Assembly: GCA_948467545.1 (NCBI GenBank)
Contig: CAOKER010000001.1
Coordinates: 287,477-351,476 of the forward strand
Source of the DNA: an uncultured Eubacteriales bacterium
GTDB taxonomy: Bacteria > Bacillota > Clostridia > Oscillospirales > CAG-272
Reading direction: 5' to 3'
Length of the DNA stretch: 64,000 nucleotides
Shown here: positions 1 through 64,000 of the stretch, piece after piece
Layout: each line of letters opens with the position of its first letter
Position numbering within the stretch: position 1 is the stretch's first letter
The notes under the pieces: generated by a model
Told to the model about the DNA's origin: nothing
Seen by the model: only the letters and a program-made list of their open reading frames with translations
Database searches by the model: none
Position numbers and translations under genes: made by a program

Positions 1-58
1 CTTTTATATTCGGTTGTCAAGTGTCACAGTATGTAATTCAAGGTTTTATATGATTCGT

Positions 59-1951
59 TCACATTAATTGTTTAATCGCATTTCGGCTGTTTTTCCATTT
101 TAACAGCAGCGCCGAATTAAAAATCACAAGTACAGAGCCTGCGTTATGAACAAGCGCACCGATAACAGGACCGAGAACTCCGGTTATTGCAAGAGCAATG
201 GCGAGAAAATTCAGTCCCATTGAAAATGTAAGATTCAGTTTAATTTTTGACGTCATTTTTTTGGATAACGATATAAGATGCGGAAGCTCTTTTATCTCGT
301 CGTCTATAAGTACAATATCCGCAGCGTCTACGGCAATATCGCTTCCGATACCACCCATGGCAATTCCGATATTTGCTTTTCTGAGTGCGGGGGCGTCATT
401 AATACCGTCGCCGATCATGCAAACTGAATTTCCGTTCTTTTGGTATTCGCTTATGCGGTTCAGTTTATCTTCGGGCAGACAGTTTGCGTGTACTTCTCTG
501 ATACGCAGCTGAGCTGCAATGGCGTCGGCGGCGTTTGTATTGTCTCCCGTAAGAAGAACGGGCTGAATACCGATACAATTTATATTTTCGATCACCCTTG
601 AGCTTTCTTCTCTGACGGTATCCGAAAGGACAATATAGCCTGCCAAATCTTCGTCGACTGCTATATAAATAACGGTACTGCCTTCATTCAGATATTTTTC
701 GGCTTTGGCGGTCAGAGAGTTGGATATACCGTTTTCATTTTCTCCGAAAATCAGTTTTAAATTTCCCGCTTTTATTTGTTTTCCGTCCACTGATGCAGTA
801 ACCCCTTCGCCTGGGATCATCCTGAAGTTTTCCGCATATTTTGGCTCTTCCCCGAAGCATCGAACAATTGCCTTGCCGATAGGATGCTCGCTCATCCTTT
901 CAGCGGCAGCGGCAAAAGTGAATATATCATCGGTGCTGTAATCCGAAACGCTTTCTACCGAAGTTACTTTTGGCATGCCGCAGGTAAGCGTTCCTGTCTT
1001 GTCAAAAACAATTTTCGATGCCTTTGCAAGACGTTCAAGTGCATCTCCTTCACGAACAAGAAAACCATGCTTTGCGGCGTTTCCTATAGCTGCCATAATT
1101 GCCGTTGGAGTTGCAAGCACTAATGCGCACGGGCAAAAGACAACAAGAATGGTAACCGCGCGGATAATTTCTCCGGATATTATCCAGGTGATCGCCGCGG
1201 CAGTCAATGCGGCAATCACAATCCATGTTGCCCACCGGTCTGCGAGTCTGACTATTTTTGCTTTTCCTGCATCGGCAGATTTAACAAGACTGATCATTCT
1301 TTGAATAGAGCTGTCCTGTCCTACCTTAACGGCTTTCATTTCAAAAGCTCCGAACTGATTGACGGTTCCGCTTGATACATCGTCGCCTGCCGTTTTGTCG
1401 ACGGGAAGAGGTTCTCCGGTCATGACAGCTTGATTAACCGACGTCTGACCTGAAATTATTGTGCCGTCTACCGGTACGGTCTCACCCGGCAAAACTCGGA
1501 TAATATCGCCGACCTTTACATGATCGGCGGGAATGATGTTCTCCGTTTCGTCTGTAACAACTCTTGCAGTCTGCGGTGTTAAACGGACAAGCTTTTCAAT
1601 CCCTTCCCTTGCTTTTGATACTGTTAAATCCTCAAGCAAAGCTCCAAGCTGCATTATAAACGCAACCTCTCCGGCCGCAAAATTTTCGCCAATGCAGACG
1701 GAGGCAATCAGTGCAAGAGACACAAGAACGTCGGCTTTTATGTCAAATGATGATATAAGCCCTGTAATTGCTTCCATAATGACCGGAACACCGCAAAGAA
1801 TAACGGCAATCCATGCAGCGTCAAAGGGTAACGGTACTAAATTAAAAATGCTGATTATAAGGGCGGCACCGGAAACAGTAAGAAAAACAATGTCTTTTTT
1901 TGTGCCGCCTAATTCCATGATTAGTTCAAGCTTTTCGGTTATTTTCTTCAT
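59..1951 (-). CDS. Heavy-metal-translocating P1B-type ATPase without an N-terminal HMA metal-binding domain
   Basis: ORF 59..1981. CPC membrane motif (VFCPCALVLATP), phosphorylation site DKTGTLT, SEHPIG, hinge GDGINDAPAL, C-terminal HNAGSVLVIFNS. Start moved to the internal ATG at 1951 (MKKITEKL). Only about 30 aa precede the first TM helix. Confidence 0.9.
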   Translation of the reverse strand: MKKITEKLELIMELGGTKKDIVFLTVSGAALIISIFNLVPLPFDAAWIAVILCGVPVIMEAITGLISSFDIKADVLVSLALIASVCIGENFAAGEVAFIMQLGALLEDLTVSKAREGIEKLVRLTPQTARVVTDETENIIPADHVKVGDIIRVLPGETVPVDGTIISGQTSVNQAVMTGEPLPVDKTAGDDVSSGTVNQFGAFEMKAVKVGQDSSIQRMISLVKSADAGKAKIVRLADRWATWIVIAALTAAAITWIISGEIIRAVTILVVFCPCALVLATPTAIMAAIGNAAKHGFLVREGDALERLAKASKIVFDKTGTLTCGMPKVTSVESVSDYSTDDIFTFAAAAERMSEHPIGKAIVRCFGEEPKYAENFRMIPGEGVTASVDGKQIKAGNLKLIFGENENGISNSLTAKAEKYLNEGSTVIYIAVDEDLAGYIVLSDTVREESSRVIENINCIGIQPVLLTGDNTNAADAIAAQLRIREVHANCLPEDKLNRISEYQKNGNSVCMIGDGINDAPALRKANIGIAMGGIGSDIAVDAADIVLIDDEIKELPHLISLSKKMTSKIKLNLTFSMGLNFLAIALAITGVLGPVIGALVHNAGSVLVIFNSALLLKWKNSRNAIKQLM

Positions 1952-2130
1952 AATGATGATCTTTGCCTTTCGTATATACATAAATTTTTATCCGTTTTTC
2001 GGTAAAATGACATCTGTTATCATTTTAATAATATATAATAGTCGGTTTTTATGGTGCTTGAAATTTTCTTTCATCTCTGTAAATATCCTTTCTTATGTTT
2101 ATGAGGCTATAAGTTAATAGTTTAAAGAAT

Positions 2131-2160
2131 TATACTTATACCTATAGGGGTATAAGTATA
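2131..2160. promoter_or_regulatory. CsoR-type operator: 30-bp palindrome with perfect 12-bp arms between csoR and the ATPase gene
   Basis: TATACTTATACC-TATAGG-GGTATAAGTATA. The core ATACC..GGGGTAT resembles known CsoR boxes. It lies about 170 nt upstream of the ATPase start. Confidence 0.7.
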
Positions 2161-2289
2161 TTATATATGAATTTTTAACTTTTGTCAAGATATATAAATA
2201 AAAAAGACAGCCTCGAATGATATGCACCTCAAAAAAAGTCTGACTTTTTGGTGTCATTCAATGGACTGTCTTTTATATGTATTTAGATT

Positions 2290-2565
2290 TTATTGCATAT
2301 TTGCAAAACGTTCTACTGCTTTTGTAAAGCTTTCGATTGTTTTATCCGCGTCTCCGTGTTCTATGCCGTCTCTTACACAGTGCTTGATGTGTCCCTCCAG
2401 TACAACCTGTCCGGCTTTATGTAGAGCTGACTTGGCGGCATTTATCTGAGAGAGAATATCTTCGCAGGGAACATCATCATCTATCATTCTGTCGATTGCC
2501 TGTACCTGTCCGATAATTTTTTTCAGCCTGCGGTGCAGATTTTCAGAATCCATACACTGTTTCAT
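2290..2565 (-). CDS. csoR: CsoR/RcnR-family metal-sensing transcriptional repressor (Cys-His-Cys fingerprint, Cu(I)-type)
   Basis: 91 aa, DUF156-like. VPCED plus GHIKHC gives the C..H-x3-C ligand pattern of CsoR. It sits next to the metal ATPase and its palindromic operator. Confidence 0.85.
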   Translation of the reverse strand: MKQCMDSENLHRRLKKIIGQVQAIDRMIDDDVPCEDILSQINAAKSALHKAGQVVLEGHIKHCVRDGIEHGDADKTIESFTKAVERFANMQ

Positions 2566-2849
2566 ATACTAACCTCCAAACGCTTCCAAGTCTATTTATT
2601 ATAGCAATTTTTTTTTGCTTTGTCAACGTGTCGGGCAGCGTATAGGCTATCTTTTTCCGTATGTACCGTTAGTCAAACAGTGTTTTTTTCTTTAATAACT
2701 AAAATTTACAAGTGTATTTTAACATGATCTAAAGAAGATTACAAGTACAATTTTCCGCTTATTAATTTGATATTATACACGAAAATAATTACAAATCAAA
2801 AGAAAAATAGAAGTGTAATAATGAAGTCAGCAAGAAAAGTAAATTGTCG

Positions 2850-3524
2850 CTACAGAGCGTATTTTATCTTGATTCTGTCTAATATTTTTCCGATAGGCTT
2901 TGAGCATAATAAAAGAAAGATTACATTTGACACAGCGTAGATTACGGTAAACGGTACTGCCGCTATGACGGCGGCGAGATATCTTGAAAAATTAAAATAG
3001 CCGTCTTCCCACAGCACCGTCCAGATGTCCATAATAAACGAAAACAGAATTCCGGAAAATATCGCGTATATTACCAGTATAATTTTGCTTCGTTTCAGCG
3101 GATCGGCGATTAATCCGGCAATGAATCCGATAATGCCCCAGCTGAACATTTGGAAGGGCGTCCACGGTCCCTGACCAAAAAAGAAATTTGAAATTACCGC
3201 AGATAAGGCTCCGGTCATGAATCCCGCTTCGCCGCCGAAATACATAGCCGTTATTACTACCATGGCCGTAACCGGCTTAAATCCGGGAATCGGTGCAAAA
3301 ATAATTCTGCCGATTGATGACAGCGCAATCATTACCGCGATAAGTATCATTCTTTTTATATCTTTTTCTCTTTTTTCAAAATGCATAAAAAACGGAATAC
3401 AGGATAGTATTACGATACAGAGCGATATCCATGCATACTGTTTACCTTTAAAGATAAAGGTACCTGCTGCGGCGATTGCCGGAATTATGATACATAGAAT
3501 TATGTAAGAAATCAATTTTTTCAT
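2850..3524 (-). CDS. ECF transporter S (substrate-capture) component, polytopic membrane protein
   Basis: 224 aa, about 6 TM helices, GQGPWTPFQMFSWG motif typical of ECF S units. Last gene of the riboswitch-controlled operon, directly after ecfT and ecfA-A'. Confidence 0.7.
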   Translation of the reverse strand: MKKLISYIILCIIIPAIAAAGTFIFKGKQYAWISLCIVILSCIPFFMHFEKREKDIKRMILIAVMIALSSIGRIIFAPIPGFKPVTAMVVITAMYFGGEAGFMTGALSAVISNFFFGQGPWTPFQMFSWGIIGFIAGLIADPLKRSKIILVIYAIFSGILFSFIMDIWTVLWEDGYFNFSRYLAAVIAAVPFTVIYAVSNVIFLLLCSKPIGKILDRIKIKYAL

Positions 3525-3569
3525 TTTTGTAGAGATACCTTTCGGTGAATTGAAAGCATTGAGAGTTTT

Positions 3570-5237
3570 TTAAATCTGTTTTTTGCATAGCTGAACTACC
3601 TGACGGCAGGTTACCGCATTGGGGAAGAGCTGTCGAGCCATTCGGTTTGCGGCCGTCGTATAGAAGTTGTTTTCGGCAAAGAACCTTTCGGGAATATCGG
3701 CGGACAGAACCTCTCCGTCGAAGAACAGTGCGCATCGGTCCGCATTCTCAGCTGCGAATTCTACGTCGTGTGTGACCGTTAGAATTGTTATACCGTCGTT
3801 TTTCAGTTCCTGCAATATTTTTTTAAGAACGTACTTAGAATATGCGTCAAGTCCTTTTGTCGGCTCATCGAGAAGAAGAATTTTCGGATTAAGAAGCAGT
3901 ATTTTTGCAAGCGCGCATTTTTGCTGCTCTCCGCCGCTTAAATCATACGGGTGCTTATTAAGAAGATGGGTAATTCCGATTTTGGCGGCGGTTTTCTCTG
4001 CTTTTTCCGCACGTTTGTTTTTTGGTACTTCCAATGCTTCGAGAATTTCGAGCAGATCATCCCGCACGTTGTCCTTAATGAATACTGTCTGCGGATTTTG
4101 AGGAAGAAGCGCAAGATTTCCGCGGTACAGAGAATTGCCCTTATAATCGCGGATTGGTTTTCCGTCTATCAGCACTTTTCCTCTGTATGCTTTGTTCAGT
4201 CCGGAAATGACATTCAGCGCCGTAGTTTTTCCCGTTCCGTTTCCGCCGAGCAGGCAGTAGAATTCACCGCGCTGTATTCGGAGCGATGTACCGCGGAGAA
4301 TGTCGGGAAGATCCTTTTCGTAACGGAACCAGACATTTTTCAGTTCGATGGCCGTATCGCCGCTTTCATTGAATTCGGTCTTGAATTCGCTTTTCTGAGG
4401 CGTGATGAAATGCCGCTCCAGAAAGTCCTTTCCCTCTTTTACGGTCAGGGGACATTCATCTTCGATATTCAGAGCCTCGAATATTCGAACCGCGCTCGGA
4501 AGTCCAAGCAGCATCGGATGATCATTTTGAATCTCGGCGAGCCTTTTGCCGATGCTTTTCGGTGAATCATAGATAAGAGCTTTGCCGCTGTCCATAAGCA
4601 GAACCTTGTCGGCTATAGGAAAGACGTCCTCTAAGCGGTGCTCTGCAAGGAGAATTGTAAGTCCGAATTCCCGATTGAGCTTTTGCAGCGTGGAGATAAA
4701 ATCAGACGCGGCAATCGGATCGAGCTGACTTGTCGGTTCGTCGAGAATGAGAATTTTCGGTTGCATTACCATGACCGACGCAAGATTGAGAAGCTGTTTT
4801 TGTCCGCCCGACAATTCGTCGGTTTTTTTGCGGAACCATTCCGCAATTCCAAAGTAGCTTGCCATCTCGCCGACTCTGCGGCGGATAACTTCGGTTGAAA
4901 CGCCCATATTTTCAAGACCGAAAGCAAGCTCGTGCCATACCTTGTCGGTTACAATTTGATTGTCCGGATTTTGAAGAACGTACCCGATTTCGGATGAGCT
5001 TGTTTTTCTATCAAGTTTTTCCTGTTCCGTACTTCTGTAAAAAATTCTACCGCTCTTTTCTCCGGCGGGGGCAAGCTCTTTTTTGAGGAGCTTAAGAAAT
5101 GTTGTTTTGCCGCAGCCCGATTCTCCGCAGATTACAACGAAATCTCCGCTGTCTACATTAAGGCTGATGTTGTCTACGGCATTATTTGTGGCTTGCGGGT
5201 ATTTGAAGCTTAAATTTTCGATATGTAGTATTTCCAT
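3570..5237 (-). CDS. ECF transporter ATPase, fused duplicated EcfA-EcfA'
   Basis: Two ABC cassettes: Walker A GESGCGKTT and GGNGTGKTT, signatures LSGGQKQ and LSGGEQQ, Walker B ILILDEP and ILLLDEP. Start set to MEILHIENL (ATG 5237) preceded by AGGAGG. Overlaps the ecfT end by 28 nt. Confidence 0.9.
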   Translation of the reverse strand: MEILHIENLSFKYPQATNNAVDNISLNVDSGDFVVICGESGCGKTTFLKLLKKELAPAGEKSGRIFYRSTEQEKLDRKTSSSEIGYVLQNPDNQIVTDKVWHELAFGLENMGVSTEVIRRRVGEMASYFGIAEWFRKKTDELSGGQKQLLNLASVMVMQPKILILDEPTSQLDPIAASDFISTLQKLNREFGLTILLAEHRLEDVFPIADKVLLMDSGKALIYDSPKSIGKRLAEIQNDHPMLLGLPSAVRIFEALNIEDECPLTVKEGKDFLERHFITPQKSEFKTEFNESGDTAIELKNVWFRYEKDLPDILRGTSLRIQRGEFYCLLGGNGTGKTTALNVISGLNKAYRGKVLIDGKPIRDYKGNSLYRGNLALLPQNPQTVFIKDNVRDDLLEILEALEVPKNKRAEKAEKTAAKIGITHLLNKHPYDLSGGEQQKCALAKILLLNPKILLLDEPTKGLDAYSKYVLKKILQELKNDGITILTVTHDVEFAAENADRCALFFDGEVLSADIPERFFAENNFYTTAANRMARQLFPNAVTCRQVVQLCKKQI

Positions 5238-6091
5238 ACAATAGCCTCCTTGACTTCGATGATAAACGGAAGAAAAGACAATAATCCGAATGATATATAA
5301 ACAGCGGCGGCGTAGGGAGTCAGATTCGGCTCGCTGATCCTCGGATAATAGTAAAATACGGTTTCCCCGGCCGCTGCTCCTGAGACTGTAATTCCGAGAA
5401 GCATTATGCATACTGTCAGGAGCACGCTGTCATCGATGTGAAACCGAAAGAGGGAAAAGCTTGTCCTGCCTTTAATGCCGTATCCTCTCGCTTTCATTGA
5501 CGCGGAGGTTTCCATTGAGTTTTCGAGCGCCCAGGATATCATTGCCATAAAAACGCGCGCTGCGCTTCTGACTTTATCTGTAAAGCTTTTTGATGAATAC
5601 AGGCCCATAGCCTTTTGCGCACGATTTACTTTATGCATTTGTCTTTTGAACATGGGTATAAATCTGAGCGCCATTGAGAGGATAAGCGACAGCTTCGGAA
5701 CGACTTTGCCGAACAGATAAAGAAATTTATCGCTGGTCATTATTTCGCTGTAGCATTTACACCACATCATCACGCCTATAACCATCACAGCGATGAAAAT
5801 GCCGTATATGAAGGCTTCAAGCGTAACCGGATTTCCGTTTAGAAAGAACAGGGGTGTAACTCCGTTATGTGAAAACAGTGGGTTTGTTACGGCAATTAAA
5901 AGGAACATGGGAACATAGAATCCGATATTTCCGCCTATTTCACTGCGCCTTTGAAGCATGAGACAAAACAGAATACCGCCGAGCATGGCAAGTGTTTGCA
6001 GAATCGGATTTGATACGAACATTGTTACAAGAAGTACAGACAGAAAATAAATCATCAGTGTCGCGGGATGGTAATTTCCGAATGCTTTCAT
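5210..6091 (-). CDS. ECF transporter transmembrane (T) component, EcfT/CbiQ family
   Basis: 293 aa polytopic protein with a CbiQ-like arrangement and ARGxxxxxR-type coupling helices (MKARGYGIKGRTS). Located directly upstream of the ATPase. Confidence 0.8.
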   Translation of the reverse strand: MKAFGNYHPATLMIYFLSVLLVTMFVSNPILQTLAMLGGILFCLMLQRRSEIGGNIGFYVPMFLLIAVTNPLFSHNGVTPLFFLNGNPVTLEAFIYGIFIAVMVIGVMMWCKCYSEIMTSDKFLYLFGKVVPKLSLILSMALRFIPMFKRQMHKVNRAQKAMGLYSSKSFTDKVRSAARVFMAMISWALENSMETSASMKARGYGIKGRTSFSLFRFHIDDSVLLTVCIMLLGITVSGAAAGETVFYYYPRISEPNLTPYAAAVYISFGLLSFLPFIIEVKEAIVWKYYISKI

Positions 6092-6154
6092 TTATATAGA
6101 TCTTCCTTTCGCTGTGTCAGAACTTTTGGTGATTTCGGAATTGATAAACTATGG

Positions 6155-6697
6155 TTATTCTATCCATATGCAGCCTATATCTTTTCCGAGATTGCAGGTA
6201 TAAACCCATTCAATTATCTGACCGTCCTTCAGTTTGTATTTGGAGCAGCCGTAGTTTGGAAATTCGCCGTCGACACGGTACATCCATCCGGATAAATGAC
6301 CGCAGGAAAATTCATAGAGATAATGAATTCCCTGAATATATACGCTGCCGTAGCTGTTCTGATCCGCGCCCTGGTATTCCATCTGTATTTTGTTGTACCG
6401 TACCGCGCGGTCGAGTATGTCAAAGACTGTATCGCCTGGACGCAGTACATATTTTGTCGGAGGTAAAATGACCCCGTCCGGCGGAACGAATTCTTCGGAT
6501 CGGAGAGCAGGATCAAGGTCGTCGTAATTATCGAGTATGGTGTCGCAGCGTATACTGATTGTGACCGTTTCGCTGTCCGGAGTAATATCGTCAATATGTG
6601 TCAGATAGTATTCGTCTATCGATTGAATGTTGGTTCCGTTTATTACGACGGCAATCAAAAAGATTATAACCGATATTGAAAGAATATCTTTTTTCAC
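6155..6697 (-). CDS. DUF4430 (transcobalamin-like C-terminal/beta domain) protein with N-terminal signal/anchor
   Basis: 180 aa. N-terminal hydrophobic helix, then GWMYRVDGEFPNYGCSKYKLKDGQIIEWVYT, the characteristic DUF4430 core. Confidence 0.7.
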   Translation of the reverse strand: MKKDILSISVIIFLIAVVINGTNIQSIDEYYLTHIDDITPDSETVTISIRCDTILDNYDDLDPALRSEEFVPPDGVILPPTKYVLRPGDTVFDILDRAVRYNKIQMEYQGADQNSYGSVYIQGIHYLYEFSCGHLSGWMYRVDGEFPNYGCSKYKLKDGQIIEWVYTCNLGKDIGCIWIE

Positions 6698-6761
6698 CCT
6701 AATCCTCCTTTGGGTTTTATTTTAAGCTGCGTTCTGATTTATGTAAATACTGATTTTTTGC

Positions 6762-8669
6762 TTACTCGTCTTTCTTATACATTAATGCAAGCTCTTCCAT
6801 CTCTTTTTCCTTTTGACTGCGTTTCCTGCGAATTCTGCGAATCAGGGAAAATGCGGTTGCGGAGGCAATAAGGCAAAGCACCGTTCCTATGATAATTCCG
6901 CGTAAAAGGTTGTCAAGCTGCGTTTTTGTCTTTATGACATCCTCCCATCGTTCAATTTTAGCTTTGTCATATTCTCCGAGTTTATTATAACGCGCGGCAA
7001 TGCTGTCTACAGTCTCCTTGTCGCGGAGTGTCATTCTCTCAAACGGATAGAGCTTTTCCTTTATTTCCGTATTGATGCTGTCGATTTCCGCTTGTATTGA
7101 CGCAATATCATTTTTTGCGGCTGTCAGCTTTTCAAGGTATATATTTTTTTCGTCGAAATCTTCGCATTTATTCAATTTGTCAAGAAGTGTTGTAACAAGA
7201 ACATATTGTTCGGTTGTCAGATTTTCCGGAAGTCCGTCGGCTGCATTTCGGTCTGATTCCGAAAAATAGAGAATAACATTTTCTCCGCTTTCGTCTTTTG
7301 GACTTTCCGTAACGGGTGTAGTAACGGAAATTTTATCTATGTCAATGCCTGCTTCCTTTGCCGTGTCGGACAGCGTCCAATAATTTGACACATAGCATCG
7401 TTCGTTTTCCGGAATTGAATAAAAAGACGCGAGCAGTTTTTCAAGCTCGGATATATCCGCCGCGTCAGTCGGCGATGCAGCGATCTCAGATATCTGAACT
7501 TCCAAGTCGGAAATACGCTGCCGCAGCGAGGAGCTTTGTTCTTCACGAAAATCATAAAGGCTTCGCATTCCCTCGGACAATCTCCGTATTGCCGCCATTG
7601 TATAAAGCGTTTGTTCGCTTGCCATCGTATTTGATTGATCCGGCAGAGATGTGGGATTGTCGGGATCATAAGTAAATGAATGAATAAAACCGCCGTCATT
7701 CATTCGGTACCTCAGAATCCCGTCAAGAAGAGTGTTTCCGTTTTTTATAAACCGCTGGTCGGTAAGCGGATCAATGCCGAGACAGCACAACGCAACGACA
7801 ACCTGATCGGTGCTTTCCACATTCTCGGTTCCCCAGCTTGCAAAGTCTCCCGTATCCAGCTGAAGCTCTGACAGGCAAAGCAGCGCTTCGTCAATAATCT
7901 GCCGAACTGTTCTGCTAACTTCTTCACCGGACACTTTCTGTTTATAGGTATAGGCCTTTTCATCGTTGTAATAGGTAGAGAGCGCCTGAACTGCCATTGC
8001 CGTAATATCCGGGTCTGAGGTTTTACCGCTGAGTGCAAATCCGCCGTCTGCCAATTGCTGACGGAGAATTTCTATAATAATATCGTCTCTGGTGTAATAA
8101 GCGTCGTCAGGAATATTATACCGCATACTGTCAAGAGCAATCAACCCCCATATCCAACCGTTGATGCCTTGTCTGCCGAGAGGGGTGGTTTTTCCTCTGT
8201 TATATGTTCCGTCTGCGATAAGATTGATCGGAAGTCCTTTTTCATCGGTTCCTATATTGGTGGGATCTCCGCCCATTGCGAGAACGGCGAGCGATATACG
8301 GTGCCACTCGGTTGCCTTTGCTGCGCTTAATTTACCAGGGGTTTTGTAACGTTCCTCGATTTGATCTTTGATAACCGCAAGATATCCTTCGTAATTATCG
8401 GCGATACCAAGTCTGCCAAGCCCGATTGGGTACCAGTCTCCGGGTGTTGTTCCGGCAAGCTCAAGAAATTTTTCGTTTATGAGGTATCCGTTTTCGGATG
8501 ACCCGTTATCCGATTTTTTCCATGCTATAATATCGTCTGCAATTGACAGAATTTCTTTGGTTTGGCCTTCGCTGAGATATGAATTTTCATCGGCGAATGC
8601 TTTGGTCTCGGATATGATGGGGAAGAGAAGTATAGAACAAATCAGAAATCCCGCAATTTTTTTATTCAT
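6762..8669 (-). CDS. Signal-peptide, C-terminally membrane-anchored protein with prenyltransferase/terpene-cyclase-like alpha/alpha-toroid domain
   Basis: 635 aa. Signal peptide MNKKIAGFLICSILLFPIISETKAFA. Repeat motifs ATEWHRISLAVLAMGG, GINGWIWGLIALDS, DPDITAMAVQALSTYY, QVVVALCCLGIDP. C-terminal TM helix plus RRIRRKR. Clear paralog of an internal domain of the 2064-aa protein. Confidence 0.75.
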   Translation of the reverse strand: MNKKIAGFLICSILLFPIISETKAFADENSYLSEGQTKEILSIADDIIAWKKSDNGSSENGYLINEKFLELAGTTPGDWYPIGLGRLGIADNYEGYLAVIKDQIEERYKTPGKLSAAKATEWHRISLAVLAMGGDPTNIGTDEKGLPINLIADGTYNRGKTTPLGRQGINGWIWGLIALDSMRYNIPDDAYYTRDDIIIEILRQQLADGGFALSGKTSDPDITAMAVQALSTYYNDEKAYTYKQKVSGEEVSRTVRQIIDEALLCLSELQLDTGDFASWGTENVESTDQVVVALCCLGIDPLTDQRFIKNGNTLLDGILRYRMNDGGFIHSFTYDPDNPTSLPDQSNTMASEQTLYTMAAIRRLSEGMRSLYDFREEQSSSLRQRISDLEVQISEIAASPTDAADISELEKLLASFYSIPENERCYVSNYWTLSDTAKEAGIDIDKISVTTPVTESPKDESGENVILYFSESDRNAADGLPENLTTEQYVLVTTLLDKLNKCEDFDEKNIYLEKLTAAKNDIASIQAEIDSINTEIKEKLYPFERMTLRDKETVDSIAARYNKLGEYDKAKIERWEDVIKTKTQLDNLLRGIIIGTVLCLIASATAFSLIRRIRRKRSQKEKEMEELALMYKKDE

Positions 8670-8912
8670 AGCTGTAACCGTTCCTTTCCGGATATTACGC
8701 GTGTGTTATGAATTTTTCCCGCTGTTATGCCGCGGGAAACCGCATAATTGTTTTGAGCTTTTTCGGATAGAGAGACACGAAATCTGTGTATGATACTTTT
8801 AATAATTATTTTTATTTTGCCATTCGGAATACAGTCCGAGAGATTTTTTCTTGATTTTATGGCATTATCCGTTTTAAATACGGAGCAAGTTCCGATACAG
8901 TTTAAATTTATT

Positions 8913-10745
8913 TTATTTGGAATTTTGATTTTCCTTCGCATTTTTCTCCTTTTTCGGTTCGGATTTCCCGGAAAAGCTCTTTCTTTTTAGACAGACGAGT
9001 TTGCGGTAAATGATTTTGCGGCAGACGATCGCGCCTGCGGCTGATACGCCTAGAAAAATAACCGCGATTATTAGGGCTGCGGTATTTACATTCGATTTTT
9101 CGGAATCCGAATTATTTTCGGATATATTTTCCTTGCTTTTGTTCTTTTTGCTTTCTTCGGAGCTTTTATCCGATCCGATGTCGGCTGTATCATTGGACGC
9201 TATATGGTCTGCGTCTGGGATATCGTGGCTTTCGCCCGAAAATTCGGATTCTGAGTTTTTGTCGTTTGAATATTCTGTTCCGTATTGTGCGGAGCCGTCG
9301 GATATATTTTTAATGTTAGGTGCGGAAGTATTAATATCCGTATTTCTACTGTCGGAATCAGAAGCGGCACCGTTTACTGACGAATAAGAATTGTTTTTGT
9401 CCGAAGTATATTTGTTTGAATTATCTGAGGAATACAAATCTGTATTATTGTTATTGTTTTCCGAATTATCTGACAGATCTTTATTACCTCCCGACGCGGA
9501 TATAAACGGATTTTTGGATGATCCGGCGGTATTATCCGATTTATCTGTGACTTGTGCGGTTGTATTGTTTTCGGTGCCTGTATTAGGAAGGTCGGCGGGG
9601 TATGACGGATTAGCCACAGCATAGTTTAATGCGTTTGCGGCATAGTCTGCCGAGCTTTGCGAAGCGTTAAGCGTCGCCATTACATTTACAGCGGAGTTAT
9701 ATGCTTCCGCTACATTTGATCTTGTGAGCAGACCTGAGGCGCGCGCTTGTGCAATTGCTTTTGTCAGTTTGTCTTTGTTTGCGGTGTAATAGTATCCGGA
9801 TGTCGGTTGATTATCTACATTCGGAATATCGGTTCCGACAGCGCCGAATCCTCCGATGTCCGCTCCGTATCCAAGTGTAAACTGTACTCGGACGATATCT
9901 CCGTCGGACAGATAGCTGTCGGAAAAGCCTACATTCGGAAAAATATTATTTACCGAATACATCCACCCCGATCCGTTTGTAAAAGCAAATTCGCCGAGAT
10001 ATCCGATCCAGTTATTAATATAATCGTTCGGATCGTAAAATGTCATTGTATCTTCGAGATACGGCACAAGAAGGGAAGGAATGCACGGACTTAGATTCAG
10101 AGCTTTGGGATTTGCCGGAGTTCCGCTTTTTTGATAGCTGTTATATTTTTCCGGAGCTGCAGTACCGTCTGCGATATATGCAAGATAGAAGGAGGATTTA
10201 ACTGTTCCTCCGTAATATCCCGCAAAGCCGTTTGAATGGAGCAGCCGAATCAGCTGTTGAGCAGCTGTTTCTCCCTCATATATCGGCATATCTGTCGGAT
10301 ATATAAGGTAACCGCAGCCTATTGTAAAAGCTTCAATACTCCATGTTGCCGTGCCTATGGCTTCTCCTTCGGCGGCTCTCTGATAGTTAATATGATATGT
10401 AAGCTCTTTCTTTTTTCCTCCGTCCGATGACGCTGATACGGTTACAACATTTTCACCTTCTTGAGTAAAGAAAAGCGTATAGCTCGTTTTTTCATTGTCA
10501 TCCCATGTAGGATCAACCCTCTGACCGTTGAGCTTTACGGTTGCTTTTATTTTGTCTCCGGAGGAATTTCTTGCCCACACATCAAATGTTTTTTTGCTCC
10601 CTCTCTGCAGTATATTGTCCGACAGCGTTGTAATTACCGAAGGACCGGAGGCCGCTTCTGCAGGAAACTCTGCTGTTGTGAAAGAGAACAGTATGAAAAT
10701 AATACAAAGTATTGACGGTATTCGCCGGCTTATTTTGATATTCAT
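8913..10745 (-). CDS. Secreted/membrane-anchored DUF4430-domain protein with long Ser/Asn/Asp-rich low-complexity linker
   Basis: ORF 8913..10841. Start moved to MNIKISRRIPSILCIIFILF (ATG 10745, signal peptide ..AEA). DUF4430 core GSGWMYSVNNIFPNVGFSDSYLSDGDIVRVQFT. About 230 aa of S/N/D-rich linker, then a C-terminal TM helix and basic tail. Confidence 0.75.
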   Translation of the reverse strand: MNIKISRRIPSILCIIFILFSFTTAEFPAEAASGPSVITTLSDNILQRGSKKTFDVWARNSSGDKIKATVKLNGQRVDPTWDDNEKTSYTLFFTQEGENVVTVSASSDGGKKKELTYHINYQRAAEGEAIGTATWSIEAFTIGCGYLIYPTDMPIYEGETAAQQLIRLLHSNGFAGYYGGTVKSSFYLAYIADGTAAPEKYNSYQKSGTPANPKALNLSPCIPSLLVPYLEDTMTFYDPNDYINNWIGYLGEFAFTNGSGWMYSVNNIFPNVGFSDSYLSDGDIVRVQFTLGYGADIGGFGAVGTDIPNVDNQPTSGYYYTANKDKLTKAIAQARASGLLTRSNVAEAYNSAVNVMATLNASQSSADYAANALNYAVANPSYPADLPNTGTENNTTAQVTDKSDNTAGSSKNPFISASGGNKDLSDNSENNNNNTDLYSSDNSNKYTSDKNNSYSSVNGAASDSDSRNTDINTSAPNIKNISDGSAQYGTEYSNDKNSESEFSGESHDIPDADHIASNDTADIGSDKSSEESKKNKSKENISENNSDSEKSNVNTAALIIAVIFLGVSAAGAIVCRKIIYRKLVCLKRKSFSGKSEPKKEKNAKENQNSK

Positions 10746-10763
10746 GTTTTTGACTGCACCTTT

Positions 10764-10807
10764 TAAAATCAAAACAGGGAATGCGGCGGCAAAGCCGCAT
10801 TCCCTTG
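10764..10807 (-). terminator. Intrinsic terminator/attenuator immediately after the giant gene, inside the operon
   Basis: Minus strand: AGGGAATGCGGC-TTTGCC-GCCGCATTCCCT, a 12-bp perfect stem, followed by GTTTTGATTTT. It starts 9 nt after the stop at 10816. Confidence 0.7.
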
Positions 10808-10815
10808 TTATTTTC

Positions 10816-13800
10816 TTATACCTTCCGTTTCGACTTTGCAATGATTATAACTATCGCATACAGACTTACAGCTGTCAGCATAGCATAAAGTAAAATGTCA
10901 GAGCTGCCGCCTGTCTGAGGAGATACGGGATTATCATTGTCAGGGACATCTTTGCCATTTGAAGTACCGTCGGCAGATGATATGTCATTGTTTTTATCGC
11001 CGGACGAATCTTTGCCTGCGGAGCCGTTGCTGTTGTCCGAGCCGTTGTTCTCGGAGCCGGAGATGTCATCGGGCTTTTTATTGTCATCAGGTTTCTCATT
11101 GCCGTCGGGTTTCTTGTTGTCGTCAGGATCGTTTACCGGCGTATTTATATCGTCGGCTTCTTTTTTCAGCTGAGCAAGAACAGCTTCTGCTTTTTCCAGT
11201 TCCGAGTAGTTTGATACATAAATTTTTGCTTCATCGGAAAGTAATTCATATGCCGAACGTGCGCTTTGAATTGCTTTTTCGCTGTTGAGCGTAACCGTTC
11301 CGATGCTGTCGATTTTTTCCGACACTGCTTTTGCCGCTTCTTCGTTGCTTAGCTGTTTATCTGTTTTTACAGCGTCGAGTTTTGATTTTGCGTCTGAAAG
11401 TGCCGAATTGACCGCGTCGGCATCTTCTGCGGCGTTTATAGCGTTCATTCCCGACGAAATGATATTCTTAATTTCATCCTGCTGTGTGTTTCTGTAATCC
11501 GAAATGTCCTTGTATGTTTCAAGCTGGCTTACAGCGGTTTTCTTTGCCTGCTCTAAGGTTTGAATTGCCGTGAGCTCACTTTCGGTTTTTTCCAATACAT
11601 TAAAATTAGACACGTAACTCTTCAGCTCGTCGTCAAGATTATCGTATGCATTTCTCGCTTCGTTTACGGCGTCGGAGCTGTCGGAAGTAACTATGCCGAT
11701 GGTATTTATCTTTTCGGTTACAGTATCCACTGCGTCGGCATCTTCGGTATTTTGCCAGTAAACGAGCGGATACCCGCTGTTTATAAGCGCATATCTGTCT
11801 TTTTTGAACCCGTCTCCGAGAAGGACGGAAAAGTCATCCGATTTCATTTCCTCCGAGGTTTTGCCGACAGTGGCGTCAGTTCCGTTTGAAACTCCGCAGT
11901 TTGTAATATCGGAATTGTAGTAACAATCTGTAATTTCGTTTTTGTATGTTACAAGACTTACGATTGCTCCTGCGCCGTCAATAATGTTTTCTCCTGTCAC
12001 GGAAATTGTACCGGCATTGTAGCAATTGCGGATTGTATGTCCGTCCTGAACCCTGCCCGCAATTCCTGCCGCGTTGTACTTTGCCGTGACGGTGCCCGCG
12101 TTGTAGCAGCCGTATATTGTAACATTTACGGAGGTGCCGTTTCTGGATACGTCCAAATGTCCGACGATACCGCCGACCGAAGAGTCGGAAGAATATATAT
12201 TTCCGGAGTTATAGCAGCCTGTGATGATGCTTTCACCGCCGTCTCGGACGGTACCTACTACACCGCCGCTGTATCCTCCGCAGTAAATGTCGGCACCATT
12301 CCAGCAATTAATGAAGTCGGCTCCGTTGCTCCACTGAGCGATACCGCCTATAAACGATTTGTTTGAAGCCTCTATTTCTCCGCTGGCTACTCCCGTATTT
12401 TTTATAACTGCGTTAGTACCTGCATATCCGAACAGACCGCCTGACGTGGAATAGAGATTATCGATAACATATCCTTGTCCGTCAAAGATACCGTCAAATT
12501 GGCGGGCGCTTGATTTACCGATAGGTGTCCAGTCGGAATAATTGCTGAGATCTATGTGCGCGGTAAGCAGAACTGTTTTGTCTGTAAAGCTCTCGCCTGC
12601 ATTTACCCGTTCGGCGAACGCAGCGAGCTCTTCCGCAGATCCGATTTCGGTACCCGCACGGACAGGAGCCTCATCGCCGATTGTTTTTTGATTCATCAAA
12701 ACAGGATAGCCGCTGTTGATGTTTTCACTGTCTTTTGCAAAAGCTGAGCCGAGCAGTGACGCAAAGGAGTCGTCTTTCATTTCCGCGCCCGTTTTTGCGG
12801 ATGCTTCTCCGCTGACAGCACCTTCGGCGTCGGAGCCGTCGTCTGTAAATACGCCGTACGTTTTGGTGCATGAAGTATTCAAGTAGTATACGTTATCGAT
12901 ACTTACTGCAGTTTCTGCTGAGCTGCCGAATATAGCTCCCGAAGCCTCTCCGTCGTTGACAGTTCCTGTATTGTAGCAATTTTTAATCTGGTTATTTACA
13001 TCGGTTCCTCCGAGCCTGAAGCTTCCGACTATGCCTCCGAGTCCCCAGCTTCCGCCGCCTCCGATTTCTCCGGTATTATAGCAATCCGTTATGACAGTCT
13101 TTGCTCCGTTATTTTTCCAGCGGTTCGGTCCGGACTGTCCGAGAATGCCTCCTCCTGTATAAGACGCATTTACAGTTCCGTGGTTTGAGCAGCTTTCAAT
13201 AACAACGGATGCCCCGTCTTCGACAGAACCTAAAATACCTCCGATTCCAAAGGTACCTGAAACAGAAGCATAGTTGTGACAGTTTCTGATAATTACGGAC
13301 GCTTCTGAGATAACCTCACCGGCCACAGCGCCGATACTTGTATTATAGCTTCCGCCGAGATTTCCGCTCGCGATAGTAAGATTTTCAATGACCGCACCGT
13401 TTCCGAGTCTGCCGAACAGGCCGCAGACATTGTAGGTTGAGCCGTTCAGATTCCAAATTCGATAGCCGTCTCCGTCGAAGCAGCCTCTGAAGCCTTCGTT
13501 TGTATTATCGGCAATTCCTCTCCAGTCATCGATATTTTTCATATTGATGTTCTGTGTCATTTTGAAGTAAATACCGGCGGTATTCATATTTTTTGTGTAT
13601 ATATAGTTTCTCAGGTCGACAAGATCGTCCGCGGTTTTAATGAGATACGGATCATCCGCCGTGCCTTCTCCGTCCCACGGCATTTTTTCACGTACTTCAA
13701 TTGATACCGAAGTCTTTAGAATGCCGTAAGAAATATAAATTGCGTCGGTATTCAGGTCGAGCTTGCTTTTTACCGAAAGCTTATATCCGGTGATTTCTTT

Positions 13801-16800
13801 TGTGCTGCCGTCGCTGTAAAAGGCCGTAATGATCATGCCGGAAGCATCAAATGAATCGCCTTCATAGTATCTGAGCTTGTCCGGATTCTTAGTAACCGAA
13901 ATAGAAATAATATAAGGGGTATCTTTGTCAAGCTCAGATTCGCCGCCGATAAGTTCAAGAGCGGAGGCCAGCGACGAATAATTGTTTACGTAACGGCGCT
14001 CGTCTTCGTGAACTGAGCGGAATACGGAGAGCGCTGATTTAAGCTTTTCCTTATAATCGGGTTCGGAAGGATCCGGCATGGAAGCTATAGCCGAGACGGC
14101 GCTGTTCATGGCGCCCTTTTCTTCTGCGGTCCATTCTCCTCGCATATCGTAAAGCGAACGCATTCCGTTTTCAAGCCTCCAGTACGAAACAAGCGCATAT
14201 GTCGCCTGATCGTTCGCCATCGAATTAAATCCTGAATTTAAAACGTGACAGAACCCTCCGTCGGAGAGACGGAAACTCAGAATACCGTCTAAAAGTGTTT
14301 TGCCGTTCGATGTTATAAATCGTTCATCCTCCGCCGGATCGATTCCGAGCGAGCAGAGTGCTACAACGACCTGAGAAATACTTTCAACATTATTGGTATT
14401 CCACGAGGTAAAGCCTCCGCTGCTGTTCATCATTGATCCGAGGCGATCGAGAGCTTCATCTATGCAGTTACGGACGGTTTTGGAGAGCTTCAGACCGCTG
14501 TTTTCGTTTGTATATGTATAAATAGTATCATCATTGTAATATGGAGCAAGCGCTTGAATTGCCATTGCCGTAATGTCGACGTCCGAGCTGCTTCCGTAGC
14601 CTCCGAGTACCCAGCCGCCGTATTCGTTTCCGTTTACGCCGTCGGTAAGCTGCATTTTCAGAATTTCGGTAATAAAGGTTTCACGGGAATATTTTGCGTC
14701 TGAAGGTACTTCATACATACCCGTATCCATGGCTATAAGTCCCCAAATCCAGCCGTTTATTCCCTGAGTACCGGGACCTGCTTTAAGCGCATTGTTGTAA
14801 CTTCCGTCCGCAATAAGATCAATCGGGCTTCCGTTGTATGTACCGAAACTTACAGGATTGCCGCCGAGCGCTGCGATTGAGACGACTGCACGGTGCCATT
14901 CGGTTGCCTTGGCGCTGTGCAGAATTCCGCCGTTATCCGAATAAGTCTTTTCAATATAGGATTTCATTGCGGCAAGATAATCATCGTATCCTGTTCCGTC
15001 ATCAATCATATAGTAATATGCACCGGAATCATAGTATCCGAAGCGTCCCATTGCAAGCGCCATCCAATCGGTTTCGGTGGAACTTGCTCCCGACATATAC
15101 CCCTCGTTTCCGAGAAGTGTTCCGCTGATATCCGAATGTTTTTTCGTGCTGGCGACAGCTGCTTTGATGTATTCGGCAAGCTGCGCGGAAAGCTCTGTAC
15201 TTTCTGTGAATGCGGGGCGGACGGGTATGTCCGTGCAGACAGAGCTTTCCCAAAGCAGTATGGGATTGCCTTGGCTGTCGGTAAACGCGGAGCCGAGAAA
15301 AGAGGCGGAGATGCTTTCGGTTTCGCTTATGCCTGTCTTATTGTCTGTTCCCGTTCCTTTGATATAATAGCAGCCGCTGTTTGTTCCCCTGCTTGCCCCG
15401 ATTACCGCACCGATGTTGTTTGCATTGCCTGCGGAATCTATTACCATGCCTGCATTATAGCAGTTTGTAAGCGTCGGAGAAGCCGCCTTGTGCCCTCCGG
15501 TTATGCCGCCGACTGTAGCGGGACCGGTAACGGGGCCTGTATTATAGCAGTTTTCCACCGTACCAGCTCTCCAATGCTGTCCTGTAACTCCGCCGATGTA
15601 TCCTGTAGTGCCCGTAACCGAACCGGAGTTATAGCATCCGCTGACAGTACAGTCTCCGTTGACCGAGCCTGCTATACCTCCGACGTTGGCGCTGCCGGAT
15701 ACAGTTGCTTCATTGCCGCAGTTTGTAATTTTTCCTGCTGTGAGTTTGCCGACTATTCCCGCGACGTCTCCGGAGCCTGCCGAGCTTCCTTTGACCACAA
15801 GATTTCTTACGGTACCGCCGTCTACATTTCCGAAGAAACCGAGTGATGATCCTCCGTTGATATAAAGTCCGCTTACTGTGTGATAGTTACCGTCAAATAT
15901 TCCTTTAAAGGGTGACGCCGACGTTCCGACGGGAGTCCACGGAGAGTTCTCTCCGCCGAGATATACATTTACATCCAGACGTATGAGCTTCTCCTCGTAC
16001 GTGTTTCCTTCGTTTACGCTTACGGCAAATGCCTTCAGCTCTTCATAGCTTCCGATTATTACATCCGGCATTTTTGTCTGCCATGCAAGAATCGGATATC
16101 CGCGGTTGAGATTGTCATCGTCCGCTTTAAATCCGATACCGAGAGCTGCCGCGTCGAGAGTGTCGGTCTCGGCTATACCGTTCTTGCTGTCGGTTCCGGT
16201 GCCTCTCAGGTAAAAGCAGCCGCTGTTTGTCCCTCTGCTTGCACCGATTACCGCGCCGATGTTGTTGGCATTGCCTGCGGAATCTATTACCATGCCTGCA
16301 TTATAGCAGTTTGTAAGAGTCGGAGAAGCTGCCTTGTGACCTCCGGCTACGCCGCCGACTGTAGCGGGACCGGTGACGACGCCTGTATTATAGCAGTTTT
16401 CCACTGTTCCCGCTCTCCAATGCTGTCCTGTAACTCCGCCGATGTAGCCTGTGGTGCCCGTAACCGAACCGGAGTTATAGCATCCAATGACAGAAGATGC
16501 GCCGCCGACGTACCCTACAACGCCGCCTACGGCGCTTGAGCCGTTTACGTCTGCGTTGCTGCCGCAGTTTTTAATATTTCCTTCAGAGAGATATCCGACG
16601 ATACCTGCGACATTTCCGCTTCCTGTAACACTTCCTTTTACTGTTACACTTTCAACGGTACCGTTTTCAACATATCCGAAAAGTCCGAGATTTTTTCCCG
16701 AACTGTCGGAGATGAAAAGACCGCTGATAATATGGTTTTCTCCGTCAAAGGTTCCTTTAAAGCGGTTGTTTTCATTTCCTATAGGTGTCCACGGAGAGCT

Positions 16801-17010
16801 CTCTCCGCCGAGAGCAATGTCCGCTTCAAGGACAACCGTTTTGCCCTCGTATGTATTTCCGTTGTTTACATTGGCAGCAAACTGCTGCAGCTCTGCAAGA
16901 GTTGAAATTTTCAGGTCAGCCTCTTCTGCGGATACTGTCATCGGTATTGCCGATATTATCATAATAACAGAAAGAAGGCCTGCAATAAAGCGATTTGTTT
17001 TAATTTTCAT
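10816..17010 (-). CDS. Giant (2064 aa) cell-wall-anchored surface protein: signal peptide, 4 GLUG-repeat modules, alpha/alpha-toroid domain, Ig-like domain, helical repeats, SPQTG sorting signal
   Basis: Signal peptide ..AIPMTVSA. Many GLUG-type repeats (VAGIVGY..NCxN..VGGVVGY). Toroid motifs (ATEWHRAVVSIAALGG, GINGWIWGLIAMDTG, DVDITAMAIQALAPYY). An Ig-like segment (ISISVTKNPDKLRYYEGDSFDASGM). The C-terminus is SPQTG plus a hydrophobic helix plus KSKRKV. Confidence 0.9.
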   Translation of the reverse strand: MKIKTNRFIAGLLSVIMIISAIPMTVSAEEADLKISTLAELQQFAANVNNGNTYEGKTVVLEADIALGGESSPWTPIGNENNRFKGTFDGENHIISGLFISDSSGKNLGLFGYVENGTVESVTVKGSVTGSGNVAGIVGYLSEGNIKNCGSNADVNGSSAVGGVVGYVGGASSVIGCYNSGSVTGTTGYIGGVTGQHWRAGTVENCYNTGVVTGPATVGGVAGGHKAASPTLTNCYNAGMVIDSAGNANNIGAVIGASRGTNSGCFYLRGTGTDSKNGIAETDTLDAAALGIGFKADDDNLNRGYPILAWQTKMPDVIIGSYEELKAFAVSVNEGNTYEEKLIRLDVNVYLGGENSPWTPVGTSASPFKGIFDGNYHTVSGLYINGGSSLGFFGNVDGGTVRNLVVKGSSAGSGDVAGIVGKLTAGKITNCGNEATVSGSANVGGIAGSVNGDCTVSGCYNSGSVTGTTGYIGGVTGQHWRAGTVENCYNTGPVTGPATVGGITGGHKAASPTLTNCYNAGMVIDSAGNANNIGAVIGASRGTNSGCYYIKGTGTDNKTGISETESISASFLGSAFTDSQGNPILLWESSVCTDIPVRPAFTESTELSAQLAEYIKAAVASTKKHSDISGTLLGNEGYMSGASSTETDWMALAMGRFGYYDSGAYYYMIDDGTGYDDYLAAMKSYIEKTYSDNGGILHSAKATEWHRAVVSIAALGGNPVSFGTYNGSPIDLIADGSYNNALKAGPGTQGINGWIWGLIAMDTGMYEVPSDAKYSRETFITEILKMQLTDGVNGNEYGGWVLGGYGSSSDVDITAMAIQALAPYYNDDTIYTYTNENSGLKLSKTVRNCIDEALDRLGSMMNSSGGFTSWNTNNVESISQVVVALCSLGIDPAEDERFITSNGKTLLDGILSFRLSDGGFCHVLNSGFNSMANDQATYALVSYWRLENGMRSLYDMRGEWTAEEKGAMNSAVSAIASMPDPSEPDYKEKLKSALSVFRSVHEDERRYVNNYSSLASALELIGGESELDKDTPYIISISVTKNPDKLRYYEGDSFDASGMIITAFYSDGSTKEITGYKLSVKSKLDLNTDAIYISYGILKTSVSIEVREKMPWDGEGTADDPYLIKTADDLVDLRNYIYTKNMNTAGIYFKMTQNINMKNIDDWRGIADNTNEGFRGCFDGDGYRIWNLNGSTYNVCGLFGRLGNGAVIENLTIASGNLGGSYNTSIGAVAGEVISEASVIIRNCHNYASVSGTFGIGGILGSVEDGASVVIESCSNHGTVNASYTGGGILGQSGPNRWKNNGAKTVITDCYNTGEIGGGGSWGLGGIVGSFRLGGTDVNNQIKNCYNTGTVNDGEASGAIFGSSAETAVSIDNVYYLNTSCTKTYGVFTDDGSDAEGAVSGEASAKTGAEMKDDSFASLLGSAFAKDSENINSGYPVLMNQKTIGDEAPVRAGTEIGSAEELAAFAERVNAGESFTDKTVLLTAHIDLSNYSDWTPIGKSSARQFDGIFDGQGYVIDNLYSTSGGLFGYAGTNAVIKNTGVASGEIEASNKSFIGGIAQWSNGADFINCWNGADIYCGGYSGGVVGTVRDGGESIITGCYNSGNIYSSDSSVGGIVGHLDVSRNGTSVNVTIYGCYNAGTVTAKYNAAGIAGRVQDGHTIRNCYNAGTISVTGENIIDGAGAIVSLVTYKNEITDCYYNSDITNCGVSNGTDATVGKTSEEMKSDDFSVLLGDGFKKDRYALINSGYPLVYWQNTEDADAVDTVTEKINTIGIVTSDSSDAVNEARNAYDNLDDELKSYVSNFNVLEKTESELTAIQTLEQAKKTAVSQLETYKDISDYRNTQQDEIKNIISSGMNAINAAEDADAVNSALSDAKSKLDAVKTDKQLSNEEAAKAVSEKIDSIGTVTLNSEKAIQSARSAYELLSDEAKIYVSNYSELEKAEAVLAQLKKEADDINTPVNDPDDNKKPDGNEKPDDNKKPDDISGSENNGSDNSNGSAGKDSSGDKNNDISSADGTSNGKDVPDNDNPVSPQTGGSSDILLYAMLTAVSLYAIVIIIAKSKRKV
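15370..15639 (-). repeat. Copy 2 of an in-frame 270-bp near-identical intragenic duplication in the giant gene
   Basis: About 90% identical to 16216..16485, offset exactly 846 bp (282 codons). Encodes YNSGSVTGTTGYIGGVTGQHWRAGTVENCYNTG...NNIGAVIGASRGTNSGC in both copies. Confidence 0.9.
16216..16485 (-). repeat. Copy 1 of the 270-bp intragenic duplication
   Basis: See 15370..15639. The whole roughly 282-aa module (aa ~29-310 versus ~311-590) is duplicated, with this core nearly identical at DNA level. Confidence 0.9.
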
Positions 17011-17083
17011 ATAAATACCTCATGTAAATACCTCATGCCGCCTGCGGCGGCTCTTCATTTTAGCTGTTAATCGGAGTTTCGTG

Positions 17084-17308
17084 TCAGGATTTTGAGGCGG
17101 TCTTTTTTCTTTTTTTTGATTTTTTTGTTGCCTTTTTGGGTTCTTTAAGCCCGACGGCTTCCAGTGCACGCGGCCACGGTCCGAGGAACGCCTTAATTCG
17201 GGATCGGGTGGGTTCATCAAAATCATCCTTGCGCGGAATTCTGCCGAGTTCTTCTTTTTTTCGATGCAAAAGCTCTTCCGCCCAGGACTTTTTCTCATCT
17301 GACGTCAC
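17084..17308 (-). CDS. Small basic protein resembling a single homing-endonuclease-associated (HNH) repeat / HTH-like module
   Basis: 74 aa. GTG start at 17308 preceded by GAAGGAGGG. GRIPRKDDFDEPTRSRIKAFLGPWPRALEAVGL resembles the repeat pattern (g.iPt..ef......y...FGsW..AL..AGL). Lys-rich tail. First ORF after the riboswitch. Confidence 0.6.
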   Translation of the reverse strand: MTSDEKKSWAEELLHRKKEELGRIPRKDDFDEPTRSRIKAFLGPWPRALEAVGLKEPKKATKKSKKRKKTASKS

Positions 17309-17461
17309 TTCTATCCCTCCTTCAAACTGAAAAATTCAGGTACTCACAGGTACTCAAAAGAAAAACTCCCTAAGGTTATCAGGCCTTAAGGAGCACAACA
17401 GATTTAATCCGCTTATGAATCATGACATAGAGATACTGCGGTCTGACTTGAGATTTGGAAA

Positions 17462-17528
17462 GAAAATAAAAAAATAAAAAGAGTGTAAATCCCAAGCCGC
17501 AATGCGGCGATAAATCGGTTGCACTCTT
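17462..17528 (-). terminator. Riboswitch expression-platform intrinsic terminator
   Basis: Minus strand: AAGAGTG...GCCGCATTGCGGC...CACTCTT followed by TTTTATTTTTTTATTTT. Located about 30 nt downstream of the B12 box. Confidence 0.7.
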
Positions 17529-17555
17529 CTCACCAAAGCTGTGTTAAACCTGAAA

Positions 17556-17790
17556 AGAAACGGCAGGTATCCTGACTTATGATTCAGCGAATTATCATAT
17601 TATTAATTATATAATTTATTAATTACACGATAAAATTAATCATACAATGGATTCACACAGGGCGGCGCCTTCTCAGGACAGATTTTTCCCAATGGCTTTT
17701 GCGCCCCTATCTCGTCAAATACAGTAATGGCGGTTGTTCCGGATTCGAACCGGATTCCCTTTTTATCTACTCAGTATACAACTTTTCAAA
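17556..17790 (-). promoter_or_regulatory. Cobalamin (AdoCbl) riboswitch
   Basis: Minus strand reads AGGGAATCCGGTTCGAATCCGGAACAACCGCCATTACTGTA ... GCCATTGGG ... GAGAAGGCG ... and the B12 box AAGTCAGGATACCTGCCGTT (plus 17561..17578). Order and spacing match the consensus, apart from an AT-rich ~75-nt insertion before the B12 box. Confidence 0.8.
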
Positions 17791-17825
17791 CCGTATCTTC
17801 TAATATCAGTTATTAAATTTTTACC

Positions 17826-17854
17826 ATTATATCACTTTTACGGTTTTTTTGCAA
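17826..17854 (-). promoter_or_regulatory. Sigma-70 promoter driving the riboswitch and operon
   Basis: Minus strand TTGCAA, 17-nt spacer, TATAAT. Confidence 0.7.
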
Positions 17855-17948
17855 GATGATAAAACGTACAAATCTGTGAAAAAACACAACCGATTTTTAA
17901 TGAGATAAACATTTGTCGGATACAATTTTACTTTTTTGTTATTTTAAG

Positions 17949-17977
17949 TTTACTTTTTTATTATTATGTGCTATAAT
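17949..17977 (+). promoter_or_regulatory. Candidate extended -10 promoter for the teichoic-acid/lic locus
   Basis: TTTACT, 17 nt, TGCTATAAT. It would give a ~325-nt 5' leader before the ATG at 18303. Confidence 0.5.
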
Positions 17978-18041
17978 GGGGCTGTTGCTCATAAAGTTTT
18001 TGTTTGCTAAAGCTCCTGCAAACTCGGTTTTGCCTCTTAAA

Positions 18042-18090
18042 GCGGCGATTTTGCGGCAATTATGCGGCAATTTGCGGTGATTTTGCGGCG
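18042..18090 (+). repeat. Five helically phased (10-11 bp) TGCGGC repeats in the 5' leader
   Basis: aGCGGCgattt TGCGGCaatta TGCGGCaatt TGCGGTgattt TGCGGCg. GCGG starts at 18042, 18053, 18064, 18074, 18085. Confidence 0.8.
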
Positions 18091-18302
18091 AAAGCTACCG
18101 AATCATTTCGGTTATTCCGAAAGCACGCGGCGCAATGCCGCTAAGTAAAAGCTCTGCGCAGACAAGTTTCTTTGTTACTGCTTGCAGAGGAGGTTTTGAG
18201 CGGCGAAACGCCGATTCATTGTAAGATACTTTGAAGTCGGGATGTTTATGAGAACATTGAACTTAAAAAATATTAGATTTAAATTTTTAAGAGGAAAACA
18301 TT

Positions 18303-19550
18303 ATGAGACTATACATTGATCCGGGAACCGGAAGCATGCTGTTCGCGATTTTAATCGGAATTATAGGAGCTTTGAATTATCTTCTGAAGAACTGGATAGT
18401 AAAGCTGCGTTTTATACTAAGCGGAGGAAAAAAGGTTGAAACAAATTCAAAGAAGATACCGTTTGTAATATTTTCCGACGATAAAAGATACTGGAATGTG
18501 TTTGAGCCTGTTTGCCGCGAATTTGATAAGCGCGGAACCGATATTGTTTATATGACGGCGTCCTCGGACGATCCGGCGCTTAACTGCGATTATAAGCATG
18601 TAAAGGGCGAATTTATCGGTGAACACAATAAGGCCTTTGCAAAGCTCAATTTTCTTAACGCGTCGATAGTTGTTTCGAGTACGCCAGGGCTTGACGTTTA
18701 CCAGTGGAAGCGTTCAAAGGATGTTCAGTGCTATGTACATATGCTGCATGCGGCAACCGAGGTGGCAGGATACCGCATGTTCGGAATAGATTATTATGAC
18801 GCTCTGCTGCTTTCCGCGGACTACCAGGAAAGAGACGTCAGAAATTTGGAGAAGCTGCGCGGACTTCCCGAAAAGGAGCTTGTCAAAATCGGGATTCCTT
18901 ATATGGATGAAATGGCGGAAAGGCTTAGGACAAGCCCTGATACAGCGCCTCACGAGCGAACTGTTTTGCTTGCTCCGTCGTGGGGAAAAAGCTCAATTTT
19001 CGGAAAATTCGGCGGCAAAATTATAGATGTGCTGCTTAAAACAGGGTATCACATTATTGTGCGCCCGCATCCGCAGTCTTTTACCGCCGAAAAGGAGCTT
19101 ATGGATAAGATAATGCGGGAATTTCCGGAATCCGATCGGCTTGAGTGGAACCGTGACAATGATAATTTTGAGGTGCTTAAACGTTCCGATATTATGATTT
19201 CAGACTTTTCGGGTGTTATTTTTGATTTTGCGCTTGTATATGACAAGCCGGTGATATATGCCGACACCGAATTTGACAAAAGCCCGTATGACGCGTGGTG
19301 GCTTGATACTCCGTTCTGGACGTTTACGGCACTTCCTCGGATAGGAAAGAAGCTGACCGCCGACAATCTTGCGTCATTAAAGGATATGATAGATGCCTGC
19401 CTTACCGAAACGGAATATGAGCGGGGAAGACAGGCGGTGCGTGAAGAGACATGGGCATACAGAGGCGAAGGTACAAAGCGGGCTGTCGATTATCTGCTGA
19501 ACAAATACAGTGAACTTACTTCGCCGGTGACAAAAGAAAAAACGCTTTGA
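18303..19550 (+). CDS. CDP-glycerol glycerophosphotransferase (TagB/TagF) family protein with N-terminal TM helix
   Basis: 415 aa. LLAPSWGKSS, HIIVRPHPQS and ISDFSGVIFDFALVYDKPVIYAD match the TagF-family catalytic region. RBS GAGGAAAA before the ATG. Confidence 0.75.
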   Translation: MRLYIDPGTGSMLFAILIGIIGALNYLLKNWIVKLRFILSGGKKVETNSKKIPFVIFSDDKRYWNVFEPVCREFDKRGTDIVYMTASSDDPALNCDYKHVKGEFIGEHNKAFAKLNFLNASIVVSSTPGLDVYQWKRSKDVQCYVHMLHAATEVAGYRMFGIDYYDALLLSADYQERDVRNLEKLRGLPEKELVKIGIPYMDEMAERLRTSPDTAPHERTVLLAPSWGKSSIFGKFGGKIIDVLLKTGYHIIVRPHPQSFTAEKELMDKIMREFPESDRLEWNRDNDNFEVLKRSDIMISDFSGVIFDFALVYDKPVIYADTEFDKSPYDAWWLDTPFWTFTALPRIGKKLTADNLASLKDMIDACLTETEYERGRQAVREETWAYRGEGTKRAVDYLLNKYSELTSPVTKEKTL

Positions 19551-19580
19551 GTATATACGAAAGGAACGGAAAAAAACAAA

Positions 19581-22340
19581 ATGTCTTTTTGGACTATTAT
19601 AAATACACTTTTATTCAAACCGCTTCAGTTGGTTTTTGAAGTGATCTATATGATAGCGTACAGGGTTATTGACAATCCGGGACTTGCTATCATTGTGCTC
19701 AGTCTGGTTATGAATTTTTTGGTTCTTCCTCTGTATAAGCGCGCGGACGCTATGCAGGAGGAGGAGCGTGATATGGAGATAAAGCTGCGCAGGGGTGTAT
19801 CTCATATTAAAAAAACGTTCAGCGGCGACGAACGTATGATGATGCTTCAGACGTATTACCGTCAGAATAATTATAAGCCCACATACGTGCTTCGCGGAGC
19901 TGTTTCGTTGTTTTTGGAGATACCCTTTTTTATTGCGGCGTACCGTTTTCTTTCGGGCCTTGAGCTTTTGGGCGGAGTTTCTTTCGGTCCAATCGCCGAT
20001 CTCGGAAAGCCTGACGGAATGTTGGTTATTGCGGGAAGAGCTTTCAATATCCTTCCGGTTATTATGACGGCTATCAATCTGATTTCATGCATGATTTTTA
20101 CAAAGGGAAGCTCTTTAAAGCAAAAAATTCAGCTTTATGCCATGGCTGTATTTTTCTTGGTATTTTTGTATTCATCTCCGTCCGGACTTGTTTTCTACTG
20201 GACGCTTAACAATACTTTTTCGCTGATTAAGACTATTTTTTACAAATTGAAAAATCCAATGAAAGTTTTGAGCGTTCTTTTCTCGGCATGCGGTATCGGA
20301 GTGCTTGTATTCGGACTTTTCTTCTATAAATTTCCCACTCTCAGAAGAACGGTATTCTTTATAGCTCTCGGAATACTGCTTCAGCTTCCTCTTGTGTATA
20401 CCATGCTTAAAAACAAAGTTAATTTCAATTTAAAAATTGCGGAAGGGGAATACAATAAAAAAGTGTTTTTTGCCGGCGGAATATTTCTGTCCGTGCTTAC
20501 GGGAGTATTGATTCCGTCCGCGGTTATGAAGTCGTCGCCGCAGGAATTCGTAGATATAAATTATTTTTACAATCCCATATGGTTTATTGTAAGCTCATTT
20601 TGTCTCGCTTTCGGTATTTTTGTTATTTGGATGGGCGTTTTCTACTGGTTGGCAAAGCCGTCCGTCAAGCCGTTGTTTGACAGGGCGGTCTGGATTCTCT
20701 CCGGGGCGGCGCTTATAAACTATATGTTTTTCGGGAGAAATCTCGGTCTTTTGAGTGCAAGCCTTAAGTATGAAAACGGTTTGAATTTCAGTTTAAAGCA
20801 GCAGCTTATAAATGCGGCAATCATATTGGCGGCTGCGGCTGTTCTATATATTATAGCAAAGTTCGGAAGAAAAAGAATTTTTGATATTTTGGTTATTTTT
20901 ACCGTGGCAATCGTCGGAATGTCCGCGTACAATATCGTAAATATAAATTCTTCTGTCAGCGGTATCAAAGCTCAGGCGGCGGCTAACAAATCAGAAAATC
21001 CCGGATTTACGCTTAGCAAGAACGGCAAAAATGTTATTGTTCTCATGCTTGACAGAGCTATGGGACAATATGTTCCGTATATCTTCAACGAGAAACCGGA
21101 GCTTAAGGAGCAGTTCTCCGGCTTTACTTACTATTCAAACGTCATATCCTTCGGAGGCCAGACGAATTTCGGTTCTCCAGCTCTGTTTGGAGGCTATGAA
21201 TATACTCCTTATGAAATGAACAAGAGAAGCAGTGAATCACTTAGGGAAAAGCACAACGAAGCTCTGAAGGTAATGCCTGTGCTGTTCGATAAAAATGATT
21301 TTGATGTTACCGTGTGCGATCCTCCTTATGCGAATTATCAGTGGATACCGGATTTGTCAATTTATGATGAGTATCCCGGCATCAGCAAATATATAACCAA
21401 AGGGAAATTCGGTGATGTTTCATCTAAGGAGGGCTTTGTACAAAGTAATTCAAGAAATTTCTTCTGCTATGGAATTTTAAAAGCAGCGCCGCTTTGTCTT
21501 CAGGAGATCATGTACGATCGCGGAAACTATAACCAGAGCGGTTCTGTGCAGGAGGAAATATATTCCGGACAAACGACAGACGGCACGCTTACTTCGACAG
21601 GTATAAGTCAGGCATTCATGGAATGCTATAATGTTTTGTCGAATCTTCCCGGAATCACCGAGGTTTCGGACGGGACCGAAAATACGTTTTTAATGATGTC
21701 GAACGATATAACTCATGAGCCCATGATGCTGCAGGAGCCGGAATACACGCCGTCAAACAATGTTGACAACAGCGAATATGAGAAAAATAATAAAGACAGG
21801 TTTACTCTTAACGGAAAAACCTTGAAAATGGAAACGGAGCAGCAGGTGATTCATTATCAGACCAATATGGCTACAATGCTTCAGCTGGGAAAATGGTTTG
21901 ACTATATGCGCGAAAACGGAGTATACGACAACACAAGAATAATTTTAGTATCCGACCACGGGAGACTGCTTGAACATTCAGATGAGCTTATGCTGGATGA
22001 CGGTATGGATTTGGCATATTATTATCCGCTTCTGATGGTTAAGGACTTTAACGGCAGCGGATTTGTGATAAGCGATGAGTTTATGACAAACGGCGACGTA
22101 CCGACCTTGGCTGTCGGCGGAATCATTGAAGAGCCGGTAAATCCTTTTACCGGCAAGCTGATAAACTCCGACGAAAAAACAGCGCATGATCAGTATGTTA
22201 TAGCTTCGTTTGCATGGGATGTAAACGTAAATAACGGAAATAAATTTCTTCCGTCGAAGTGGTACTCTGTCCACGACAATATGTTAAACAGGGATAACTG
22301 GACGGTCGTTCAGGAATCGGATATTCTGCCCGAGGAATAA
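19581..22340 (+). CDS. Fusion protein: YidC/Oxa1-like insertase domain, then extra polytopic membrane region, then C-terminal alkaline-phosphatase/sulfatase-superfamily domain
   Basis: 919 aa. N-terminus has PGLAIIVLSLVMNFLVLPLYKR ... GLVFYWTLNNTFSLIKT (YidC signatures). Several more TM helices follow. C-terminus has NVIVLMLDRAMGQY ... ILVSDHG (sulfatase/LtaS-like metal-site motifs). Confidence 0.7.
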   Translation: MSFWTIINTLLFKPLQLVFEVIYMIAYRVIDNPGLAIIVLSLVMNFLVLPLYKRADAMQEEERDMEIKLRRGVSHIKKTFSGDERMMMLQTYYRQNNYKPTYVLRGAVSLFLEIPFFIAAYRFLSGLELLGGVSFGPIADLGKPDGMLVIAGRAFNILPVIMTAINLISCMIFTKGSSLKQKIQLYAMAVFFLVFLYSSPSGLVFYWTLNNTFSLIKTIFYKLKNPMKVLSVLFSACGIGVLVFGLFFYKFPTLRRTVFFIALGILLQLPLVYTMLKNKVNFNLKIAEGEYNKKVFFAGGIFLSVLTGVLIPSAVMKSSPQEFVDINYFYNPIWFIVSSFCLAFGIFVIWMGVFYWLAKPSVKPLFDRAVWILSGAALINYMFFGRNLGLLSASLKYENGLNFSLKQQLINAAIILAAAAVLYIIAKFGRKRIFDILVIFTVAIVGMSAYNIVNINSSVSGIKAQAAANKSENPGFTLSKNGKNVIVLMLDRAMGQYVPYIFNEKPELKEQFSGFTYYSNVISFGGQTNFGSPALFGGYEYTPYEMNKRSSESLREKHNEALKVMPVLFDKNDFDVTVCDPPYANYQWIPDLSIYDEYPGISKYITKGKFGDVSSKEGFVQSNSRNFFCYGILKAAPLCLQEIMYDRGNYNQSGSVQEEIYSGQTTDGTLTSTGISQAFMECYNVLSNLPGITEVSDGTENTFLMMSNDITHEPMMLQEPEYTPSNNVDNSEYEKNNKDRFTLNGKTLKMETEQQVIHYQTNMATMLQLGKWFDYMRENGVYDNTRIILVSDHGRLLEHSDELMLDDGMDLAYYYPLLMVKDFNGSGFVISDEFMTNGDVPTLAVGGIIEEPVNPFTGKLINSDEKTAHDQYVIASFAWDVNVNNGNKFLPSKWYSVHDNMLNRDNWTVVQESDILPEE

Positions 22341-22376
22341 GCTGAGTTATGGACTTTTTTGAGGGAGGCGTCGAAA

Positions 22377-23255
22377 ATGAGCTTTAAAGTGGACAATGCG
22401 GTAATTATGGCGGCCGGAGTATCCAGTCGTTTTGCCCCGCTGTCGTATGAAAAACCTAAGGCGCTGATAGACGTGAGGGGCGAGGTATTAATTGAACGTC
22501 AGATACGTCAGCTTAAGGAAGCCGGAATAGATGAAATTATTGTTGTTACCGGATATATGAAGGAACGGTTTTATTATCTTGAGGACAAGACGGGTGTGCA
22601 TATCATTGAAAACAATGACTACAATATCCGAAACAACAATTCAAGTATATATGCTGCGAGAAAATATCTCAGGAATACATATATTTGTTCGGCAGACAAT
22701 TATTTTGTGAAAAACCCTTTTGAGCCGGAAGTCGATGATTCATATTACGCTGCCGTATATGCTGACGGCGCGACGAAGGAATGGTGTATGGAAGTCGGAA
22801 ACGACGGATATGTCAACCATGTTCAAATCGGAGGAAGCAACGCATGGTATATGTTGGGACATGTGTTCTGGAACGAAGAATTCAGCAGAAAATTTACGGA
22901 TATTCTTTTGTCCGAGTATGAGCTTCCGGAAACCGCAGGACTGCTTTGGGAGTCAATTTATATGAAGCATCTTGATGAGCTTAAGCTGAGAATAAGGCGG
23001 TATGACAGCAGCTTTATTTTTGAATTTGACAGTCTTGAGGAGCTCAGAATGTTTGACACAAGCTATATCGGCGACACAAGATCGGCGATTCTGAAGCGGA
23101 CGGCCGCCGAACTTGGCTGCGGTGAGGCTGAAATTACCGATATTTCCGCCGTCAAAGGAAAGTCGGGAGCGGAGGCCGTCGGTTTTGAGTTTTCTTACGG
23201 AAATTCAAGGTATGAATTTGATTATAGAAAAGGGAAATTTAAAATAATTACATAA
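22377..23255 (+). CDS. licC: LicC-like nucleotidyltransferase (putative choline-phosphate cytidylyltransferase)
   Basis: Start MSFKVDNAVIMAAGVSSRFAPLSYEKPKAL after GAGGGAGG. NTP-transferase G-loop. Context with a LicA-like kinase and a LicB-like permease. Confidence 0.7.
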   Translation: MSFKVDNAVIMAAGVSSRFAPLSYEKPKALIDVRGEVLIERQIRQLKEAGIDEIIVVTGYMKERFYYLEDKTGVHIIENNDYNIRNNNSSIYAARKYLRNTYICSADNYFVKNPFEPEVDDSYYAAVYADGATKEWCMEVGNDGYVNHVQIGGSNAWYMLGHVFWNEEFSRKFTDILLSEYELPETAGLLWESIYMKHLDELKLRIRRYDSSFIFEFDSLEELRMFDTSYIGDTRSAILKRTAAELGCGEAEITDISAVKGKSGAEAVGFEFSYGNSRYEFDYRKGKFKIIT

Positions 23256-23304
23256 AGTATTTTTGCGGGACTTGGCGGTATACATTTTTATATATAAAGC
23301 AAAC

Positions 23305-23412
23305 TGTCCGCCGCTTCTTTCGCGTTTCGCGGCGGGCCGGCCGAGCTTTTTGGGACGGCGGTGCAATCCGCCGCTGAATTTCTAAATGACGGCGCTTTGC
23401 GTCTTATTAAAA
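23305..23412 (+). repeat. Dispersed intergenic GC-rich repeat, copy A (licC-licA spacer)
   Basis: CCGCCGC..GCGGCGGG CCGGCCGAGCTTTTT GGGACGGCGG..CCGCCGC .. GACGGCGCTTTGCGTCTTATTAAAA. Shares modular order with the copies listed below. Confidence 0.65.
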
Positions 23413-23427
23413 GGGAGGATTTTTAAA

Positions 23428-24324
23428 ATGGCAAAGGAAATCGTGCAGGAGGATCTATGCAGGGTAAGGAATCTGCTCGATGAAGTAATCGGAAAATCGG
23501 ATTATTCTGAAATTTCGAGAATGGGCGGACTTACCAACCGTACGTACAAAGTAAAATTTGCGGACGGAGAGGGGTATGTTGTCAGAATTCCCGGGGAAGG
23601 AACTGAGGAGCTTATAGTACGTGGTAACGAAAAAATAAGCACGGAGCTTGCGTGCCGTCTGGGAATAGATGCCGAGCTGCTTTATTTCGGCAGCGACGGC
23701 TCTAAGGTTACAAGGCTGATACCGAACGCCGTAACGATGTCGGCTGAGTCGATGCGGAGCAGAGAACATATCGTAAAGGCTGCCGCCGTATTTAAAAAGC
23801 TGCACGCAAGCGGCGAGGATACCGGAGTTCCGTTTGAAGTATTTGATATGGCGGGCGGATATGAAAAAATCATAAGTGACAAAAATGTCGATATGTATGA
23901 CGATTATTCTGATGTAAAAGCCGCCGTCATGAAAATCAAGGCCGAGGTTGACAGTATATGCAATATTAAAAAAGTTCCGTGTCATAACGATGCTTTGTGC
24001 GAAAACTGGGTGATGTCCGGCGGAGATAGAATGTATCTGATTGATTGGGAATATGCCGGCATGAACGACGGTATCTGGGATCTTGCGGATGTGTCTATCG
24101 AAGCTTCATATGAACGCTCCCATGACGAAATGTTTTTGACGGAGTATCTCGGCAGAAAACCGGAGGAAGCGGACTGGAAGCATTTTCAAGCGAATAAGCT
24201 CTACGTAGATTATCTGTGGACGCTGTGGGCAAAAACCAGAGTTCCGTACGACGGTCAGCCGATGGAGGACTGGGCGTGCGAGAGATACGAGAGACTGAAG
24301 CGCAATTTAAAGACGTGTATTTGA
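23428..24324 (+). CDS. licA: Choline/ethanolamine kinase family protein (LicA-like)
   Basis: Start MAKEIVQ after AAGGGAGG. Brenner/APH motifs HNDALCENW and LIDWEYAGMNDGIWDLAD. Confidence 0.75.
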   Translation: MAKEIVQEDLCRVRNLLDEVIGKSDYSEISRMGGLTNRTYKVKFADGEGYVVRIPGEGTEELIVRGNEKISTELACRLGIDAELLYFGSDGSKVTRLIPNAVTMSAESMRSREHIVKAAAVFKKLHASGEDTGVPFEVFDMAGGYEKIISDKNVDMYDDYSDVKAAVMKIKAEVDSICNIKKVPCHNDALCENWVMSGGDRMYLIDWEYAGMNDGIWDLADVSIEASYERSHDEMFLTEYLGRKPEEADWKHFQANKLYVDYLWTLWAKTRVPYDGQPMEDWACERYERLKRNLKTCI

Positions 24325-24378
24325 CAGAGTAGTGTGTGTGCCGAATGGCTTGCGCGCTGGAAAGGTTTTGGAATTAAT

Positions 24379-25323
24379 ATGAGTTATGGAATTTTTGCGG
24401 GCATTACATGGGCGCTGGAAACAGTTATTTTGGGCATTGCATTGGCAATGGCACCGTTTATTTCCACAGAGCAGGCAATTTTTCTCGCCCCGTTTGTAAG
24501 TACGTTTATTCACGACTTTTTCTCCGCAATTTGGGCGACGATTTACAACGGAGTTCGGGGGAATTTGAAAAATGTCTGGAAAGCTTTTAAAACCAAAAGC
24601 GGAAAATTTGTCGCACTTGCCGCGGTAATCGGCGGACCGATAGGGATGACCGGATATGTAATGTCTATAAATTATATGGGTGCTTCTATCGGAGCTGTTG
24701 CGAGCGCGGTTTTTCCCGCGATCGGTGTGATTTTGGCTTTCTTTTTTCTCAAGGAAAAAATGCAGTGGTACCGTTGGGTGCTGTTAGTCGTTACTTTGCT
24801 CGGCGTTTACGGCTTAAGCTATTCTCCGGAATTGAATATTTCAAATTTTCTGCTCGGCATATGCGGAGCATTGATGTGTGCATTCGGATGGGGAATTGAA
24901 GCTGTCATTCTTGCAAAATGCATGCAGGATCCTGAGGTAAAGGATGAATATGCTCTCCAGATTCGTCAAACTACATCGGCTCTTGTATACGGCGTTATTA
25001 TTATTCCCGTACTGAGGGGATGGGGATTTACAGTGAGTCTCTTTACCTCTGGAACGGGATGGCTTATTCCTGTAATTGTATTAGCGGCGTTATTTGCAAC
25101 GGTTTCGTATTTGTGCTATTACAGAGCAATCGCGTCTATAGGTGCGTCAAAAGCTATGGCGTTAAATGTTACATATGCTGCGTGGGCTATTTTGTTTACC
25201 GTTTTGATTTTACGCGATACCAGTGTTTTGACTCCGATGACAATAATCTGCTCTGTTATCGTTATTGTTTGCGGTATATTTGCGGCTGCGGACTTTAAGG
25301 ATTTATTTTCAAGAAAAAAATAG
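24379..25323 (+). CDS. licB: EamA/DMT-family permease (LicB-like choline transporter)
   Basis: About 314 aa, 10 predicted TM helices in two EamA-like halves. Follows licA. Confidence 0.65.
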   Translation: MSYGIFAGITWALETVILGIALAMAPFISTEQAIFLAPFVSTFIHDFFSAIWATIYNGVRGNLKNVWKAFKTKSGKFVALAAVIGGPIGMTGYVMSINYMGASIGAVASAVFPAIGVILAFFFLKEKMQWYRWVLLVVTLLGVYGLSYSPELNISNFLLGICGALMCAFGWGIEAVILAKCMQDPEVKDEYALQIRQTTSALVYGVIIIPVLRGWGFTVSLFTSGTGWLIPVIVLAALFATVSYLCYYRAIASIGASKAMALNVTYAAWAILFTVLILRDTSVLTPMTIICSVIVIVCGIFAAADFKDLFSRKK

Positions 25324-25626
25324 TTTTTATAATATTACAACATTATAACGCGTTAAATTGATTCAAGAAGCCGGTCTCGTTCTATTAAGTATGGGGCCGG
25401 CATTTTTCGGTGAGTTTTACGGATGTATCGGAAAAATGTGAGCTGCGGCGCGCGAAAGCTAAAAGCGGCGATGTAAGTTGTACTTTATCCGGAATTGTTT
25501 TTATCCGATTGCGCATTTATTTTGGACGTTTATTGTTTTATAACATGCCGAAAACGTTTTCGGAAAGCAAGAAAGCGAAATCATAAATTACGTTCTGCGA
25601 AAACAGGATTATTTTTCAAAATTATA

Positions 25627-25655
25627 TTGACAAACAACAGCTTTTGTGGTACAAT
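25627..25655 (+). promoter_or_regulatory. Sigma-70 promoter of tRNA-His
   Basis: TTGACA, 17 nt, TACAAT. It ends about 18 nt before the tRNA. Confidence 0.7.
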
Positions 25656-25672
25656 AATATTGTTCTAAGTAT

Positions 25673-25750
25673 GGTGGGTGTAGCTCAGTTGATTAGAGCG
25701 CCAGGTTGTGGCCCTGGAGGTCGTGGGTTTGAGCCCCATCATTCACCCCA
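25673..25750 (+). tRNA. tRNA-His (anticodon GTG) with encoded G-1 and CCA
   Basis: Manual fold: acceptor GTGGGTG/CATTCAC, D arm GCTCAGTTGATTAGAGC, anticodon stem CCAGG/CCTGG with loop TTGTGGC, T arm GTGGG-TTTGAGC-CCCAT. An extra 5' G pairs with discriminator C, which is His-specific. 3' CCA present. Confidence 0.9.
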
Positions 25751-25754
25751 TATC

Positions 25755-25784
25755 AGAGCAAGTCCCATGACTTGCTCTTTTTTA
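25755..25784 (+). terminator. Intrinsic terminator after tRNA-His
   Basis: AGAGCAAGTC-CCAT-GACTTGCTCT followed by TTTTTT. Confidence 0.85.
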
Positions 25785-25810
25785 ATGTTTTAGTATATAA
25801 ATGTAATAAA

Positions 25811-25843
25811 AGTCAGACACATATATAAGGTGTCTGACTTTTT
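25811..25843. terminator. Bidirectional hairpin terminator
   Basis: AGTCAGACAC-loop-GTGTCTGACT with a T-run on the plus strand and TTTTATT on the minus strand. Could serve the minus-strand Na/Pi transporter gene. Confidence 0.6.
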
Positions 25844-25850
25844 GCTTTAG

Positions 25851-25958
25851 TTTGAAATTATGCTAGGATTTGAGGTTATGATTGAGTTTAAGGCTATACT
25901 TGAGTTTAAGGTTCAGCTTGGATTTGGGGTTATGATTGAGTTTAAGGTTATGCTTGGA
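25851..25958 (+). repeat. Six degenerate 18-bp tandem repeats (TTTRAGGTTATGMTTGRG-like)
   Basis: Units start at 25851, 25869, 25887, 25905, 25923, 25941. Intergenic, between tRNA-His and the Na/Pi transporter gene. Confidence 0.85.
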
Positions 25959-26019
25959 CAGGAGCGTGCGTTGATTTGATAATCCGGTGTGAAACGTACA
26001 GCATTCTCAGAGTTAAGTT

Positions 26020-27771
26020 TCAGATGTTTGCAAGTCTGTATTTTTCGCGGTAAGTTTCAAATTCTCTTTTGTAATCCTCGCTGGTATCTCTGAATTTGCG
26101 CAGGGATTCATGCATATTCATGCTGCTTCGTGACGTCTCAATTATACATCCCGCAATGTTTGAGCAGTGATCGGAGGCACGCTCTATATTTGTAAGAAGA
26201 TCCGACCATACAAATCCGGCGTCAATGGAGCATTCTCCGCGCTGAAGTCTGTTTATATGTCTTGTGCGGAGCTGCTCCTTAAGTTCATCAATGATTTGTT
26301 CAAGCGGTTCAACCTGAAGCGCAGTATTCGGATCGTTAGTTATAAAGGCGGCAAGGGTGAGGTCGAGTATTTCATTTATCGCACCTGACAATACCTCCAG
26401 CTCTCTGACAGCACTGTCGGTAAAGGTTATTTTTTTACTGCGCATTTCCTCTGCCGATTCAAGTATATTGACGGCGTGGTCTGAAATCCTTTCAAAATCC
26501 CCGATTATTTTCAAAAGCTTGGCGGCCTCCGCGCTGTCGGCTTCACTGATGCGGCTTGAGCTTAGCTTAACGAGATATGAACCGAGAATATCCTCGTGAT
26601 GATCGGTAGATTCCTCGTCTGTACGGATTTTTTCCGCAGCTTCGGAGGTATAGCCTTCGAGGGCTGAAATACTCATTTTGAGGGCTTCGACCGATGTATT
26701 TGCCATTTGTACGGCTATGGAATTGCATCTTTCGAGAGCGATTGAGGGAGTGGCGAGCAGACGCTCGTCAAGCTCGGCCTGCTGCTCGGGCGTTTTTGAA
26801 TCCGGAACAAGCCGTATAACGAGTTTTTCGAGCAGTCCCGACATCGGCAGAAGCAATAACGTGCAAAGTATATTAAATGCGGAGTGTGCAACCGCGATTC
26901 CGAAAAGGGAAATAGATTCGTTAAAGAGAAGCGGATTAAATATCGCCTTTACCGCGCAGTAAACGGCAAGCCATACCGCTGTACCTATTACATTAAAAGA
27001 AAGGTGGACAAGAGCCGCTCGTTTTGCGTTTTTATTTGCTCCTACAGATGAAATAATTGCGGTTATACATGTGCCTATATTTTGCCCCATTATAATCGGA
27101 ATTGCGGCGCCGTATGAAATCTGTCCTGTTACCGCAAGCGCTTGAAGAATTCCGACCGACGCGGAGCTTGACTGAATAACTGCCGTAAGAATCGCTCCGG
27201 CAAGAACGCCGAGAATCGGATTTTTGAACATAATGAACATGTTCTGAAAGGCCGGTACGTCGGCAAGGCCTGAAACGGCGGCGGACATTGTATCCATTCC
27301 GAACATCAATGTTGCAAAGCCGAGAAGTATCGTGCCGGTGTCCTTTTTTTTGCCGCTATTGCAGAACATAAAAAGAATTATACCGATCAGGGCAAGCACC
27401 GGTGTAAACGATGTCGGTTTGAGCAGTTTCAGGATAATATTGCTGCTTTCGATTCCGCTCAGGCTGAGGATCCATGCTGTAATGGTGGTGCCGATATTTG
27501 CACCCATGATTACATTGATTGCCTGACGGAGCGACATCAGTCCGGAATTTACAAAACCGACTACCATTACCGTCGTGGCCGAAGAACTTTGAATTACCGT
27601 AGTAACTCCTGCTCCCGTCAGCAGACCGGCCATCTTATTTGTGGTGAATTTTCCGAGAAGAGACCTAAGCTCTCCGCCGGCGCGGCGTTCGAGGGCTTGT
27701 CCCATGACTGTCATACCGAACAGAAACAGACTCAGGCCGCCTATAAGCGACAACAGATTGAAAATATCCAT
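26020..27771 (-). CDS. Na+/phosphate cotransporter family protein (NptA-like) with C-terminal PhoU-like domain
   Basis: Two Na/Pi-cotransporter repeats (QSSSATTVMVVG and QSSSASVGILQAL). The C-terminal helical region has PhoU-like DHxxNI motifs (ISDHAVNI, ASDHCSNI). Start set to MDIFNLLSLIGG. Confidence 0.85.
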   Translation of the reverse strand: MDIFNLLSLIGGLSLFLFGMTVMGQALERRAGGELRSLLGKFTTNKMAGLLTGAGVTTVIQSSSATTVMVVGFVNSGLMSLRQAINVIMGANIGTTITAWILSLSGIESSNIILKLLKPTSFTPVLALIGIILFMFCNSGKKKDTGTILLGFATLMFGMDTMSAAVSGLADVPAFQNMFIMFKNPILGVLAGAILTAVIQSSSASVGILQALAVTGQISYGAAIPIIMGQNIGTCITAIISSVGANKNAKRAALVHLSFNVIGTAVWLAVYCAVKAIFNPLLFNESISLFGIAVAHSAFNILCTLLLLPMSGLLEKLVIRLVPDSKTPEQQAELDERLLATPSIALERCNSIAVQMANTSVEALKMSISALEGYTSEAAEKIRTDEESTDHHEDILGSYLVKLSSSRISEADSAEAAKLLKIIGDFERISDHAVNILESAEEMRSKKITFTDSAVRELEVLSGAINEILDLTLAAFITNDPNTALQVEPLEQIIDELKEQLRTRHINRLQRGECSIDAGFVWSDLLTNIERASDHCSNIAGCIIETSRSSMNMHESLRKFRDTSEDYKREFETYREKYRLANI

Positions 27772-27988
27772 AGATAAAAAACTGCTCCTTGTTGAATGGT
27801 TGTAGTTAAGCAATATTTTATGTTAAAAACATTTTACATATGTAATAAGTGTATCATGTTTTCATCAAATCTATTATCGGATCTTCGTAAAATTCTTGTA
27901 AAGCGGTATTTTACTTTGTATTAAAAGTGAGTGAAATAGGTTATGAAATTTTTCGGGGCAAATCGTCTGTTATAGCTGAAAGCAAGAT

Positions 27989-28084
27989 ACCCGCCCTTTT
28001 TCGGAGGCTTCTGCCGACTTTCTTCAGCGGCGTTAAATTCGCCGTCCCGCCGCCTTGTCACGTTACTTTTTGCTTTATTGAATC
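27989..28084 (+). repeat. Dispersed intergenic repeat, copy G
   Basis: CCCGCCCTTTTTCGGAGGCTTCTGCCGACTTTCTT..CCGCCTTGTCACG..TTTGCTTTATTGAATC. Confidence 0.65.
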
Positions 28085-28111
28085 TTGGCGTTCATTTTTT
28101 TATTTATATAT

Positions 28112-29773
28112 TCAATTGTTTTTTGGAAATACAACCGTTATGTCAGTACCCTCGCCGAGTACACTGCGAAGCGTTATTTTAGCATCGTGAATCATAGCCG
28201 CATGCTTGACAATCGAAAGTCCGAGGCCGGTTCCTCCCACTTCCTTTGAATGGCTTTTATTCACTCGGTAAAATCTTTCAAAAACTCTTTCCCGATGTTC
28301 TTCAGGTATTCCTATTCCGGTGTCTGAAACTGTCAATATCACGGAATCGTCATTGCTTTGGACGTCGACGTTTACTTTTCCTCCGGCACGGTTGTACTTA
28401 ATCGCATTGTCGCACAGGTTGTAAACCATTCCGAACAGCAGCTGCGAAATACCGTTTACAACGGCTGTTTCACCTGTAAGCTCAATAGTCACATTTGCAA
28501 TTTGAGCTTCGTTTTCAACACTGCTGACCGCATTTTCGGCAAGTGTATATAAGTCGACATCCTCGCGTTTCATATCGCCGGCGCCTTCATCGAGATGCGA
28601 CAGACTGATAATGTCGTCTATCAGCTGTATCATTCGCTGAGCTTCGCTGTAAATCTTTTTTGAGAAAGGGGCTACATCCTCATCTTTTACCATACCGTTT
28701 TTTAAAAGTTCGGCATAGCCCGATATTGAGTGAAGCGGGGTTTTAAGCTCGTGTGAAACGTTTGCTGTAAATTCCCGTCTGATCTCCTCGGATTTTTCCT
28801 TTTCCGAGACGCTGTATATAAGCAGGGCGGCTCCTGATACTGATTGTTCCGAGATAATCGGACTTGCGTCGATATGATAATGTTCGCCGTTCAGCTCGGC
28901 TATTTTTTCTGTTCTGTTTCCGTCTGCCGCGAGCGCAAGAGCTTCATGTATATCGCCACTTCGACATATCGCGAAGAGGTTGTCTCCGGTTATATGCATA
29001 TCTGTGTCAAGGAGCTTCGCCGCCGCGCGGTTAATACTCAGAATTGTTCCTTTTTTATTAATCAGAACAAGACCCTCGTTCATTCCCTCTATAATTGCGT
29101 CAAGCTCGTTTTTTCTTCTGTTCAGTTCCGTGGATTGTCTTTTAAGCTGTTTTTGCTGGCTGTCGATACGGTGCAGCAGAGGATAGAGCTCATCATAGCC
29201 GTCATTTGCCATGGGATTGTCAAGATTGATGTTGTTGAGCGGTTTTACAATCTTTTTTGAAAGGCGCGACGCGAGAAACAAGGACAAAACTATTGCTACC
29301 GCAAAAACTATGCATATGGGCTGTGCCATACCCAAAACCAGAATAAGAATTGTGTTCTGAGATATTGAGAGACGAAGGACCGAGCCGTCATTAATGAGTT
29401 TGGCGGAGTACAGAGAACGTTCCATCATTGTTGAAGAATAACGCACGCTTTCTCCGTATCCCGTTTCAAACGCTTCTCGGATTTCCTCTCTTTCGAGATG
29501 ATTTTCCATTGTGGATGAATCTGTTTGGCTGTCATATAAGACTGTGCCGTTCGGGCTTATCCATGTTAAACGGAATTCATCAGTTTCGAGTCCGGTCAGA
29601 TAATCGTATCCCTCGTTGCCCACTCCTTGTGCGGCAAGGCTTGTCTGCATTCTTAATTGCTTTTTCTGTACGCCTGAAAAATATTCATACATTACTCCCA
29701 TTATCAGAATAAGGCATGAAAGAAAAACTGCGAGCGCAACAAGACATATTGAACGAAAAATCCGATTTGTCAT
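28112..29773 (-). CDS. Sensor histidine kinase (PhoR-like)
   Basis: Two N-terminal TM helices, a PAS-like region, H-box SHELKTPLHSISGYAELL, and N/G1/G2 boxes (DNAIKYN, DTGIGI, GGTGLGLSIV). Confidence 0.85.
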   Translation of the reverse strand: MTNRIFRSICLVALAVFLSCLILIMGVMYEYFSGVQKKQLRMQTSLAAQGVGNEGYDYLTGLETDEFRLTWISPNGTVLYDSQTDSSTMENHLEREEIREAFETGYGESVRYSSTMMERSLYSAKLINDGSVLRLSISQNTILILVLGMAQPICIVFAVAIVLSLFLASRLSKKIVKPLNNINLDNPMANDGYDELYPLLHRIDSQQKQLKRQSTELNRRKNELDAIIEGMNEGLVLINKKGTILSINRAAAKLLDTDMHITGDNLFAICRSGDIHEALALAADGNRTEKIAELNGEHYHIDASPIISEQSVSGAALLIYSVSEKEKSEEIRREFTANVSHELKTPLHSISGYAELLKNGMVKDEDVAPFSKKIYSEAQRMIQLIDDIISLSHLDEGAGDMKREDVDLYTLAENAVSSVENEAQIANVTIELTGETAVVNGISQLLFGMVYNLCDNAIKYNRAGGKVNVDVQSNDDSVILTVSDTGIGIPEEHRERVFERFYRVNKSHSKEVGGTGLGLSIVKHAAMIHDAKITLRSVLGEGTDITVVFPKNN

Positions 29774-29821
29774 GGCTTGAAATGCCCCCTTTCTGCAGAA
29801 AATTAGAGCTTCCTTGCAGGC

Positions 29822-30496
29822 TTAGATATTTTTTTCTATTCTGTATCCGACTCCGCGGATAGTTTCGATATAGTTTCCGTAAGCTCCGAGCTTTGTTCGC
29901 AGCGTTCCTATATGGACATCAACAGTCCGGGTTTCTCCGATATAATCGGCGTCCCATATCTTGGAGAGCAGCTCGTCGCGCGTGAATACTCTGCCGGTAT
30001 TTTCCATGAATAGACGCAGCAGTTCGTATTCCTTCAGCGTAAGCTGTATTCGTTTTCCTCCTGCCGTGACAGTGTGTTCGCAAAGATTGATTTCAAGTTC
30101 TCCGACGCGCAGTTTTTGTATATCTTTCTGCGGCGAGGTGCGGCGGAGCAGGGCTTTGATTCGGGAAATCATTTCCATCATTCCAAACGGCTTTACAAGA
30201 TAATCGTCCGCGCCGTAGTCAAGCCCGATAACCTTGTCGTATTCGGTACCCTTTGCCGTGCATAAAATAATCGGAATATTTGCGGTTGCTGAATTTGAGC
30301 GCAGCTTTTTTAAAATAGAGATTCCATCCTCCCCCGGAAGCATAATATCCAGCGTTATAAGCTGGGGGAGCTCATTTTGCAGCGCCTCAAAAAGTTCGTT
30401 CCCGTCCTGGAATCCTACAGCTTCAAAATGTGAAGCGCCGAGAGTGTAAATCATCAGCTCTCGTATGCTGGAGTCGTCCTCAACACAATAAATCAT
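29822..30496 (-). CDS. OmpR/PhoB-family response regulator
   Basis: Receiver domain (DDSSIRE...LDIMLPGEDG) plus winged-helix output (LTLKEYELLRLF...VDVHIGTLRTKL..IETIRGVGYR). Confidence 0.9.
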   Translation of the reverse strand: MIYCVEDDSSIRELMIYTLGASHFEAVGFQDGNELFEALQNELPQLITLDIMLPGEDGISILKKLRSNSATANIPIILCTAKGTEYDKVIGLDYGADDYLVKPFGMMEMISRIKALLRRTSPQKDIQKLRVGELEINLCEHTVTAGGKRIQLTLKEYELLRLFMENTGRVFTRDELLSKIWDADYIGETRTVDVHIGTLRTKLGAYGNYIETIRGVGYRIEKNI

Positions 30497-30577
30497 TTTT
30501 AAAATTATAGCCGTTCCTTTCTTCTGATTTTATAATTATAAGCAAGGTGTCACGCTCTCCGGTGTCCCGCACTTGGT

Positions 30578-30673
30578 ACCCCGCACCTTCGGCGGCAGGT
30601 CCTGCAGGTATTTTTCGGTGGCTTGCAATCCGCTGCCGAATCAAGCTTGACGGCGCTTTGCGCATTATTAAAA
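30578..30673 (+). repeat. Dispersed intergenic repeat, copy B
   Basis: ..GGCGGCAGGTCCTGCAGGTATTTTTCGGTGGCTTGCAATCCGCTGCCGAATCAAGCTTGACGGCGCTTTGCGCATTATTAAAA. The 3' half is nearly identical to copy A. Confidence 0.65.
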
Positions 30674-30885
30674 TACGGGAAAGTTTTTGTTGTTTTATAT
30701 ATTTTTATATATAATCTACTATATATAATACACGATATATAATATACGATTTTTCTTACAAATTCAACTGTTATTTGTCGGATATATTTTGTTAATTTAT
30801 ATTTTACATTGCTTGGGTAAGATTTGTTATCGTCAATTTGTAAAATCTATTTAAAGTTTACAGTATTTTAATTGCCGTTAATGTA

Positions 30886-30914
30886 TTGACATTGGCATCG
30901 TTTTTTGCTATAAT
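30886..30914 (+). promoter_or_regulatory. Sigma-70 promoter of the THF riboswitch/folT-like unit
   Basis: TTGACA, 17 nt, TATAAT. Confidence 0.75.
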
Positions 30915-30944
30915 ATACAGGAGCAGACAGAATCTGCAATATTA

Positions 30945-31054
30945 CAGAGTAGAACGTGCGCGTTAAGTGCCGCGGGGACGGGGAGTTTGTCCTGCGGACG
31001 AAATTACCGGTATTGAAACCGGGAAATGCGGTGTACGTTTCGCATCCCGCTGTG
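30945..31054 (+). promoter_or_regulatory. THF (tetrahydrofolate) riboswitch
   Basis: CAGAGTAG..CGCGTTAAGTG..GGGGA..GGACGAA..GGGAAATGCGGTGTACG..GCATCCCGCTGTG. This matches the conserved THF-I core (AGAGUAG, GCGUUAAGUG, ACGAA, GCGGUG, GCAUCCGCU) and sits upstream of a FolT-like gene. Confidence 0.85.
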
Positions 31055-31074
31055 GCATATCGGACTAATTATAA

Positions 31075-31106
31075 ACCGACGGCACAGACGTCGGTTTTTT
31101 GTTTTT
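31075..31106 (+). terminator. THF riboswitch expression-platform terminator
   Basis: ACCGACG-GCACAGA-CGTCGGT followed by TTTTTTGTTTTT. Confidence 0.8.
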
Positions 31107-31146
31107 CATATGCTTCTGCGGTTTCGCAGAAAGGAAACGGTTGAAA

Positions 31147-33093
31147 ATGACAGATTTATCGGATGACATGACAAATGAGAAAGCAGGAGGAGAACGGACT
31201 GCGGCGGATGATAAGTTCGGTGGTGCAGTGAAGGTGAAAAGGGAGCTTTTCGCGGAGACGGCGGAGGTTCAGAGTGTCGGCAATATGCGGTGTTTGAATG
31301 ACGCCGAAAATCATGAAACGGAAGCAGCGGCAGAAACGTCGGATATGGCGAGTAAAGCGAATATGGCTGGCACAGCGGATATGGCCGGTACAGCGAATAT
31401 GGCAGATACAGCGGATATGGTGGATACGGCAGGTGAGGCGGGTATGACAGAATCGTGCAGTGCCGAAACGGGAACTTTCGGAGTGAGTTTGGTATCTGGG
31501 AAAACGGTAGAGGATGACAAGCAGGCTTCGGGGGCTGACGGGGAACAGGTACTTTTCAGCAAAGCCAGAATGTCGGAAGCTGCGGAAACGAATTCGGCGG
31601 CAAACAATCAAACGCTGACGGATGAAAATGTTTCGGATCAAGATGATGCGGAAACAAGGGCTGACAGTTTGTATGATCGAAAGGATCAAACCGGTTCAAA
31701 AGAAGCGGCCTGTGCAGAAAACGGAGGCGGAGAAGATAAAAAAGCAAAGAAAAATTCACGACTTGTTAAAAGCTCGTTGCTTAAAATGACGCTCTGTGCG
31801 GTTTTTATCGGACTTGCAGTAGTCTCGAAGCTTTTTTTGACGATTAAGATTCCGTTGCTTGGAGCGGACGGTCTGCGTATCAGCCTTGCGGGAGTGTTTA
31901 CAGCGTTTCCCGCATTTATCTGCGGTCCGATATACGGCGGTATAGCAAGCGCCGCGTCTGATTTTATAGGCTATCTTATAAAGCCAGACGGAGCATATAT
32001 TCCTTGGCTTACATTGACAGCATTTGCCGGAGGCGTACTCAAAGGTATCATCTGGCGGCTGTTTGTCCGCAGACCGAGAAAAAGCGTAAGAATTCTGGCG
32101 CTCTCTGCATTTGTAATTGTGGGGGCTTTGGGGCTGACGGTTCATATAAGTTTAATTTCGGACGGAATCCTCAACGATATTACGGCGTCTCAATCGCAGC
32201 TTGCAACGAGGGGCAGAATGGAATCTATTGAGAAAAATGCGGTTTCCGGAGCGGTAGTAAATCTTGCAAAATATAATAATGATGTTTTTACTGTAACTGC
32301 GGTTTCCGACAGTGAGACGATTGTTCTGCCGTCAAAGGCTGATCTTGACGGATATGAACGTCCCGTTACAAAAATCGGCGGCGGAGCTTTCTCGTCCTGT
32401 GAGGATGTGAAAAGAATATACATACCGTCCGTATATACTTCTATAGATAAGGAAGCTTTTACCGGAATTGATTTTTCGGAAATTGTAATCGTTTCTGAAA
32501 AGAGTTCTTCGGCGGAGAAATTTGCGTCTCAGAACGGAATATCTTTTGAAGAAGGCACGTGCGAAGAGCTTACGCTTAAGCTTGTTTCCGTATACAGCGA
32601 CGGGGGTTATTCAGTTTCGGCACTTCAGAGCGGCGGCTTTACAGTCAAATCGAGCGACGCTTACAGAAAAAATTTATCCGGATATATTTCATTTACAACC
32701 GTCGGACTGGAGCTTATCGGGCTTATAGGTATTCTCTATTTTGTTCTTGAGGCCGCCGTGTCCCGATATGAAGCTTCCGGAACCGACAGCAGAGATAAGG
32801 ACGGAAAGCAAAGGAAGAAAATACTCGGCCATATTGTAAACCCTCAGCTTGTAAAGATTATGCTCTCTACTGTAATATCGGGACTTATTGTCACGACTGT
32901 CAACACTAAGATACTGCAGGCTGTTCTCGCTGTATACAGCGGCAGATCGTTTATCATTCTCTGGATTCCGAGATTTATCGAGGAGCTTGCGGTATGCATG
33001 GTACAGTCGGTGCTGATTTCGGTCCTTTACGGCGTTTATATCGGTACGGTCGGCAAAAAAACTCAGCGTATACTTGACGGCAAGGGGGATTAA
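31147..33093 (+). CDS. Chimeric FolT-like ECF S-component: ~215-aa acidic low-complexity N-terminus, S-component TM core, inserted leucine-rich-repeat (BspA-type) domain
   Basis: Start set to MTDLSDD, because the ATG at 31099 lies inside the terminator T-tract. TM core LCAVFIGLAVVSKLF..LRISLAGVFTAFPAFICGPIYGGIASAASDFIGYLIK resembles folate-family S components. Insert VTKIGGGAFSSCEDVKRIYIPSVYTSIDKEAFTG is a BspA-like LRR. More TM helices at the C-terminus. Confidence 0.7.
   Translation: MTDLSDDMTNEKAGGERTAADDKFGGAVKVKRELFAETAEVQSVGNMRCLNDAENHETEAAAETSDMASKANMAGTADMAGTANMADTADMVDTAGEAGMTESCSAETGTFGVSLVSGKTVEDDKQASGADGEQVLFSKARMSEAAETNSAANNQTLTDENVSDQDDAETRADSLYDRKDQTGSKEAACAENGGGEDKKAKKNSRLVKSSLLKMTLCAVFIGLAVVSKLFLTIKIPLLGADGLRISLAGVFTAFPAFICGPIYGGIASAASDFIGYLIKPDGAYIPWLTLTAFAGGVLKGIIWRLFVRRPRKSVRILALSAFVIVGALGLTVHISLISDGILNDITASQSQLATRGRMESIEKNAVSGAVVNLAKYNNDVFTVTAVSDSETIVLPSKADLDGYERPVTKIGGGAFSSCEDVKRIYIPSVYTSIDKEAFTGIDFSEIVIVSEKSSSAEKFASQNGISFEEGTCEELTLKLVSVYSDGGYSVSALQSGGFTVKSSDAYRKNLSGYISFTTVGLELIGLIGILYFVLEAAVSRYEASGTDSRDKDGKQRKKILGHIVNPQLVKIMLSTVISGLIVTTVNTKILQAVLAVYSGRSFIILWIPRFIEELAVCMVQSVLISVLYGVYIGTVGKKTQRILDGKGD
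31339..31446 (+). repeat. Six in-frame 18-bp tandem repeats encoding (A/S)(D/N)MA(G/D)T hexapeptides
   Basis: Units start at 31339, 31357, 31375, 31393, 31411, 31429. Peptide SDMASKANMAGTADMAGTANMADTADMVDTAGEAGM. Confidence 0.85.
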
Positions 33094-33126
33094 ACAGCTT
33101 TGCCGGAATGAGGACAGTGAATTGAA

Positions 33127-34389
33127 ATGGATAAAGTAACGGGAAAAGAAACAGTGGAAAAAGAAACAGCGGGAAAAGAATTAACGGTAAAAACAATAAA
33201 GCTTTATGAGGAATCGGGAAATCTGTTTGAGTTTGACGCCAATGTTATTGGATGTTTGAAGAATGGCGACGAAGAATATGATATTGTGCTTGACAGAAGC
33301 GCCTTTTTTCCGGGAGGCGGAGGTCAGATGCACGATACCGGAAACATAAACGACGGGAACTTTGATATCAAAGTATCGTATGTGTATATGAAGGACGGGG
33401 TTATTTATCATCGTACATGCGCCCCTGTTGCGGAGGGGGCCGGAGTAAGGTGTGGAATAGATAAAGAAAAGCGGTTCCGAAGAATGCAGAATCACAGCGG
33501 AGAGCATATAGTGTCTGGTCTGGCATACAGTATCTATGGATGCAATAATGTCGGATTTCATATGTCTGAAAATGAGGCGGGCTTTGTAGAGTTTATCACG
33601 GCTGACTTTGACGGGGAGCTTAACGCGGATCAGCTCCGCAGGCTTGAAGCTGAGGCTAATAGAGCGGTTTTTTCCAATTTTAAGTTTGAATGCTTTTATC
33701 CTTCCCCAGAAGAGCTTGAGACGATGAGCTTCAGAAGCAAGAAGGAGATAAAAGAAGCGCTGCGGCTTGTTCGTGCGGGAGACGTCGATCTTTGTGCTTG
33801 CTGTGCCCCGCATGTTTCGGCAAGCGGAGAGATTGGAATTATAAAAATTACAGATTTTATGCGTTATAAGGGCGGCGTCCGCGTAACTGTATGCTGCGGT
33901 TTTTCCGCGCTTGAGGATTATTGCTCACGGCAGACTGCGGTCGAAGAAATTTCGCGTATGCTTTCGGTGAAGAGGACGGACATTGCCGCGGGTGTTTCCC
34001 GTTTGTCATCTGAAATGGAATCGGAGAAGCACAGATCGCGTGAGCTTTGCAATTCACTTTGCGAATGTATTGAAAGCAGCTTTGACATCGAAAGATACGC
34101 CGTATTTGAGCCGCTTCTTGATGCGCAGTCGCGGCGGAATCTTGTCCTGAGGCTTGCCGAAAAACGAGGCGGGATTGCCTTCGTATTTTCCGGAGATGAC
34201 GGCAGCGGGTATGATTATGCCGCGGCAGTTCCCGAAAAAAATGCGGATGATTATTCGCTTCGCAGTATAGCGCGTGATATAAGCGCTTCGCTCGGAGGTT
34301 CGGGAGGCGGTTCCACCGTTTTGATATGCGGAAGGGTTTTATCCGATTGTATTTCTATTCAAAAATATATTTCCGCCAAGTTTGGATAA
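33127..34389 (+). CDS. alaX: AlaX-L-type alanyl-tRNA editing protein (AlaRS second-additional-domain plus DHHA1-like C-terminus)
   Basis: Zn-binding editing motifs HSGEHIVSG (HxxxH) and CCAPHV (CxxxH). The C-terminus ends with a GGSGGGS-containing DHHA1-like region. Confidence 0.75.
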   Translation: MDKVTGKETVEKETAGKELTVKTIKLYEESGNLFEFDANVIGCLKNGDEEYDIVLDRSAFFPGGGGQMHDTGNINDGNFDIKVSYVYMKDGVIYHRTCAPVAEGAGVRCGIDKEKRFRRMQNHSGEHIVSGLAYSIYGCNNVGFHMSENEAGFVEFITADFDGELNADQLRRLEAEANRAVFSNFKFECFYPSPEELETMSFRSKKEIKEALRLVRAGDVDLCACCAPHVSASGEIGIIKITDFMRYKGGVRVTVCCGFSALEDYCSRQTAVEEISRMLSVKRTDIAAGVSRLSSEMESEKHRSRELCNSLCECIESSFDIERYAVFEPLLDAQSRRNLVLRLAEKRGGIAFVFSGDDGSGYDYAAAVPEKNADDYSLRSIARDISASLGGSGGGSTVLICGRVLSDCISIQKYISAKFG

Positions 34390-34557
34390 TGTAAAATTAT
34401 ACGGGGCTGTCTGTATGCCCGGCGTATTTTTGCCGCAGATGATTTTATTCATTTGCGGCAGTTTTTTATTTCTTATATTATTGCTTTTTTTTCCGATAAG
34501 TGCTATAATTAGAAAACCTGTTAATAACTATTTTTTCCGAAAGGTCTGATTACAGTA

Positions 34558-35634
34558 ATGAAAGAACTCAAAAAGAATTGTATGTGGTCGCTTGTTGTTC
34601 CTTCGAGTATGGGAGTTCGTATTACCCCGGCGGAAGGACAGCCCGTTCATTGCAGCGATACATTTAAGCTTCAGGCGACGAGCGCGGAGACGAATGTCGC
34701 AAGTATTTCTTCGTATCTCGGTCTGCCGGTAAAGGTGCTTACGACTTTTGTAAAGGACAGTCCGGTCGCCGGTTTTATCAAAGGCGATCTCCGCAGACGC
34801 GGTATGGCATTTGAAGGCGCCGAGGTTGAGCAGGGCGGTCCTTGGGGCTATCGTCATCAGTTCAATATAGCCGACAGCGGATACGGAAGCAGAGGACCGC
34901 GGGTTACAAACGACCGTGCCGGAGAAGTGGGACGGACATTAAATATAAAGGACTTTGATCTTGAGCGTATCTTCGGCATAGAGGGAGTTCAGCTTATTCA
35001 TCTTTCCGGTCTTATCGCGGCGCTTTCTCCGGAAACAAGTACATTTTGTCTTGAGCTTGCACGCGCGGCAAAAAAATACGGTACTCTCATTTCCTTTGAT
35101 CTCAACTACAGAGCCAGCTTTTGGAAAGGACGTGAGAAGGAGCTTTCGGAGGTATTTAAAGAAATTGTTTCTGCGTCCGATATTCTTATAGGCAATGAGG
35201 AGGATTATCAGCTCTGTCTCGGCATTAAAGGTCCCGAAGCGGGAGGCGTTGATATTGCCTCAAAGATCGACAGCTTTAAGGATATGATAGAACGTACGAG
35301 CAGGGAATATCCCAATGTATCGGTTTTTGCTACCACTCTCCGTCAGGTTGTAAATGCAAATGAGCATCTTTGGGGAGCTATAATGCGCACGGAGGACGGA
35401 TGGCAGATTGTTGAGCCGAGGCCTATTCATGTTCTTGACCGTATCGGCGGCGGAGACGGATTTGTCGGCGGTATGCTTTATGCGATTCTCAGGGGTTGGG
35501 AAAGCGAGAAATGTATACAGTTCGGATGGGCGTCGGGCGCGCTTGCCACTACCTTCCTCACCGACTACGCCCAGCCTGCCGACGAAGATCAGATTTGGAG
35601 CGTATGGAGCGGAAACGCGCGCGTAAAACGCTGA
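34558..35634 (+). CDS. PfkB-family sugar kinase (2-dehydro-3-deoxygluconokinase-like)
   Basis: 358 aa. C-terminal PfkB signature DRIGGGDGFVGGMLYAIL. Confidence 0.75.
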   Translation: MKELKKNCMWSLVVPSSMGVRITPAEGQPVHCSDTFKLQATSAETNVASISSYLGLPVKVLTTFVKDSPVAGFIKGDLRRRGMAFEGAEVEQGGPWGYRHQFNIADSGYGSRGPRVTNDRAGEVGRTLNIKDFDLERIFGIEGVQLIHLSGLIAALSPETSTFCLELARAAKKYGTLISFDLNYRASFWKGREKELSEVFKEIVSASDILIGNEEDYQLCLGIKGPEAGGVDIASKIDSFKDMIERTSREYPNVSVFATTLRQVVNANEHLWGAIMRTEDGWQIVEPRPIHVLDRIGGGDGFVGGMLYAILRGWESEKCIQFGWASGALATTFLTDYAQPADEDQIWSVWSGNARVKR

Positions 35635-35690
35635 AAATTTGTATATTATTATAAATATGCAGATGCATGAATAAAAATTCAAAAAAGGTA

Positions 35691-35719
35691 TTGACAAAAG
35701 CGATTGAAGTGTGTATAAT
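35691..35719 (+). promoter_or_regulatory. Sigma-70 promoter of argG
   Basis: TTGACA, 17 nt, TATAAT. Confidence 0.6.
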
Positions 35720-35755
35720 ATACGTATAATTATTCAGCGCACATTTGAATGCCGA

Positions 35756-35772
35756 ATGTATTTTAATTACAT
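35756..35772. promoter_or_regulatory. Weak candidate ArgR/AhrC-type operator (imperfect AT-rich palindrome)
   Basis: ATGTATTTTAATTACAT just downstream of the argG promoter, next to TTGAATGCCGAAT. It only loosely resembles the ARG box TGAAT-wwww-ATTCA. Confidence 0.3.
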
Positions 35773-35893
35773 ATTAAAAACAGGCGGCGCAGAGCACGGC
35801 GCATAGATTTAGTGTATTGGTGTATTGGTGTAAACGGAGTTTTTACACTGCGCTGCGGCGACACAATATATACGAAAGGCATGGTCATATATT

Positions 35894-37120
35894 ATGAATA
35901 ACATCGACAAAAGCAAAATTAAAAAGGTTGTTTTGGCATATTCGGGCGGACTTGACACGTCAATAATTATTCCGTGGCTAAAGGAAAATTATAATAACTG
36001 CGAAGTAATTGCGGTTTCCGCAAACGTAGGTCAGGCCGATGAGCTTGACGGACTTGAGGAAAAGGCTAAGAAAACAGGTGCGTCAAAGCTTTATGTGCTT
36101 GATCTCACGGACGATTATGTTGATAATTATATAATTCCTACTATGAAGGCCGGGGCTGTTTATGAGGAATATCTTTTGGGAACAAGTCATGCGCGTCCGT
36201 GTATTGCAAAGGCGCTTGTCGATATTGCCAAAAAGGAAAATGCGGATGCAATTTGTCACGGGTGCACGGGCAAAGGCAATGATCAGGTGAGATTTGAGCT
36301 TGTATTTAAGTATTTTGCTCCGGAGCTTCCGATTATTGCTCCGTGGAGAGAATGGGATATTAAATCGCGTGATGAAGAGATAGATTATGCGGAGGCGCAC
36401 GATATTCCGCTTAAGATAAACCGCGAGACAAACTATTCCAAGGACAAAAATCTGTGGCATCTTTCTCATGAAGGGCTCGACCTTGAGGATACGGGGAATG
36501 AACCGCAGTATGAGCATAAAGGCTTTCTTGAAATGGGAGTTTCGCCGATCGATGCTCCGGACATTCCCGAATATGTGACTTTGGATTTTGAACAGGGAAT
36601 TCCCGTTGCTTTGAACGGCGAGAAAATGAGTGCAAAAAATATAATTTATAAGCTCAATGAGCTTGGCGGAAAGAACGGGATAGGAATTATTGATATTGTT
36701 GAAAACCGTCTTGTGGGTATGAAGTGCCGCGGAGTGTACGAAACTCCGGGCGGAGCGATATTGTATAAAGCGCACAGCGTACTTGAATCGCTTTGTCTTG
36801 ATAAGCTCACAATGCATGAAAAACAGAAGATGTCCGTAACATTCGCGGAGCTTGTTTATAACGGCTTGTGGTTTTCGCCGCTTCGCGAGGCGCTCTCTGC
36901 TTTTGTTGACAAAACACAGGAAAAGGTTACCGGAAAGGTTAAACTTAAGCTTTATAAGGGCAATATGATTAATGCCGGTGTCTGGAGTCCGAATTCACTT
37001 TACAGCGAGGAAATTGCAACCTTCGGCGAGAGTGATTACGATCAGACGGACGCATCGGGCTTTATCAATCTTTTTGGACTTCCGACAAAGGTTCAGGCCA
37101 TGGTTGAAGGCAGAAAATAA
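35894..37120 (+). CDS. argG: Argininosuccinate synthase
   Basis: 408 aa. ATP-binding [22 protein letters not shown]. Confidence 0.95.
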
Positions 37121-37162
37121 ATTGTTTGAGTTGTTTAATACGGGAAGGACAGACGCATATAA

Positions 37163-38539
37163 ATGGTGAAAATGTGGGCCGGCAGAACTGACGGCGAGAC
37201 AAGTAAGCTTGCTGATGATTTTAATTCGTCGATAAGCTTCGACAGCAGAATGTACAGAGAGGATATCAGAGGAAGCATGGCGCACGCCGCTATGCTTGGC
37301 GCTGTCGGAATTATATCCGAGGCTGATACCGAACTTTTAATTGACGGACTGACCGGAATTCTTGATGATCTTGAAAACGGACGTCTTGAGCTTGATTCCG
37401 AATGTGAAGATATACATATGTTTGTCGAGCAGATTTTGACTTCGAGGCTCGGAGATGTAGGAAAAAAGCTTCATACGGCGCGCAGCCGCAACGATCAGGT
37501 TGCGCTCGATCTCCGTATGTATCTTCGCGGGGAGCTTGACAAGATTACAGAGCTTCTGAAAACGTTGATTGAAACGATAACACGGACTGCTGAAAAGTAC
37601 AAAGCTGTAATCATGCCGGGATATACTCATCTTCAGCGAGCGCAGCCGGTCACTTTCGGACATCATCTTATGGCTTATGTAATGATGCTGTCACGCGATT
37701 CCGAGCGGCTGTCAGACTGCCGTAAACGTATGAATATCTCTCCGATCGGCTGCTGTGCGCTTGCGGGAACCACGTATCATACCGACAGAAGGTTTGAGGC
37801 GGAAAGGCTTGGATTCGACGGAATATGTCTGAATTCAATGGACGGTGTGTCCGACAGGGATTTTTGCGCTGAACTTATATCCGATATTTCGATTGTAATG
37901 ATGCATCTTTCAAGATTTGCCGAGGAACTGATTTTATGGTCGAGCTGGGAGTTTAAGTTTGTGGAAATTTCGGATGCTTATACAACCGGCTCGTCGATTA
38001 TGCCTCAGAAAAAAAATCCGGATATGGCTGAACTTGTCCGAGGCAAGACCGGCAGGGTATACGGTGACTTAATGTCTATCCTGACAACTCTGAAGGGACT
38101 GCCGCTTGCATATAATAAGGATATGCAGGAGGACAAGGAGGCTGTCTTTGACGCATGCGATACCGCAGTGATGTGTCTTCGTGTTTTTGACGGTATGATA
38201 GCTTCTATGTCTGTCAACGCCGATAATATGAAGAGGGCTGCTCAAAAGGGATTTATCAATGCGACCGATCTTGCCGATTACCTTGTGCGTAAGGGGCTTC
38301 CGTTCCGCTCGGCTTATAAAATTTCGGGGCAGATTGTTTCCGAATGTTTGAAATCTGATGCCGTGCTTGAAGAGCTGCCGATAGAAGAATACAGAAAATA
38401 TAGCGATCTTTTTGATACCGATCTCTATGATGAAATAAGTCTTGAGGCTTGTGTTAAAAAGAGAATAAGCGAAGGCGGTACGTCTGTAGATTCGGTTGAA
38501 ATGCAGATACAATATATTAAAGAAAGATATAATTTTTAA
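37163..38539 (+). CDS. argH: Argininosuccinate lyase
   Basis: 458 aa. Fumarate-lyase signature GSSIMPQKKNPD. The start could instead be the ATG at 37172. Confidence 0.95.
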   Translation: MVKMWAGRTDGETSKLADDFNSSISFDSRMYREDIRGSMAHAAMLGAVGIISEADTELLIDGLTGILDDLENGRLELDSECEDIHMFVEQILTSRLGDVGKKLHTARSRNDQVALDLRMYLRGELDKITELLKTLIETITRTAEKYKAVIMPGYTHLQRAQPVTFGHHLMAYVMMLSRDSERLSDCRKRMNISPIGCCALAGTTYHTDRRFEAERLGFDGICLNSMDGVSDRDFCAELISDISIVMMHLSRFAEELILWSSWEFKFVEISDAYTTGSSIMPQKKNPDMAELVRGKTGRVYGDLMSILTTLKGLPLAYNKDMQEDKEAVFDACDTAVMCLRVFDGMIASMSVNADNMKRAAQKGFINATDLADYLVRKGLPFRSAYKISGQIVSECLKSDAVLEELPIEEYRKYSDLFDTDLYDEISLEACVKKRISEGGTSVDSVEMQIQYIKERYNF

Positions 38540-38672
38540 TTATATAAATAAGACTGAAGAAATTTTCAGTACGAAGCTTTATACTTTTTTGCTGGTGTAG
38601 TTAGCCGGGCGGCATTTATGTATAGCCGTTTTGATAGAGCTTCAAGTAGATTTGAAAGGTAGGATTATATTT

Positions 38673-39548
38673 ATGAAGAAAATTATTGCTGTTTTAATGA
38701 CTGCAGCGCTGCTGCTTGCAGGACTTTCCGGATGTGCGAGTGATGCGGGCGCAAAGACGCCGAGCATCGGAGAAGCCGGCACGGGTGAGACGGCTGCAAA
38801 TGAAGCAACGGGAGAGACATCGGATGCCAAAGGCTTAACAATTGATGATCTTAAAAAAGCAGGTCAGCTTGTGATTGCCACAAGTCCTGATTTTCCGCCT
38901 TTTGAGTCCCTGGGAACAGACGGCGCCGTAGAGGGAATCGAGATTGACATTCTTAAACTGATATGCGAAAAGCTTGAGGTAGAGCTTAAAATTGAACAGG
39001 TGGATTTTGAAACAATAATTCCGGGAGTTAAGGCAGGAAAGTTTAATGCCGGAGTATCTGGAATTACCGTTGATGAAAAGCGTCAGAAAAATGCTTTGTT
39101 TACAGATCCGTACTGTCTTGCTGCACAGGCGATCGTTGTAGTCGAAGGAAGTGATATTAAGGGAAAGAGTGATCTGGAGGGTAAGAAAATATCTGTTCAG
39201 ACAGCTACAACAGCTGAAAGCTTCTGCACCGAAAACGGATATGATGTAAAATCATTTGCCGCAAACAACGACGCGCAGTCCGCACTTCTTACAGGTAAGG
39301 TCGACGCTTGGGTAATCGACGATCTCACTGCCGCCGAAATGGTAAAGGACTACAATGCAAAGGGAGACCAGAAGCTTGTTATTCTCGACGAGGCTATGAC
39401 AACAGAGCCGTATGCCTTCGCGTTTGCTCATGGCAGCGATGCGCTTGTTGCCGAAATCAACACTATTATTTCTGAGCTTCTCAGCGACGGAACAATTAAA
39501 GATATTTTTGCAAAATACGGTGCGCCTTACACATCGCCTGTTGAATGA
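38673..39548 (+). CDS. Amino-acid ABC transporter substrate-binding lipoprotein
   Basis: Lipobox LLLAGLSGCAS. Type-3 periplasmic-binding-protein features (ATSPDFPPFE, GFDVDI-like GIEIDIL). Confidence 0.85.
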   Translation: MKKIIAVLMTAALLLAGLSGCASDAGAKTPSIGEAGTGETAANEATGETSDAKGLTIDDLKKAGQLVIATSPDFPPFESLGTDGAVEGIEIDILKLICEKLEVELKIEQVDFETIIPGVKAGKFNAGVSGITVDEKRQKNALFTDPYCLAAQAIVVVEGSDIKGKSDLEGKKISVQTATTAESFCTENGYDVKSFAANNDAQSALLTGKVDAWVIDDLTAAEMVKDYNAKGDQKLVILDEAMTTEPYAFAFAHGSDALVAEINTIISELLSDGTIKDIFAKYGAPYTSPVE

Positions 39549-39566
39549 TTTAGTTTGAAATTTTGC

Positions 39567-39604
39567 GGGATAAAGAGGTTTATGTCTTTATCCCGTTTGT
39601 TTAT
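39567..39604 (+). terminator. Hairpin attenuator/terminator between the binding-protein and permease genes
   Basis: GGGATAAAGA-GGTTTATG-TCTTTATCCC followed by GTTTGTTTATT. Confidence 0.6.
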
Positions 39605-39624
39605 TGACGATGGGAGGGAATAAC

Positions 39625-40344
39625 TTGAGCGCATGGTTTGCGGGGCTTTATGAGAGCTTTAATTCATGGCTTGCAAAGCTTTATGAGACTTTTATAGAAA
39701 CACAGTATTACAAAATGCTTATAGAGGGATTCAGAAATACTATAATAATAACGCTGGGTGCTCTTTTGATAGGCGTAATTATCGGTACGCTTATCGCTGT
39801 AATAAAGTATTTTGCTGAGGATACTCCGGCGCTTCGACCTTTTGCGGTGCTGTGCAATCTGTACATAACGGTAATAAGAGGAATACCGGTGGTGGTTCTT
39901 CTTCTTATATTCTATTTTATAATTATGAAATCTGCTGAAGGGATAACCGTCGGTATTTTTACATTCGGTATAAATTCGGGCGCGTATATGGCGGAGCTTA
40001 TAAGAAGCGGTATTAATGCGGTGGATTCTCATCAGATGGAAGCGGGGCGCAGTCTTGGAATGTCAAAATTGCAGGCTACAAGAAAGGTTGTATTTCCGCA
40101 GGCGATACGAAATATTCTTCCGGCGATCGGAAATGAGCTTATAGCCCTATTGAAGGAGACTTCGGTTGCCGGATATGTTGCGGTCGTTGACCTTACAAGG
40201 GCCGGGAATTTAATCAGAAACAATACTTTTGACGCAGTAAACCCGCTTTTGTCTGTTGCGCTGATATATCTGATTCTTGTAATTTTATTAACCAGACTGC
40301 TGCATTTGCTTGAAAGGAGACTCGGTAAAAGTGATAAGCGTTAA
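39625..40344 (+). CDS. Amino-acid ABC transporter permease (His/Glu/Gln/Arg/opine family)
   Basis: ORF 39604..40344. Preferred start is TTG 39625, which has GGGAGGG 6 nt upstream. EAA-loop-like [23 protein letters not shown]. Confidence 0.8.
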
Positions 40345-41053
40345 AAAACTTAAAAAGAGTTTTCACGAGGTTGAGGTGCTCAAAGGAATCGATGTTGAGA
40401 TAGACAAGGGAGAGGTTGTCTGCGTAATAGGTCCGTCCGGTTCTGGAAAATCCACCTTTTTGCGCTGTCTGAATCTTCTTGAAAAGCCGACTGAGGGACA
40501 GATTTTCTTTGAAGGAGACGACCTTACCGACCCTAAAATAAATCTGAATCTCCATAGGCAAAAAATGGGGATGGTATTTCAGCAATTTAATCTGTTTCCG
40601 CATATGTCTATAATGGAAAATCTTACGTGCGCGCCCGTAATGCTCAAAAAAATGACAAAAGAACAGGCGCAGAAAAAGGCGCTTGAGCTGCTTGGAAAGG
40701 TTGGGCTTGAAGACCGCGCGCGGGATTATCCGAGACAGCTTTCGGGCGGGCAGCAGCAGCGCGTTGCCATTGTCCGCGCACTCTGTATGGAGCCCGACGT
40801 TATGCTTTTTGACGAGCCGACAAGCGCGCTTGATCCTGAAATGGTCGGTGAGGTTCTTGAGGTTATGAAAAATCTCGCAAGGGACGGCATGACTATGGTT
40901 GTCGTCACTCATGAAATGGGGTTTGCACGCGAGGTGGCAAGCCGTGTTCTTTTCCTTGATGACGGCTGCATAGTGGAGGACGGTTCTCCGGCGCAGATAT
41001 TTGAAAACCCGCAGAGCGACAGGCTCCGCTCTTTTCTTGCAAAGGTTCTATAA
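40331..41053 (+). CDS. Amino-acid ABC transporter ATP-binding protein (GlnQ-like)
   Basis: GTG start overlapping the permease stop. Walker [10 protein letters not shown], signature LSGGQQQR, Walker [12 protein letters not shown]. Confidence 0.9.
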
Positions 41054-41126
41054 CGGCGGGTTTTCCTGTCAGGATACTTAAGGACATTGTTGTTTATATA
41101 AAAATATTTTTAGAGGGGATTTGTGA

Positions 41127-42116
41127 ATGATTTCACTTAAAAACAGAAGTTTTCTCAAGCTTCTTGATTTTACACCTGAGGAGATTAATTATCTTCTCGA
41201 CCTTGCGGCTGAGCTTAAGGATAAAAAGAAAAGGAGAATACCGCACCGTTTCTGCGAGGGGAAAAATATAGCTCTTATATTTGAAAAAACGAGTACAAGA
41301 ACTCGGTGTTCATTTGAGGTTGCAGCTGCAGATCTTGGTATGCACTCGGTCTATCTTGATTCCGTCGGTTCGCAAATAGGAAAAAAAGAGAGCATTGCCG
41401 ATACCGCGCGAGTATTGGGACGTATGTTCGACGGAATAGAGTATCGCGGTTTTACTCAGAGCCTTGTAGAGTCTTTGGCAAGATATGCGGGAGTTCCGGT
41501 ATGGAACGGACTGACCAATGAATTTCACCCAACTCAGATTTTAGCTGACTTTATGACTGTAAAAGAGCATTTTGGATCGCTTTCCGGGAAAAAACTTGTT
41601 TATATGGGCGATGCAAGATATAATATGGGAAATTCACTGATGGCAGGATGTGCCAAAATGGGTATGAGTTTTGTCGCATGTTCTCCGGAAAAATATTTTC
41701 CGGAACCTGAGCTTGCAAAGCAGTGCAATCTTATCGCTTCTCAGACCGGAGGAAGTGTGGAATTCATTTCCGATCCCTCAGAAGCGGTCAAGGGGGCTGA
41801 TGTAATTTATACCGATGTATGGGTTTCGATGGGAGAACCCGAAGAAGTATGGGCGGAGAGAATACATGATCTGCTGCCGTACAGGGTAACTATGGAGCTT
41901 ATGAACAAAGCGGGCGACAGGTGTAAATTTATGCATTGTCTTCCGGCGTTTCATAATCTTGAAACAAAGACAGGCAGAAACATTTATGAAAAATTCGGTA
42001 TCGACTGCATGGAGGTTACCGACGAGGTTTTTGAAAGCGATCGTTCAATTGTCTTTGATGAGGCGGAAAACCGCATGCATACAATCAAGGCGGTAATGGC
42101 GGCTACGCTTGCGTGA
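41127..42116 (+). CDS. argF: Ornithine carbamoyltransferase
   Basis: 329 aa. STRTRCSFE carbamoyl-phosphate motif, HPTQ, HCLPA. Confidence 0.95.
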
Positions 42117-42152
42117 AGCACTTTTTTACTCCAGAAAGGCATGGTTATTATT

Positions 42153-43223
42153 ATGAGGAAAGCATATCTGATTTTGAATAATGGCATGGTATTTGAGGGA
42201 GAGGGAATCGGCGCTTTCAGAGATTCTGTCGGAGAGCTTGTTTTTACAACCGGTATGGTTGGATATCTTGAAACGCTTACCGATCCAAGCTATGCGGGAC
42301 AAATAGTTATTCAAACCTTCCCGCTTATAGGAAATTACGGGGTTATCGAATCCGATTTTGAGGGAACTCCTGCTTTGAACGGTTATATTTTACGCGAGTG
42401 CTGCGCGTCTCCTTCGAACTTTCGGTCGGAATATGAGCTTGACCGTTTTCTTTCGGAGAAAGGAATACCGGGAATCTGCGGAATTGACACACGCAGGCTT
42501 ACCCGCATAATCAGGGAAGAGGGCGTAATGAACGCTAAGATTTGCTCGGAAATTCCGGATGACTGTTCTGAGCTTGGAAGCTATACGGTAAGCGGTGCGG
42601 TCGAAAAAGTAAGCTGCAAAGAAAAGAAGCTTTATCAGGCAGAAGCTGCAAAGAAATTTTCGGTTGTGCTTATCGACTACGGCGCCAAGCGAAATATTGT
42701 CAGAAGCTTGTGCCGAAGAGGCTGCGAGGTTACCGTAGTGCCATATAATACTTCCGCTGAGGAGATAATCGGATTGAATCCGGACGGAGTTATGCTTTCA
42801 AACGGTCCGGGTAACCCTGAGGATAATACATATTGTATAGAGCAGATTTCAAAGCTTATAGGAAGTATTCCGATGTTTGGAATATGTCTCGGACATCAGC
42901 TTGCCGCTCTTGCAATGGGGGGCAAAACCGAGAAGCTCAGATACGGGCATCGCGGTGCAAATCAGCCTGTGAGGGATCTCGTCGGAACCAGAACCTTTAT
43001 TACAAGTCAGAATCACGGATATGCGGTTGTTGCCGACAGTCTTAGCGGTGTCGGTACTTTGCGTTATATCAATATGAATGACGGCAGCTGCGAGGGCATT
43101 GATTATCCGGGGGCAAAATGCTTTACCGTACAGTTTCACCCGGAAGCGTGTTCAGGTCCTCATGATACCGAATTTTTATTTGACAGATTTACCGAAATGA
43201 TGGGAGGAAATTGCAATGCCTAA
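42153..43223 (+). CDS. carA: Carbamoyl-phosphate synthase small (glutaminase) subunit
   Basis: Start MRKAYLILNNG. Triad-region GICLGHQ, and HGYAV..FHPE. Confidence 0.95.
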   Translation: MRKAYLILNNGMVFEGEGIGAFRDSVGELVFTTGMVGYLETLTDPSYAGQIVIQTFPLIGNYGVIESDFEGTPALNGYILRECCASPSNFRSEYELDRFLSEKGIPGICGIDTRRLTRIIREEGVMNAKICSEIPDDCSELGSYTVSGAVEKVSCKEKKLYQAEAAKKFSVVLIDYGAKRNIVRSLCRRGCEVTVVPYNTSAEEIIGLNPDGVMLSNGPGNPEDNTYCIEQISKLIGSIPMFGICLGHQLAALAMGGKTEKLRYGHRGANQPVRDLVGTRTFITSQNHGYAVVADSLSGVGTLRYINMNDGSCEGIDYPGAKCFTVQFHPEACSGPHDTEFLFDRFTEMMGGNCNA

Positions 43224-46200
43224 GGACAGCTCTATCCGAAAAGTTCTGGTGATCGGTTCCGGTCCGATTGTTATCGGACAGGCAGCCGAATTTGACTACG
43301 CGGGAGCGCAGGCGTGCCGTATTCTTCGTGAAGAAGGTATTAATGTTGTTCTCGTAAATTCCAACCCTGCAACCATCATGACCGATAAGAATCTGGCGGA
43401 TGAAATTTATCTTGAACCGCTTAATAAGGAAACTGTGGCAAGAATCATCGAAAAAGAAAGACCTGACAGTCTGCTTGCAGGACTGGGAGGTCAAACCGGA
43501 CTTACAATAGCTATGCAGCTTTCGCGTGACGGAGTGCTTGAAAAATACGGCGTTCGCCTGCTCGGATCTGACATTGACGCCATAGACAAGGCGGAGGACC
43601 GTGAACTGTTCCGTGATACTATGAAACAGATAGGTCAGCCGGTTGTTCCGTCGGATATTGCACAGGAGCTTCAGACGGCTCTCGATATTGCAGACAGAAT
43701 CGGATATCCGGTAATTGTCCGCCCTGCTTTTACTCTCGGAGGATCGGGCGGCGGAATAGCCAATACGAGAGAAGAGCTTCAGACCATTGCCGCAACCGGT
43801 CTCGATATGTCGCCGATCGGACAGATTCTTGTAGAGAAATGTATCTCCGGATGGAAGGAAATAGAATTCGAGACAATGCGAGACAGTGTGGGAAATGTCA
43901 TTGCCATATGTTCGATGGAGAATTTTGATCCGGTTGGTATTCATACAGGCGATTCGATTGTTACCGCACCTGCTCTGACGCTCTCCGACAAGGAATATCA
44001 GATGCTTCGTTCCGCATCACTCGACATGATTTCGGCTCTTGGGATTGTAGGCGGCTGTAACTGTCAGTTCGCGCTCAATCCGGACAGCTTTGAATATGCG
44101 GTAATCGAAGTAAATCCGCGTGTATCGCGTTCGTCGGCGCTTGCTTCTAAGGCTACAGGTTATCCTATAGCTAAAATAACCACTAAAATTGCTCTCGGAT
44201 ATACGCTTGACGAGATTAAAAATGATATAACAGGAAAGACATGTGCTTGCTTTGAACCGACGCTTGATTATGTGGTAGTCAAATTTCCTAAATGGCCGTT
44301 TGATAAATTTGCCGGTTCGAGCAGAAAGCTCGGTACCCAGATGAAAGCGACCGGCGAGGTTATGGCTATTGCCCAAAGCTTTGAGGCTGCTCTTATGAAG
44401 GCGGTCAGGGGTGCGGAAATATCTCTTGACACTCTTAATGCGGAGCCGATTTCGGACAAAAGTGTTCTTGATAGACTTTCTGAACAGGATGACCGGCGTC
44501 TGTTTACGGTTTTTGAAGCGCTGAAAAAGGGATTTTCAGTTGAAGAAATACATGGTATAACAAAAATAGACCGTTGGTTTCTTTATAAGCTTCAGAAAAT
44601 GGCTGACTTTGAGTTGTGTTTGGAACGCGACGGACTTAAAGAGGGCGATTATGCCAGGGCAAAACGGCTTGGATATACTGATGAGGCGATTTCCCGTATA
44701 AGCGGGGAAAAAAATCTTCCGAAGATGGATTTCAGCTATAAGATGGTTGACACCTGCGGAGCGGAGTTTGATGCGGAGACGCCGTATTTTTATTCATGTA
44801 CAGATGCGTACTGCGAGGCAAGGAGCTTTAAACGCAGCGGCCGCCCCGTGATCGTCGTAATCGGCTCCGGACCGATTCGTATCGGACAGGGAATTGAATT
44901 TGATTACAGCTCTGTGCACTGTGTATGGACGCTTCGCAAAATGGGATATGACGTTGTAATAGTAAACAATAATCCGGAAACAGTATCTACCGACTATGAT
45001 ACCGCCGACAGGCTTTATTTTGAACCTCTGTGTAAAGAAGACGTCATGAATATCATAAAGGTTGAAAATCCAATCGGAGTAGTTGTCGCTTTTGGAGGTC
45101 AGACTGCGATAAAGCTCACTCAGTATCTTGACGGGAAGGGAATTCGTATTCTCGGCACATCCGCAGAGGGAATTGATATAGCGGAGGACAGAGGACGCTT
45201 CGATGCGCTTCTTGAGAGCTTCGGAATAAGCAGACCTAAGGGATTTGGAGTTATAAGTACAGAAGAAGCCGTGGATGCGGCTGAAAAGCTTGGTTATCCT
45301 GTTCTTCTCAGACCTTCGTATGTAATCGGCGGGCAGAACATGATAATTTCCCGAACACAAAAGCAGACAGAGAGCTATATGGAAAAAATACTTTCCGAGG
45401 GAATTGACAATCCTGTTCTGATTGACAAATACATGCCGGGAACCGAGCTTGAGGTCGATGTTATATCCGACGGAACGGACGTTCTTATACCCGGAATTAT
45501 GGAGCATATTGAGCGTGCGGGAGTTCACAGCGGAGATTCGATTGCCGTATATCCTCCGTATAATCTGACCGACCGTCATCTTAAGAAAATCTGCGACTGT
45601 TCGGAAAAGCTTGCGCTTGCACTCGGAACTAAAGGGCTTGTCAACATTCAGTATCTGATATATGAAAATGATCTTTATGTAATCGAGGTTAATCCGCGTG
45701 CATCGAGAACAGTTCCGTATATCAGCAAGGTGACAAATGTTCCGATGGTTGATTTGGCTTCTGAGGTTATGCTCGGCAAAAGCCTTTCTGAGCTTGGTTA
45801 CGGAACCGGGCTGTACCGTACTCCTCCGTACTTTGCCGTGAAGGTTCCTGTTTTTTCGTTTGAAAAGCTTGACGATGCAAATTCGATTCTCGGTCCTGAA
45901 ATGAAATCAACGGGAGAAGTGCTCGGTGTCGGAAAATCCATGGAGGAGGCTTTATTCAAAGGACTTACGGCTGCCGGATTTAAAGTTCCGTCAAACCGCG
46001 GAGGTCACGGAGCAAGTGTTTTTATCAGCGTTGAGGAAAGCGATTATCAGGAGGTTATATCCCTTGCGAAGCGTTTCCATGATCTTGGGATAAGGCTTTA
46101 CGCGACAAGCGGAACCGCGGCTTCCATAGCCCAGCTTGGGATTGATGTTACTTCAGTTTCAAATTATTCCGACAGCGATGAAATATCCGAGCTTCTTGAA

Positions 46201-47250
46201 AGCGGAAAAATCAATTATATAATTTATACCGGCGCTGTTATGGATGAAACGGTCGGAAGCTATATAGGGCTTCACCGCCGTGCGATGCAGCTCGGTATTC
46301 CATGTCTTACGTCTCTTGATACGGCAAGCGCCCTTGCCGGTATTATTGAGAGTAGGTTTAATGAAAATAATACGGAGCTTGTAGATATATGTGCTATGCG
46401 TCCGTGGCGGCAGAAAATTCATTTTGCAAAGATGCACGGATGCGGAAACGACTACATTTTTGTGGAGAATTTTGACGGAAAGATTACCTGTCCGGAATCT
46501 TTGTGCGTAAGTCTTTGTGCTCCTCATTACGGAATTAACGGAGACGGTATTGTTCTGATCGAACGTTCCGCCGTTGCCGATGCGAAGATGCGTTCCTTTA
46601 ACCGGGACGGAAGCGAGGGACGTATGGCAGGGAATAATCTGCGGTGCGTGGCAAAATATCTTTATGATAAGGGTTATGTGCGGTCGGAGAATATTTCTGT
46701 AGAGACGGCCGGAGGTATTCATCGGGTTAAAGTTTATCTCCGCGACGGAAAGGTAAGTTCGGCTTCCGTGGACATGGGCAGGCCGAGTCTTCTGGTAAAA
46801 GACATTCCCGCGCTGGTTGATTCGGAGAGAATGATTGATTATCCTATCACTGTTTCCGGAGAGGAGTACAGGGTTACCTGCGTGTCAGTAGGAAATCCGC
46901 ACTGTGTTGTATTTTCAAAGACGATTGACGGATTGGATCTTAAAACTCTCGGACCCGAATTTGAACATGCCCCGGAATTTCCGGAGCGGATAAATACGGA
47001 ATTTGTACGTGCAGTAAACAGAACAACTTTGCGTATGAGAGTTTGGGAACGCGGAAACGGAGAAACTCTTGCCTGCGGAACAGGAGCGTGCGCAGCCGTC
47101 GTAGCAGCGGTTGAAAACGGTTTTTGCGAAAAAGAAACCGATATAACGGTAAAGCTCATCGGAGGAGATTTAACGGTAAATTATTCGGACGAGAAAATTG
47201 TTCTTACCGGAAACGCCGTTCTGGTGTATGAAGGTGAGTTTGAATATTAA
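43216..47250 (+). CDS. carB: Carbamoyl-phosphate synthase large subunit fused in frame to a diaminopimelate-epimerase-like domain
   Basis: 1344 aa, uninterrupted. aa 1-~1060 are typical CarB (two ATP-grasp halves plus an MGS-like domain). From 46396 (MRPWRQKIHFAKMHGCGNDYIFV) to the stop is a full DapF fold (SVGNPHCVVF, ETLACGTGACA). No stop codon lies between the two parts. Confidence 0.9.
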   Translation: MPKDSSIRKVLVIGSGPIVIGQAAEFDYAGAQACRILREEGINVVLVNSNPATIMTDKNLADEIYLEPLNKETVARIIEKERPDSLLAGLGGQTGLTIAMQLSRDGVLEKYGVRLLGSDIDAIDKAEDRELFRDTMKQIGQPVVPSDIAQELQTALDIADRIGYPVIVRPAFTLGGSGGGIANTREELQTIAATGLDMSPIGQILVEKCISGWKEIEFETMRDSVGNVIAICSMENFDPVGIHTGDSIVTAPALTLSDKEYQMLRSASLDMISALGIVGGCNCQFALNPDSFEYAVIEVNPRVSRSSALASKATGYPIAKITTKIALGYTLDEIKNDITGKTCACFEPTLDYVVVKFPKWPFDKFAGSSRKLGTQMKATGEVMAIAQSFEAALMKAVRGAEISLDTLNAEPISDKSVLDRLSEQDDRRLFTVFEALKKGFSVEEIHGITKIDRWFLYKLQKMADFELCLERDGLKEGDYARAKRLGYTDEAISRISGEKNLPKMDFSYKMVDTCGAEFDAETPYFYSCTDAYCEARSFKRSGRPVIVVIGSGPIRIGQGIEFDYSSVHCVWTLRKMGYDVVIVNNNPETVSTDYDTADRLYFEPLCKEDVMNIIKVENPIGVVVAFGGQTAIKLTQYLDGKGIRILGTSAEGIDIAEDRGRFDALLESFGISRPKGFGVISTEEAVDAAEKLGYPVLLRPSYVIGGQNMIISRTQKQTESYMEKILSEGIDNPVLIDKYMPGTELEVDVISDGTDVLIPGIMEHIERAGVHSGDSIAVYPPYNLTDRHLKKICDCSEKLALALGTKGLVNIQYLIYENDLYVIEVNPRASRTVPYISKVTNVPMVDLASEVMLGKSLSELGYGTGLYRTPPYFAVKVPVFSFEKLDDANSILGPEMKSTGEVLGVGKSMEEALFKGLTAAGFKVPSNRGGHGASVFISVEESDYQEVISLAKRFHDLGIRLYATSGTAASIAQLGIDVTSVSNYSDSDEISELLESGKINYIIYTGAVMDETVGSYIGLHRRAMQLGIPCLTSLDTASALAGIIESRFNENNTELVDICAMRPWRQKIHFAKMHGCGNDYIFVENFDGKITCPESLCVSLCAPHYGINGDGIVLIERSAVADAKMRSFNRDGSEGRMAGNNLRCVAKYLYDKGYVRSENISVETAGGIHRVKVYLRDGKVSSASVDMGRPSLLVKDIPALVDSERMIDYPITVSGEEYRVTCVSVGNPHCVVFSKTIDGLDLKTLGPEFEHAPEFPERINTEFVRAVNRTTLRMRVWERGNGETLACGTGACAAVVAAVENGFCEKETDITVKLIGGDLTVNYSDEKIVLTGNAVLVYEGEFEY

Positions 47251-47268
47251 ACATAGTTTTTTAATAAA

Positions 47269-47311
47269 ATCTCCCCATGATAATGTAATTGTCATGGGGA
47301 GATTGATTTTT
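47269..47311. terminator. Strong hairpin terminator after carB-dapF
   Basis: ATCTCCCCATGA-loop-TCATGGGGAGAT (12 bp) followed by TGATTTTT. An A-run precedes it, so it may act on either strand. Confidence 0.85.
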
Positions 47312-47335
47312 AAAAATCAGGATATTCTTCGCCTT

Positions 47336-47432
47336 TGTTACCGAGGCTTCCGCCGTTTTTTCAATTGCGGGACAGTTCGTCACTGAACCGCCTTGTGACG
47401 GCGAGTTGCTCCTTATCGAAAGGTTATACATT
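47336..47432 (+). repeat. Dispersed intergenic repeat, copy J
   Basis: TTCGCCTTTGTTACCGAGGCTTCCGCCGTTTTTT..CCGCCTTGTGACGGCGAGTTGCTCCTTATCGAAAGG. Closest to copy G. Confidence 0.6.
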
Positions 47433-47648
47433 TTTTGATGGTAATATGCTTTGATTTGAAGTACGATTCTGTTATAAAGACTTATGATTAGCTGTTTTCC
47501 GATGCAGGAATGTGATTGTCGGCTGACAAAACTTTAAGCTTTAAGCGGTGGTTTTACTTGCTCTTATCTTCTGCGTTAAGTTTATGACGACAAAACTCTT
47601 TGTGTCGGTTCTGAAGTCTTTATTAGTGTCATGTTAATAAAGATAGAT

Positions 47649-48536
47649 TTAAATTAAACCGTGATTTTTCAAAGCCTTTTTTAGAACAGCTTTATTTTCC
47701 TCTTCCATTTCACACAGCGGCAGACGCATTTCCGAGCTGCACAGGCCAAGAATTTCCATTGCGGTTTTTACGGGAATGGGATTGATTTCACAGAAGAGTG
47801 CGTCTATCAATTCGAGCATTTCTATCTGCAGTTTTGCTCCTCTGCAAAAATCGCCTTGCAGGCAGGCACTGCACATTTCGTGTGTTTCTGCCGGGAGAAT
47901 GTTGGAGACAACGGAAATTACGCCCTTGCCTCCTACGGACATGATAGGGACGGTAAGCTCGTCGTTGCCGCTGTACACGTCGATTTTATCTCCGAATTCG
48001 GCAAGAATTCTTTCGCTTACGGCGACATTTCCCGAAGCTTCTTTTATTCCCGCTATATTTCCGTGATTTGCAAGCTGTCTGTACACCGATAGCGGAATAT
48101 TGCAGCCTGTCCTTGACGGAACATTATATAAAATGAGCGGTTTTTCGGATGCGTCGGCTATTTCCGAAAAGCTTTTAATGAGTCCTTTGGAGGTTGCCTT
48201 ATTATAATATGGTGTGACGACAAGCAATGCGTCAGCGCCGGAATATGATGCAAACCTTGACAAGGATTTTGAGTAAGAAATATCATTGGAACCGGTTCCC
48301 GCTATTACGGGAACTCTTCCGTTTGATTTTTCAATTGTATAGTTTATACAAGCCCGATGCTCGTAGTCGGAAAGCGTGGCACATTCGCCTGTTGTCCCGC
48401 ATATCACGAGCGCGTCCGTGCCGTTTGAAATCTGTCTTTCGATCAGGCTGCCAAGCGTGTGAAAGTCGACCGCGCCGTTTTTTATGGGAGTGATCAACGC
48501 GGTGGCTGAGCCTGTAAATATAGTTTTTTTGTTCAT
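47649..48536 (-). CDS. dapA: 4-hydroxy-tetrahydrodipicolinate synthase
   Basis: 295 aa. GTTGE motif (VICGTTGECATL), YNVPSRTG, Schiff-base Lys region AGIKEASG. Confidence 0.95.
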   Translation of the reverse strand: MNKKTIFTGSATALITPIKNGAVDFHTLGSLIERQISNGTDALVICGTTGECATLSDYEHRACINYTIEKSNGRVPVIAGTGSNDISYSKSLSRFASYSGADALLVVTPYYNKATSKGLIKSFSEIADASEKPLILYNVPSRTGCNIPLSVYRQLANHGNIAGIKEASGNVAVSERILAEFGDKIDVYSGNDELTVPIMSVGGKGVISVVSNILPAETHEMCSACLQGDFCRGAKLQIEMLELIDALFCEINPIPVKTAMEILGLCSSEMRLPLCEMEEENKAVLKKALKNHGLI

Positions 48537-48869
48537 ATATTCACCGTGCCTTTGAAGCTCAAAGGCTTCCTTTCAAGTAACATCCGCTCAGTGTCGGCAT
48601 CAGTAAAATTTCCGGGAAAGGTTTGTTTCCTTTATATATAATAAGGATGGCGGCTATGAAAACCACAAAAAAATAATAAAAACCGAAAAACGGCTTGAAA
48701 TAGATTATTTTGTGTAATATAATATATAGAGAGCGGATTCTTCAAATTGCTTAGCCTCATTGCCGAGAGGGCAAAGAGCGCCTATAACATGATATGCCTG
48801 CAATGGTTTTCGTGTTCACGCTGAATTTGTCTTTCTTTAAAGGGCGAATATAACTAAAAGCAAAATGTA

Positions 48870-48966
48870 TCCGCCCGTTTTGCGGCGGGTTCTGCCGAAT
48901 TTTTAGGACGGCGTGCCGGTTTTTCCGTCCGATGTCTTAATACGGAGCTTTGCACCTTATTGAATT
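48870..48966 (+). repeat. Dispersed intergenic repeat, copy C (exemplar)
   Basis: TCCGCCCGTTTTGCGGCGGGTTCTGCCGAATTTTTAGGACGGCGTGCCGGTTTTTCCGTCCGATGTCTTAATACGGAGCTTTGCACCTTATTGAATTG. Confidence 0.7.
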
Positions 48967-49019
48967 GCAAAGTCATACTGTCAGCTTCCGTCCGAGATTG
49001 AAATAAGGAATTTATTATT

Positions 49020-50105
49020 ATGTCAGATTATTTAGACGGAGAACGTCTCATCTTAAACGATAAAATTGATACCGACCTGAAAAAGAGCGATTTTTTTTAT
49101 GAGCTGCCGACGGAGCTGATAGCTCAGGTGCCTTCAAAAGAGCGCGATATGTCGCGCCTTATGGCTGTCGACAGAAAAACCGGTGCGCTTGAGGACCATA
49201 TTTTTCACGATGTTGTTGATATGCTTGTACCCGGAGACGTACTGGTTATTAATGATTCAAAGGTTATTCCCGCTCGTCTCCATGGAATTAAGAGCGAGAC
49301 CGGCGCCGTAATAGAAATGCTTATGCTCCGACAGCGCGGAGACGATATTTGGGAGGTTCTTATTCATCCCGGAAGACGTGCAAAATTCGGAGCGGTTATT
49401 ACTTTCGGTGACGGGATTTTAAGTGCCGAGGTTTTGGAAACAATTGAGGGCGGAAACAGGCTTGTAAAGCTAAGCTATGACAAAAGCGGCGGTGAAAACA
49501 TTTTTTCGGTTCTTGACCGTATCGGTGAAATGCCGCTTCCGCCGTATATCACGTCAAGGGAGTCTGATCCGTCGAGGTATCAGACCGTATATGCGGAACA
49601 CGAAGGATCTGCAGCCGCCCCGACAGCGGGGCTTCATTTTACGGAGGAACTGCTTCGACGTATAAAAGATAAAGGTATTGATGTTGTCCCTGTGGTTCTG
49701 CATGTTGGGCTCGGTACCTTTCGTCCTGTAAAAGAGGAGTCGGTTTCCGAGCATATAATGCATACGGAGCATATTGAGATTTCACGTAAATCTGCCGAGA
49801 AAATAAACAATAGGACCGGGCGGGTGATTGCTGTCGGAACGACGTCCTGCCGCGTACTTGAAAGTGTAGCCGACGAGAACGGAAAGGTGTCTCCGATATG
49901 CGCCGAAACCGGAATATTTATTTATCCGGGATATAAATTTAAAATCGTCGAAGGATTGATTACAAATTTTCATCTTCCCGAAAGTACGCTTCTTATGCTG
50001 GTTTCTGCCTTTTCTTCGCGAGAGATTATGATGAAGGCATATAAAGAAGCAATTGAAAAAAAATATAGATTTTTTTCGTTCGGCGACGCGATGTTTATAG
50101 TATAA
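49020..50105 (+). CDS. queA: S-adenosylmethionine:tRNA ribosyltransferase-isomerase
   Basis: 361 aa. SDFFYELPTELIAQ, PLPPYI, VGTTSCRVLES, FFSFGDAMFI. Confidence 0.95.
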   Translation: MSDYLDGERLILNDKIDTDLKKSDFFYELPTELIAQVPSKERDMSRLMAVDRKTGALEDHIFHDVVDMLVPGDVLVINDSKVIPARLHGIKSETGAVIEMLMLRQRGDDIWEVLIHPGRRAKFGAVITFGDGILSAEVLETIEGGNRLVKLSYDKSGGENIFSVLDRIGEMPLPPYITSRESDPSRYQTVYAEHEGSAAAPTAGLHFTEELLRRIKDKGIDVVPVVLHVGLGTFRPVKEESVSEHIMHTEHIEISRKSAEKINNRTGRVIAVGTTSCRVLESVADENGKVSPICAETGIFIYPGYKFKIVEGLITNFHLPESTLLMLVSAFSSREIMMKAYKEAIEKKYRFFSFGDAMFIV

Positions 50106-50412
50106 AAGATTGTCGATTATATATTTTTTTATGCGTAAATTTTGGCGATGCGATTTTTACTGTATAGACAGATTGACAATTTGTAAGCAGGTGTCAATCG
50201 TTAATTTTATTACCGTTCGCTATATATTCCATATGTCTCGTTTGAGAGATGTTCATTCCGCAGCAATGTTTTTGTATTTTGATTTTATTTTACGAAACGT
50301 AAGCGGAATATAAGCGAAATAATAGAAGACTTATATCACGAGAATACTTGAGAAATAGTGTTTATGCTTGTGTACATATTAATAAAATAAATATTTTGAT
50401 TAGTGATTTTAA

Positions 50413-51369
50413 ATGAATAGTAAAAAAATAAAGCTTATAGCTATAACGGGCCCTACTGCGTCCGGAAAGTCCGCGCTTGCCGTTCGTCTGGCACACATTC
50501 TGGACGGAGAAATCGTATCCTGCGACTCGATGCAGATATACAAGGGCATGGATATTGGTACTGCAAAGCCGAATAAATCCGAAATGGAAGGAATTCCGCA
50601 TCATATGATTGATGTGGCCGATCCATATGCATTATGCGGATACAATTGCGCGCGCTACTGTGCTGAAGCCGGGGATATAATACAGGCAGTATCATCACGT
50701 GGAAAGCTGCCTATTGTTTGCGGAGGCACAGGCATGTATCTCGATGCATTGATACGGGGAACCAAATTCGGGGACGCGCCTTCTGATCCGGATATAAGAG
50801 AAAAGCTGAGCGGATTGACGTCGGATGAGCTTTATGCAAGGCTGTTGGAGGTTGATCCCGAAGCGGCGGCGTCAATTCATCCCAATAACGTTAAACGTGT
50901 TGCCCGCGCTGTAGAGATTTACGAGGTTTCGGGTATGACTAAAAGCGAATGGGAGAGAAAATCTCATTCTTCGGTATCTCCGTATGACTGTCGTGTGATT
51001 GCGCTTGACATACTTGACCGCAGTGTTTTGTACGAAAGAATCGGAAGACGGGTTGATAGTATGATTAAGAACGGTCTTGTTGATGAGGTTGCTTCATTAG
51101 ATCTCACGCCGGGGACAACTGCTGCCGAAGCGATAGGATATAAGGAAATATACTCATATCTGCGCGGCGATACTTCACTCGCCGACGCGATAAACCGGAT
51201 TAAAATAAATACTCGGCATTATGCAAAGCGCCAGCAGACATGGATGCGTCACAGAAATTATCTTAACTGGGTTATTGCATGTGATAAGTACGATACGAAT
51301 AAGAATAATTTGAAAAATATTGTAAATATTTCATTAACACTGCTTAAAAATGAAATAAATGTGATATAA
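50413..51369 (+). CDS. miaA: tRNA dimethylallyltransferase
   Basis: 318 aa. P-loop GPTASGKS, DSMQIYKGMDIGTAKP, HHMID. Confidence 0.95.
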   Translation: MNSKKIKLIAITGPTASGKSALAVRLAHILDGEIVSCDSMQIYKGMDIGTAKPNKSEMEGIPHHMIDVADPYALCGYNCARYCAEAGDIIQAVSSRGKLPIVCGGTGMYLDALIRGTKFGDAPSDPDIREKLSGLTSDELYARLLEVDPEAAASIHPNNVKRVARAVEIYEVSGMTKSEWERKSHSSVSPYDCRVIALDILDRSVLYERIGRRVDSMIKNGLVDEVASLDLTPGTTAAEAIGYKEIYSYLRGDTSLADAINRIKINTRHYAKRQQTWMRHRNYLNWVIACDKYDTNKNNLKNIVNISLTLLKNEINVI

Positions 51370-51406
51370 TAAAAAAACGTTGATGCATGTAATTCTGAAA
51401 CACATA

Positions 51407-51432
51407 TAGGGGGCTTTCTGCCCTTATTGAAT
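51407..51432 (+). repeat. 3'-module-only fragment of the dispersed repeat (copy F)
   Basis: GGGGGCTTTCTGCCCTTATTGAATTT. This is the hairpin plus the CTTATTGAAT tail only. Confidence 0.4.
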
Positions 51433-51438
51433 TTTATT

Positions 51439-52695
51439 ATGGATATTCAATATTTAAAAAAGACCGCGGGATATGTTCTTACAGCTGCCGTGTCGGTTAT
51501 GATAATAGTATACATACTGTTTCATCTTTTTGGAGAATATGACTCGGGACTTGAAACCGTTGCTGCCGAATACGTGACAATGGAGCAGTCGCTGACTGTT
51601 GAGGCATGTATTCTCAGAGATGAAAGTGTAATTTATGCTATGACGGACGGCAGTACAAATTATCTTTATTCTGACGGAGAGAGGGTTTCCGCGGGAAGTA
51701 CTGTGGCTCAGATCTATGCCGATAACAGCATCGGCGGCGAGCTTATCGATATTGACAAGAAGATTACGGTTTTGGAAAAAAGCAGCTTTTCGGATGTGAT
51801 TGCTTTGTCGGATACAGTTACAATTGATTCCAATATAGATTCTGTTTATTATTCTATACTTGATAAAACCGGAAAAGGCGATTTTGACTCTGCGGTTTCA
51901 CAGAGTGATGATCTGCTTGTTCTTTTGAATAAGCGCGCGCTTATAACGCAGAATGTGCAAAGCTATTCCGATAAGATAGCCCTGCTTCGTCAGAGGCGCG
52001 ATGAGCTTTCCGCATCTGCCGGGGAATCTGTGGAGTCTGTAACAACTCAGTCATCCGGCTATTTTTATTCTCAGACAGACGGTTTTGAAGGAATTTATTC
52101 ATCATCAAAGGTAGATGAGCTTCAGCTTTCCGATTATGATGTGATTTGTAATTCTGTTTCGAATTCTTCTCTTTATTCGGACGGAACAAAGCATGCTGTC
52201 GGAAAGATTGTTACCGACTACAACTGGTATATTGCATGCACCGTATCGAAAGTGGACTACAGAGCCGTGTCATCAGAACGTACCTCGTTTGATATTATTT
52301 TTCCCGTAAATGATGATAAATCTGTAAAGACAGAGCTTGTCCGTGTCGTTAATCCTGCGGACGATGACAGAGTTTTGCTGGTTTTTAAGTCGGATATGCT
52401 TTTGGAGGACTTTGATTATACAAGACGTCAGACTGTGGAAATAAAGACCGCGGAATACAGCGGATATAAGGTTCCGGTATCTGCGGTAAGGCTTGAAAAC
52501 GGTATTAAGGGAGTTTATATTCTCGACAGCTCCACCGTTTATTTTCGCGAAATTAATCCGCTGTTTGAAAAGGACGGCTGGATTGTGTGCGAGGAAAAAG
52601 ACTCGTCTGATGAAAATCAGAAGAACCGTCTTTCGCTTTATGATTTTGTTATAACTGAGGGGAAGGATCTGTATGACGGAAAAGTATTGTCGTGA
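51439..52695 (+). CDS. Membrane-anchored protein of unknown function (HlyD/membrane-fusion-like barrel-sandwich features)
   Basis: N-terminal TM helix (GYVLTAAVSVMIIVYILFHLF) followed by a soluble ~380-aa domain. The start is ambiguous (TTG 51427 or ATG 51439). The functional call is weak. Confidence 0.45.
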   Translation: MDIQYLKKTAGYVLTAAVSVMIIVYILFHLFGEYDSGLETVAAEYVTMEQSLTVEACILRDESVIYAMTDGSTNYLYSDGERVSAGSTVAQIYADNSIGGELIDIDKKITVLEKSSFSDVIALSDTVTIDSNIDSVYYSILDKTGKGDFDSAVSQSDDLLVLLNKRALITQNVQSYSDKIALLRQRRDELSASAGESVESVTTQSSGYFYSQTDGFEGIYSSSKVDELQLSDYDVICNSVSNSSLYSDGTKHAVGKIVTDYNWYIACTVSKVDYRAVSSERTSFDIIFPVNDDKSVKTELVRVVNPADDDRVLLVFKSDMLLEDFDYTRRQTVEIKTAEYSGYKVPVSAVRLENGIKGVYILDSSTVYFREINPLFEKDGWIVCEEKDSSDENQKNRLSLYDFVITEGKDLYDGKVLS

Positions 52696-53437
52696 CGGGA
52701 CGGATGGGGAAATTATATTTCCCTGCGATTTTGACAGCTCTCTTCTTAAAGAGGTACGTGATAATTATCTTAGGGTAGTATATAATGTTAATAATACTTG
52801 TGAGCGCTTGGGAATAAAATATCCTGTAAAGATTTCGGCTGCTACCAAAACGGTTCCGCCGTCGGTAATAAATTATGCCGCTTCGCTTGGTCTTGACTGT
52901 ATCGGTGAAAACCGCGTTCAGGAATTTCTTGATAAAGAAAGTTTTCTTGACGGCAGTATAGAACGGCATTTTATCGGTACGCTCCAGCGCAATAAAGTAA
53001 AATATATCATCGGAAAGGTATCGCTTATTCAGTCTGTGGACAGCGTGCCGCTTGCGCTTGAAATAAGCAAACGCGCCGAAAGCAGCGGTTATGTTCAGGA
53101 TATTCTTGCTGAAATTAATATTGGAAGAGAGAGCGGAAAAGGCGGTTTTTTGCCGGAAAACTTAGAAAATTCTCTTGATATGATGTCGGAATTTCATGGA
53201 ATAAGACTTTGCGGAATAATGACAATAGCGCCTTATTGCGATAAAAAAGATGATTATCGAAAATTTTTTGCCGAAACTTATCAAATATTACTTGACATAG
53301 CGGCAAAAAAAATGCATAATATAGAGGTACCCTTATTGTCTATGGGTATGAGTGATAATTATGAGATTGCAATTGAGTATGGGGCTAATATAATCAGACC
53401 GGGTACGGCTATCTTCGGAAAGAGACATTATAATTGA
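52673..53437 (+). CDS. yggS: YggS/YlmE-family pyridoxal-phosphate homeostasis protein
   Basis: AATKTVPP..GENRVQE..HFIGTLQRNKVKY..LSMGMSDNYEIAIEYGANIIRPGTAIFG. Conserved position before sepF. Confidence 0.9.
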   Translation: MTEKYCRDGTDGEIIFPCDFDSSLLKEVRDNYLRVVYNVNNTCERLGIKYPVKISAATKTVPPSVINYAASLGLDCIGENRVQEFLDKESFLDGSIERHFIGTLQRNKVKYIIGKVSLIQSVDSVPLALEISKRAESSGYVQDILAEINIGRESGKGGFLPENLENSLDMMSEFHGIRLCGIMTIAPYCDKKDDYRKFFAETYQILLDIAAKKMHNIEVPLLSMGMSDNYEIAIEYGANIIRPGTAIFGKRHYN

Positions 53438-53448
53438 ACGGAGTTGTC

Positions 53449-53543
53449 TTCCGCGTCTATGGCGGAGGGATCCGATTCGTTTTTAGGCGTAGGTACAGTC
53501 CGTCGCCGAAGCGCCGAATATGGCGGGCCGCGCCTTATTGAAT
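53449..53543 (+). repeat. Dispersed intergenic repeat, copy E (yggS-sepF spacer)
   Basis: TCCGCGTCTATGGCGGAGGGATCCGATTCGTTTTTAGGCG..CGCCGAAGCGCCGAATATGGCGGGCCGCGCCTTATTGAATT. Confidence 0.6.
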
Positions 53544-53594
53544 TAAACCGTGGCAACATTGATATGTGAATAATATATTTTGGAGGATGTAAAA

Positions 53595-54119
53595 ATGGGA
53601 TTCATTGACAAGTTTAAGGATATCGTTAATCCCAAGGATATCGACGAAGGCTATGAGGACGACGAATACGTGTTCGACGACGGCGGAAATAATACGGAGT
53701 ATACGAATTATGATACGGATTATCGTTCTCAGACAAGTTATACTCAGAGACAGCAGCCCCACAGCAATACAGCGTATATGGGCGGCGTTGGTTCTCCGGC
53801 CGGAGTTGAGCTTAACGGTACAGCGCTTGAGTTGAAGGTGGTAAAGCCTAAGCATTGGGACAGTGTCAATCAGATTGCGGATCATCTTATTAGCAAACGT
53901 ACGGTTGTACTTAATCTTGAAGAAACGAACAAGGAAGAGGCTCGACGGATGATAGATTTTCTCCTTGGTGTAGTGTATACTATCGAAGGAGATATTAAAA
54001 AGGTTGCGAATAATACGTGGGTAATAACGCCTAATAATGTAGACCTTTCTCAGGACAGTCAGCAGACCCAGAGAGGATCTAATCAGTCACAGAATAACAT
54101 GCAGTATACTTCGATGTGA
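53595..54119 (+). CDS. sepF: Cell division protein SepF
   Basis: Start MGFIDKFK after GGAGGA. The core VVLNLEETNKEEARRMIDFLLGVVYTIEGDIKKVANNTWVITP is SepF-like. Confidence 0.9.
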   Translation: MGFIDKFKDIVNPKDIDEGYEDDEYVFDDGGNNTEYTNYDTDYRSQTSYTQRQQPHSNTAYMGGVGSPAGVELNGTALELKVVKPKHWDSVNQIADHLISKRTVVLNLEETNKEEARRMIDFLLGVVYTIEGDIKKVANNTWVITPNNVDLSQDSQQTQRGSNQSQNNMQYTSM

Positions 54120-54270
54120 TATATATAGCGAATGTGATTATCCGGGATCTGTAAAATATGTTCAAAACCGCAGTTCTTTATTGTCAAGGCTTGTTTGTAA
54201 AATCAAAAATAAGAATCCGGTTTTAGTTGTTTAAAAGTCGGTTCTTTTATCCGAGGATATGGTGTTTTAG

Positions 54271-54534
54271 ATGATTTATATTTTAGCAAGAACAGCCCGG
54301 CTTATTATCAGAGCTTTTGAACTTTTTATGTTTTTACGGGCGGTTTTGTCCTGGATTATGCCGCCGGATTCAAATAAGGTTACGGTATTTTTGTATAACA
54401 TTACGGAACCGATAATAAGTCCGGTGAGAAGTTTTCTGAGTCGGTTTGAATTTATAAGAAATTTTCCTATAGATATTTCCTTTCTTGTAGTTCTGATAAT
54501 TCTTGAATTTGTACAAAGACTGCTGTATTTTTGA
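54271..54534 (+). CDS. yggT: YggT-family membrane protein
   Basis: 87 aa, two TM helices, ..FLRAVLSWIMP..EPIISPVR.. motif. Conserved ylm cluster position. Confidence 0.85.
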   Translation: MIYILARTARLIIRAFELFMFLRAVLSWIMPPDSNKVTVFLYNITEPIISPVRSFLSRFEFIRNFPIDISFLVVLIILEFVQRLLYF

Positions 54535-54584
54535 TGATTGTACTGATGTGTTTCTGTAGGATTTCCGTCTGAGAGGTTTGTTTA

Positions 54585-55550
54585 GTGGACTTATCGTTTT
54601 TTTGTGATAGAATAGACGATTTGATAAAAGCGGCGGGAAAGCGCGGCTTTGCCTGTACAGGTTTTCTTGATACGGAGCATCAGAAATATGCTTCTGATTA
54701 CTTGAAGGTAAATACCGGAAGGCTGAGAGGCATAAGATATTTATTTTACGGAGGGTACAGCGGAGCGGAACGGCGTATGCTTGTTTTGTTTGCTCCTGCC
54801 TTTTGCTGTTATTTTTATAGGTGCGGCAAGTGTGAAAATGTACCTGACGGTGCAGATTTTTCAGATATTCTTTCGGAACGCGGTATTTCTGATGACACCG
54901 ATTTGGATATTTATAATGACAATGAAAATTTTTGTATTGACAATTTAGGCAGTAATATATCTGTTTCTGACGGACGGGATGATTTTTCTGTGGGCAGAGA
55001 TTGTCCGGCTGCAGCTTGGATGGGACTTAAGGCTGTTGCGGTCAGCGGCAGCGGCTATGCGAAACTTAATCATCGTTCGTATATGGGAGCGGTTCTTGCA
55101 TTGGGTCTTTCGAGGGACACAGTAGGGGATATAATTGTAAAAAACGATCATGAAGCGATTATAATTACCGCGCGGGCGGCTGCTGAACTTTTACTTTCAC
55201 AGCCGCCTGTTTTGAATTATGTGGGAAGGGATAAAGTCAGTCTTGAGGAAATAAAGCTGGATGATGATTTTGCTTTTGATAGAAATTATTCAAAAGTGAT
55301 TATCTCTGTTGCTTCAGCTCGTATTGATGCAATTGTTTCGGAGCTGACCGGAATGTCGCGTGAAAAGGTTAAAAAAGCGGTTTCCGGCGGTGAGGTTATT
55401 TTGAATTGCTTACCGGTGGAAAGCTTTGATGCAAGAGTTTTTCCCGGAGATGTTGTGTCGGTTCGCAGGTACGGAAAATTTAGAATATCGGATTTTGCCG
55501 GAAAAACCAAAAGAGGCAGATTGCGTCTTTTAGTTTTGAAGTATATTTGA
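54585..55550 (+). CDS. ylmH: YlmH-like S4-domain RNA-binding protein
   Basis: C-terminal S4 domain (ARIDAIVSELTGMSREKVKKAVSGGEVILN). Conserved position between yggT and divIVA. Contains a nonconserved Cys-rich insert near aa 70-140. Confidence 0.75.
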   Translation: MDLSFFCDRIDDLIKAAGKRGFACTGFLDTEHQKYASDYLKVNTGRLRGIRYLFYGGYSGAERRMLVLFAPAFCCYFYRCGKCENVPDGADFSDILSERGISDDTDLDIYNDNENFCIDNLGSNISVSDGRDDFSVGRDCPAAAWMGLKAVAVSGSGYAKLNHRSYMGAVLALGLSRDTVGDIIVKNDHEAIIITARAAAELLLSQPPVLNYVGRDKVSLEEIKLDDDFAFDRNYSKVIISVASARIDAIVSELTGMSREKVKKAVSGGEVILNCLPVESFDARVFPGDVVSVRRYGKFRISDFAGKTKRGRLRLLVLKYI

Positions 55551-55594
55551 TTATATATTGAATTATTTAGATAGTAAAAAGGACGGATAAATTT

Positions 55595-57052
55595 ATGCTT
55601 CCTCCACATGAGATTAAAGCAAAAAGTTTTACACATGCGATTCGCGGATACAGTGCAGAAGAGGTTGACGAATACGCAGAATTTGTTCTAAAAAAATACA
55701 CGGAGCTTTACAGGGAAAACGATGCACTTGAAACAAAAATAGCTCAAATGGAAAGTGAGCTTGAAAAGTATCGTTCGGACGAAGAATCTATACGGAATGC
55801 TCTCGTCGAAGCTCAGCGGTCGAGTATCAAGCTTGTAGATGAGGCGAATGAACGGGCGGAAATAATACTGCATTCGGCAAAGCTGAACTGTGACAGAATA
55901 CTTTCCGAGTTCAGGAGTGCTGTAAAAGAAGAGCGTGATGAATTGCTGCTTCTTCGAGGTATGGTAAAGAAATTTAAGGAAGAATTGTTTATCGCATATC
56001 AGACACATATAGAATATATAGAAAAGATTGCGCCTGAGCTTGACTCGCTCGACGAAGCGGAATTCTCCGACGAAGCGATTATTCGTTTGGCGGTCGAGAG
56101 TATAAAGTCGGATATTATTAATAATCACGGGAACAGCGTGTCCGAGGAAGCGGAGGAGATTATATCTGCGGAAAACGTAGAAACTTCAGGCAGTGTTCAT
56201 ACCTCAAACAGTGTTTGCACTTCAGATAGTGTTTGTACTTCAGATAGTGTTTGTACTTCAGATGGTATTCATGCTTTAGACGGTGCTCGTACCTTAGACA
56301 ATGCTCATAACTCGGATGAGGCAGATAATGTTAAAAGCTCATACGGCGCGGAAAATGCAGATTACGGTAATACGGGCGAATTTTTTACGGCGTCGGATGC
56401 AGAAAAAGAAGCAGATTTGGATTTGAAAAAAGATTCGGTTCAGGTTTCTGAGAAAACTGTTCTGAATAATTTGTCGGATAGGACCGATTCTTCCGTTGAA
56501 AGCGTTGAAAATAAAGAGCAGTATATTTTTTCGGACGATACAGAGACATCGGAAGAACTTATCGGAAATAAAAAATCTGATTACGGATCGAAAGAGCATA
56601 AATCGGATTTTGCAGCGAGAACTGAGTACGATGAAAACGATCTTGTTGCAGAGATAATGAATACGGACTCCGATTCTTTATCTGATGTGGTGAATAAGCT
56701 TGAAAATGACATAACATTTGGAGACCTGAACAGCCGGACAGAAAATTTGAAAGAGGATGCGGAAACTGTCCGAAATGATTACTCTGCGGTAAAACGGCTT
56801 GAAGAATTTGAATCGTATAATGAGTCTGATTCCGTACTTGGTTTATCGCGCGAAAAATTTTCAAACGAACACGACAGGAAAAGCTACGATGATAGGTCTG
56901 ATGAATTTCTTCGCACGCCTGACGAATCTGACATTGATTCAAAGCCAGATGAAACGATCGATGGTTCGGATGAACTTTCCTTTTTAAGAAAAGAAGAGGA
57001 AGACGACGATAAGGATTATCTTGACTTTCTCAGGGATATTACAAAAGGATAA
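55595..57052 (+). CDS. divIVA: DivIVA-domain protein with long acidic repeat-containing C-terminal extension
   Basis: N-terminus MLPPHEIKAKSFTHAIRGYSAEEVDEYAEFV is the DivIVA lipid-binding domain plus coiled coil. About 300 aa of D/E/S-rich tail follow. Confidence 0.85.
   Translation: MLPPHEIKAKSFTHAIRGYSAEEVDEYAEFVLKKYTELYRENDALETKIAQMESELEKYRSDEESIRNALVEAQRSSIKLVDEANERAEIILHSAKLNCDRILSEFRSAVKEERDELLLLRGMVKKFKEELFIAYQTHIEYIEKIAPELDSLDEAEFSDEAIIRLAVESIKSDIINNHGNSVSEEAEEIISAENVETSGSVHTSNSVCTSDSVCTSDSVCTSDGIHALDGARTLDNAHNSDEADNVKSSYGAENADYGNTGEFFTASDAEKEADLDLKKDSVQVSEKTVLNNLSDRTDSSVESVENKEQYIFSDDTETSEELIGNKKSDYGSKEHKSDFAARTEYDENDLVAEIMNTDSDSLSDVVNKLENDITFGDLNSRTENLKEDAETVRNDYSAVKRLEEFESYNESDSVLGLSREKFSNEHDRKSYDDRSDEFLRTPDESDIDSKPDETIDGSDELSFLRKEEEDDDKDYLDFLRDITKG
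56186..56329 (+). repeat. Eight in-frame 18-bp tandem repeats inside divIVA ((S/L)(D/G/N)(S/G/N)(V/I/A)(C/H/R)(T/A) hexapeptides)
   Basis: Units start at 56186 and every 18 bp. Three central units are nearly identical (TCAGATAGTGTTTGTACT). Confidence 0.9.
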
Positions 57053-57185
57053 GAGTTTGTTACAAACAAATAAAAATTATTGCCGGCTGCTTTCCGCCGA
57101 GAGCTGTGCGGCATTTCAAAGGGGATATACCTCGGCTTGCTTATGCAAAATATCTTAGATTTTCGGCGGAGAAACGGAATGCAAA

Positions 57186-59957
57186 ATGCCAAAGGACTAT
57201 ACCGGGACACTAAATCTTCCCAAGACCGGATTTTCGATGAGAGCCAATCTTTCACAGCGCGAGCCTGAAATGCAGAAGCGTTGGGAAGAAAATAATATAT
57301 ACGAAAAGATGCTCGAAAGGAATGAGGGCAGGCCTGCCTATATTCTTCATGACGGACCTCCGTTTTCAAATGGAAATATCCATATGGGAACTGCGATGAA
57401 TAAGGTACTTAAGGATTTCATCAATAAATATAAGTCTATGAGCGGCTATCGTGTCGCCTATCGTCCGGGATGGGATAATCACGGAATGCCTATAGAGAGT
57501 GCTATTATTAAGCAGAGTAAGCTCGACCGAAAAAGAATGACTGTCCCGGAATTCCGGAATGCCTGCCATGCTTTTGCCGATAAATTTGTGAAGCTGCAGA
57601 TGTCGCAGTTTAAGCGTCTCGGCGTACTTGGTGAATGGGATGATCCGTATCTTACAATGAGTCCCGATTTTGAAGCACGCGAAATACAGGTATTCGGTGA
57701 AATGTTCAAAAAGGGATATATTTATAAGGGACTTAAACCGGTATACTGGTGCCCGCATGACGAAACGGCGCTTGCAGAGGCTGAAATTGATTATAAAGAT
57801 GTCGACTGCTCATCTATATATGTCAAGTTTAAGCTATGTGATGACCTTGGGAGCGGCAAGCTTGCTTCTGTAGACCGTGATAACACTTATTTTTTGATAT
57901 GGACAACAACCGCATGGACTCTTCCCGGCAACCTTGCAATTGCCGTGCATCCGCGCGAGGAGTATGTTGCCGTTAAAGCTTCAAACGGAGAGACATATAT
58001 TCTTGCCGAAGCACTTTGTGAAAACACAATGAAAGCCGGAGGGATAGACAGCTATGAGATTGTGGCTTCATTTACCGGCAGTGATCTTGAATATATGAAG
58101 GCTCGGCATCCTTTCCTTGACAGAGACTCGGTTCTTCTTTGCGCTGAATATGTTACTATGGAAAGCGGTACTGGATGTGTTCATACCGCTCCCGGTTTCG
58201 GTGCAGACGACTATATGACGTGTATGCGTTATAAAATGGATATTATAGTTCCTGTCGACGACAAGGGGTATCAGACCTCCGATGCAGGAAAGTATGCCGG
58301 AATGTACTATGAAGAATCCGGCGACGCAATAATAAACGATATGCAGGAGAGCGGCGCACTTTTTGCAACCGAAAAAATAACTCACTCTTATCCGCATTGC
58401 TGGCGTTGCAAGCATCCGATAATTTTCCGTGCAACCCCGCAGTGGTTCTGCTCCGTGGAAGCATTCAGAGACGAAGCGATAAAGGCTTGTGAGGATGTAA
58501 ACTGGATGCCGTCATGGGGCGGTGAGCGTATGGCGCAGATGATTCGTGAGCGTGCTGATTGGTGTATTTCCCGCCAGCGTCACTGGGGACTGCCGATTGC
58601 GGTATTTTACTGCTCGGACTGCGGAGAGACGGTCTGCACAGACGAGACGATTTCAAAAGTTTCACGTTTGTTTGCGGAAAACGGTTCTAACATCTGGTAT
58701 GAAATGGACGCTTCCGAGCTGATTCCCGATGGGTTCAAGTGTCCGAAATGCGGAGGTGTGCATTTTACAAAAGAGACGGATACGCTTGACGGATGGTTTG
58801 ACTCAGGCTGTACGCACTTTGTAAGTTTGGAAAACCGTCCGGGAATGGAGTGGCCGGCAGATTTGTATCTTGAAGGCGCTGATCAGTATCGGGGATGGTT
58901 TCAGTCGTCTCTGCTTACCGCTGTCGGAGCAAAGGGACAGGGCGCGCCGTATAAGGCTGTGCTTACCCACGGATGGGTTGTTGACGGAGAGGGAAAGGCG
59001 ATGCACAAATCGCTCGGTAATTCCGTGCTTGCCGAAGACGTTGTGAAAAAATACGGAGCGGATATTCTCAGATGCTGGGTTGCGTCAAGCGATTATCGTG
59101 TCGATGTCCGCGTTTCGGATCAGATTTTAGGGCAGCTCGGAGAAATTTACCGTAAAATACGCAATACAGCAAGGATACTTCTTGCCAATCTCAGTGATTT
59201 TAACCCTGACCTTGATATGGTTCCTGTAGATGAGCTTGAGGAAATAGACAAGTGGATTATTTCCGGAATGAATAAGCTTGTCGGAAGATCGGTCGAAAAT
59301 TATGATTTATTTGAGTTTCACAGTGTTTTCCATGACATCAGCAAATTCTGCACTGTGGATTTATCAAAGCTTTATGTAGACATAACAAAAGATCGCACGT
59401 ATGTCGAGGCGGCTTCGTCAAAAACGAGACGCTGTGTTCAGACAGCAATGTATATTGTGCTGTCATCTCTAACGAGATTGCTTGCGCCGCTGCTTACGCA
59501 CACTGCCGATGAGATTTGGCTTGCAATGCCGCATCTTGCAAACGATGATATAAGGTGTGTTCTTTTGAACGATATGCCTGTGTATGATGAGCATTATGTA
59601 TTCGAAGATATAGAAAAACATTGGGACAAACTTTTTGAGCTGCGCGACGATGTAATGAAGGAGCTTGAGAATGCCCGTGCGGAGAAGATAATCGGCAAGT
59701 CTCTTGAAGCACAGATCGAGATAACGGTAAGCGGAGAAAAATACGATCTTTTAAACAGCTTCTGCGATAAGCTTGCAGCCGTTTTCATTGTTTCCGGCGT
59801 GAAACTTATAAACGGCGGAGGGGAAGAGCTTTCTGTAAAGGTAATGCAGGCTGACGGTGAAAAGTGTGACAGATGCTGGATGTATACCGCTGACGGAGAA
59901 AAGACGGAGGACGGTTATTTATGTGCTCGCTGCCTGAAGACGATAAAAGAGATTTAA
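57186..59957 (+). CDS. ileS: Isoleucine--tRNA ligase (type 1, with C-terminal Zn finger)
   Basis: 923 aa. HIGH-type PFSNGNIHMGT, KMSKS-type KAMHKSLGN, CP1 editing region, C-terminal CDRCW..CARC. Confidence 0.95.
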   Translation: MPKDYTGTLNLPKTGFSMRANLSQREPEMQKRWEENNIYEKMLERNEGRPAYILHDGPPFSNGNIHMGTAMNKVLKDFINKYKSMSGYRVAYRPGWDNHGMPIESAIIKQSKLDRKRMTVPEFRNACHAFADKFVKLQMSQFKRLGVLGEWDDPYLTMSPDFEAREIQVFGEMFKKGYIYKGLKPVYWCPHDETALAEAEIDYKDVDCSSIYVKFKLCDDLGSGKLASVDRDNTYFLIWTTTAWTLPGNLAIAVHPREEYVAVKASNGETYILAEALCENTMKAGGIDSYEIVASFTGSDLEYMKARHPFLDRDSVLLCAEYVTMESGTGCVHTAPGFGADDYMTCMRYKMDIIVPVDDKGYQTSDAGKYAGMYYEESGDAIINDMQESGALFATEKITHSYPHCWRCKHPIIFRATPQWFCSVEAFRDEAIKACEDVNWMPSWGGERMAQMIRERADWCISRQRHWGLPIAVFYCSDCGETVCTDETISKVSRLFAENGSNIWYEMDASELIPDGFKCPKCGGVHFTKETDTLDGWFDSGCTHFVSLENRPGMEWPADLYLEGADQYRGWFQSSLLTAVGAKGQGAPYKAVLTHGWVVDGEGKAMHKSLGNSVLAEDVVKKYGADILRCWVASSDYRVDVRVSDQILGQLGEIYRKIRNTARILLANLSDFNPDLDMVPVDELEEIDKWIISGMNKLVGRSVENYDLFEFHSVFHDISKFCTVDLSKLYVDITKDRTYVEAASSKTRRCVQTAMYIVLSSLTRLLAPLLTHTADEIWLAMPHLANDDIRCVLLNDMPVYDEHYVFEDIEKHWDKLFELRDDVMKELENARAEKIIGKSLEAQIEITVSGEKYDLLNSFCDKLAAVFIVSGVKLINGGGEELSVKVMQADGEKCDRCWMYTADGEKTEDGYLCARCLKTIKEI

Positions 59958-60598
59958 CTCAGACAGAAGCCTCCGTCGAGGAAACGGAGAAGGCGGTAAA
60001 GGGCGAATCTGAATTGTCGGAGCTGCATTCAGAATCTGAAATGACAAATAAGAATTCGGCTGAAGTCAATGACAAAAACGATTCGATTGCCGAGGTGTCT
60101 CAGGAGCAAGAGAAAAACTCCGGAAGCCTGAAAATATGGCTTTTTACTGCGGCTTGCGTTGTACTGATTGATCAGATTTCAAAGCTTTTGGCCAAGAGAT
60201 TTTTGGAACCGGTGGGGGATTTTCCGATTATCGGCGGCGTTCTGCACCTGACATATGTTGAAAATACGGGAGCGGCATTCGGTATTCTCAAGAACCACCG
60301 CTGGATTTTTATGTCGGTATCCTGTGTGGCTGTTTTAGCTTTGCTCGTCTATTTGGCGGTTGCAAGGAACAGCACAGGTATGCTTGGCGGTATTTCGCTT
60401 GCTATGATTATCGGCGGCGGTATAGGAAATATGATCGACCGCGTATTGTCCGGATATGTTATTGATTTTATTAATTTTGAACTGATTGATTTCGCAGTGT
60501 TCAATATAGCGGATTCGGCGGTATGTATAGGCGCTGTTTTGCTTATTGTCTATGTACTTTTTTTAGACAAAAGGGATGCCCGGAAAAGGGATGCTTAG
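59921..60598 (+). CDS. lspA: Lipoprotein signal peptidase II with ~65-aa acidic N-terminal extension
   Basis: Core NTGAAFG, GGGIGNMIDR, FNIADS motifs. The ATG at 59921 has GGAGGA 8 nt upstream and overlaps the ileS end by 37 nt. An alternative start is ATG 60041. Confidence 0.85.
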   Translation: MCSLPEDDKRDLTQTEASVEETEKAVKGESELSELHSESEMTNKNSAEVNDKNDSIAEVSQEQEKNSGSLKIWLFTAACVVLIDQISKLLAKRFLEPVGDFPIIGGVLHLTYVENTGAAFGILKNHRWIFMSVSCVAVLALLVYLAVARNSTGMLGGISLAMIIGGGIGNMIDRVLSGYVIDFINFELIDFAVFNIADSAVCIGAVLLIVYVLFLDKRDARKRDA

Positions 60599-61520
60599 GA
60601 AAATGTCGGGAAACAATTTAAGGCTTGATGTTTATGTTGCGGAACGCGAAGGTATTACGCGTTCCGCTTCTCAAAAGCTGATAGAGGCCGGGTATGTTTT
60701 GGTTAATGGAATTCCGCACGAAAAGAGGTATTCTGTCAAACCGGAGGATGAAATTGAAGTAATACAGTGTCCGCTGTGCGAGACCGATATAAAACCGGAG
60801 AATATACCTCTTGATATTTTGTACGAAGACGACTGCCTGCTTGTGGTAAATAAGCCGAAGGGAATGGTTGTTCATCCGGCAGCGGGTAATCCTGACGGAA
60901 CTCTTGTAAATGCACTTCTTTATCATTGTGCAGATTCTCTTTCCGGAATCGGTGGGGCCGTCCGACCGGGAATCGTTCATCGCATTGACAAGGATACGAG
61001 CGGACTTTTGCTTGTCGCCAAAACCGATTCTGCTCATGTTTTTTTATCTGAACAGTTCAGCTCGCACAAAATGGGAAGGATCTACGAGACTATTGTATCG
61101 GGAAATATAAAAGATGATTGCGGTACTGTAAACGCTCCGATCGGAAGACATCCTTCAAACCGAAAAAAAATGGCTGTTGTTGCGGCGGGCAAAGAAGCAG
61201 TGACGCATTATAAGGTCGAAGAGCGTTATCCTCCGTTAAACGGCGGACAATCCTATACAAGGCTTTCCGTACGTCTTGAAACCGGTCGAACTCATCAGAT
61301 AAGAGTTCATATGTCTTATATCGGACATCCGGTTCTCGGCGATACTGTATACGGCGGCGACAGGAGCGTTATTGCAAAAAAGTATGCCTCTGTTCTGCGC
61401 GGTCAGTGTTTGCATGCGCGTACAATTGAATTTGAACATCCGTTGACACATAAAATTATGTCCTTTGACAGCGGACTTCCCGATTATTTTTATGAGCTTC
61501 CGTTCAAAATTGAAGAGTGA
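60576..61520 (+). CDS. rluD: RluA/RluD-family 23S rRNA pseudouridine synthase
   Basis: S4 domain (RLDVYVAE..SASQKLIEAGYVLVNG) and catalytic HRIDKDTSGLLLVAKT. Start uncertain (60576, 60591 or 60603). Confidence 0.9.
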   Translation: MPGKGMLRKMSGNNLRLDVYVAEREGITRSASQKLIEAGYVLVNGIPHEKRYSVKPEDEIEVIQCPLCETDIKPENIPLDILYEDDCLLVVNKPKGMVVHPAAGNPDGTLVNALLYHCADSLSGIGGAVRPGIVHRIDKDTSGLLLVAKTDSAHVFLSEQFSSHKMGRIYETIVSGNIKDDCGTVNAPIGRHPSNRKKMAVVAAGKEAVTHYKVEERYPPLNGGQSYTRLSVRLETGRTHQIRVHMSYIGHPVLGDTVYGGDRSVIAKKYASVLRGQCLHARTIEFEHPLTHKIMSFDSGLPDYFYELPFKIEE

Positions 61521-61567
61521 TATGTCTTTTATTTGTGAAAAGCTGCTTTTAAAATTCTCCGCACTGT

Positions 61568-61645
61568 GCAGCTTTCAAATTTATCTGCGATATGTAGCTT
61601 TCAAATTTATCTGCAATATGCTGTTTTCAAAGCCGCAGCTTTTCG
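61568..61645 (+). repeat. About 2.5 tandem copies of a 26-bp repeat (GYAGCTTTCAAATTTATCTGCRATAT)
   Basis: 61568..61593 and 61594..61619 differ at 2 positions. A degenerate third unit lies at 61620..61645. Confidence 0.85.
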
Positions 61646-61735
61646 TTCGGTAAATTTATTTTTAATGTATCTGACGGTGGTCTGAGACAAAAAGAAAGAT
61701 GTTCTTGCTTTCACATCGACAGATTTCCACCGGCC

Positions 61736-61810
61736 TTTTTCAGTGGCGGGACAATATACTGCCGAAGCTGCCCATGCGGCTTTTTGCACCTTTTTGAAAA
61801 CAAACTTTGA
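61736..61810 (+). repeat. Dispersed intergenic repeat, shortened copy K
   Basis: CCACCGGCCTTTTTCAGTGGCGGGAC..CTGCCGAAGC..GCGGCTTTTTGCACCTTTTTGAAAAC. Confidence 0.5.
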
Positions 61811-61879
61811 ATTTTTTGTTATGCATAAAACTTGTAGTATGATTCTGACGATAGATACAGAAAAGGGAATGGTTGTTAA

Positions 61880-63007
61880 GTGAGTTCTTTCGGCTTAAAA
61901 AATGCATTGATTTATGATTCCGATAAGGAAGAATTTATATCCGGCGGAATCGAGGTAAGAGACGGCGTTATTATAAAGATTGGCGCTCTCTCTGAGAGTG
62001 AATTAAGCTGCGCACAGGATGTTGGCGGACGCAAAATAATTCCCGCAATGGTTGACGTTCATTCGCACGGGAGGGCCGGCATAGATTTTTGCGGAGCTTC
62101 CGAGAGAGAGCTTATGTGTCTGAAAGCGGCGTATGCCAAGGTTGGTACGGCAACGGTTGTTCCTACACTTGCTTCGGCAACGCAGGACGAGTGGAGAGCA
62201 ACCGTAGAAAATATTAAGAACTGCGGTTTTGATGCGATACATTTTGAAGGCCGTTACCTTGCTCCTAAAAAGCGAGGCGCCCACGCCCCGGAGCTTCTGA
62301 CACTTCCGAATTCTTCCGAGATGAAGGAACTTCTTGATCTTGCCGCAGATATGCATGTCCATGTATCATTTGCGCCTGAGCTTAAGGGTGGAATTGAATT
62401 TATTAGATTTTTATCGGAAAACAATGCTACGGCAGGTATCGCTCATACAGAGGCGACATATGAAGAGGCAATGGCGGCGGTTGAGGCGGGAGCAGTATCC
62501 TTTACTCATACCTTTAATGCAATGACCGAAATGTTTCACAGAGAGCCGGGAGCTGTCGGAGCGGCTTTGTCTTCAGGCAGATATGCTGAATTTATCTGCG
62601 ACGGAGTGCATGTTCATCCGGCTGTGATAAAGGCAGCTTATAACGCGGTGCCTCATGATAAATTTGTATTGATTACCGATTCTTTAATGGCGGCCGGGTG
62701 CGGCGACGGAGAGTATACCCTTGCAGGGCTTAGCGTGAATGTCAGCGGCGGAATTGCAAGGACGGAGGACGGAGCTATTGCCGGAAGCATGCTTGATCTT
62801 TTTACTGCTATGCGTAATCTTATGAGATTTACAGGCATATCTCTTGAGCAGGCCATACCGTGTGCAACTTCTAATCCGGCAAGAATGCTGTCGCTTGATA
62901 AAATCACGGGCTCTCTCAAAGTCGGACTGCGCGCAGATATGATTGTTCTTGACGGCTGCGAAAATGAAATTTCGGGCGTATATGCGAACGGTAATTTGGT
63001 AAATTAA
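61880..63007 (+). CDS. nagA: N-acetylglucosamine-6-phosphate deacetylase
   Basis: GTG start. Amidohydrolase metal motifs DVHSHG, FEGRYL, AHTEAT, HTFNAM, ITDS. Confidence 0.9.
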   Translation: MSSFGLKNALIYDSDKEEFISGGIEVRDGVIIKIGALSESELSCAQDVGGRKIIPAMVDVHSHGRAGIDFCGASERELMCLKAAYAKVGTATVVPTLASATQDEWRATVENIKNCGFDAIHFEGRYLAPKKRGAHAPELLTLPNSSEMKELLDLAADMHVHVSFAPELKGGIEFIRFLSENNATAGIAHTEATYEEAMAAVEAGAVSFTHTFNAMTEMFHREPGAVGAALSSGRYAEFICDGVHVHPAVIKAAYNAVPHDKFVLITDSLMAAGCGDGEYTLAGLSVNVSGGIARTEDGAIAGSMLDLFTAMRNLMRFTGISLEQAIPCATSNPARMLSLDKITGSLKVGLRADMIVLDGCENEISGVYANGNLVN

Positions 63008-63167
63008 TTACGAGAATGGTATTGCCCGAAAGATTAATTATACTGTACTGTTTTTTAGATTTTTGTTTGAGTGTTAAAACCGAATTTTATTTTTCTGCAG
63101 AGTTATGATAAGAAAAATATTTTTTGAGTTGAGGCTATGCTTCTGATTATAACTGAAATCAGGATGC

Positions 63168-63262
63168 TCTCGCCTTTGGCGCGGCGGGTTCCACGTTTTT
63201 TCGTCGGAGTGATGGTCAGATGCTTAATCGCCTCATGAAGACATTTTGCGTCTTATTGAATA
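63168..63262 (+). repeat. Dispersed intergenic repeat, copy D (nagA-metG spacer)
   Basis: CTCGCCTTTGGCGCGGCGGGTTCCACGTTTTTTCGTCGG..GAAGACATTTTGCGTCTTATTGAATATTG. Confidence 0.6.
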
Positions 63263-63309
63263 TTGAATAACTTTATTTTTAGCCGTGTACGGCGGAGTGG
63301 GGGAATGTA

Positions 63310-64000
63310 ATGAATAACAGATGTATTAATGATGGCTGCGGCTGCGAAAAGAAACCTTTTTATATAACCACCGCAATTGCCTACAGCTCGCGAAAGCCTC
63401 ACATCGGAAATGTTTATGAGGCTATTTTCACAGATGCCGTTGCAAGATATAAGCGTATGCAGGGATATGATGTTTTCTTTTTGACAGGGACCGACGAGCA
63501 CGGACAGAAGATAGAGGATTACGCGAGAGAGGCGGGAATAACGCCAAAGGAATATGTTGACCGTATGTCTTCGGAAATTCGCGGAATTTGGGATTCCATG
63601 AATATAAGCTATAATCACTTTATTCGGACGACCGACGAAGCTCACGAAAATTCCGTAAAGCATATTTTCAAAAGACTGTATGATCAGGGAGATATATATA
63701 AAGGAAGCTATGAGGGGTGGTATTGTGTTCCGTGTGAGTCTTTCTTTACCGAGACGCAGGTGTCGGACGGAAAATGCCCTGATTGCGGCGCTACTGTAAG
63801 AAAGGCATCGGAAGAGGCTTATTTCTTCCGTATGAGTAAGTATGCCGACAGACTTCTTGATTATATAGAATCTCATCCGGAATTTATCGAGCCGGATTCC
63901 CGTCGGAAAGAAATGGTCAATAACTTTATAAAACCGGGACTTCAGGACCTTTGTGTTTCCAGAAGCTCATTCAAATGGGGAATTCCTGTAGAATTTGATC
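63310..64000 (+). CDS. metG: Methionine--tRNA ligase, 5' partial (runs off the window); absent from the supplied ORF track
   Basis: My own translation from ATG 63310 (GGGGGA RBS): MNNRCINDGCGCEKKPFYITTAIAYSSRKPHIGNVYEAIFTDAVARYKRMQGYDVFFLTGTDEHGQKI...WYCVPCESFF..CPDCG. Contains the HIGH-type motif and the Zn knuckle of MetRS. Confidence 0.9.
   Translation, partial: MNNRCINDGCGCEKKPFYITTAIAYSSRKPHIGNVYEAIFTDAVARYKRMQGYDVFFLTGTDEHGQKIEDYAREAGITPKEYVDRMSSEIRGIWDSMNISYNHFIRTTDEAHENSVKHIFKRLYDQGDIYKGSYEGWYCVPCESFFTETQVSDGKCPDCGATVRKASEEAYFFRMSKYADRLLDYIESHPEFIEPDSRRKEMVNNFIKPGLQDLCVSRSSFKWGIPVEFD

Follow-up and report, generated by a model that had tools for sequence, protein, structure and literature searches.

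A 2064-residue GLUG-toroid protein as a candidate wall-anchored outer component of a cobalamin-repressed corrinoid import system

Riboswitch-controlled B12 uptake loci of Bacteroides encode BtuG, a surface B12-binding lipoprotein. In 2007, surface proteins with transcobalamin-like SLBB (DUF4430) and alpha/alpha-toroid domains, encoded in CbiO/CbiQ operons, were predicted to be B12 scavengers (Burroughs, Balaji, Iyer & Aravind, Biol Direct 2:4, PMC1796856). The C-terminal domains of transcobalamins belong to the DUF4430 family (PMC4350170; PMC1796856). In Latilactobacillus sakei, Lsa1836-1840 comprise an ECF module and a split alpha/beta pair, and the available portion of a preprint (bioRxiv 10.1101/864751) assigns them to heme uptake. 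ECF-CbrT of Lactobacillus delbrueckii imports cobalamin and cobinamide (6FNP; Santos et al. 2018, PMC5997447). The original prediction for the DNA described here had overlooked the 2007 work.

The window, a 64,000-nucleotide stretch of DNA from an uncultured Eubacteriales bacterium (a gut member of the Clostridia), carries on one strand a cobalamin riboswitch, the gene for a giant surface protein, two DUF4430 protein genes, a toroid paralog and the components of an ECF transporter. The features are as follows.

17826..17854, minus strand: promoter-like site, TTGCAA-17-TATAAT with TG (consensus scan, 10/12 matches; a consensus match only)
17545..17810, minus strand: cobalamin riboswitch aptamer, RF00174 (81 bits, gathering score 31.5; full model, 1-189)
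17365..17394, minus strand: terminator-like hairpin and T-run (11-bp stem, then TTTTTCTTTTG)
17084..17308, minus strand: 74-aa basic protein with an HNH_repeat domain (PF18780, 1.3e-10, 41.8 bits)
16927..17010, minus strand: signal peptide of the giant protein, aa 1-28 (by eye: basic N-terminus, hydrophobic core, VSA/EE)
15235..16926, minus strand: GLUG-type modules M1 (aa 29-313) and M2 (aa 314-592) (mutual identity, Pfam Glug, DNA repeat)
13921..15234, minus strand: alpha/alpha toroid with C-terminal helical extension, aa 593-1030 (paralog, AlphaFold, Foldseek, family profile)
13687..13920, minus strand: Big_3 Ig-like domain, aa 1031-1108 (PF07523)
11755..13686, minus strand: GLUG-type modules M3 (aa 1109-1448) and M4 (aa 1449-1752) (PDB 3n6z, likeness to M1/M2)
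11116..11754, minus strand: paired helical repeats, aa 1753-1965 (internal similarity)
10924..11115, minus strand: D/N/K/P/S-rich low-complexity stalk, aa 1966-2029 (sequence)
10816..10923, minus strand: cell-wall sorting signal of SPQTG, hydrophobic helix, KSKRKV and stop (sequence)
8913..10745, minus strand: 610-aa partner protein, ATG at 10745 (PF14478 at 1.5e-6)
6762..8669, minus strand: 635-aa membrane-anchored toroid paralog (46% identity to the giant protein's toroid)
6155..6697, minus strand: 180-aa DUF4430 protein with an N-terminal membrane helix (PF14478 at 2.2e-17)
5210..6091, minus strand: ECF T component, CbiQ family (PF02361 at 1.7e-9)
3570..5411, minus strand: fused double ABC ATPase, EcfA-A' (PF00005 twice, 1.4e-59)
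2850..3524, minus strand: ECF S component, CbrT-like (PDB 6FNP chain A; Pfam ECF-ribofla_trS, 1.6e-14)

The giant gene, the first large gene of the operon, is an open reading frame throughout its 2064 aa (10816..17010, minus strand). On inspection, the N-terminus of its product, MKIKTNRFIAGLLSVIMIISAIPMTVSA/EE, resembles a Sec signal peptide. M1 and M2 are 64.5% identical at the protein level, and the DNA repeat beneath them has a spacing of 846 nt (282 codons), with its longest and best stretch covering 300 nt at 81% identity. M3 and M4 share 30-36% identity with M1/M2 and with each other (E 1e-16 to 1e-33), and M3 matches PDB 3n6z, a 'putative immunoglobulin A1 protease' of Bacteroides (E 7.9e-11). 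Glug in the giant protein scores 20.9 bits against a Pfam cut-off of 20.5, and PF07523 at aa 1042-1088 scores 21.9 bits against 21.2. The two helical repeats are 47% identical across 59 aa (E 1e-15). The SPQTG motif (aa 2030-2034) lies at 10909..10923, exactly where the original prediction had put it. The GLUG modules, toroid, Ig-like segment, helical repeats and sorting signal that it had described were all supported.

The toroid alone finds no match in Pfam; it aligns with aa 63-434 of the 635-aa paralog at 46% identity. A profile of the toroid family (19 members) matches squalene-hopene cyclase (1.3e-12) and drimenyl-diphosphate synthase (9.5e-12), with SQHop_cyclase_C matched by 14 of the members and Prenyltrans by 12. 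AlphaFold gave a model with pLDDT 82 and pTM 0.87, for which a Foldseek search of the PDB returned alpha/alpha toroids only, transcobalamin among them. Transcobalamin was among the best-matching folds for the giant protein's toroid (4zrp, E 1.4e-2) and for that of a relative (2v3n, E 4.5e-5), at TM-scores of 0.37-0.46 that are no better than those against prenyltransferases. Comparison with transcobalamin gave no sequence-level match, and by sequence the toroid is nearer to terpene cyclases and prenyltransferases.

The next gene encodes a 610-aa protein with a signal peptide, an Ig-like domain, DUF4430, a low-complexity stalk of ~230 aa and a C-terminal membrane helix. When a DUF4430 profile was run against the PDB, the haptocorrin beta domain came out on top, but without significance (E 0.76). 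Searched as whole proteins against the PDB, neither the giant protein nor this partner, entered at a length of 642 aa, matched a B12-binding protein. A possible division of labor, with the toroid as an alpha-like half and the DUF4430 domain of the 610-aa protein as the beta-like half, had escaped the original prediction. The 635-aa paralog consists of a signal peptide, toroid, helical stalk and C-terminal membrane helix, and none of its 1909 homologs is named. The S component aligns over aa 52-221 with chain A of 6FNP, the CbrT of ECF-CbrT (E 1.1e-12). The same neighbors recur elsewhere, even at loci with a rearranged order and the giant gene last (L010, L011). The genome lacks CbiC and encodes three B12-binding-domain proteins; together with the single RF00174 match in the whole genome, the one at this locus, this is an auxotroph-like gene content.

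Control of the giant gene by a B12 riboswitch, as first proposed, is supported by the RF00174 aptamer at 17545..17810 (minus strand), and the terminator-like hairpin at 17365..17394 is likely its expression platform. The first ORF behind the riboswitch encodes the 74-aa protein, from an RBS (GAAGGAGGG) and a GTG start, and 13 other loci have a conserved copy in the corresponding place (46-84% identity). A riboswitch lies upstream of toroid surface-protein genes, on the same strand, in all five fetched loci with upstream DNA, including Paenibacillus and a Peptococcaceae MAG. Among 20 GTDB loci with close orthologs, 15 also have it, and four of the five lacking it are cut by a contig end. For a related ~3350-aa family (five GLUG modules, DUF4430 and toroid), no upstream riboswitch was present in the single locus checked.

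The core of GLUG, toroid, Big_3 and GLUG occurs in large proteins of Oscillospiraceae-like bacteria, which form ~100 clusters and come from independent assemblies. Orthologs keep the toroid insertion, and Big_3 follows the toroid in all surveyed GLUG-type homologs. The toroid family is present in at least 595 stretches of GTDB genomes. At these numbers, the architecture is not the unusual one it had been taken for, and the predicted surface-trap design of toroid and DUF4430 is common in gut Gram-positive bacteria. In several proteins the two domains share a chain. P0217 is a natural fusion of a giant-type gene with the type of its next-gene partner, joining a P0001-like protein to the Ig and DUF4430 part of a P0002-like protein. 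SLH proteins of Paenibacillus and Clostridiaceae alternate DUF4430 and toroid domains, and P0244, a paralog in this genome, has the order toroid-2TM-DUF4430, the same as in transcobalamin. Neither a riboswitch nor ECF genes lie near P0244.

The search for a compatible sortase yielded two class B enzymes in the genome (TIGR03064, above cut-off), related to C. difficile SrtB (4ux7, 5gyj), besides one class D-like sortase. About seven other ORFs of the genome carry xPxTG or xVQTG signals. The giant protein is predicted to be wall-anchored via SPQTG. Orthologs keep the core but differ in their anchor, having a dockerin, SLH repeats, ChW repeats or a membrane helix instead, which points to display and not to a specific adhesive target.

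We favor, at a probability of roughly 60%, a reading in which the 2064-aa protein is anchored to the wall as the outer part of a system that captures and imports corrinoids and is repressed by cobalamin. Most likely, it would present on the wall the alpha-like half of a B12 trap resembling transcobalamin. A link to vitamin capture had already been suggested in the original prediction, and it gains support from the operon content, the conservation of the riboswitch in relatives and the transcobalamin-type partner domains. When B12 is scarce, the riboswitch would permit transcription of the operon. The giant protein would be exported by Sec, and a class B sortase would then link SPQTG to peptidoglycan. 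Its toroid would provide the alpha-like half of the binding site, and the DUF4430 (SLBB) domain of the 610-aa partner, on its long flexible stalk, the beta-like half; we infer that this pair binds corrinoids. The hand-over would have two tiers, with a second pair at the membrane, formed by the anchored 635-aa toroid paralog and the membrane-proximal 180-aa DUF4430 protein, passing the corrinoid on to the dedicated ECF transporter at its CbrT-like S component. The GLUG-type modules, Big_3, helical repeats and stalk may hold the toroid at or beyond the wall surface, and our guess is that they serve it as scaffold and spacer.

The GLUG modules could instead make the protein an adhesin first, binding mucus, IgA, dietary particles or other microbes and so keeping the cell near a B12 source, with the toroid a minor accessory. 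Homology to the 3n6z fragment, the many giant surface proteins built from such modules (2929 matches) and the presence of anywhere from 2 to 4 modules in orthologs, a kind of variation often met in adhesins, fit this idea. However, what stays constant in the family is toroid and Big_3 between GLUG modules behind a B12 riboswitch, and Paenibacillus-type relatives without any GLUG modules retain the riboswitch and ECF genes. The modules occur nowhere else in this genome, and the giant protein contains no IgA-protease catalytic (M26 peptidase), protease or lectin domain and no HEXXH motif. With the anchor also exchanged in relatives, the host or particle adhesion originally proposed for the modules is not supported, and we regard a primarily adhesive role as unlikely. 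Somewhat less likely still is that the system takes up heme or some other tetrapyrrole, or nothing but a corrinoid precursor, with B12 regulation being indirect. Deletion of the homologous split alpha/beta and ECF operon (lsa1836-1840) cut heme uptake in L. sakei, according to the available portion of the report (Verplaetse et al., bioRxiv 10.1101/864751), cobinamide is also carried by ECF-CbrT, and some toroid/DUF4430 proteins lack the riboswitch. Against this, the cobalamin riboswitch is conserved before these genes across Bacilli, Clostridia and Peptococcaceae, the closest match of the S component is CbrT, and a genome without CbiC encodes B12-binding-domain enzymes.

That the toroid is an enzyme, either a catalyst of the terpene-cyclase/prenyltransferase kind or one of the (alpha/alpha)6 glycoside hydrolases or lyases that works on a surface substrate, appears very improbable. 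Cyclase and synthase are the best sequence-profile matches, the D-V-D-I-T-A motif of the family aligns with the catalytic D-V-D-D-T-A of cyclases, and GH88- and GH105-type toroids are among the Foldseek matches. Yet Ile, Met or Leu replaces the third aspartate of DxDD family-wide, isoprenoid diphosphates are not expected outside the cell, where the toroid is located, and TM-scores against glycosidases are low (0.38-0.54). The conserved neighbors are the riboswitch, DUF4430 and ECF genes, with no carbohydrate genes among them. We give the least credence to an assembly artefact in which separate genes were joined through internal repeats. Such repeats exist, as the M1/M2 protein identity illustrates, but the longest at the DNA level reaches only the length and identity given above. 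Independent assemblies contain two colinear orthologs, 2059 and 2072 aa long (P0125, present on 14 contigs, and P0126), and ~30 further clusters have the order G-G-TOR-BIG-G-G(-HEL). Recurrence of the core in independent assemblies likewise argues that the giant ORF is no chimera.

Set beside known systems, the corrinoid-capture reading has several partial counterparts. SPQTG with its hydrophobic segment and basic tail resembles the (S/P)PxTG signals of C. difficile SrtB substrates, as described in the available parts of PMC4155245 and PMC5569036; unlike there, two class B and one class D-like sortase are all candidates for SPQTG. GLUG-motif repeat modules are shared with the N-terminal regions of streptococcal IgA1 proteases and GLUG-motif proteins (PF07581; 3n6z), whereas here they flank a toroid and are accompanied by neither an M26 peptidase domain nor HEXXH. 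Bacteroides BtuH (Putnam et al. 2022, PMC8941943), a B12-binding surface lipoprotein, is a functional analogy, as is BtuG, both being surface accessories of riboswitch-controlled B12 uptake loci in gut bacteria; the two have no sequence relation to the giant protein and are parts of TonB-dependent systems of Gram-negative bacteria. Animal transcobalamin, intrinsic factor and haptocorrin likewise combine an alpha/alpha toroid with an SLBB/DUF4430 beta domain and sandwich B12 between them, but here the two domains are on separate proteins, and the toroid likeness is at the level of fold only. ECF-CbrT has a similar S component and ECF module; its module is shared and has no extracellular helpers, whereas this one is dedicated and preceded by four surface proteins. 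The Lsa1836-1840 proteins are small, and the available portion of that study mentions neither a giant protein anchored to the wall, nor GLUG modules, nor a further alpha/beta pair. Closest are the systems of 2007 (PMC1796856), with which the locus shares secreted or wall-anchored toroid and SLBB proteins, paralogous SLBB proteins in one operon, CbiQ/CbiO and host genomes without B12 biosynthesis. It differs in having toroid and SLBB on separate polypeptides and the toroid between GLUG modules of a 2064-aa sortase substrate. That paper, whose text does not contain the word 'riboswitch', describes neither GLUG fusions nor control by one. The locus belongs to a kind of system that was already known, in a form of its own.

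Judged by its sequence, the 2064-aa giant protein is a new architecture within a predicted kind of B12 capture system. Bacterial transcobalamin-like SLBB proteins were described by Burroughs, Balaji, Iyer and Aravind in 2007 (PMC1796856), who reported SLBB fusions to alpha/alpha toroids, along with signal peptides, Gram-positive anchors and CbiO/CbiQ operons, in hosts without B12 synthesis, and predicted B12 scavenging. Our literature search (DUF4430, GLUG, transcobalamin-like, riboswitch, Firmicutes surface proteins) returned no experimental paper on the giant protein's architecture, and nothing on GLUG-flanked toroid giants, riboswitch control of them or B12 binding by bacterial toroid/DUF4430 proteins.

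The giant gene (10816..17010, minus strand) runs uninterrupted for 2064 codons, and domain and repeat comparisons bear out the anatomy originally predicted for it: GLUG modules, toroid, Ig-like segment, helical repeats and SPQTG motif. By inspection, the N-terminus is shaped as a Sec signal peptide. The tandem modules M1 (aa 29-313) and M2 (aa 314-592) share 64.5% identity, while M3 (aa 1109-1448) and M4 (aa 1449-1752) are 30-36% identical to M1/M2 and to each other (E 1e-16 to 1e-33). The Pfam scan found Glug and Big_3, each marginally over its cut-off; for the GLUG motif family PF07581 the score is 20.9 bits against a gathering score of 20.5, and Glug is also matched in many orthologs. The paired helical repeats are 47% identical across 59 residues. 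M3 matches 3n6z, the PDB fragment of a Bacteroides 'putative IgA1 protease' (E 7.9e-11). Identity as an IgA1 protease (peptidase M26) was rejected, since the giant protein lacks HEXXH and its Pfam scan contains no peptidase family. With neither an M26 peptidase domain nor HEXXH, the adhesion role proposed for the GLUG modules is unsupported. The TED-domain thioester motif CGEQ is also absent from the relevant region. Searching the PDB with the full sequences of the giant protein, its DUF4430 partner (as the 642-aa ORF) and the 635-aa toroid paralog returned no B12-binding protein, for example BtuG, BtuH, BtuF or transcobalamin.

The only DNA-level repeat within the giant gene is 300 nt long, with 81% identity and a spacing of 846 nt. 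Whether the gene could be an assembly chimera was judged from colinear orthologs in independent assemblies, P0125 (2059 aa, 14 contigs) and P0126 (2072 aa). A chimera is very unlikely, because these orthologs are colinear and the internal repeats have low DNA identity.

Direct Pfam and NCBIfam scans of the toroid (aa about 593-1030) and of the 635-aa paralog gave no match, so the assignment rests on a family profile, relatives and a structural model, and all three uphold the original toroid claim. Across about 390 residues, the domain shares 46% identity with the 635-aa paralog, whose gene lies two positions downstream. More distant relatives match SQHop_cyclase_C, Prenyltrans and TED_complement, and PF13243 is matched by 14 of 19 toroid family members. 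A profile of these 19 diverse members, compared with the PDB, found squalene-hopene cyclase (1.3e-12) and drimenyl-diphosphate synthase (9.5e-12). The AlphaFold model of the toroid (pLDDT 82, pTM 0.87) was matched by Foldseek to alpha/alpha toroids only, namely terpene cyclases, prenyltransferase beta subunits, (alpha/alpha)6 glycosidases and transcobalamin, all with weak E-values. Profile homology and modelled fold together place the domain in the terpenoid cyclase/prenyltransferase alpha/alpha toroid superfamily. The family's D-V-D-I-T-A aligns with the cyclase catalytic D-V-D-D-T-A (DVDIT at aa 810 of the giant protein); the third Asp of the class II terpene cyclase DxDD is thus missing throughout the family, and a cyclase was rejected on this ground. 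By these comparisons, the toroid assignment is right and the domain is not a cyclase.

The giant gene lies in a same-strand order that starts with a promoter-like site and a cobalamin riboswitch and ends with the genes of a predicted importer.

Features of the operon, in order of transcription
Start of the order, before the riboswitch, minus strand: promoter-like site
17545..17810, minus strand: cobalamin riboswitch aptamer (RF00174, 81 bits)
17365..17394, minus strand: terminator-like hairpin
17084-17308, minus strand: 74-aa basic HNH_repeat ORF (PF18780, 1.3e-10) with a strong RBS and a poly-Lys tail
10816..17010, minus strand: giant gene, after the 74-aa ORF
From ATG 10745, after the giant gene: 610-aa partner carrying an Ig-like domain and DUF4430 (roughly aa 130-310), then a long low-complexity stalk and a membrane helix
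6762..8669, minus strand: 635-aa membrane-anchored toroid paralog, after the partner
6155..6697, minus strand: 180-aa DUF4430 protein, after the paralog
End of the operon: CbiQ/EcfT (CbiQ, 1.7e-9), then a fused double ABC ATPase (ABC_tran twice), then the S component

The S component matches CbrT of the cobalamin transporter ECF-CbrT (6FNP) at 1.1e-12 over aa 52-221; that transporter has been characterised (PMC5997447). An upstream riboswitch on the same strand, a CbrT-like S component, EcfT and EcfA-A' fit a B12-riboswitch-regulated ECF-CbrT uptake operon, and its importer is predicted to transport cobalamin. The own genome, 97.7% complete, has one cobalamin riboswitch only, so that the operon is its sole B12-riboswitch locus; it encodes three proteins with B12-binding domains, and CbiC was not found in it. 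Taken together, this is the profile of a corrinoid user obliged to import.

Several details of the locus were recorded alongside. The 74-aa ORF is the first behind the riboswitch and has no signal peptide; L019, L021 and L009 are among 13 other loci that have this ORF, 46-84% identical, between riboswitch and giant gene. The mechanical ORF of the DUF4430 partner (8913-10841, minus strand) has a TTG start lying inside the 3' end of the giant gene. Its true start is likely ATG 10745 (MNIKISRR..., then a signal peptide), 70 nt from the giant gene's stop. Elsewhere in the window, a THF riboswitch (RF01831, 67 bits; 30943-31054, plus strand) precedes a 664-aa ORF at 31099..33093.

The operon's organization recurs in relatives. 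In fetched loci from Paenibacillus contaminans, Paenibacillus alba and gut metagenome contigs, a surface toroid protein is followed by DUF4430, in some cases a toroid with a membrane helix, DUF4430, CbiQ, a double ATPase and an S component. All five fetched loci that have upstream DNA carry RF00174 immediately 5' of the surface-protein gene, on the same strand, and it is present in 15 of 20 GTDB loci of close orthologs; four of the five negatives end at a contig edge. The cultured Ligaoa zhengdingensis NSJ-31 and Sporosarcina ureae DSM 2281 likewise have the riboswitch beside a toroid gene. Natural fusions join the same domains. P0217 combines a protein like the giant one with the Ig and DUF4430 part of a protein like its partner, and in Paenibacillus-type proteins DUF4430 and toroid alternate within a single SLH-anchored chain. 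The fusions and the conserved neighbourhood indicate that the toroid is functionally tied to DUF4430 and the ECF-CbrT importer. In two further loci, L010 (P0230) and L011 (P0228), from pig-gut and other metagenome contigs, the order is DUF4430, CbiQ, ATPase and S component, with a giant SLH-anchored toroid/DUF4430 protein last; one DUF4430-toroid linker is only ~12 residues. The own genome also encodes a third toroid paralog, P0244 (588 aa; L094:6595-8361, C4:162594-164360). In this protein, a signal peptide and toroid are followed by a low-complexity linker, a pair of membrane helices and, at the C-terminus, DUF4430 (1.9e-15), which is the domain order of transcobalamin. Its neighbourhood has no riboswitch and no ECF genes, the neighbours being lipoate/biotin ligase-family and HD-domain genes.

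With the toroid as query, 774 large proteins were found. The architecture had been called unusual, a description that does not hold in this clade: when the domains of the best 119 of the 774 were surveyed, a GLUG-toroid-Big_3-GLUG core was found in 34 clusters, and the other surveyed clusters are expansions of it, up to the window's G-G-TOR-BIG-G-G-HEL. Most orthologs terminate in [S/P/T]PxTG(D), and others in dockerins, SLH or ChW repeats, or just a membrane helix. From these varied C-termini, surface display is conserved and the anchoring mode is not. With the GLUG region as query, only the giant protein's toroid family came up at 36% identity or more, and at lower identity a broad range of GLUG giants without toroids and a separate ~3350-aa family (L095:8001-18047, P0253 and about 10 related clusters). 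In the latter, five GLUG modules and CarboxypepD_reg/PEGA-type domains precede DUF4430 plus toroid and a membrane anchor. At L095, no cobalamin riboswitch occurs in the 1.2 kb upstream and ECF genes are not adjacent; GLUG plus toroid is therefore not always B12-controlled. The toroid profile found at least 595 stretches in GTDB genomes, and the 78 matches listed are all Bacillota, including cultured Ligaoa, Robinsoniella, Sporosarcina, Peribacillus and Pseudogracilibacillus. The family is abundant in gut assemblies of human, pig and rabbit, and one ortholog cluster has 4590 member sequences.

The giant protein ends (aa 2029-2064) in VSPQTGG, the hydrophobic segment SSDILLYAMLTAVSLYAIVIIIA and KSKRKV. 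SPQTG itself is aa 2030-2034, nt 10909..10923. An (S/P)PxTG-like motif, a hydrophobic segment and a basic tail constitute a sorting signal of the Clostridioides difficile SrtB type, and a compatible class B sortase was sought in the own genome. Two were found, as ORFs scoring 158.9 and 178 bits, which is above the TIGR03064 cut-off of 153.75; each also matches SrtB of C. difficile (structures 4ux7 and 5gyj, 1e-23 to 1e-28). The giant protein is thus predicted to be linked to peptidoglycan at SPQTG. The genome has further candidate sorting signals, TPKTGD, APATGD and three AVQTGD, a set resembling the substrate motifs of C. difficile (PMC4155245, PMC5569036). The AVQTGD signals end three paralogs of ~384 aa on contigs C9 and C30 and resemble the NVQTG-type substrates of C. 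difficile SrtB. Contig C18 (L001:574-1896) encodes a 228-aa class D-like sortase directly downstream of a 206-aa protein ending IKPTG, probably a dedicated sortase-substrate pair.

What the toroid and DUF4430 might bind was approached through transcobalamin. The C-terminal domain of transcobalamins belongs to DUF4430 (PMC4350170, PMC1796856); in a comparison of a DUF4430 profile with the PDB the haptocorrin beta domain came out on top, at a non-significant E of 0.76. The toroid has no Pfam or PDB sequence match to transcobalamin, even by profile, and does not join the alpha-domain family by sequence. Foldseek matched the giant protein's toroid to transcobalamin 4zrp at 1.4e-2, and a relative's two-domain model to 2v3n at 4.5e-5. 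That AlphaFold model (pLDDT 85.8, pTM 0.70) is of a natural DUF4430-toroid unit, L010:9484-10698, with an alignment from natural DUF...toroid segments, and it matches 2v3n via the toroid alone. Foldseek follows the order of the chain, and this unit has its two domains the other way round from transcobalamin, so only the toroid could align.

A published rival is that the ligand is heme. In Latilactobacillus sakei, Lsa1839 and Lsa1840 were modelled as separate beta and alpha transcobalamin-like proteins adjoining an ECF module, and a role for the system in heme uptake was reported (Verplaetse et al., bioRxiv 10.1101/864751). On the side of B12, the vitamin link of the original prediction stands: the riboswitch is conserved in relatives, and fusions and neighbourhood tie the toroid to an ECF-CbrT importer. 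In the mechanism favoured here, low B12 would lead to read-through of the operon, and the giant protein would be exported and then linked to the cell wall. Its toroid, held out by the repeat modules and stalk, would pair with the stalked DUF4430 protein to make a corrinoid site like that of transcobalamin, and a membrane-tethered toroid/DUF4430 pair would hand the ligand on to CbrT. Corrinoid binding, hand-over, wall anchoring and the spacer role of GLUG are all putative.

Corrinoid capture may be taken further, to a two-tier relay over the Gram-positive wall of gut Oscillospiraceae, although we consider this extension unlikely, at roughly one chance in five. The outer pair, the toroid on the sortase-anchored giant and the long-stalked DUF4430, would catch cobamides at the cell surface and, with the help of the GLUG modules, might take them from host carriers or from other microbes. 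The inner, membrane-tethered toroid/DUF4430 pair would receive them and load CbrT, and the 74-aa HNH_repeat protein would act as a cytoplasmic regulator or chaperone.

Corrinoid competition among Gram-positive gut commensals is poorly known, and Putnam et al. (2022; PMC8941943) note that little is known for Firmicutes. If toroid/DUF4430 pairs bind cobamides, they would act at the cell surface as bacterial relatives of the human B12 carriers, a large number of giants now labelled 'hypothetical' would gain a function, and work on how gut microbes compete for vitamins would have a defined target in the wall-anchored giant. Should the ligand turn out to be heme or another molecule, a long-standing prediction would be corrected. 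The toroid and SLBB (DUF4430) pairing of the transcobalamin/intrinsic factor family is present here on neighbouring genes, and within one chain in P0217, P0244 and the Paenibacillus proteins. The two-tier relay, if real, would be a Gram-positive functional counterpart of BtuG and BtuH.

Follow-up and report, generated by a model that had tools for sequence, protein, structure and literature searches.

Among mobile elements of the IS200/IS605 type, IS608 is cut 3′ of TTAC, 19 nt before its left hairpin, and at TCAA, 10 nt after its right hairpin, and its donor joint shows neither gain nor loss (PMC3201880). In ISGst, the TAM and the TEM are similar to each other, DNA guides are present, and PATE-like gene-less copies occur (PMC10055086). 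PATEs are gene-less derivatives of IS200/IS605 elements, with examples in Haloquadratum, Geobacillus stearothermophilus (ISGst), and Halanaerobium; they have been defined as such, and their two hairpins are not always alike (PMC7290912). The repeats examined here, which litter the intergenic DNA of an uncultured gut bacterium, are a real repeat family, previously uncatalogued, that is assignable to a known kind of mobile element. No publication was found that describes the family, its tail sequence, a TATAA TAM, or PATEs in Clostridia specifically. The original prediction had called the repeats previously unrecognised; as far as searched, this holds for the family, whereas the kind of element, an IS200/IS605-type PATE, was already known.

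Eight solid copies, all on the + strand, were recognized by reading, alignment, and HMM in the window, i.e., the whole 64-kb stretch of DNA that was analysed. In a strict test, a profile HMM was built from 51 metagenome copies only, with the window sequence excluded. This model recovered all eight copies on the + strand (E = 4e-8 to 0.022), as the original prediction had proposed, and no other match was obtained at E < 1 in the 64 kb scanned. With an HMM built from the eight window copies, only those eight rose above noise in the window. The predicted module order (hairpin P2, T-rich linker, hairpin P3, and hairpin P5 plus the tail) was also borne out. The predicted limits required correction at both ends: each copy begins approximately 20 nt further upstream with (T)TATAAC plus TGAAAGCAAGATG, and the conserved tail is real but reads CTTATTGAA, the last T of the tail noted earlier belonging to the flank. 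Degenerate copies had been suspected near 18080, 25395, and 57080, none of which is supported by any model; the stretch at 57080 is a conserved flank 5′ of ileS and contains no element copy. The window is contained in a 180-kb metagenome scaffold (ENA ERZ28566519, scaffold_60). The profile search found no copy in the first 23 kb of the window or in the 10 kb to its left, and the density reaches approximately one copy per 8 kb in part of the contig. A ninth copy of this scaffold lies on the − strand, 2.7 kb past the right window edge (L083, 14651-14785), so that the uniform orientation claimed earlier holds inside the window (8/8) and fails outside it. The gene content of the window is that of ordinary Firmicute housekeeping genes (carAB, dapA, queA, miaA, the sepF-yggT-ylmH-divIVA cluster, ileS, lspA, and metG).

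The exemplar copy is a 111-nt element at 48854-48964 (+) in the queA leader, 3′ of a σ70-like promoter (48695-48723), and its site is empty in three related loci (L003, L004, and L182). The predicted target motif, or transposon-adjacent motif, TATAA (48849-48853, +), was assigned from the information-content profile and the empty sites; it adjoins the left end and, according to the filled/empty comparisons, lies outside the mobile DNA. The element consists of the head CTAAAAGCAAAATG, P2 (48871-48875/48884-48888), a T-rich linker, P3 (48906-48911/48925-48930), P5 (48944-48948/48952-48956), and the terminal TTGAA (48960-48964). For the other seven copies, all on the + strand, the refined coordinates include the 5-nt TATAA-like motif at the left. 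The copy at 23293-23411, between a choline-kinase-like gene and an EamA transporter gene, has a shortened head (TATAA followed by AGCAAAC) and the tail TTATTAAA. The copy at 27971-28082 lies between two minus-strand genes, encoding a Na/Pi-cotransporter/PhoU protein and a histidine kinase, and has the left motif TATAG and a decayed P5. The copy at 30537-30672 is located in the divergent region between a response regulator gene (−) and a THF riboswitch/ECF transporter gene (+); it carries an additional insert of approximately 25 nt 3′ of the head and ends with ATTATTAAA. Immediately 3′ of the carB terminator (a 17-bp stem at 47268-47304 plus a T-run) is the copy at 47311-47420, with the degenerate left motif TAAAA and the tail TTATCGAA. 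The copy at 53429-53542 lies between yggS and sepF, and its element (53434-53542) sits between a promoter-like site (53367-53394) and sepF. The most decayed copy, at 61687-61798 between a pseudouridine synthase gene and an amidohydrolase gene, has lost the left motif and P2 and has the tail TTTTTGAA. The last copy, at 63148-63260, is located between the amidohydrolase gene and metG.

A shorter stretch between miaA and the next gene, at 51405-51431 (+), consists of TATAG followed by the 22-nt remnant GGGGCTTTCTGCCCTTATTGAA, that is, a hairpin (GGGGC TTTCT GCCC) directly after TATAG and then TTATTGAA. The original prediction had listed it as a 3′ fragment at 51407-51432. Its HMM support is statistically weak (E = 1.4-2.8); solo right ends of the same architecture (TATAA, TGAC-hairpin, TTATTGAA) occur at two independent loci (L103 and L175), and it is plausible that this stretch is a solo right end of the element.

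Both boundaries of the element were sharply defined in 51 distinct full copies. At the left, the information content was about 2 bits over ATAAC, 1.1 bits at the preceding T, and approximately 0.1-0.5 further upstream; at the right, it was 2 bits up to the terminal TTGAA and approximately 0.1 bit beyond. TATAA stands immediately 5′ of the first element base (T41/A50/T47/A51/A50 of the 51 copies). Target-site duplications, which the original prediction had suggested looking for at the copy boundaries, are absent, no flanking direct repeats being found in the 51 copies. The element ends, TATAAC... and ...CTTATTGAA, are non-complementary and thus do not form terminal inverted repeats; the sole end-proximal inverted repeat is helix P1, which is terminal at the left and internal at the right.

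Filled and empty sites were compared in the dapA-queA-miaA-sepF region of the window, L003, L004, and L182, among which site occupancy differs. The genomes with empty sites are approximately 10% diverged from the filled ones in protein sequence. Site C is filled in L003, where the left flank CCTATCTATAA is followed by the element (C...CTTATTGAA) and the right flank TAAGGATG, and it is empty in the window and L182, where CCTTTATATATAA is directly joined to TAAGGATG. Site A is filled in the window (GCGAATATAA, C...TTGAA, TTGCAAAGTCATACTG), and the empty site of L182 and L004 reads GCGAATTTAATTTATTAATTATACTG, its 26 nt being equal to the window length minus the element. Site E, between queA and miaA, is filled in L004 and L182 (CACATATTTATAG, C...TTGAA, AAGAATAATATTTG) and empty in the window (TACATATTAATAAAATAAATATTTTG). 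The alignments of site D (L004, 8276) and the carB-dapA region were too diverged and were left out of this set. The empty alleles of the three sites, which come from sister species and not from the same strain, consist of a T(A/T)TAA-like motif plus the right flank; this motif is TATAA, TTTAA, or AATAA, and at two of the three sites it is TTTAA/AATAA instead of TATAA. It is therefore apparent that the mobile DNA spans from the C after TATAA to TTGAA, with zero duplication. A head-to-tail tandem in L109 has the same limits: TTTAA is followed by copy 1, which ends with TTGAA, and copy 2 starts exactly at the C directly after it (CCGTGAAC; CCGTGAACAG...), without a TATAA of its own. Site B (5′ of sepF, window 53429-53542) holds an orthologous element in four genomes and illustrates its decay: the window copy is full length, those of L182 and L004 have internal deletions, and in L003 the head is all that is left.

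The family extends well beyond the window and is abundant in gut metagenomes. One right-end-pattern scan of JGI/ENA metagenome contigs yielded 120 loci, mostly from gut samples. Iterated profile searches gave 146 hits, 119 of them distinct and 61 of these 119 full length; nearly all come from the 120 metagenome loci. Two size classes were found, of approximately 115 nt (the window type) and 140 nt, together with deletion derivatives of 78-106 nt, and copies or fragments are present in four IMG/VR viral contigs. The closest species representatives, L003 (91% QueA identity) and L004 (90%), are MAGs of uncultured gut 'Clostridiales'; the next relatives have 76% and then at most 62% QueA identity. 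Among 80 QueA loci of named relatives, full-model matches were obtained in L003 and L004 only; L005 (76% QueA identity) gave a left-end-only match, and the distant Lachnospiraceae and Oscillospiraceae loci among the 80 gave no element match. When an intact copy was compared by blastn with the plasmids of PLSDB and the phages of INPHARED, nothing matched. The Rfam search suggested by the original prediction assigned neither the window copies nor the intact metagenome copies to any Rfam 15 family at the gathering threshold, and at E ≤ 10 only chance matches far below threshold appeared; this agrees with the earlier statement that the repeats are not a REP, BOX, or ERIC element or a riboswitch.

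The element is laid out as a C-head 3′ of TATAA, hairpin P2, hairpin P3, P4 (not in all copies), TTGAATGAC, hairpin P5, and TTATTGAA. In the 140-nt consensus, TATAA is followed by C, the 5′ strand of P1, ATG, and P2 (CCCCCGCC..loop..GGCGG(C)GGG); the middle part comprises P3 (TTCAGYGG..(T)ACAAT..CCRCTGAA), P4 (GGGGC TAAC GCCCC), and the 3′ strand of P1; and the 3′ part comprises TTGAATGAC, P5 (GGGGC NNN GCCCC), and TTATTGAA. In the 115-nt type, P4 is missing and the head AAAAG pairs with CTTTT 3′ of P2. The helices are supported by compensatory changes, which the original prediction had proposed as a check on its hairpins. Among 27 copies of the 140-nt class, paired cells amounted to 92%, compared with 40-53% when the partners were slid by 1-3 columns, and both-sided changes were found in 12 of 28 pairs. 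RNAalifold, applied to the 115-nt type with five window copies among the sequences, gave 20 pairs, 9 of them compensatory. P1 changes by subfamily (GTGAAC/GTTCAC, ACGACT/AGTCGT, CACGACC/GGTCGTG, and GCAAAG/CTTTGC in a viral copy), and the one P5 pair left open by the search pattern was G-C in 75, A-T in 10, C-G in 6, and T-A in 1 of 113 copies.

The intact metagenome copies fold well as single-stranded DNA, with z = −4.6, −7.5, and −11.2 relative to shuffles, whereas those of the window show no such advantage (z = −0.2 to −0.8). The window copies share 53% identity per column, and several lack the left motif or a hairpin. These eight copies are old, mutated relics, and they are probably no longer mobile.

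Taken as a whole, the repeats are probably a gene-less mobile element of approximately 110-150 nt of the IS200/IS605 'peel-and-paste' type, i.e., a PATE-like non-autonomous element. This assignment is based on the absence of inverted ends and duplication, the retained 5′ pentanucleotide, the similar terminal pentanucleotide, the subterminal hairpins with their greater distance at the left, the tandem formed at a reused target, and the strand bias. The pentanucleotide TATAA at the left resembles the terminal TTGAA, and judging from the sequence, the two are the putative TAM and TEM, respectively, of a family that we file as PATE-like. Subterminal hairpins, both covarying, are present at both ends of the top strand (P2 at the left and P5 at the right), and their spacing is asymmetric, as it is in IS608, the left motif lying 10-14 nt from the foot of P2 and the foot of P5 lying 8 nt from the right end. 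Sequences conserved 5′ of the hairpins are (G/T)ATGT before P2 and AATGAC before P5, which have ATG in common. With regard to guide nucleotides, no simple complementarity to TATAA or TTGAA was seen 5′ of the hairpins; guide/target pairing is non-canonical in IS608 (PMC3201880). The truncated derivatives and the solo right ends adjoining TATAA are as expected of decaying or aberrantly processed copies. A non-autonomous mobile element was the third candidate role in the original prediction, and it is supported by the insertion polymorphism, the tandem, the truncated derivatives, the sharp boundaries, and the large multi-genome family.

Family membership, the boundaries, the lack of terminal inverted repeats and duplication, the scarless filled/empty sites, the tandem, the covariation, and the orientation bias were each observed. 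Because no cognate TnpA was found, we infer the mobilisation itself, including the enzyme, a single-stranded intermediate, and the coupling to replication, by analogy with described elements. In the mechanism proposed on the model of IS608 and ISGst, a Y1 HUH transposase (TnpA) whose gene lies elsewhere would bind the top (+) strand at its subterminal hairpins when a replication fork exposes that strand as single-stranded DNA. It would cut 3′ of the flanking T(A/T)TAA at the left and 3′ of the terminal TTGAA of the element at the right, freeing a single-stranded circle and leaving the donor resealed without a scar. The circle would then be inserted 3′ of another T(A/T)TAA, strand-specifically and without target duplication. 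The long-range helix P1, formed by the head and a downstream segment, would draw both ends together.

The transposase was sought in several ways. Neither tnpA nor tnpB turned up in the window and 20 kb of additional flanking sequence; multi-locus ORF clusters with Pfam in 760 kb of element-bearing metagenome loci, and a crude HUH/Tyr regular expression over 2.29 Mb, gave no transposase. Pairs of left and right ends 0.3-3 kb apart enclosed no transposase-sized insert, the ORFs adjoining right-end-only matches included no transposase, and the viral contigs with an ORF after the left end had phage genes and no transposase there. These searches sampled a small fraction of any one genome, and their outcome weakens, but does not refute, the PATE assignment.

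The missing IS200/IS605 parent would suit mobilisation by another duplication-free mechanism, such as rolling-circle transposition of the IS91 type, a site-specific recombinase (IS110-type or other), or a REP/RAYT-like system in which a domesticated Y1 TnpA_REP acts on single hairpins. Like the family, these systems lack terminal inverted repeats, leave no target duplication, and combine hairpins and strand bias with a conserved oligonucleotide in the flank. The solo P5 units that lie beside TATAA in the window and at two independent loci recall REP units. However, no inverted doublets of the REPIN/BIME organisation were found, and the element has two unlike ends and four to five helices. IS91 targets GTTC/CTTG tetranucleotides. 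Furthermore, a scarless joint that keeps the motif, combined with a left-flank pentanucleotide resembling the one at the right end, is exactly the IS200/IS605 pattern (PMC3201880, PMC10055086). We regard such a mechanism as improbable.

The conserved core (P1, P3, and P4) is more elaborate than known TnpA recognition needs, which leaves room for an added function, such as an omega-RNA-like transcript or the joining of the ends by P1. It is conceivable, and in our view rather unlikely, that this conserved, covarying core (P1, P3 with its (T)ACAAT loop, and P4) carries a function of its own, either as an omega-RNA-like guide RNA or as the substrate of an undescribed HUH enzyme. In the former case, the guide would read across the right end into the flank and would be used in trans by a TnpB/IscB-type nuclease; in the latter, the enzyme would also move single P5 hairpin units.

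The orientation of the copies bears on the PATE-like assignment and on the reading of the repeats as an RNA. Over approximately 93 kb of the contig, eight copies are on the + strand and one is on the − strand. Among the listed sequences with at least two copies, 19 of 19 were concordant, corresponding to approximately 12 independent cases after assemblies of the same region were collapsed. Of 60 loci that are at least 4 kb long, 42 have the element on the G-rich strand, and the bias is therefore partial. The + strand of the window is G-rich over 18-64 kb, with a skew of approximately zero where genes lie on the − strand, which suggests that it has the sequence of the leading strand and hence is the template of the lagging strand. 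The GC skew in these counts is confounded by gene direction. The upstream neighbouring gene was co-directional in 55 cases and opposite in 30, and the downstream one in 56 and 45, respectively; 11 copies are antisense to both neighbours, and every orientation relative to genes occurs. Since the copy at 27971 stays on the + strand between two − genes, orientation follows something beyond the local gene, although not absolutely. A bias towards the lagging-strand template is known for IS200/IS605-type elements (PMC5027513).

A structured RNA family, be it an sRNA, a 5′ leader, or a terminator/stability element, whose copies are kept as regulators of neighbouring genes, would account for the covarying helices and for the mostly co-directional upstream genes (55 vs 30). 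Several window copies lie in probable 5′ leaders 3′ of σ70-like promoters or after terminators, P5 followed by TTATT resembles a weak intrinsic terminator, and omega-RNAs are reported to be often encoded by PATEs (PMC10055086). However, G.T pairs (13) were not more common than A.C mismatches (17) in the covarying helices, and there is thus no sign of pairing selected in a one-strand RNA. The helices carry no RNA-strand signature, which fits a DNA-level structure. In addition, no Rfam match was obtained even at permissive thresholds, and the genes associated with the copies, 11 of which are antisense to both neighbours, are unrelated housekeeping genes. Presence or absence differs among sister genomes within one intergenic region, orthologous copies are decaying by deletion, and the window copies fold like shuffles. 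The structured-RNA role, also put forward in the original prediction, is consequently not favoured in view of the G.T/A.C counts, the occurrence of all gene orientations, and the folding of the window copies, and we consider it quite unlikely.

The size, intergenic siting, AT-rich insertion sites, and high copy number would fit a classical MITE, a DDE-transposon derivative bounded by terminal inverted repeats and a target-site duplication. Such an identity is nevertheless very improbable given that the ends are not inverted repeats (P1 being terminal at the left only), that the 51 copies lack direct flank repeats, and that filled and empty sites differ by the element exactly.

Several other candidate identities were rejected. 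A promoter, with TATAAC as the −10 and TTGAAT as the −35 sequence, is contradicted by the missing invariant final T, an unconserved upstream −35, and misfitting spacing. A terminal inverted repeat formed by the GCAAA common to both ends had 9/20 matches and was unsupported across subfamilies. Long direct repeats, suggested by 'head-like' sequence 3′ of the tail, are not present in the downstream flanks (approximately 0.1 bit), the one true case, L109, being the tandem. A hammerhead-like CUGAUG motif is not followed by the required core and has no Rfam match. Integron attC sites have complementary ends, R″ (RYYYAAC) and R′ (GTTRRRY), and occur in arrays of promoterless cassettes; the tail here is CTTATTGAA, not GTTRRRY, and the intervening genes are housekeeping genes (queA, ileS, and metG). 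REP/REPIN elements were rejected because the units are 110-150 nt with two different ends and no inverted doublets occur at any locus; the solo P5 units are direct remnants of the same polarity.

TATAA is the core of the σ70 −10 box and is common in AT-rich DNA after terminators, and insertions will therefore often fall within a leader or at the 3′ end of a gene and can change expression there. The positions of the window copies in the queA and sepF leaders and at the carB 3′ end agree with such a target, and these copies may affect the expression of the genes concerned. The exact boundaries now available for a repeat that litters the intergenic DNA of poorly known gut Clostridia keep its GC-rich islands from being misread as riboswitches, sRNAs, or terminators. 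The family can also readily serve as a marker when strains are typed or the direction of replication is inferred in metagenome-assembled genomes. It points to a single-strand transposase with a TATAA target, possibly with a TnpB/omega-RNA partner. If the core does have a function of its own, the mobile elements of uncultured gut Clostridia would include a new RNA-guided or single-strand lineage, and the interest of the family would rise if the cognate enzyme or an RNA-guided partner proved unusual.

Pneumococcal BOX and RUP and the bcr1 repeat of Bacillus cereus are intergenic repeats of approximately 100-150 nt with predicted stable structure, often co-transcribed with their neighbours; BOX is built of modules, and inverted ends and/or target duplications are found in RUP and bcr1. 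The present family is similar to them in length, intergenic siting, and predicted structure, with no sequence similarity and no Rfam match. It resembles the REP/BIME/REPIN repeats (RAYT, TnpA_REP) in its high-copy intergenic hairpins, in its putative tie to Y1 HUH chemistry, and in its solo units. However, a REP is one palindrome of 20-40 nt that bears a GTAG-type tetranucleotide on its 5′ side and is usually paired with an inverted partner, whereas a unit of the family measures 110-150 nt and has fixed polarity and two distinct ends. With IS608 it shares a target motif outside, 5′ of the left hairpin, a cleavage motif inside, a few nucleotides after the right hairpin, a scarless donor joint, and possibly an orientation bias towards the lagging-strand template. 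IS608 has TTAC/TCAA tetranucleotides, 19- and 10-nt spacings, identical hairpins, and tnpA plus tnpB, whereas the family has TATAA/TTGAA pentanucleotides, 10-14- and 8-nt spacings, no genes, and a P2 unlike P5. It differs from the described PATEs in that it has no known parent IS or TnpA with matching ends and no demonstrated omega-RNA or TnpB link, in its dissimilar left and right hairpins, in its extra conserved core (the P1 closing helix, P3, and P4), and in its hosts, which are uncultured gut Clostridia. Like PATEs, on the other hand, it is short and gene-less, has subterminal hairpins without terminal inverted repeats or duplication, is inserted 3′ of an AT-rich pentanucleotide that its terminal motif resembles, is multi-copy and strand-biased, and decays by internal deletion.

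The original prediction held that all copies of the hairpin repeat family in the window lie on the same strand. A ninth copy, located just past the right end of the window between tatD and a radical-SAM gene (14651-14785 of the flanking locus L083, equivalent to 66651-66785), was found on the minus strand. Therefore, the strand preference was retained as a bias and not as an absolute rule. No family copy was detected in the approximately 33 kb formed by window positions 1-23000 and positions 12000-21923 of the flanking locus L212, and the nine copies lie within the 50 kb directly after it. The copy-free stretch consists mostly of minus-strand and long genes, and its intergenic spacers are few. 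Full copies of the family and left-end fragments were also present inside predicted phage genomes (IMG/VR viral contigs L208-L211), and phages are a possible vehicle for its spread between hosts.

The region upstream of ileS (57080-57150), which had been proposed as a degenerate copy, proved not to be a family member. It had no Rfam match, T-box included (best E = 0.24). A segment of this region (TTTCCGCCGAGAGCTG..CGGCAT) shows conservation in the related genome L004, which suggests a candidate ileS leader element.

A cobalamin riboswitch (17545-17810, minus strand, 81 bits) lies upstream of a minus-strand gene block made up of a small HNH_repeat ORF, the ORF for a 2064-aa protein, three more unannotated ORFs, and then the DUF4430, CbiQ, ABC, and ECF-S genes. 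This block is possibly a B12-uptake locus with giant accessory proteins. No Pfam domain was found in the 2064-aa protein. Its ORF contains two segments of approximately 300 nt (81% identical, 846 nt apart; 15261-16406), and additional repeats occur at a spacing of approximately 850 nt; these repeats indicate a putative internally repetitive, surface-type product. A THF riboswitch (30943-31054, 67 bits) precedes a gene for a fused ECF-S / LRR_5 protein, within which an 18-nt (6-codon) tandem repeat was found (31329-31445). A tandem array of four to six 18-nt units similar to CTTGAGTTTAAGGTTATG is also present in non-coding DNA at 25845-25952, approximately 100 nt 3' of a tRNA gene (25674-25747) and close to a 33-aa ORF.

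In some family members, three to six tandem units of approximately 17-18 nt (GTGTAAAGGCGTTCGC-like) separate the head from hairpin P2 and represent an internal expansion (L101 ~700-800; L198; L117/L145; and, in related genomes, L182 5220-5400 and L004 8300-8350). In 140-nt-type copies (e.g. L133 3490-3633), the P1 3' strand (AGTCGTTC) could instead pair with the invariant GAATGAC beside P5. The DNA fold prefers this hairpin, which is predicted to compete with the end-joining helix P1.

Solo right-end units were found at L103 4328-4358, at L175 5427-5457 (duplicates L170, L206, and L185), and at window 51405-51431. In these units, TATAA overlaps a stop codon and directly abuts TGAC-hairpin-TTATTGAA. 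The full element additionally carries TTGAA immediately 5' of TGAC. Therefore, the 25-nt right-end unit may be excised and moved independently, and such separate mobility would be REP-like.
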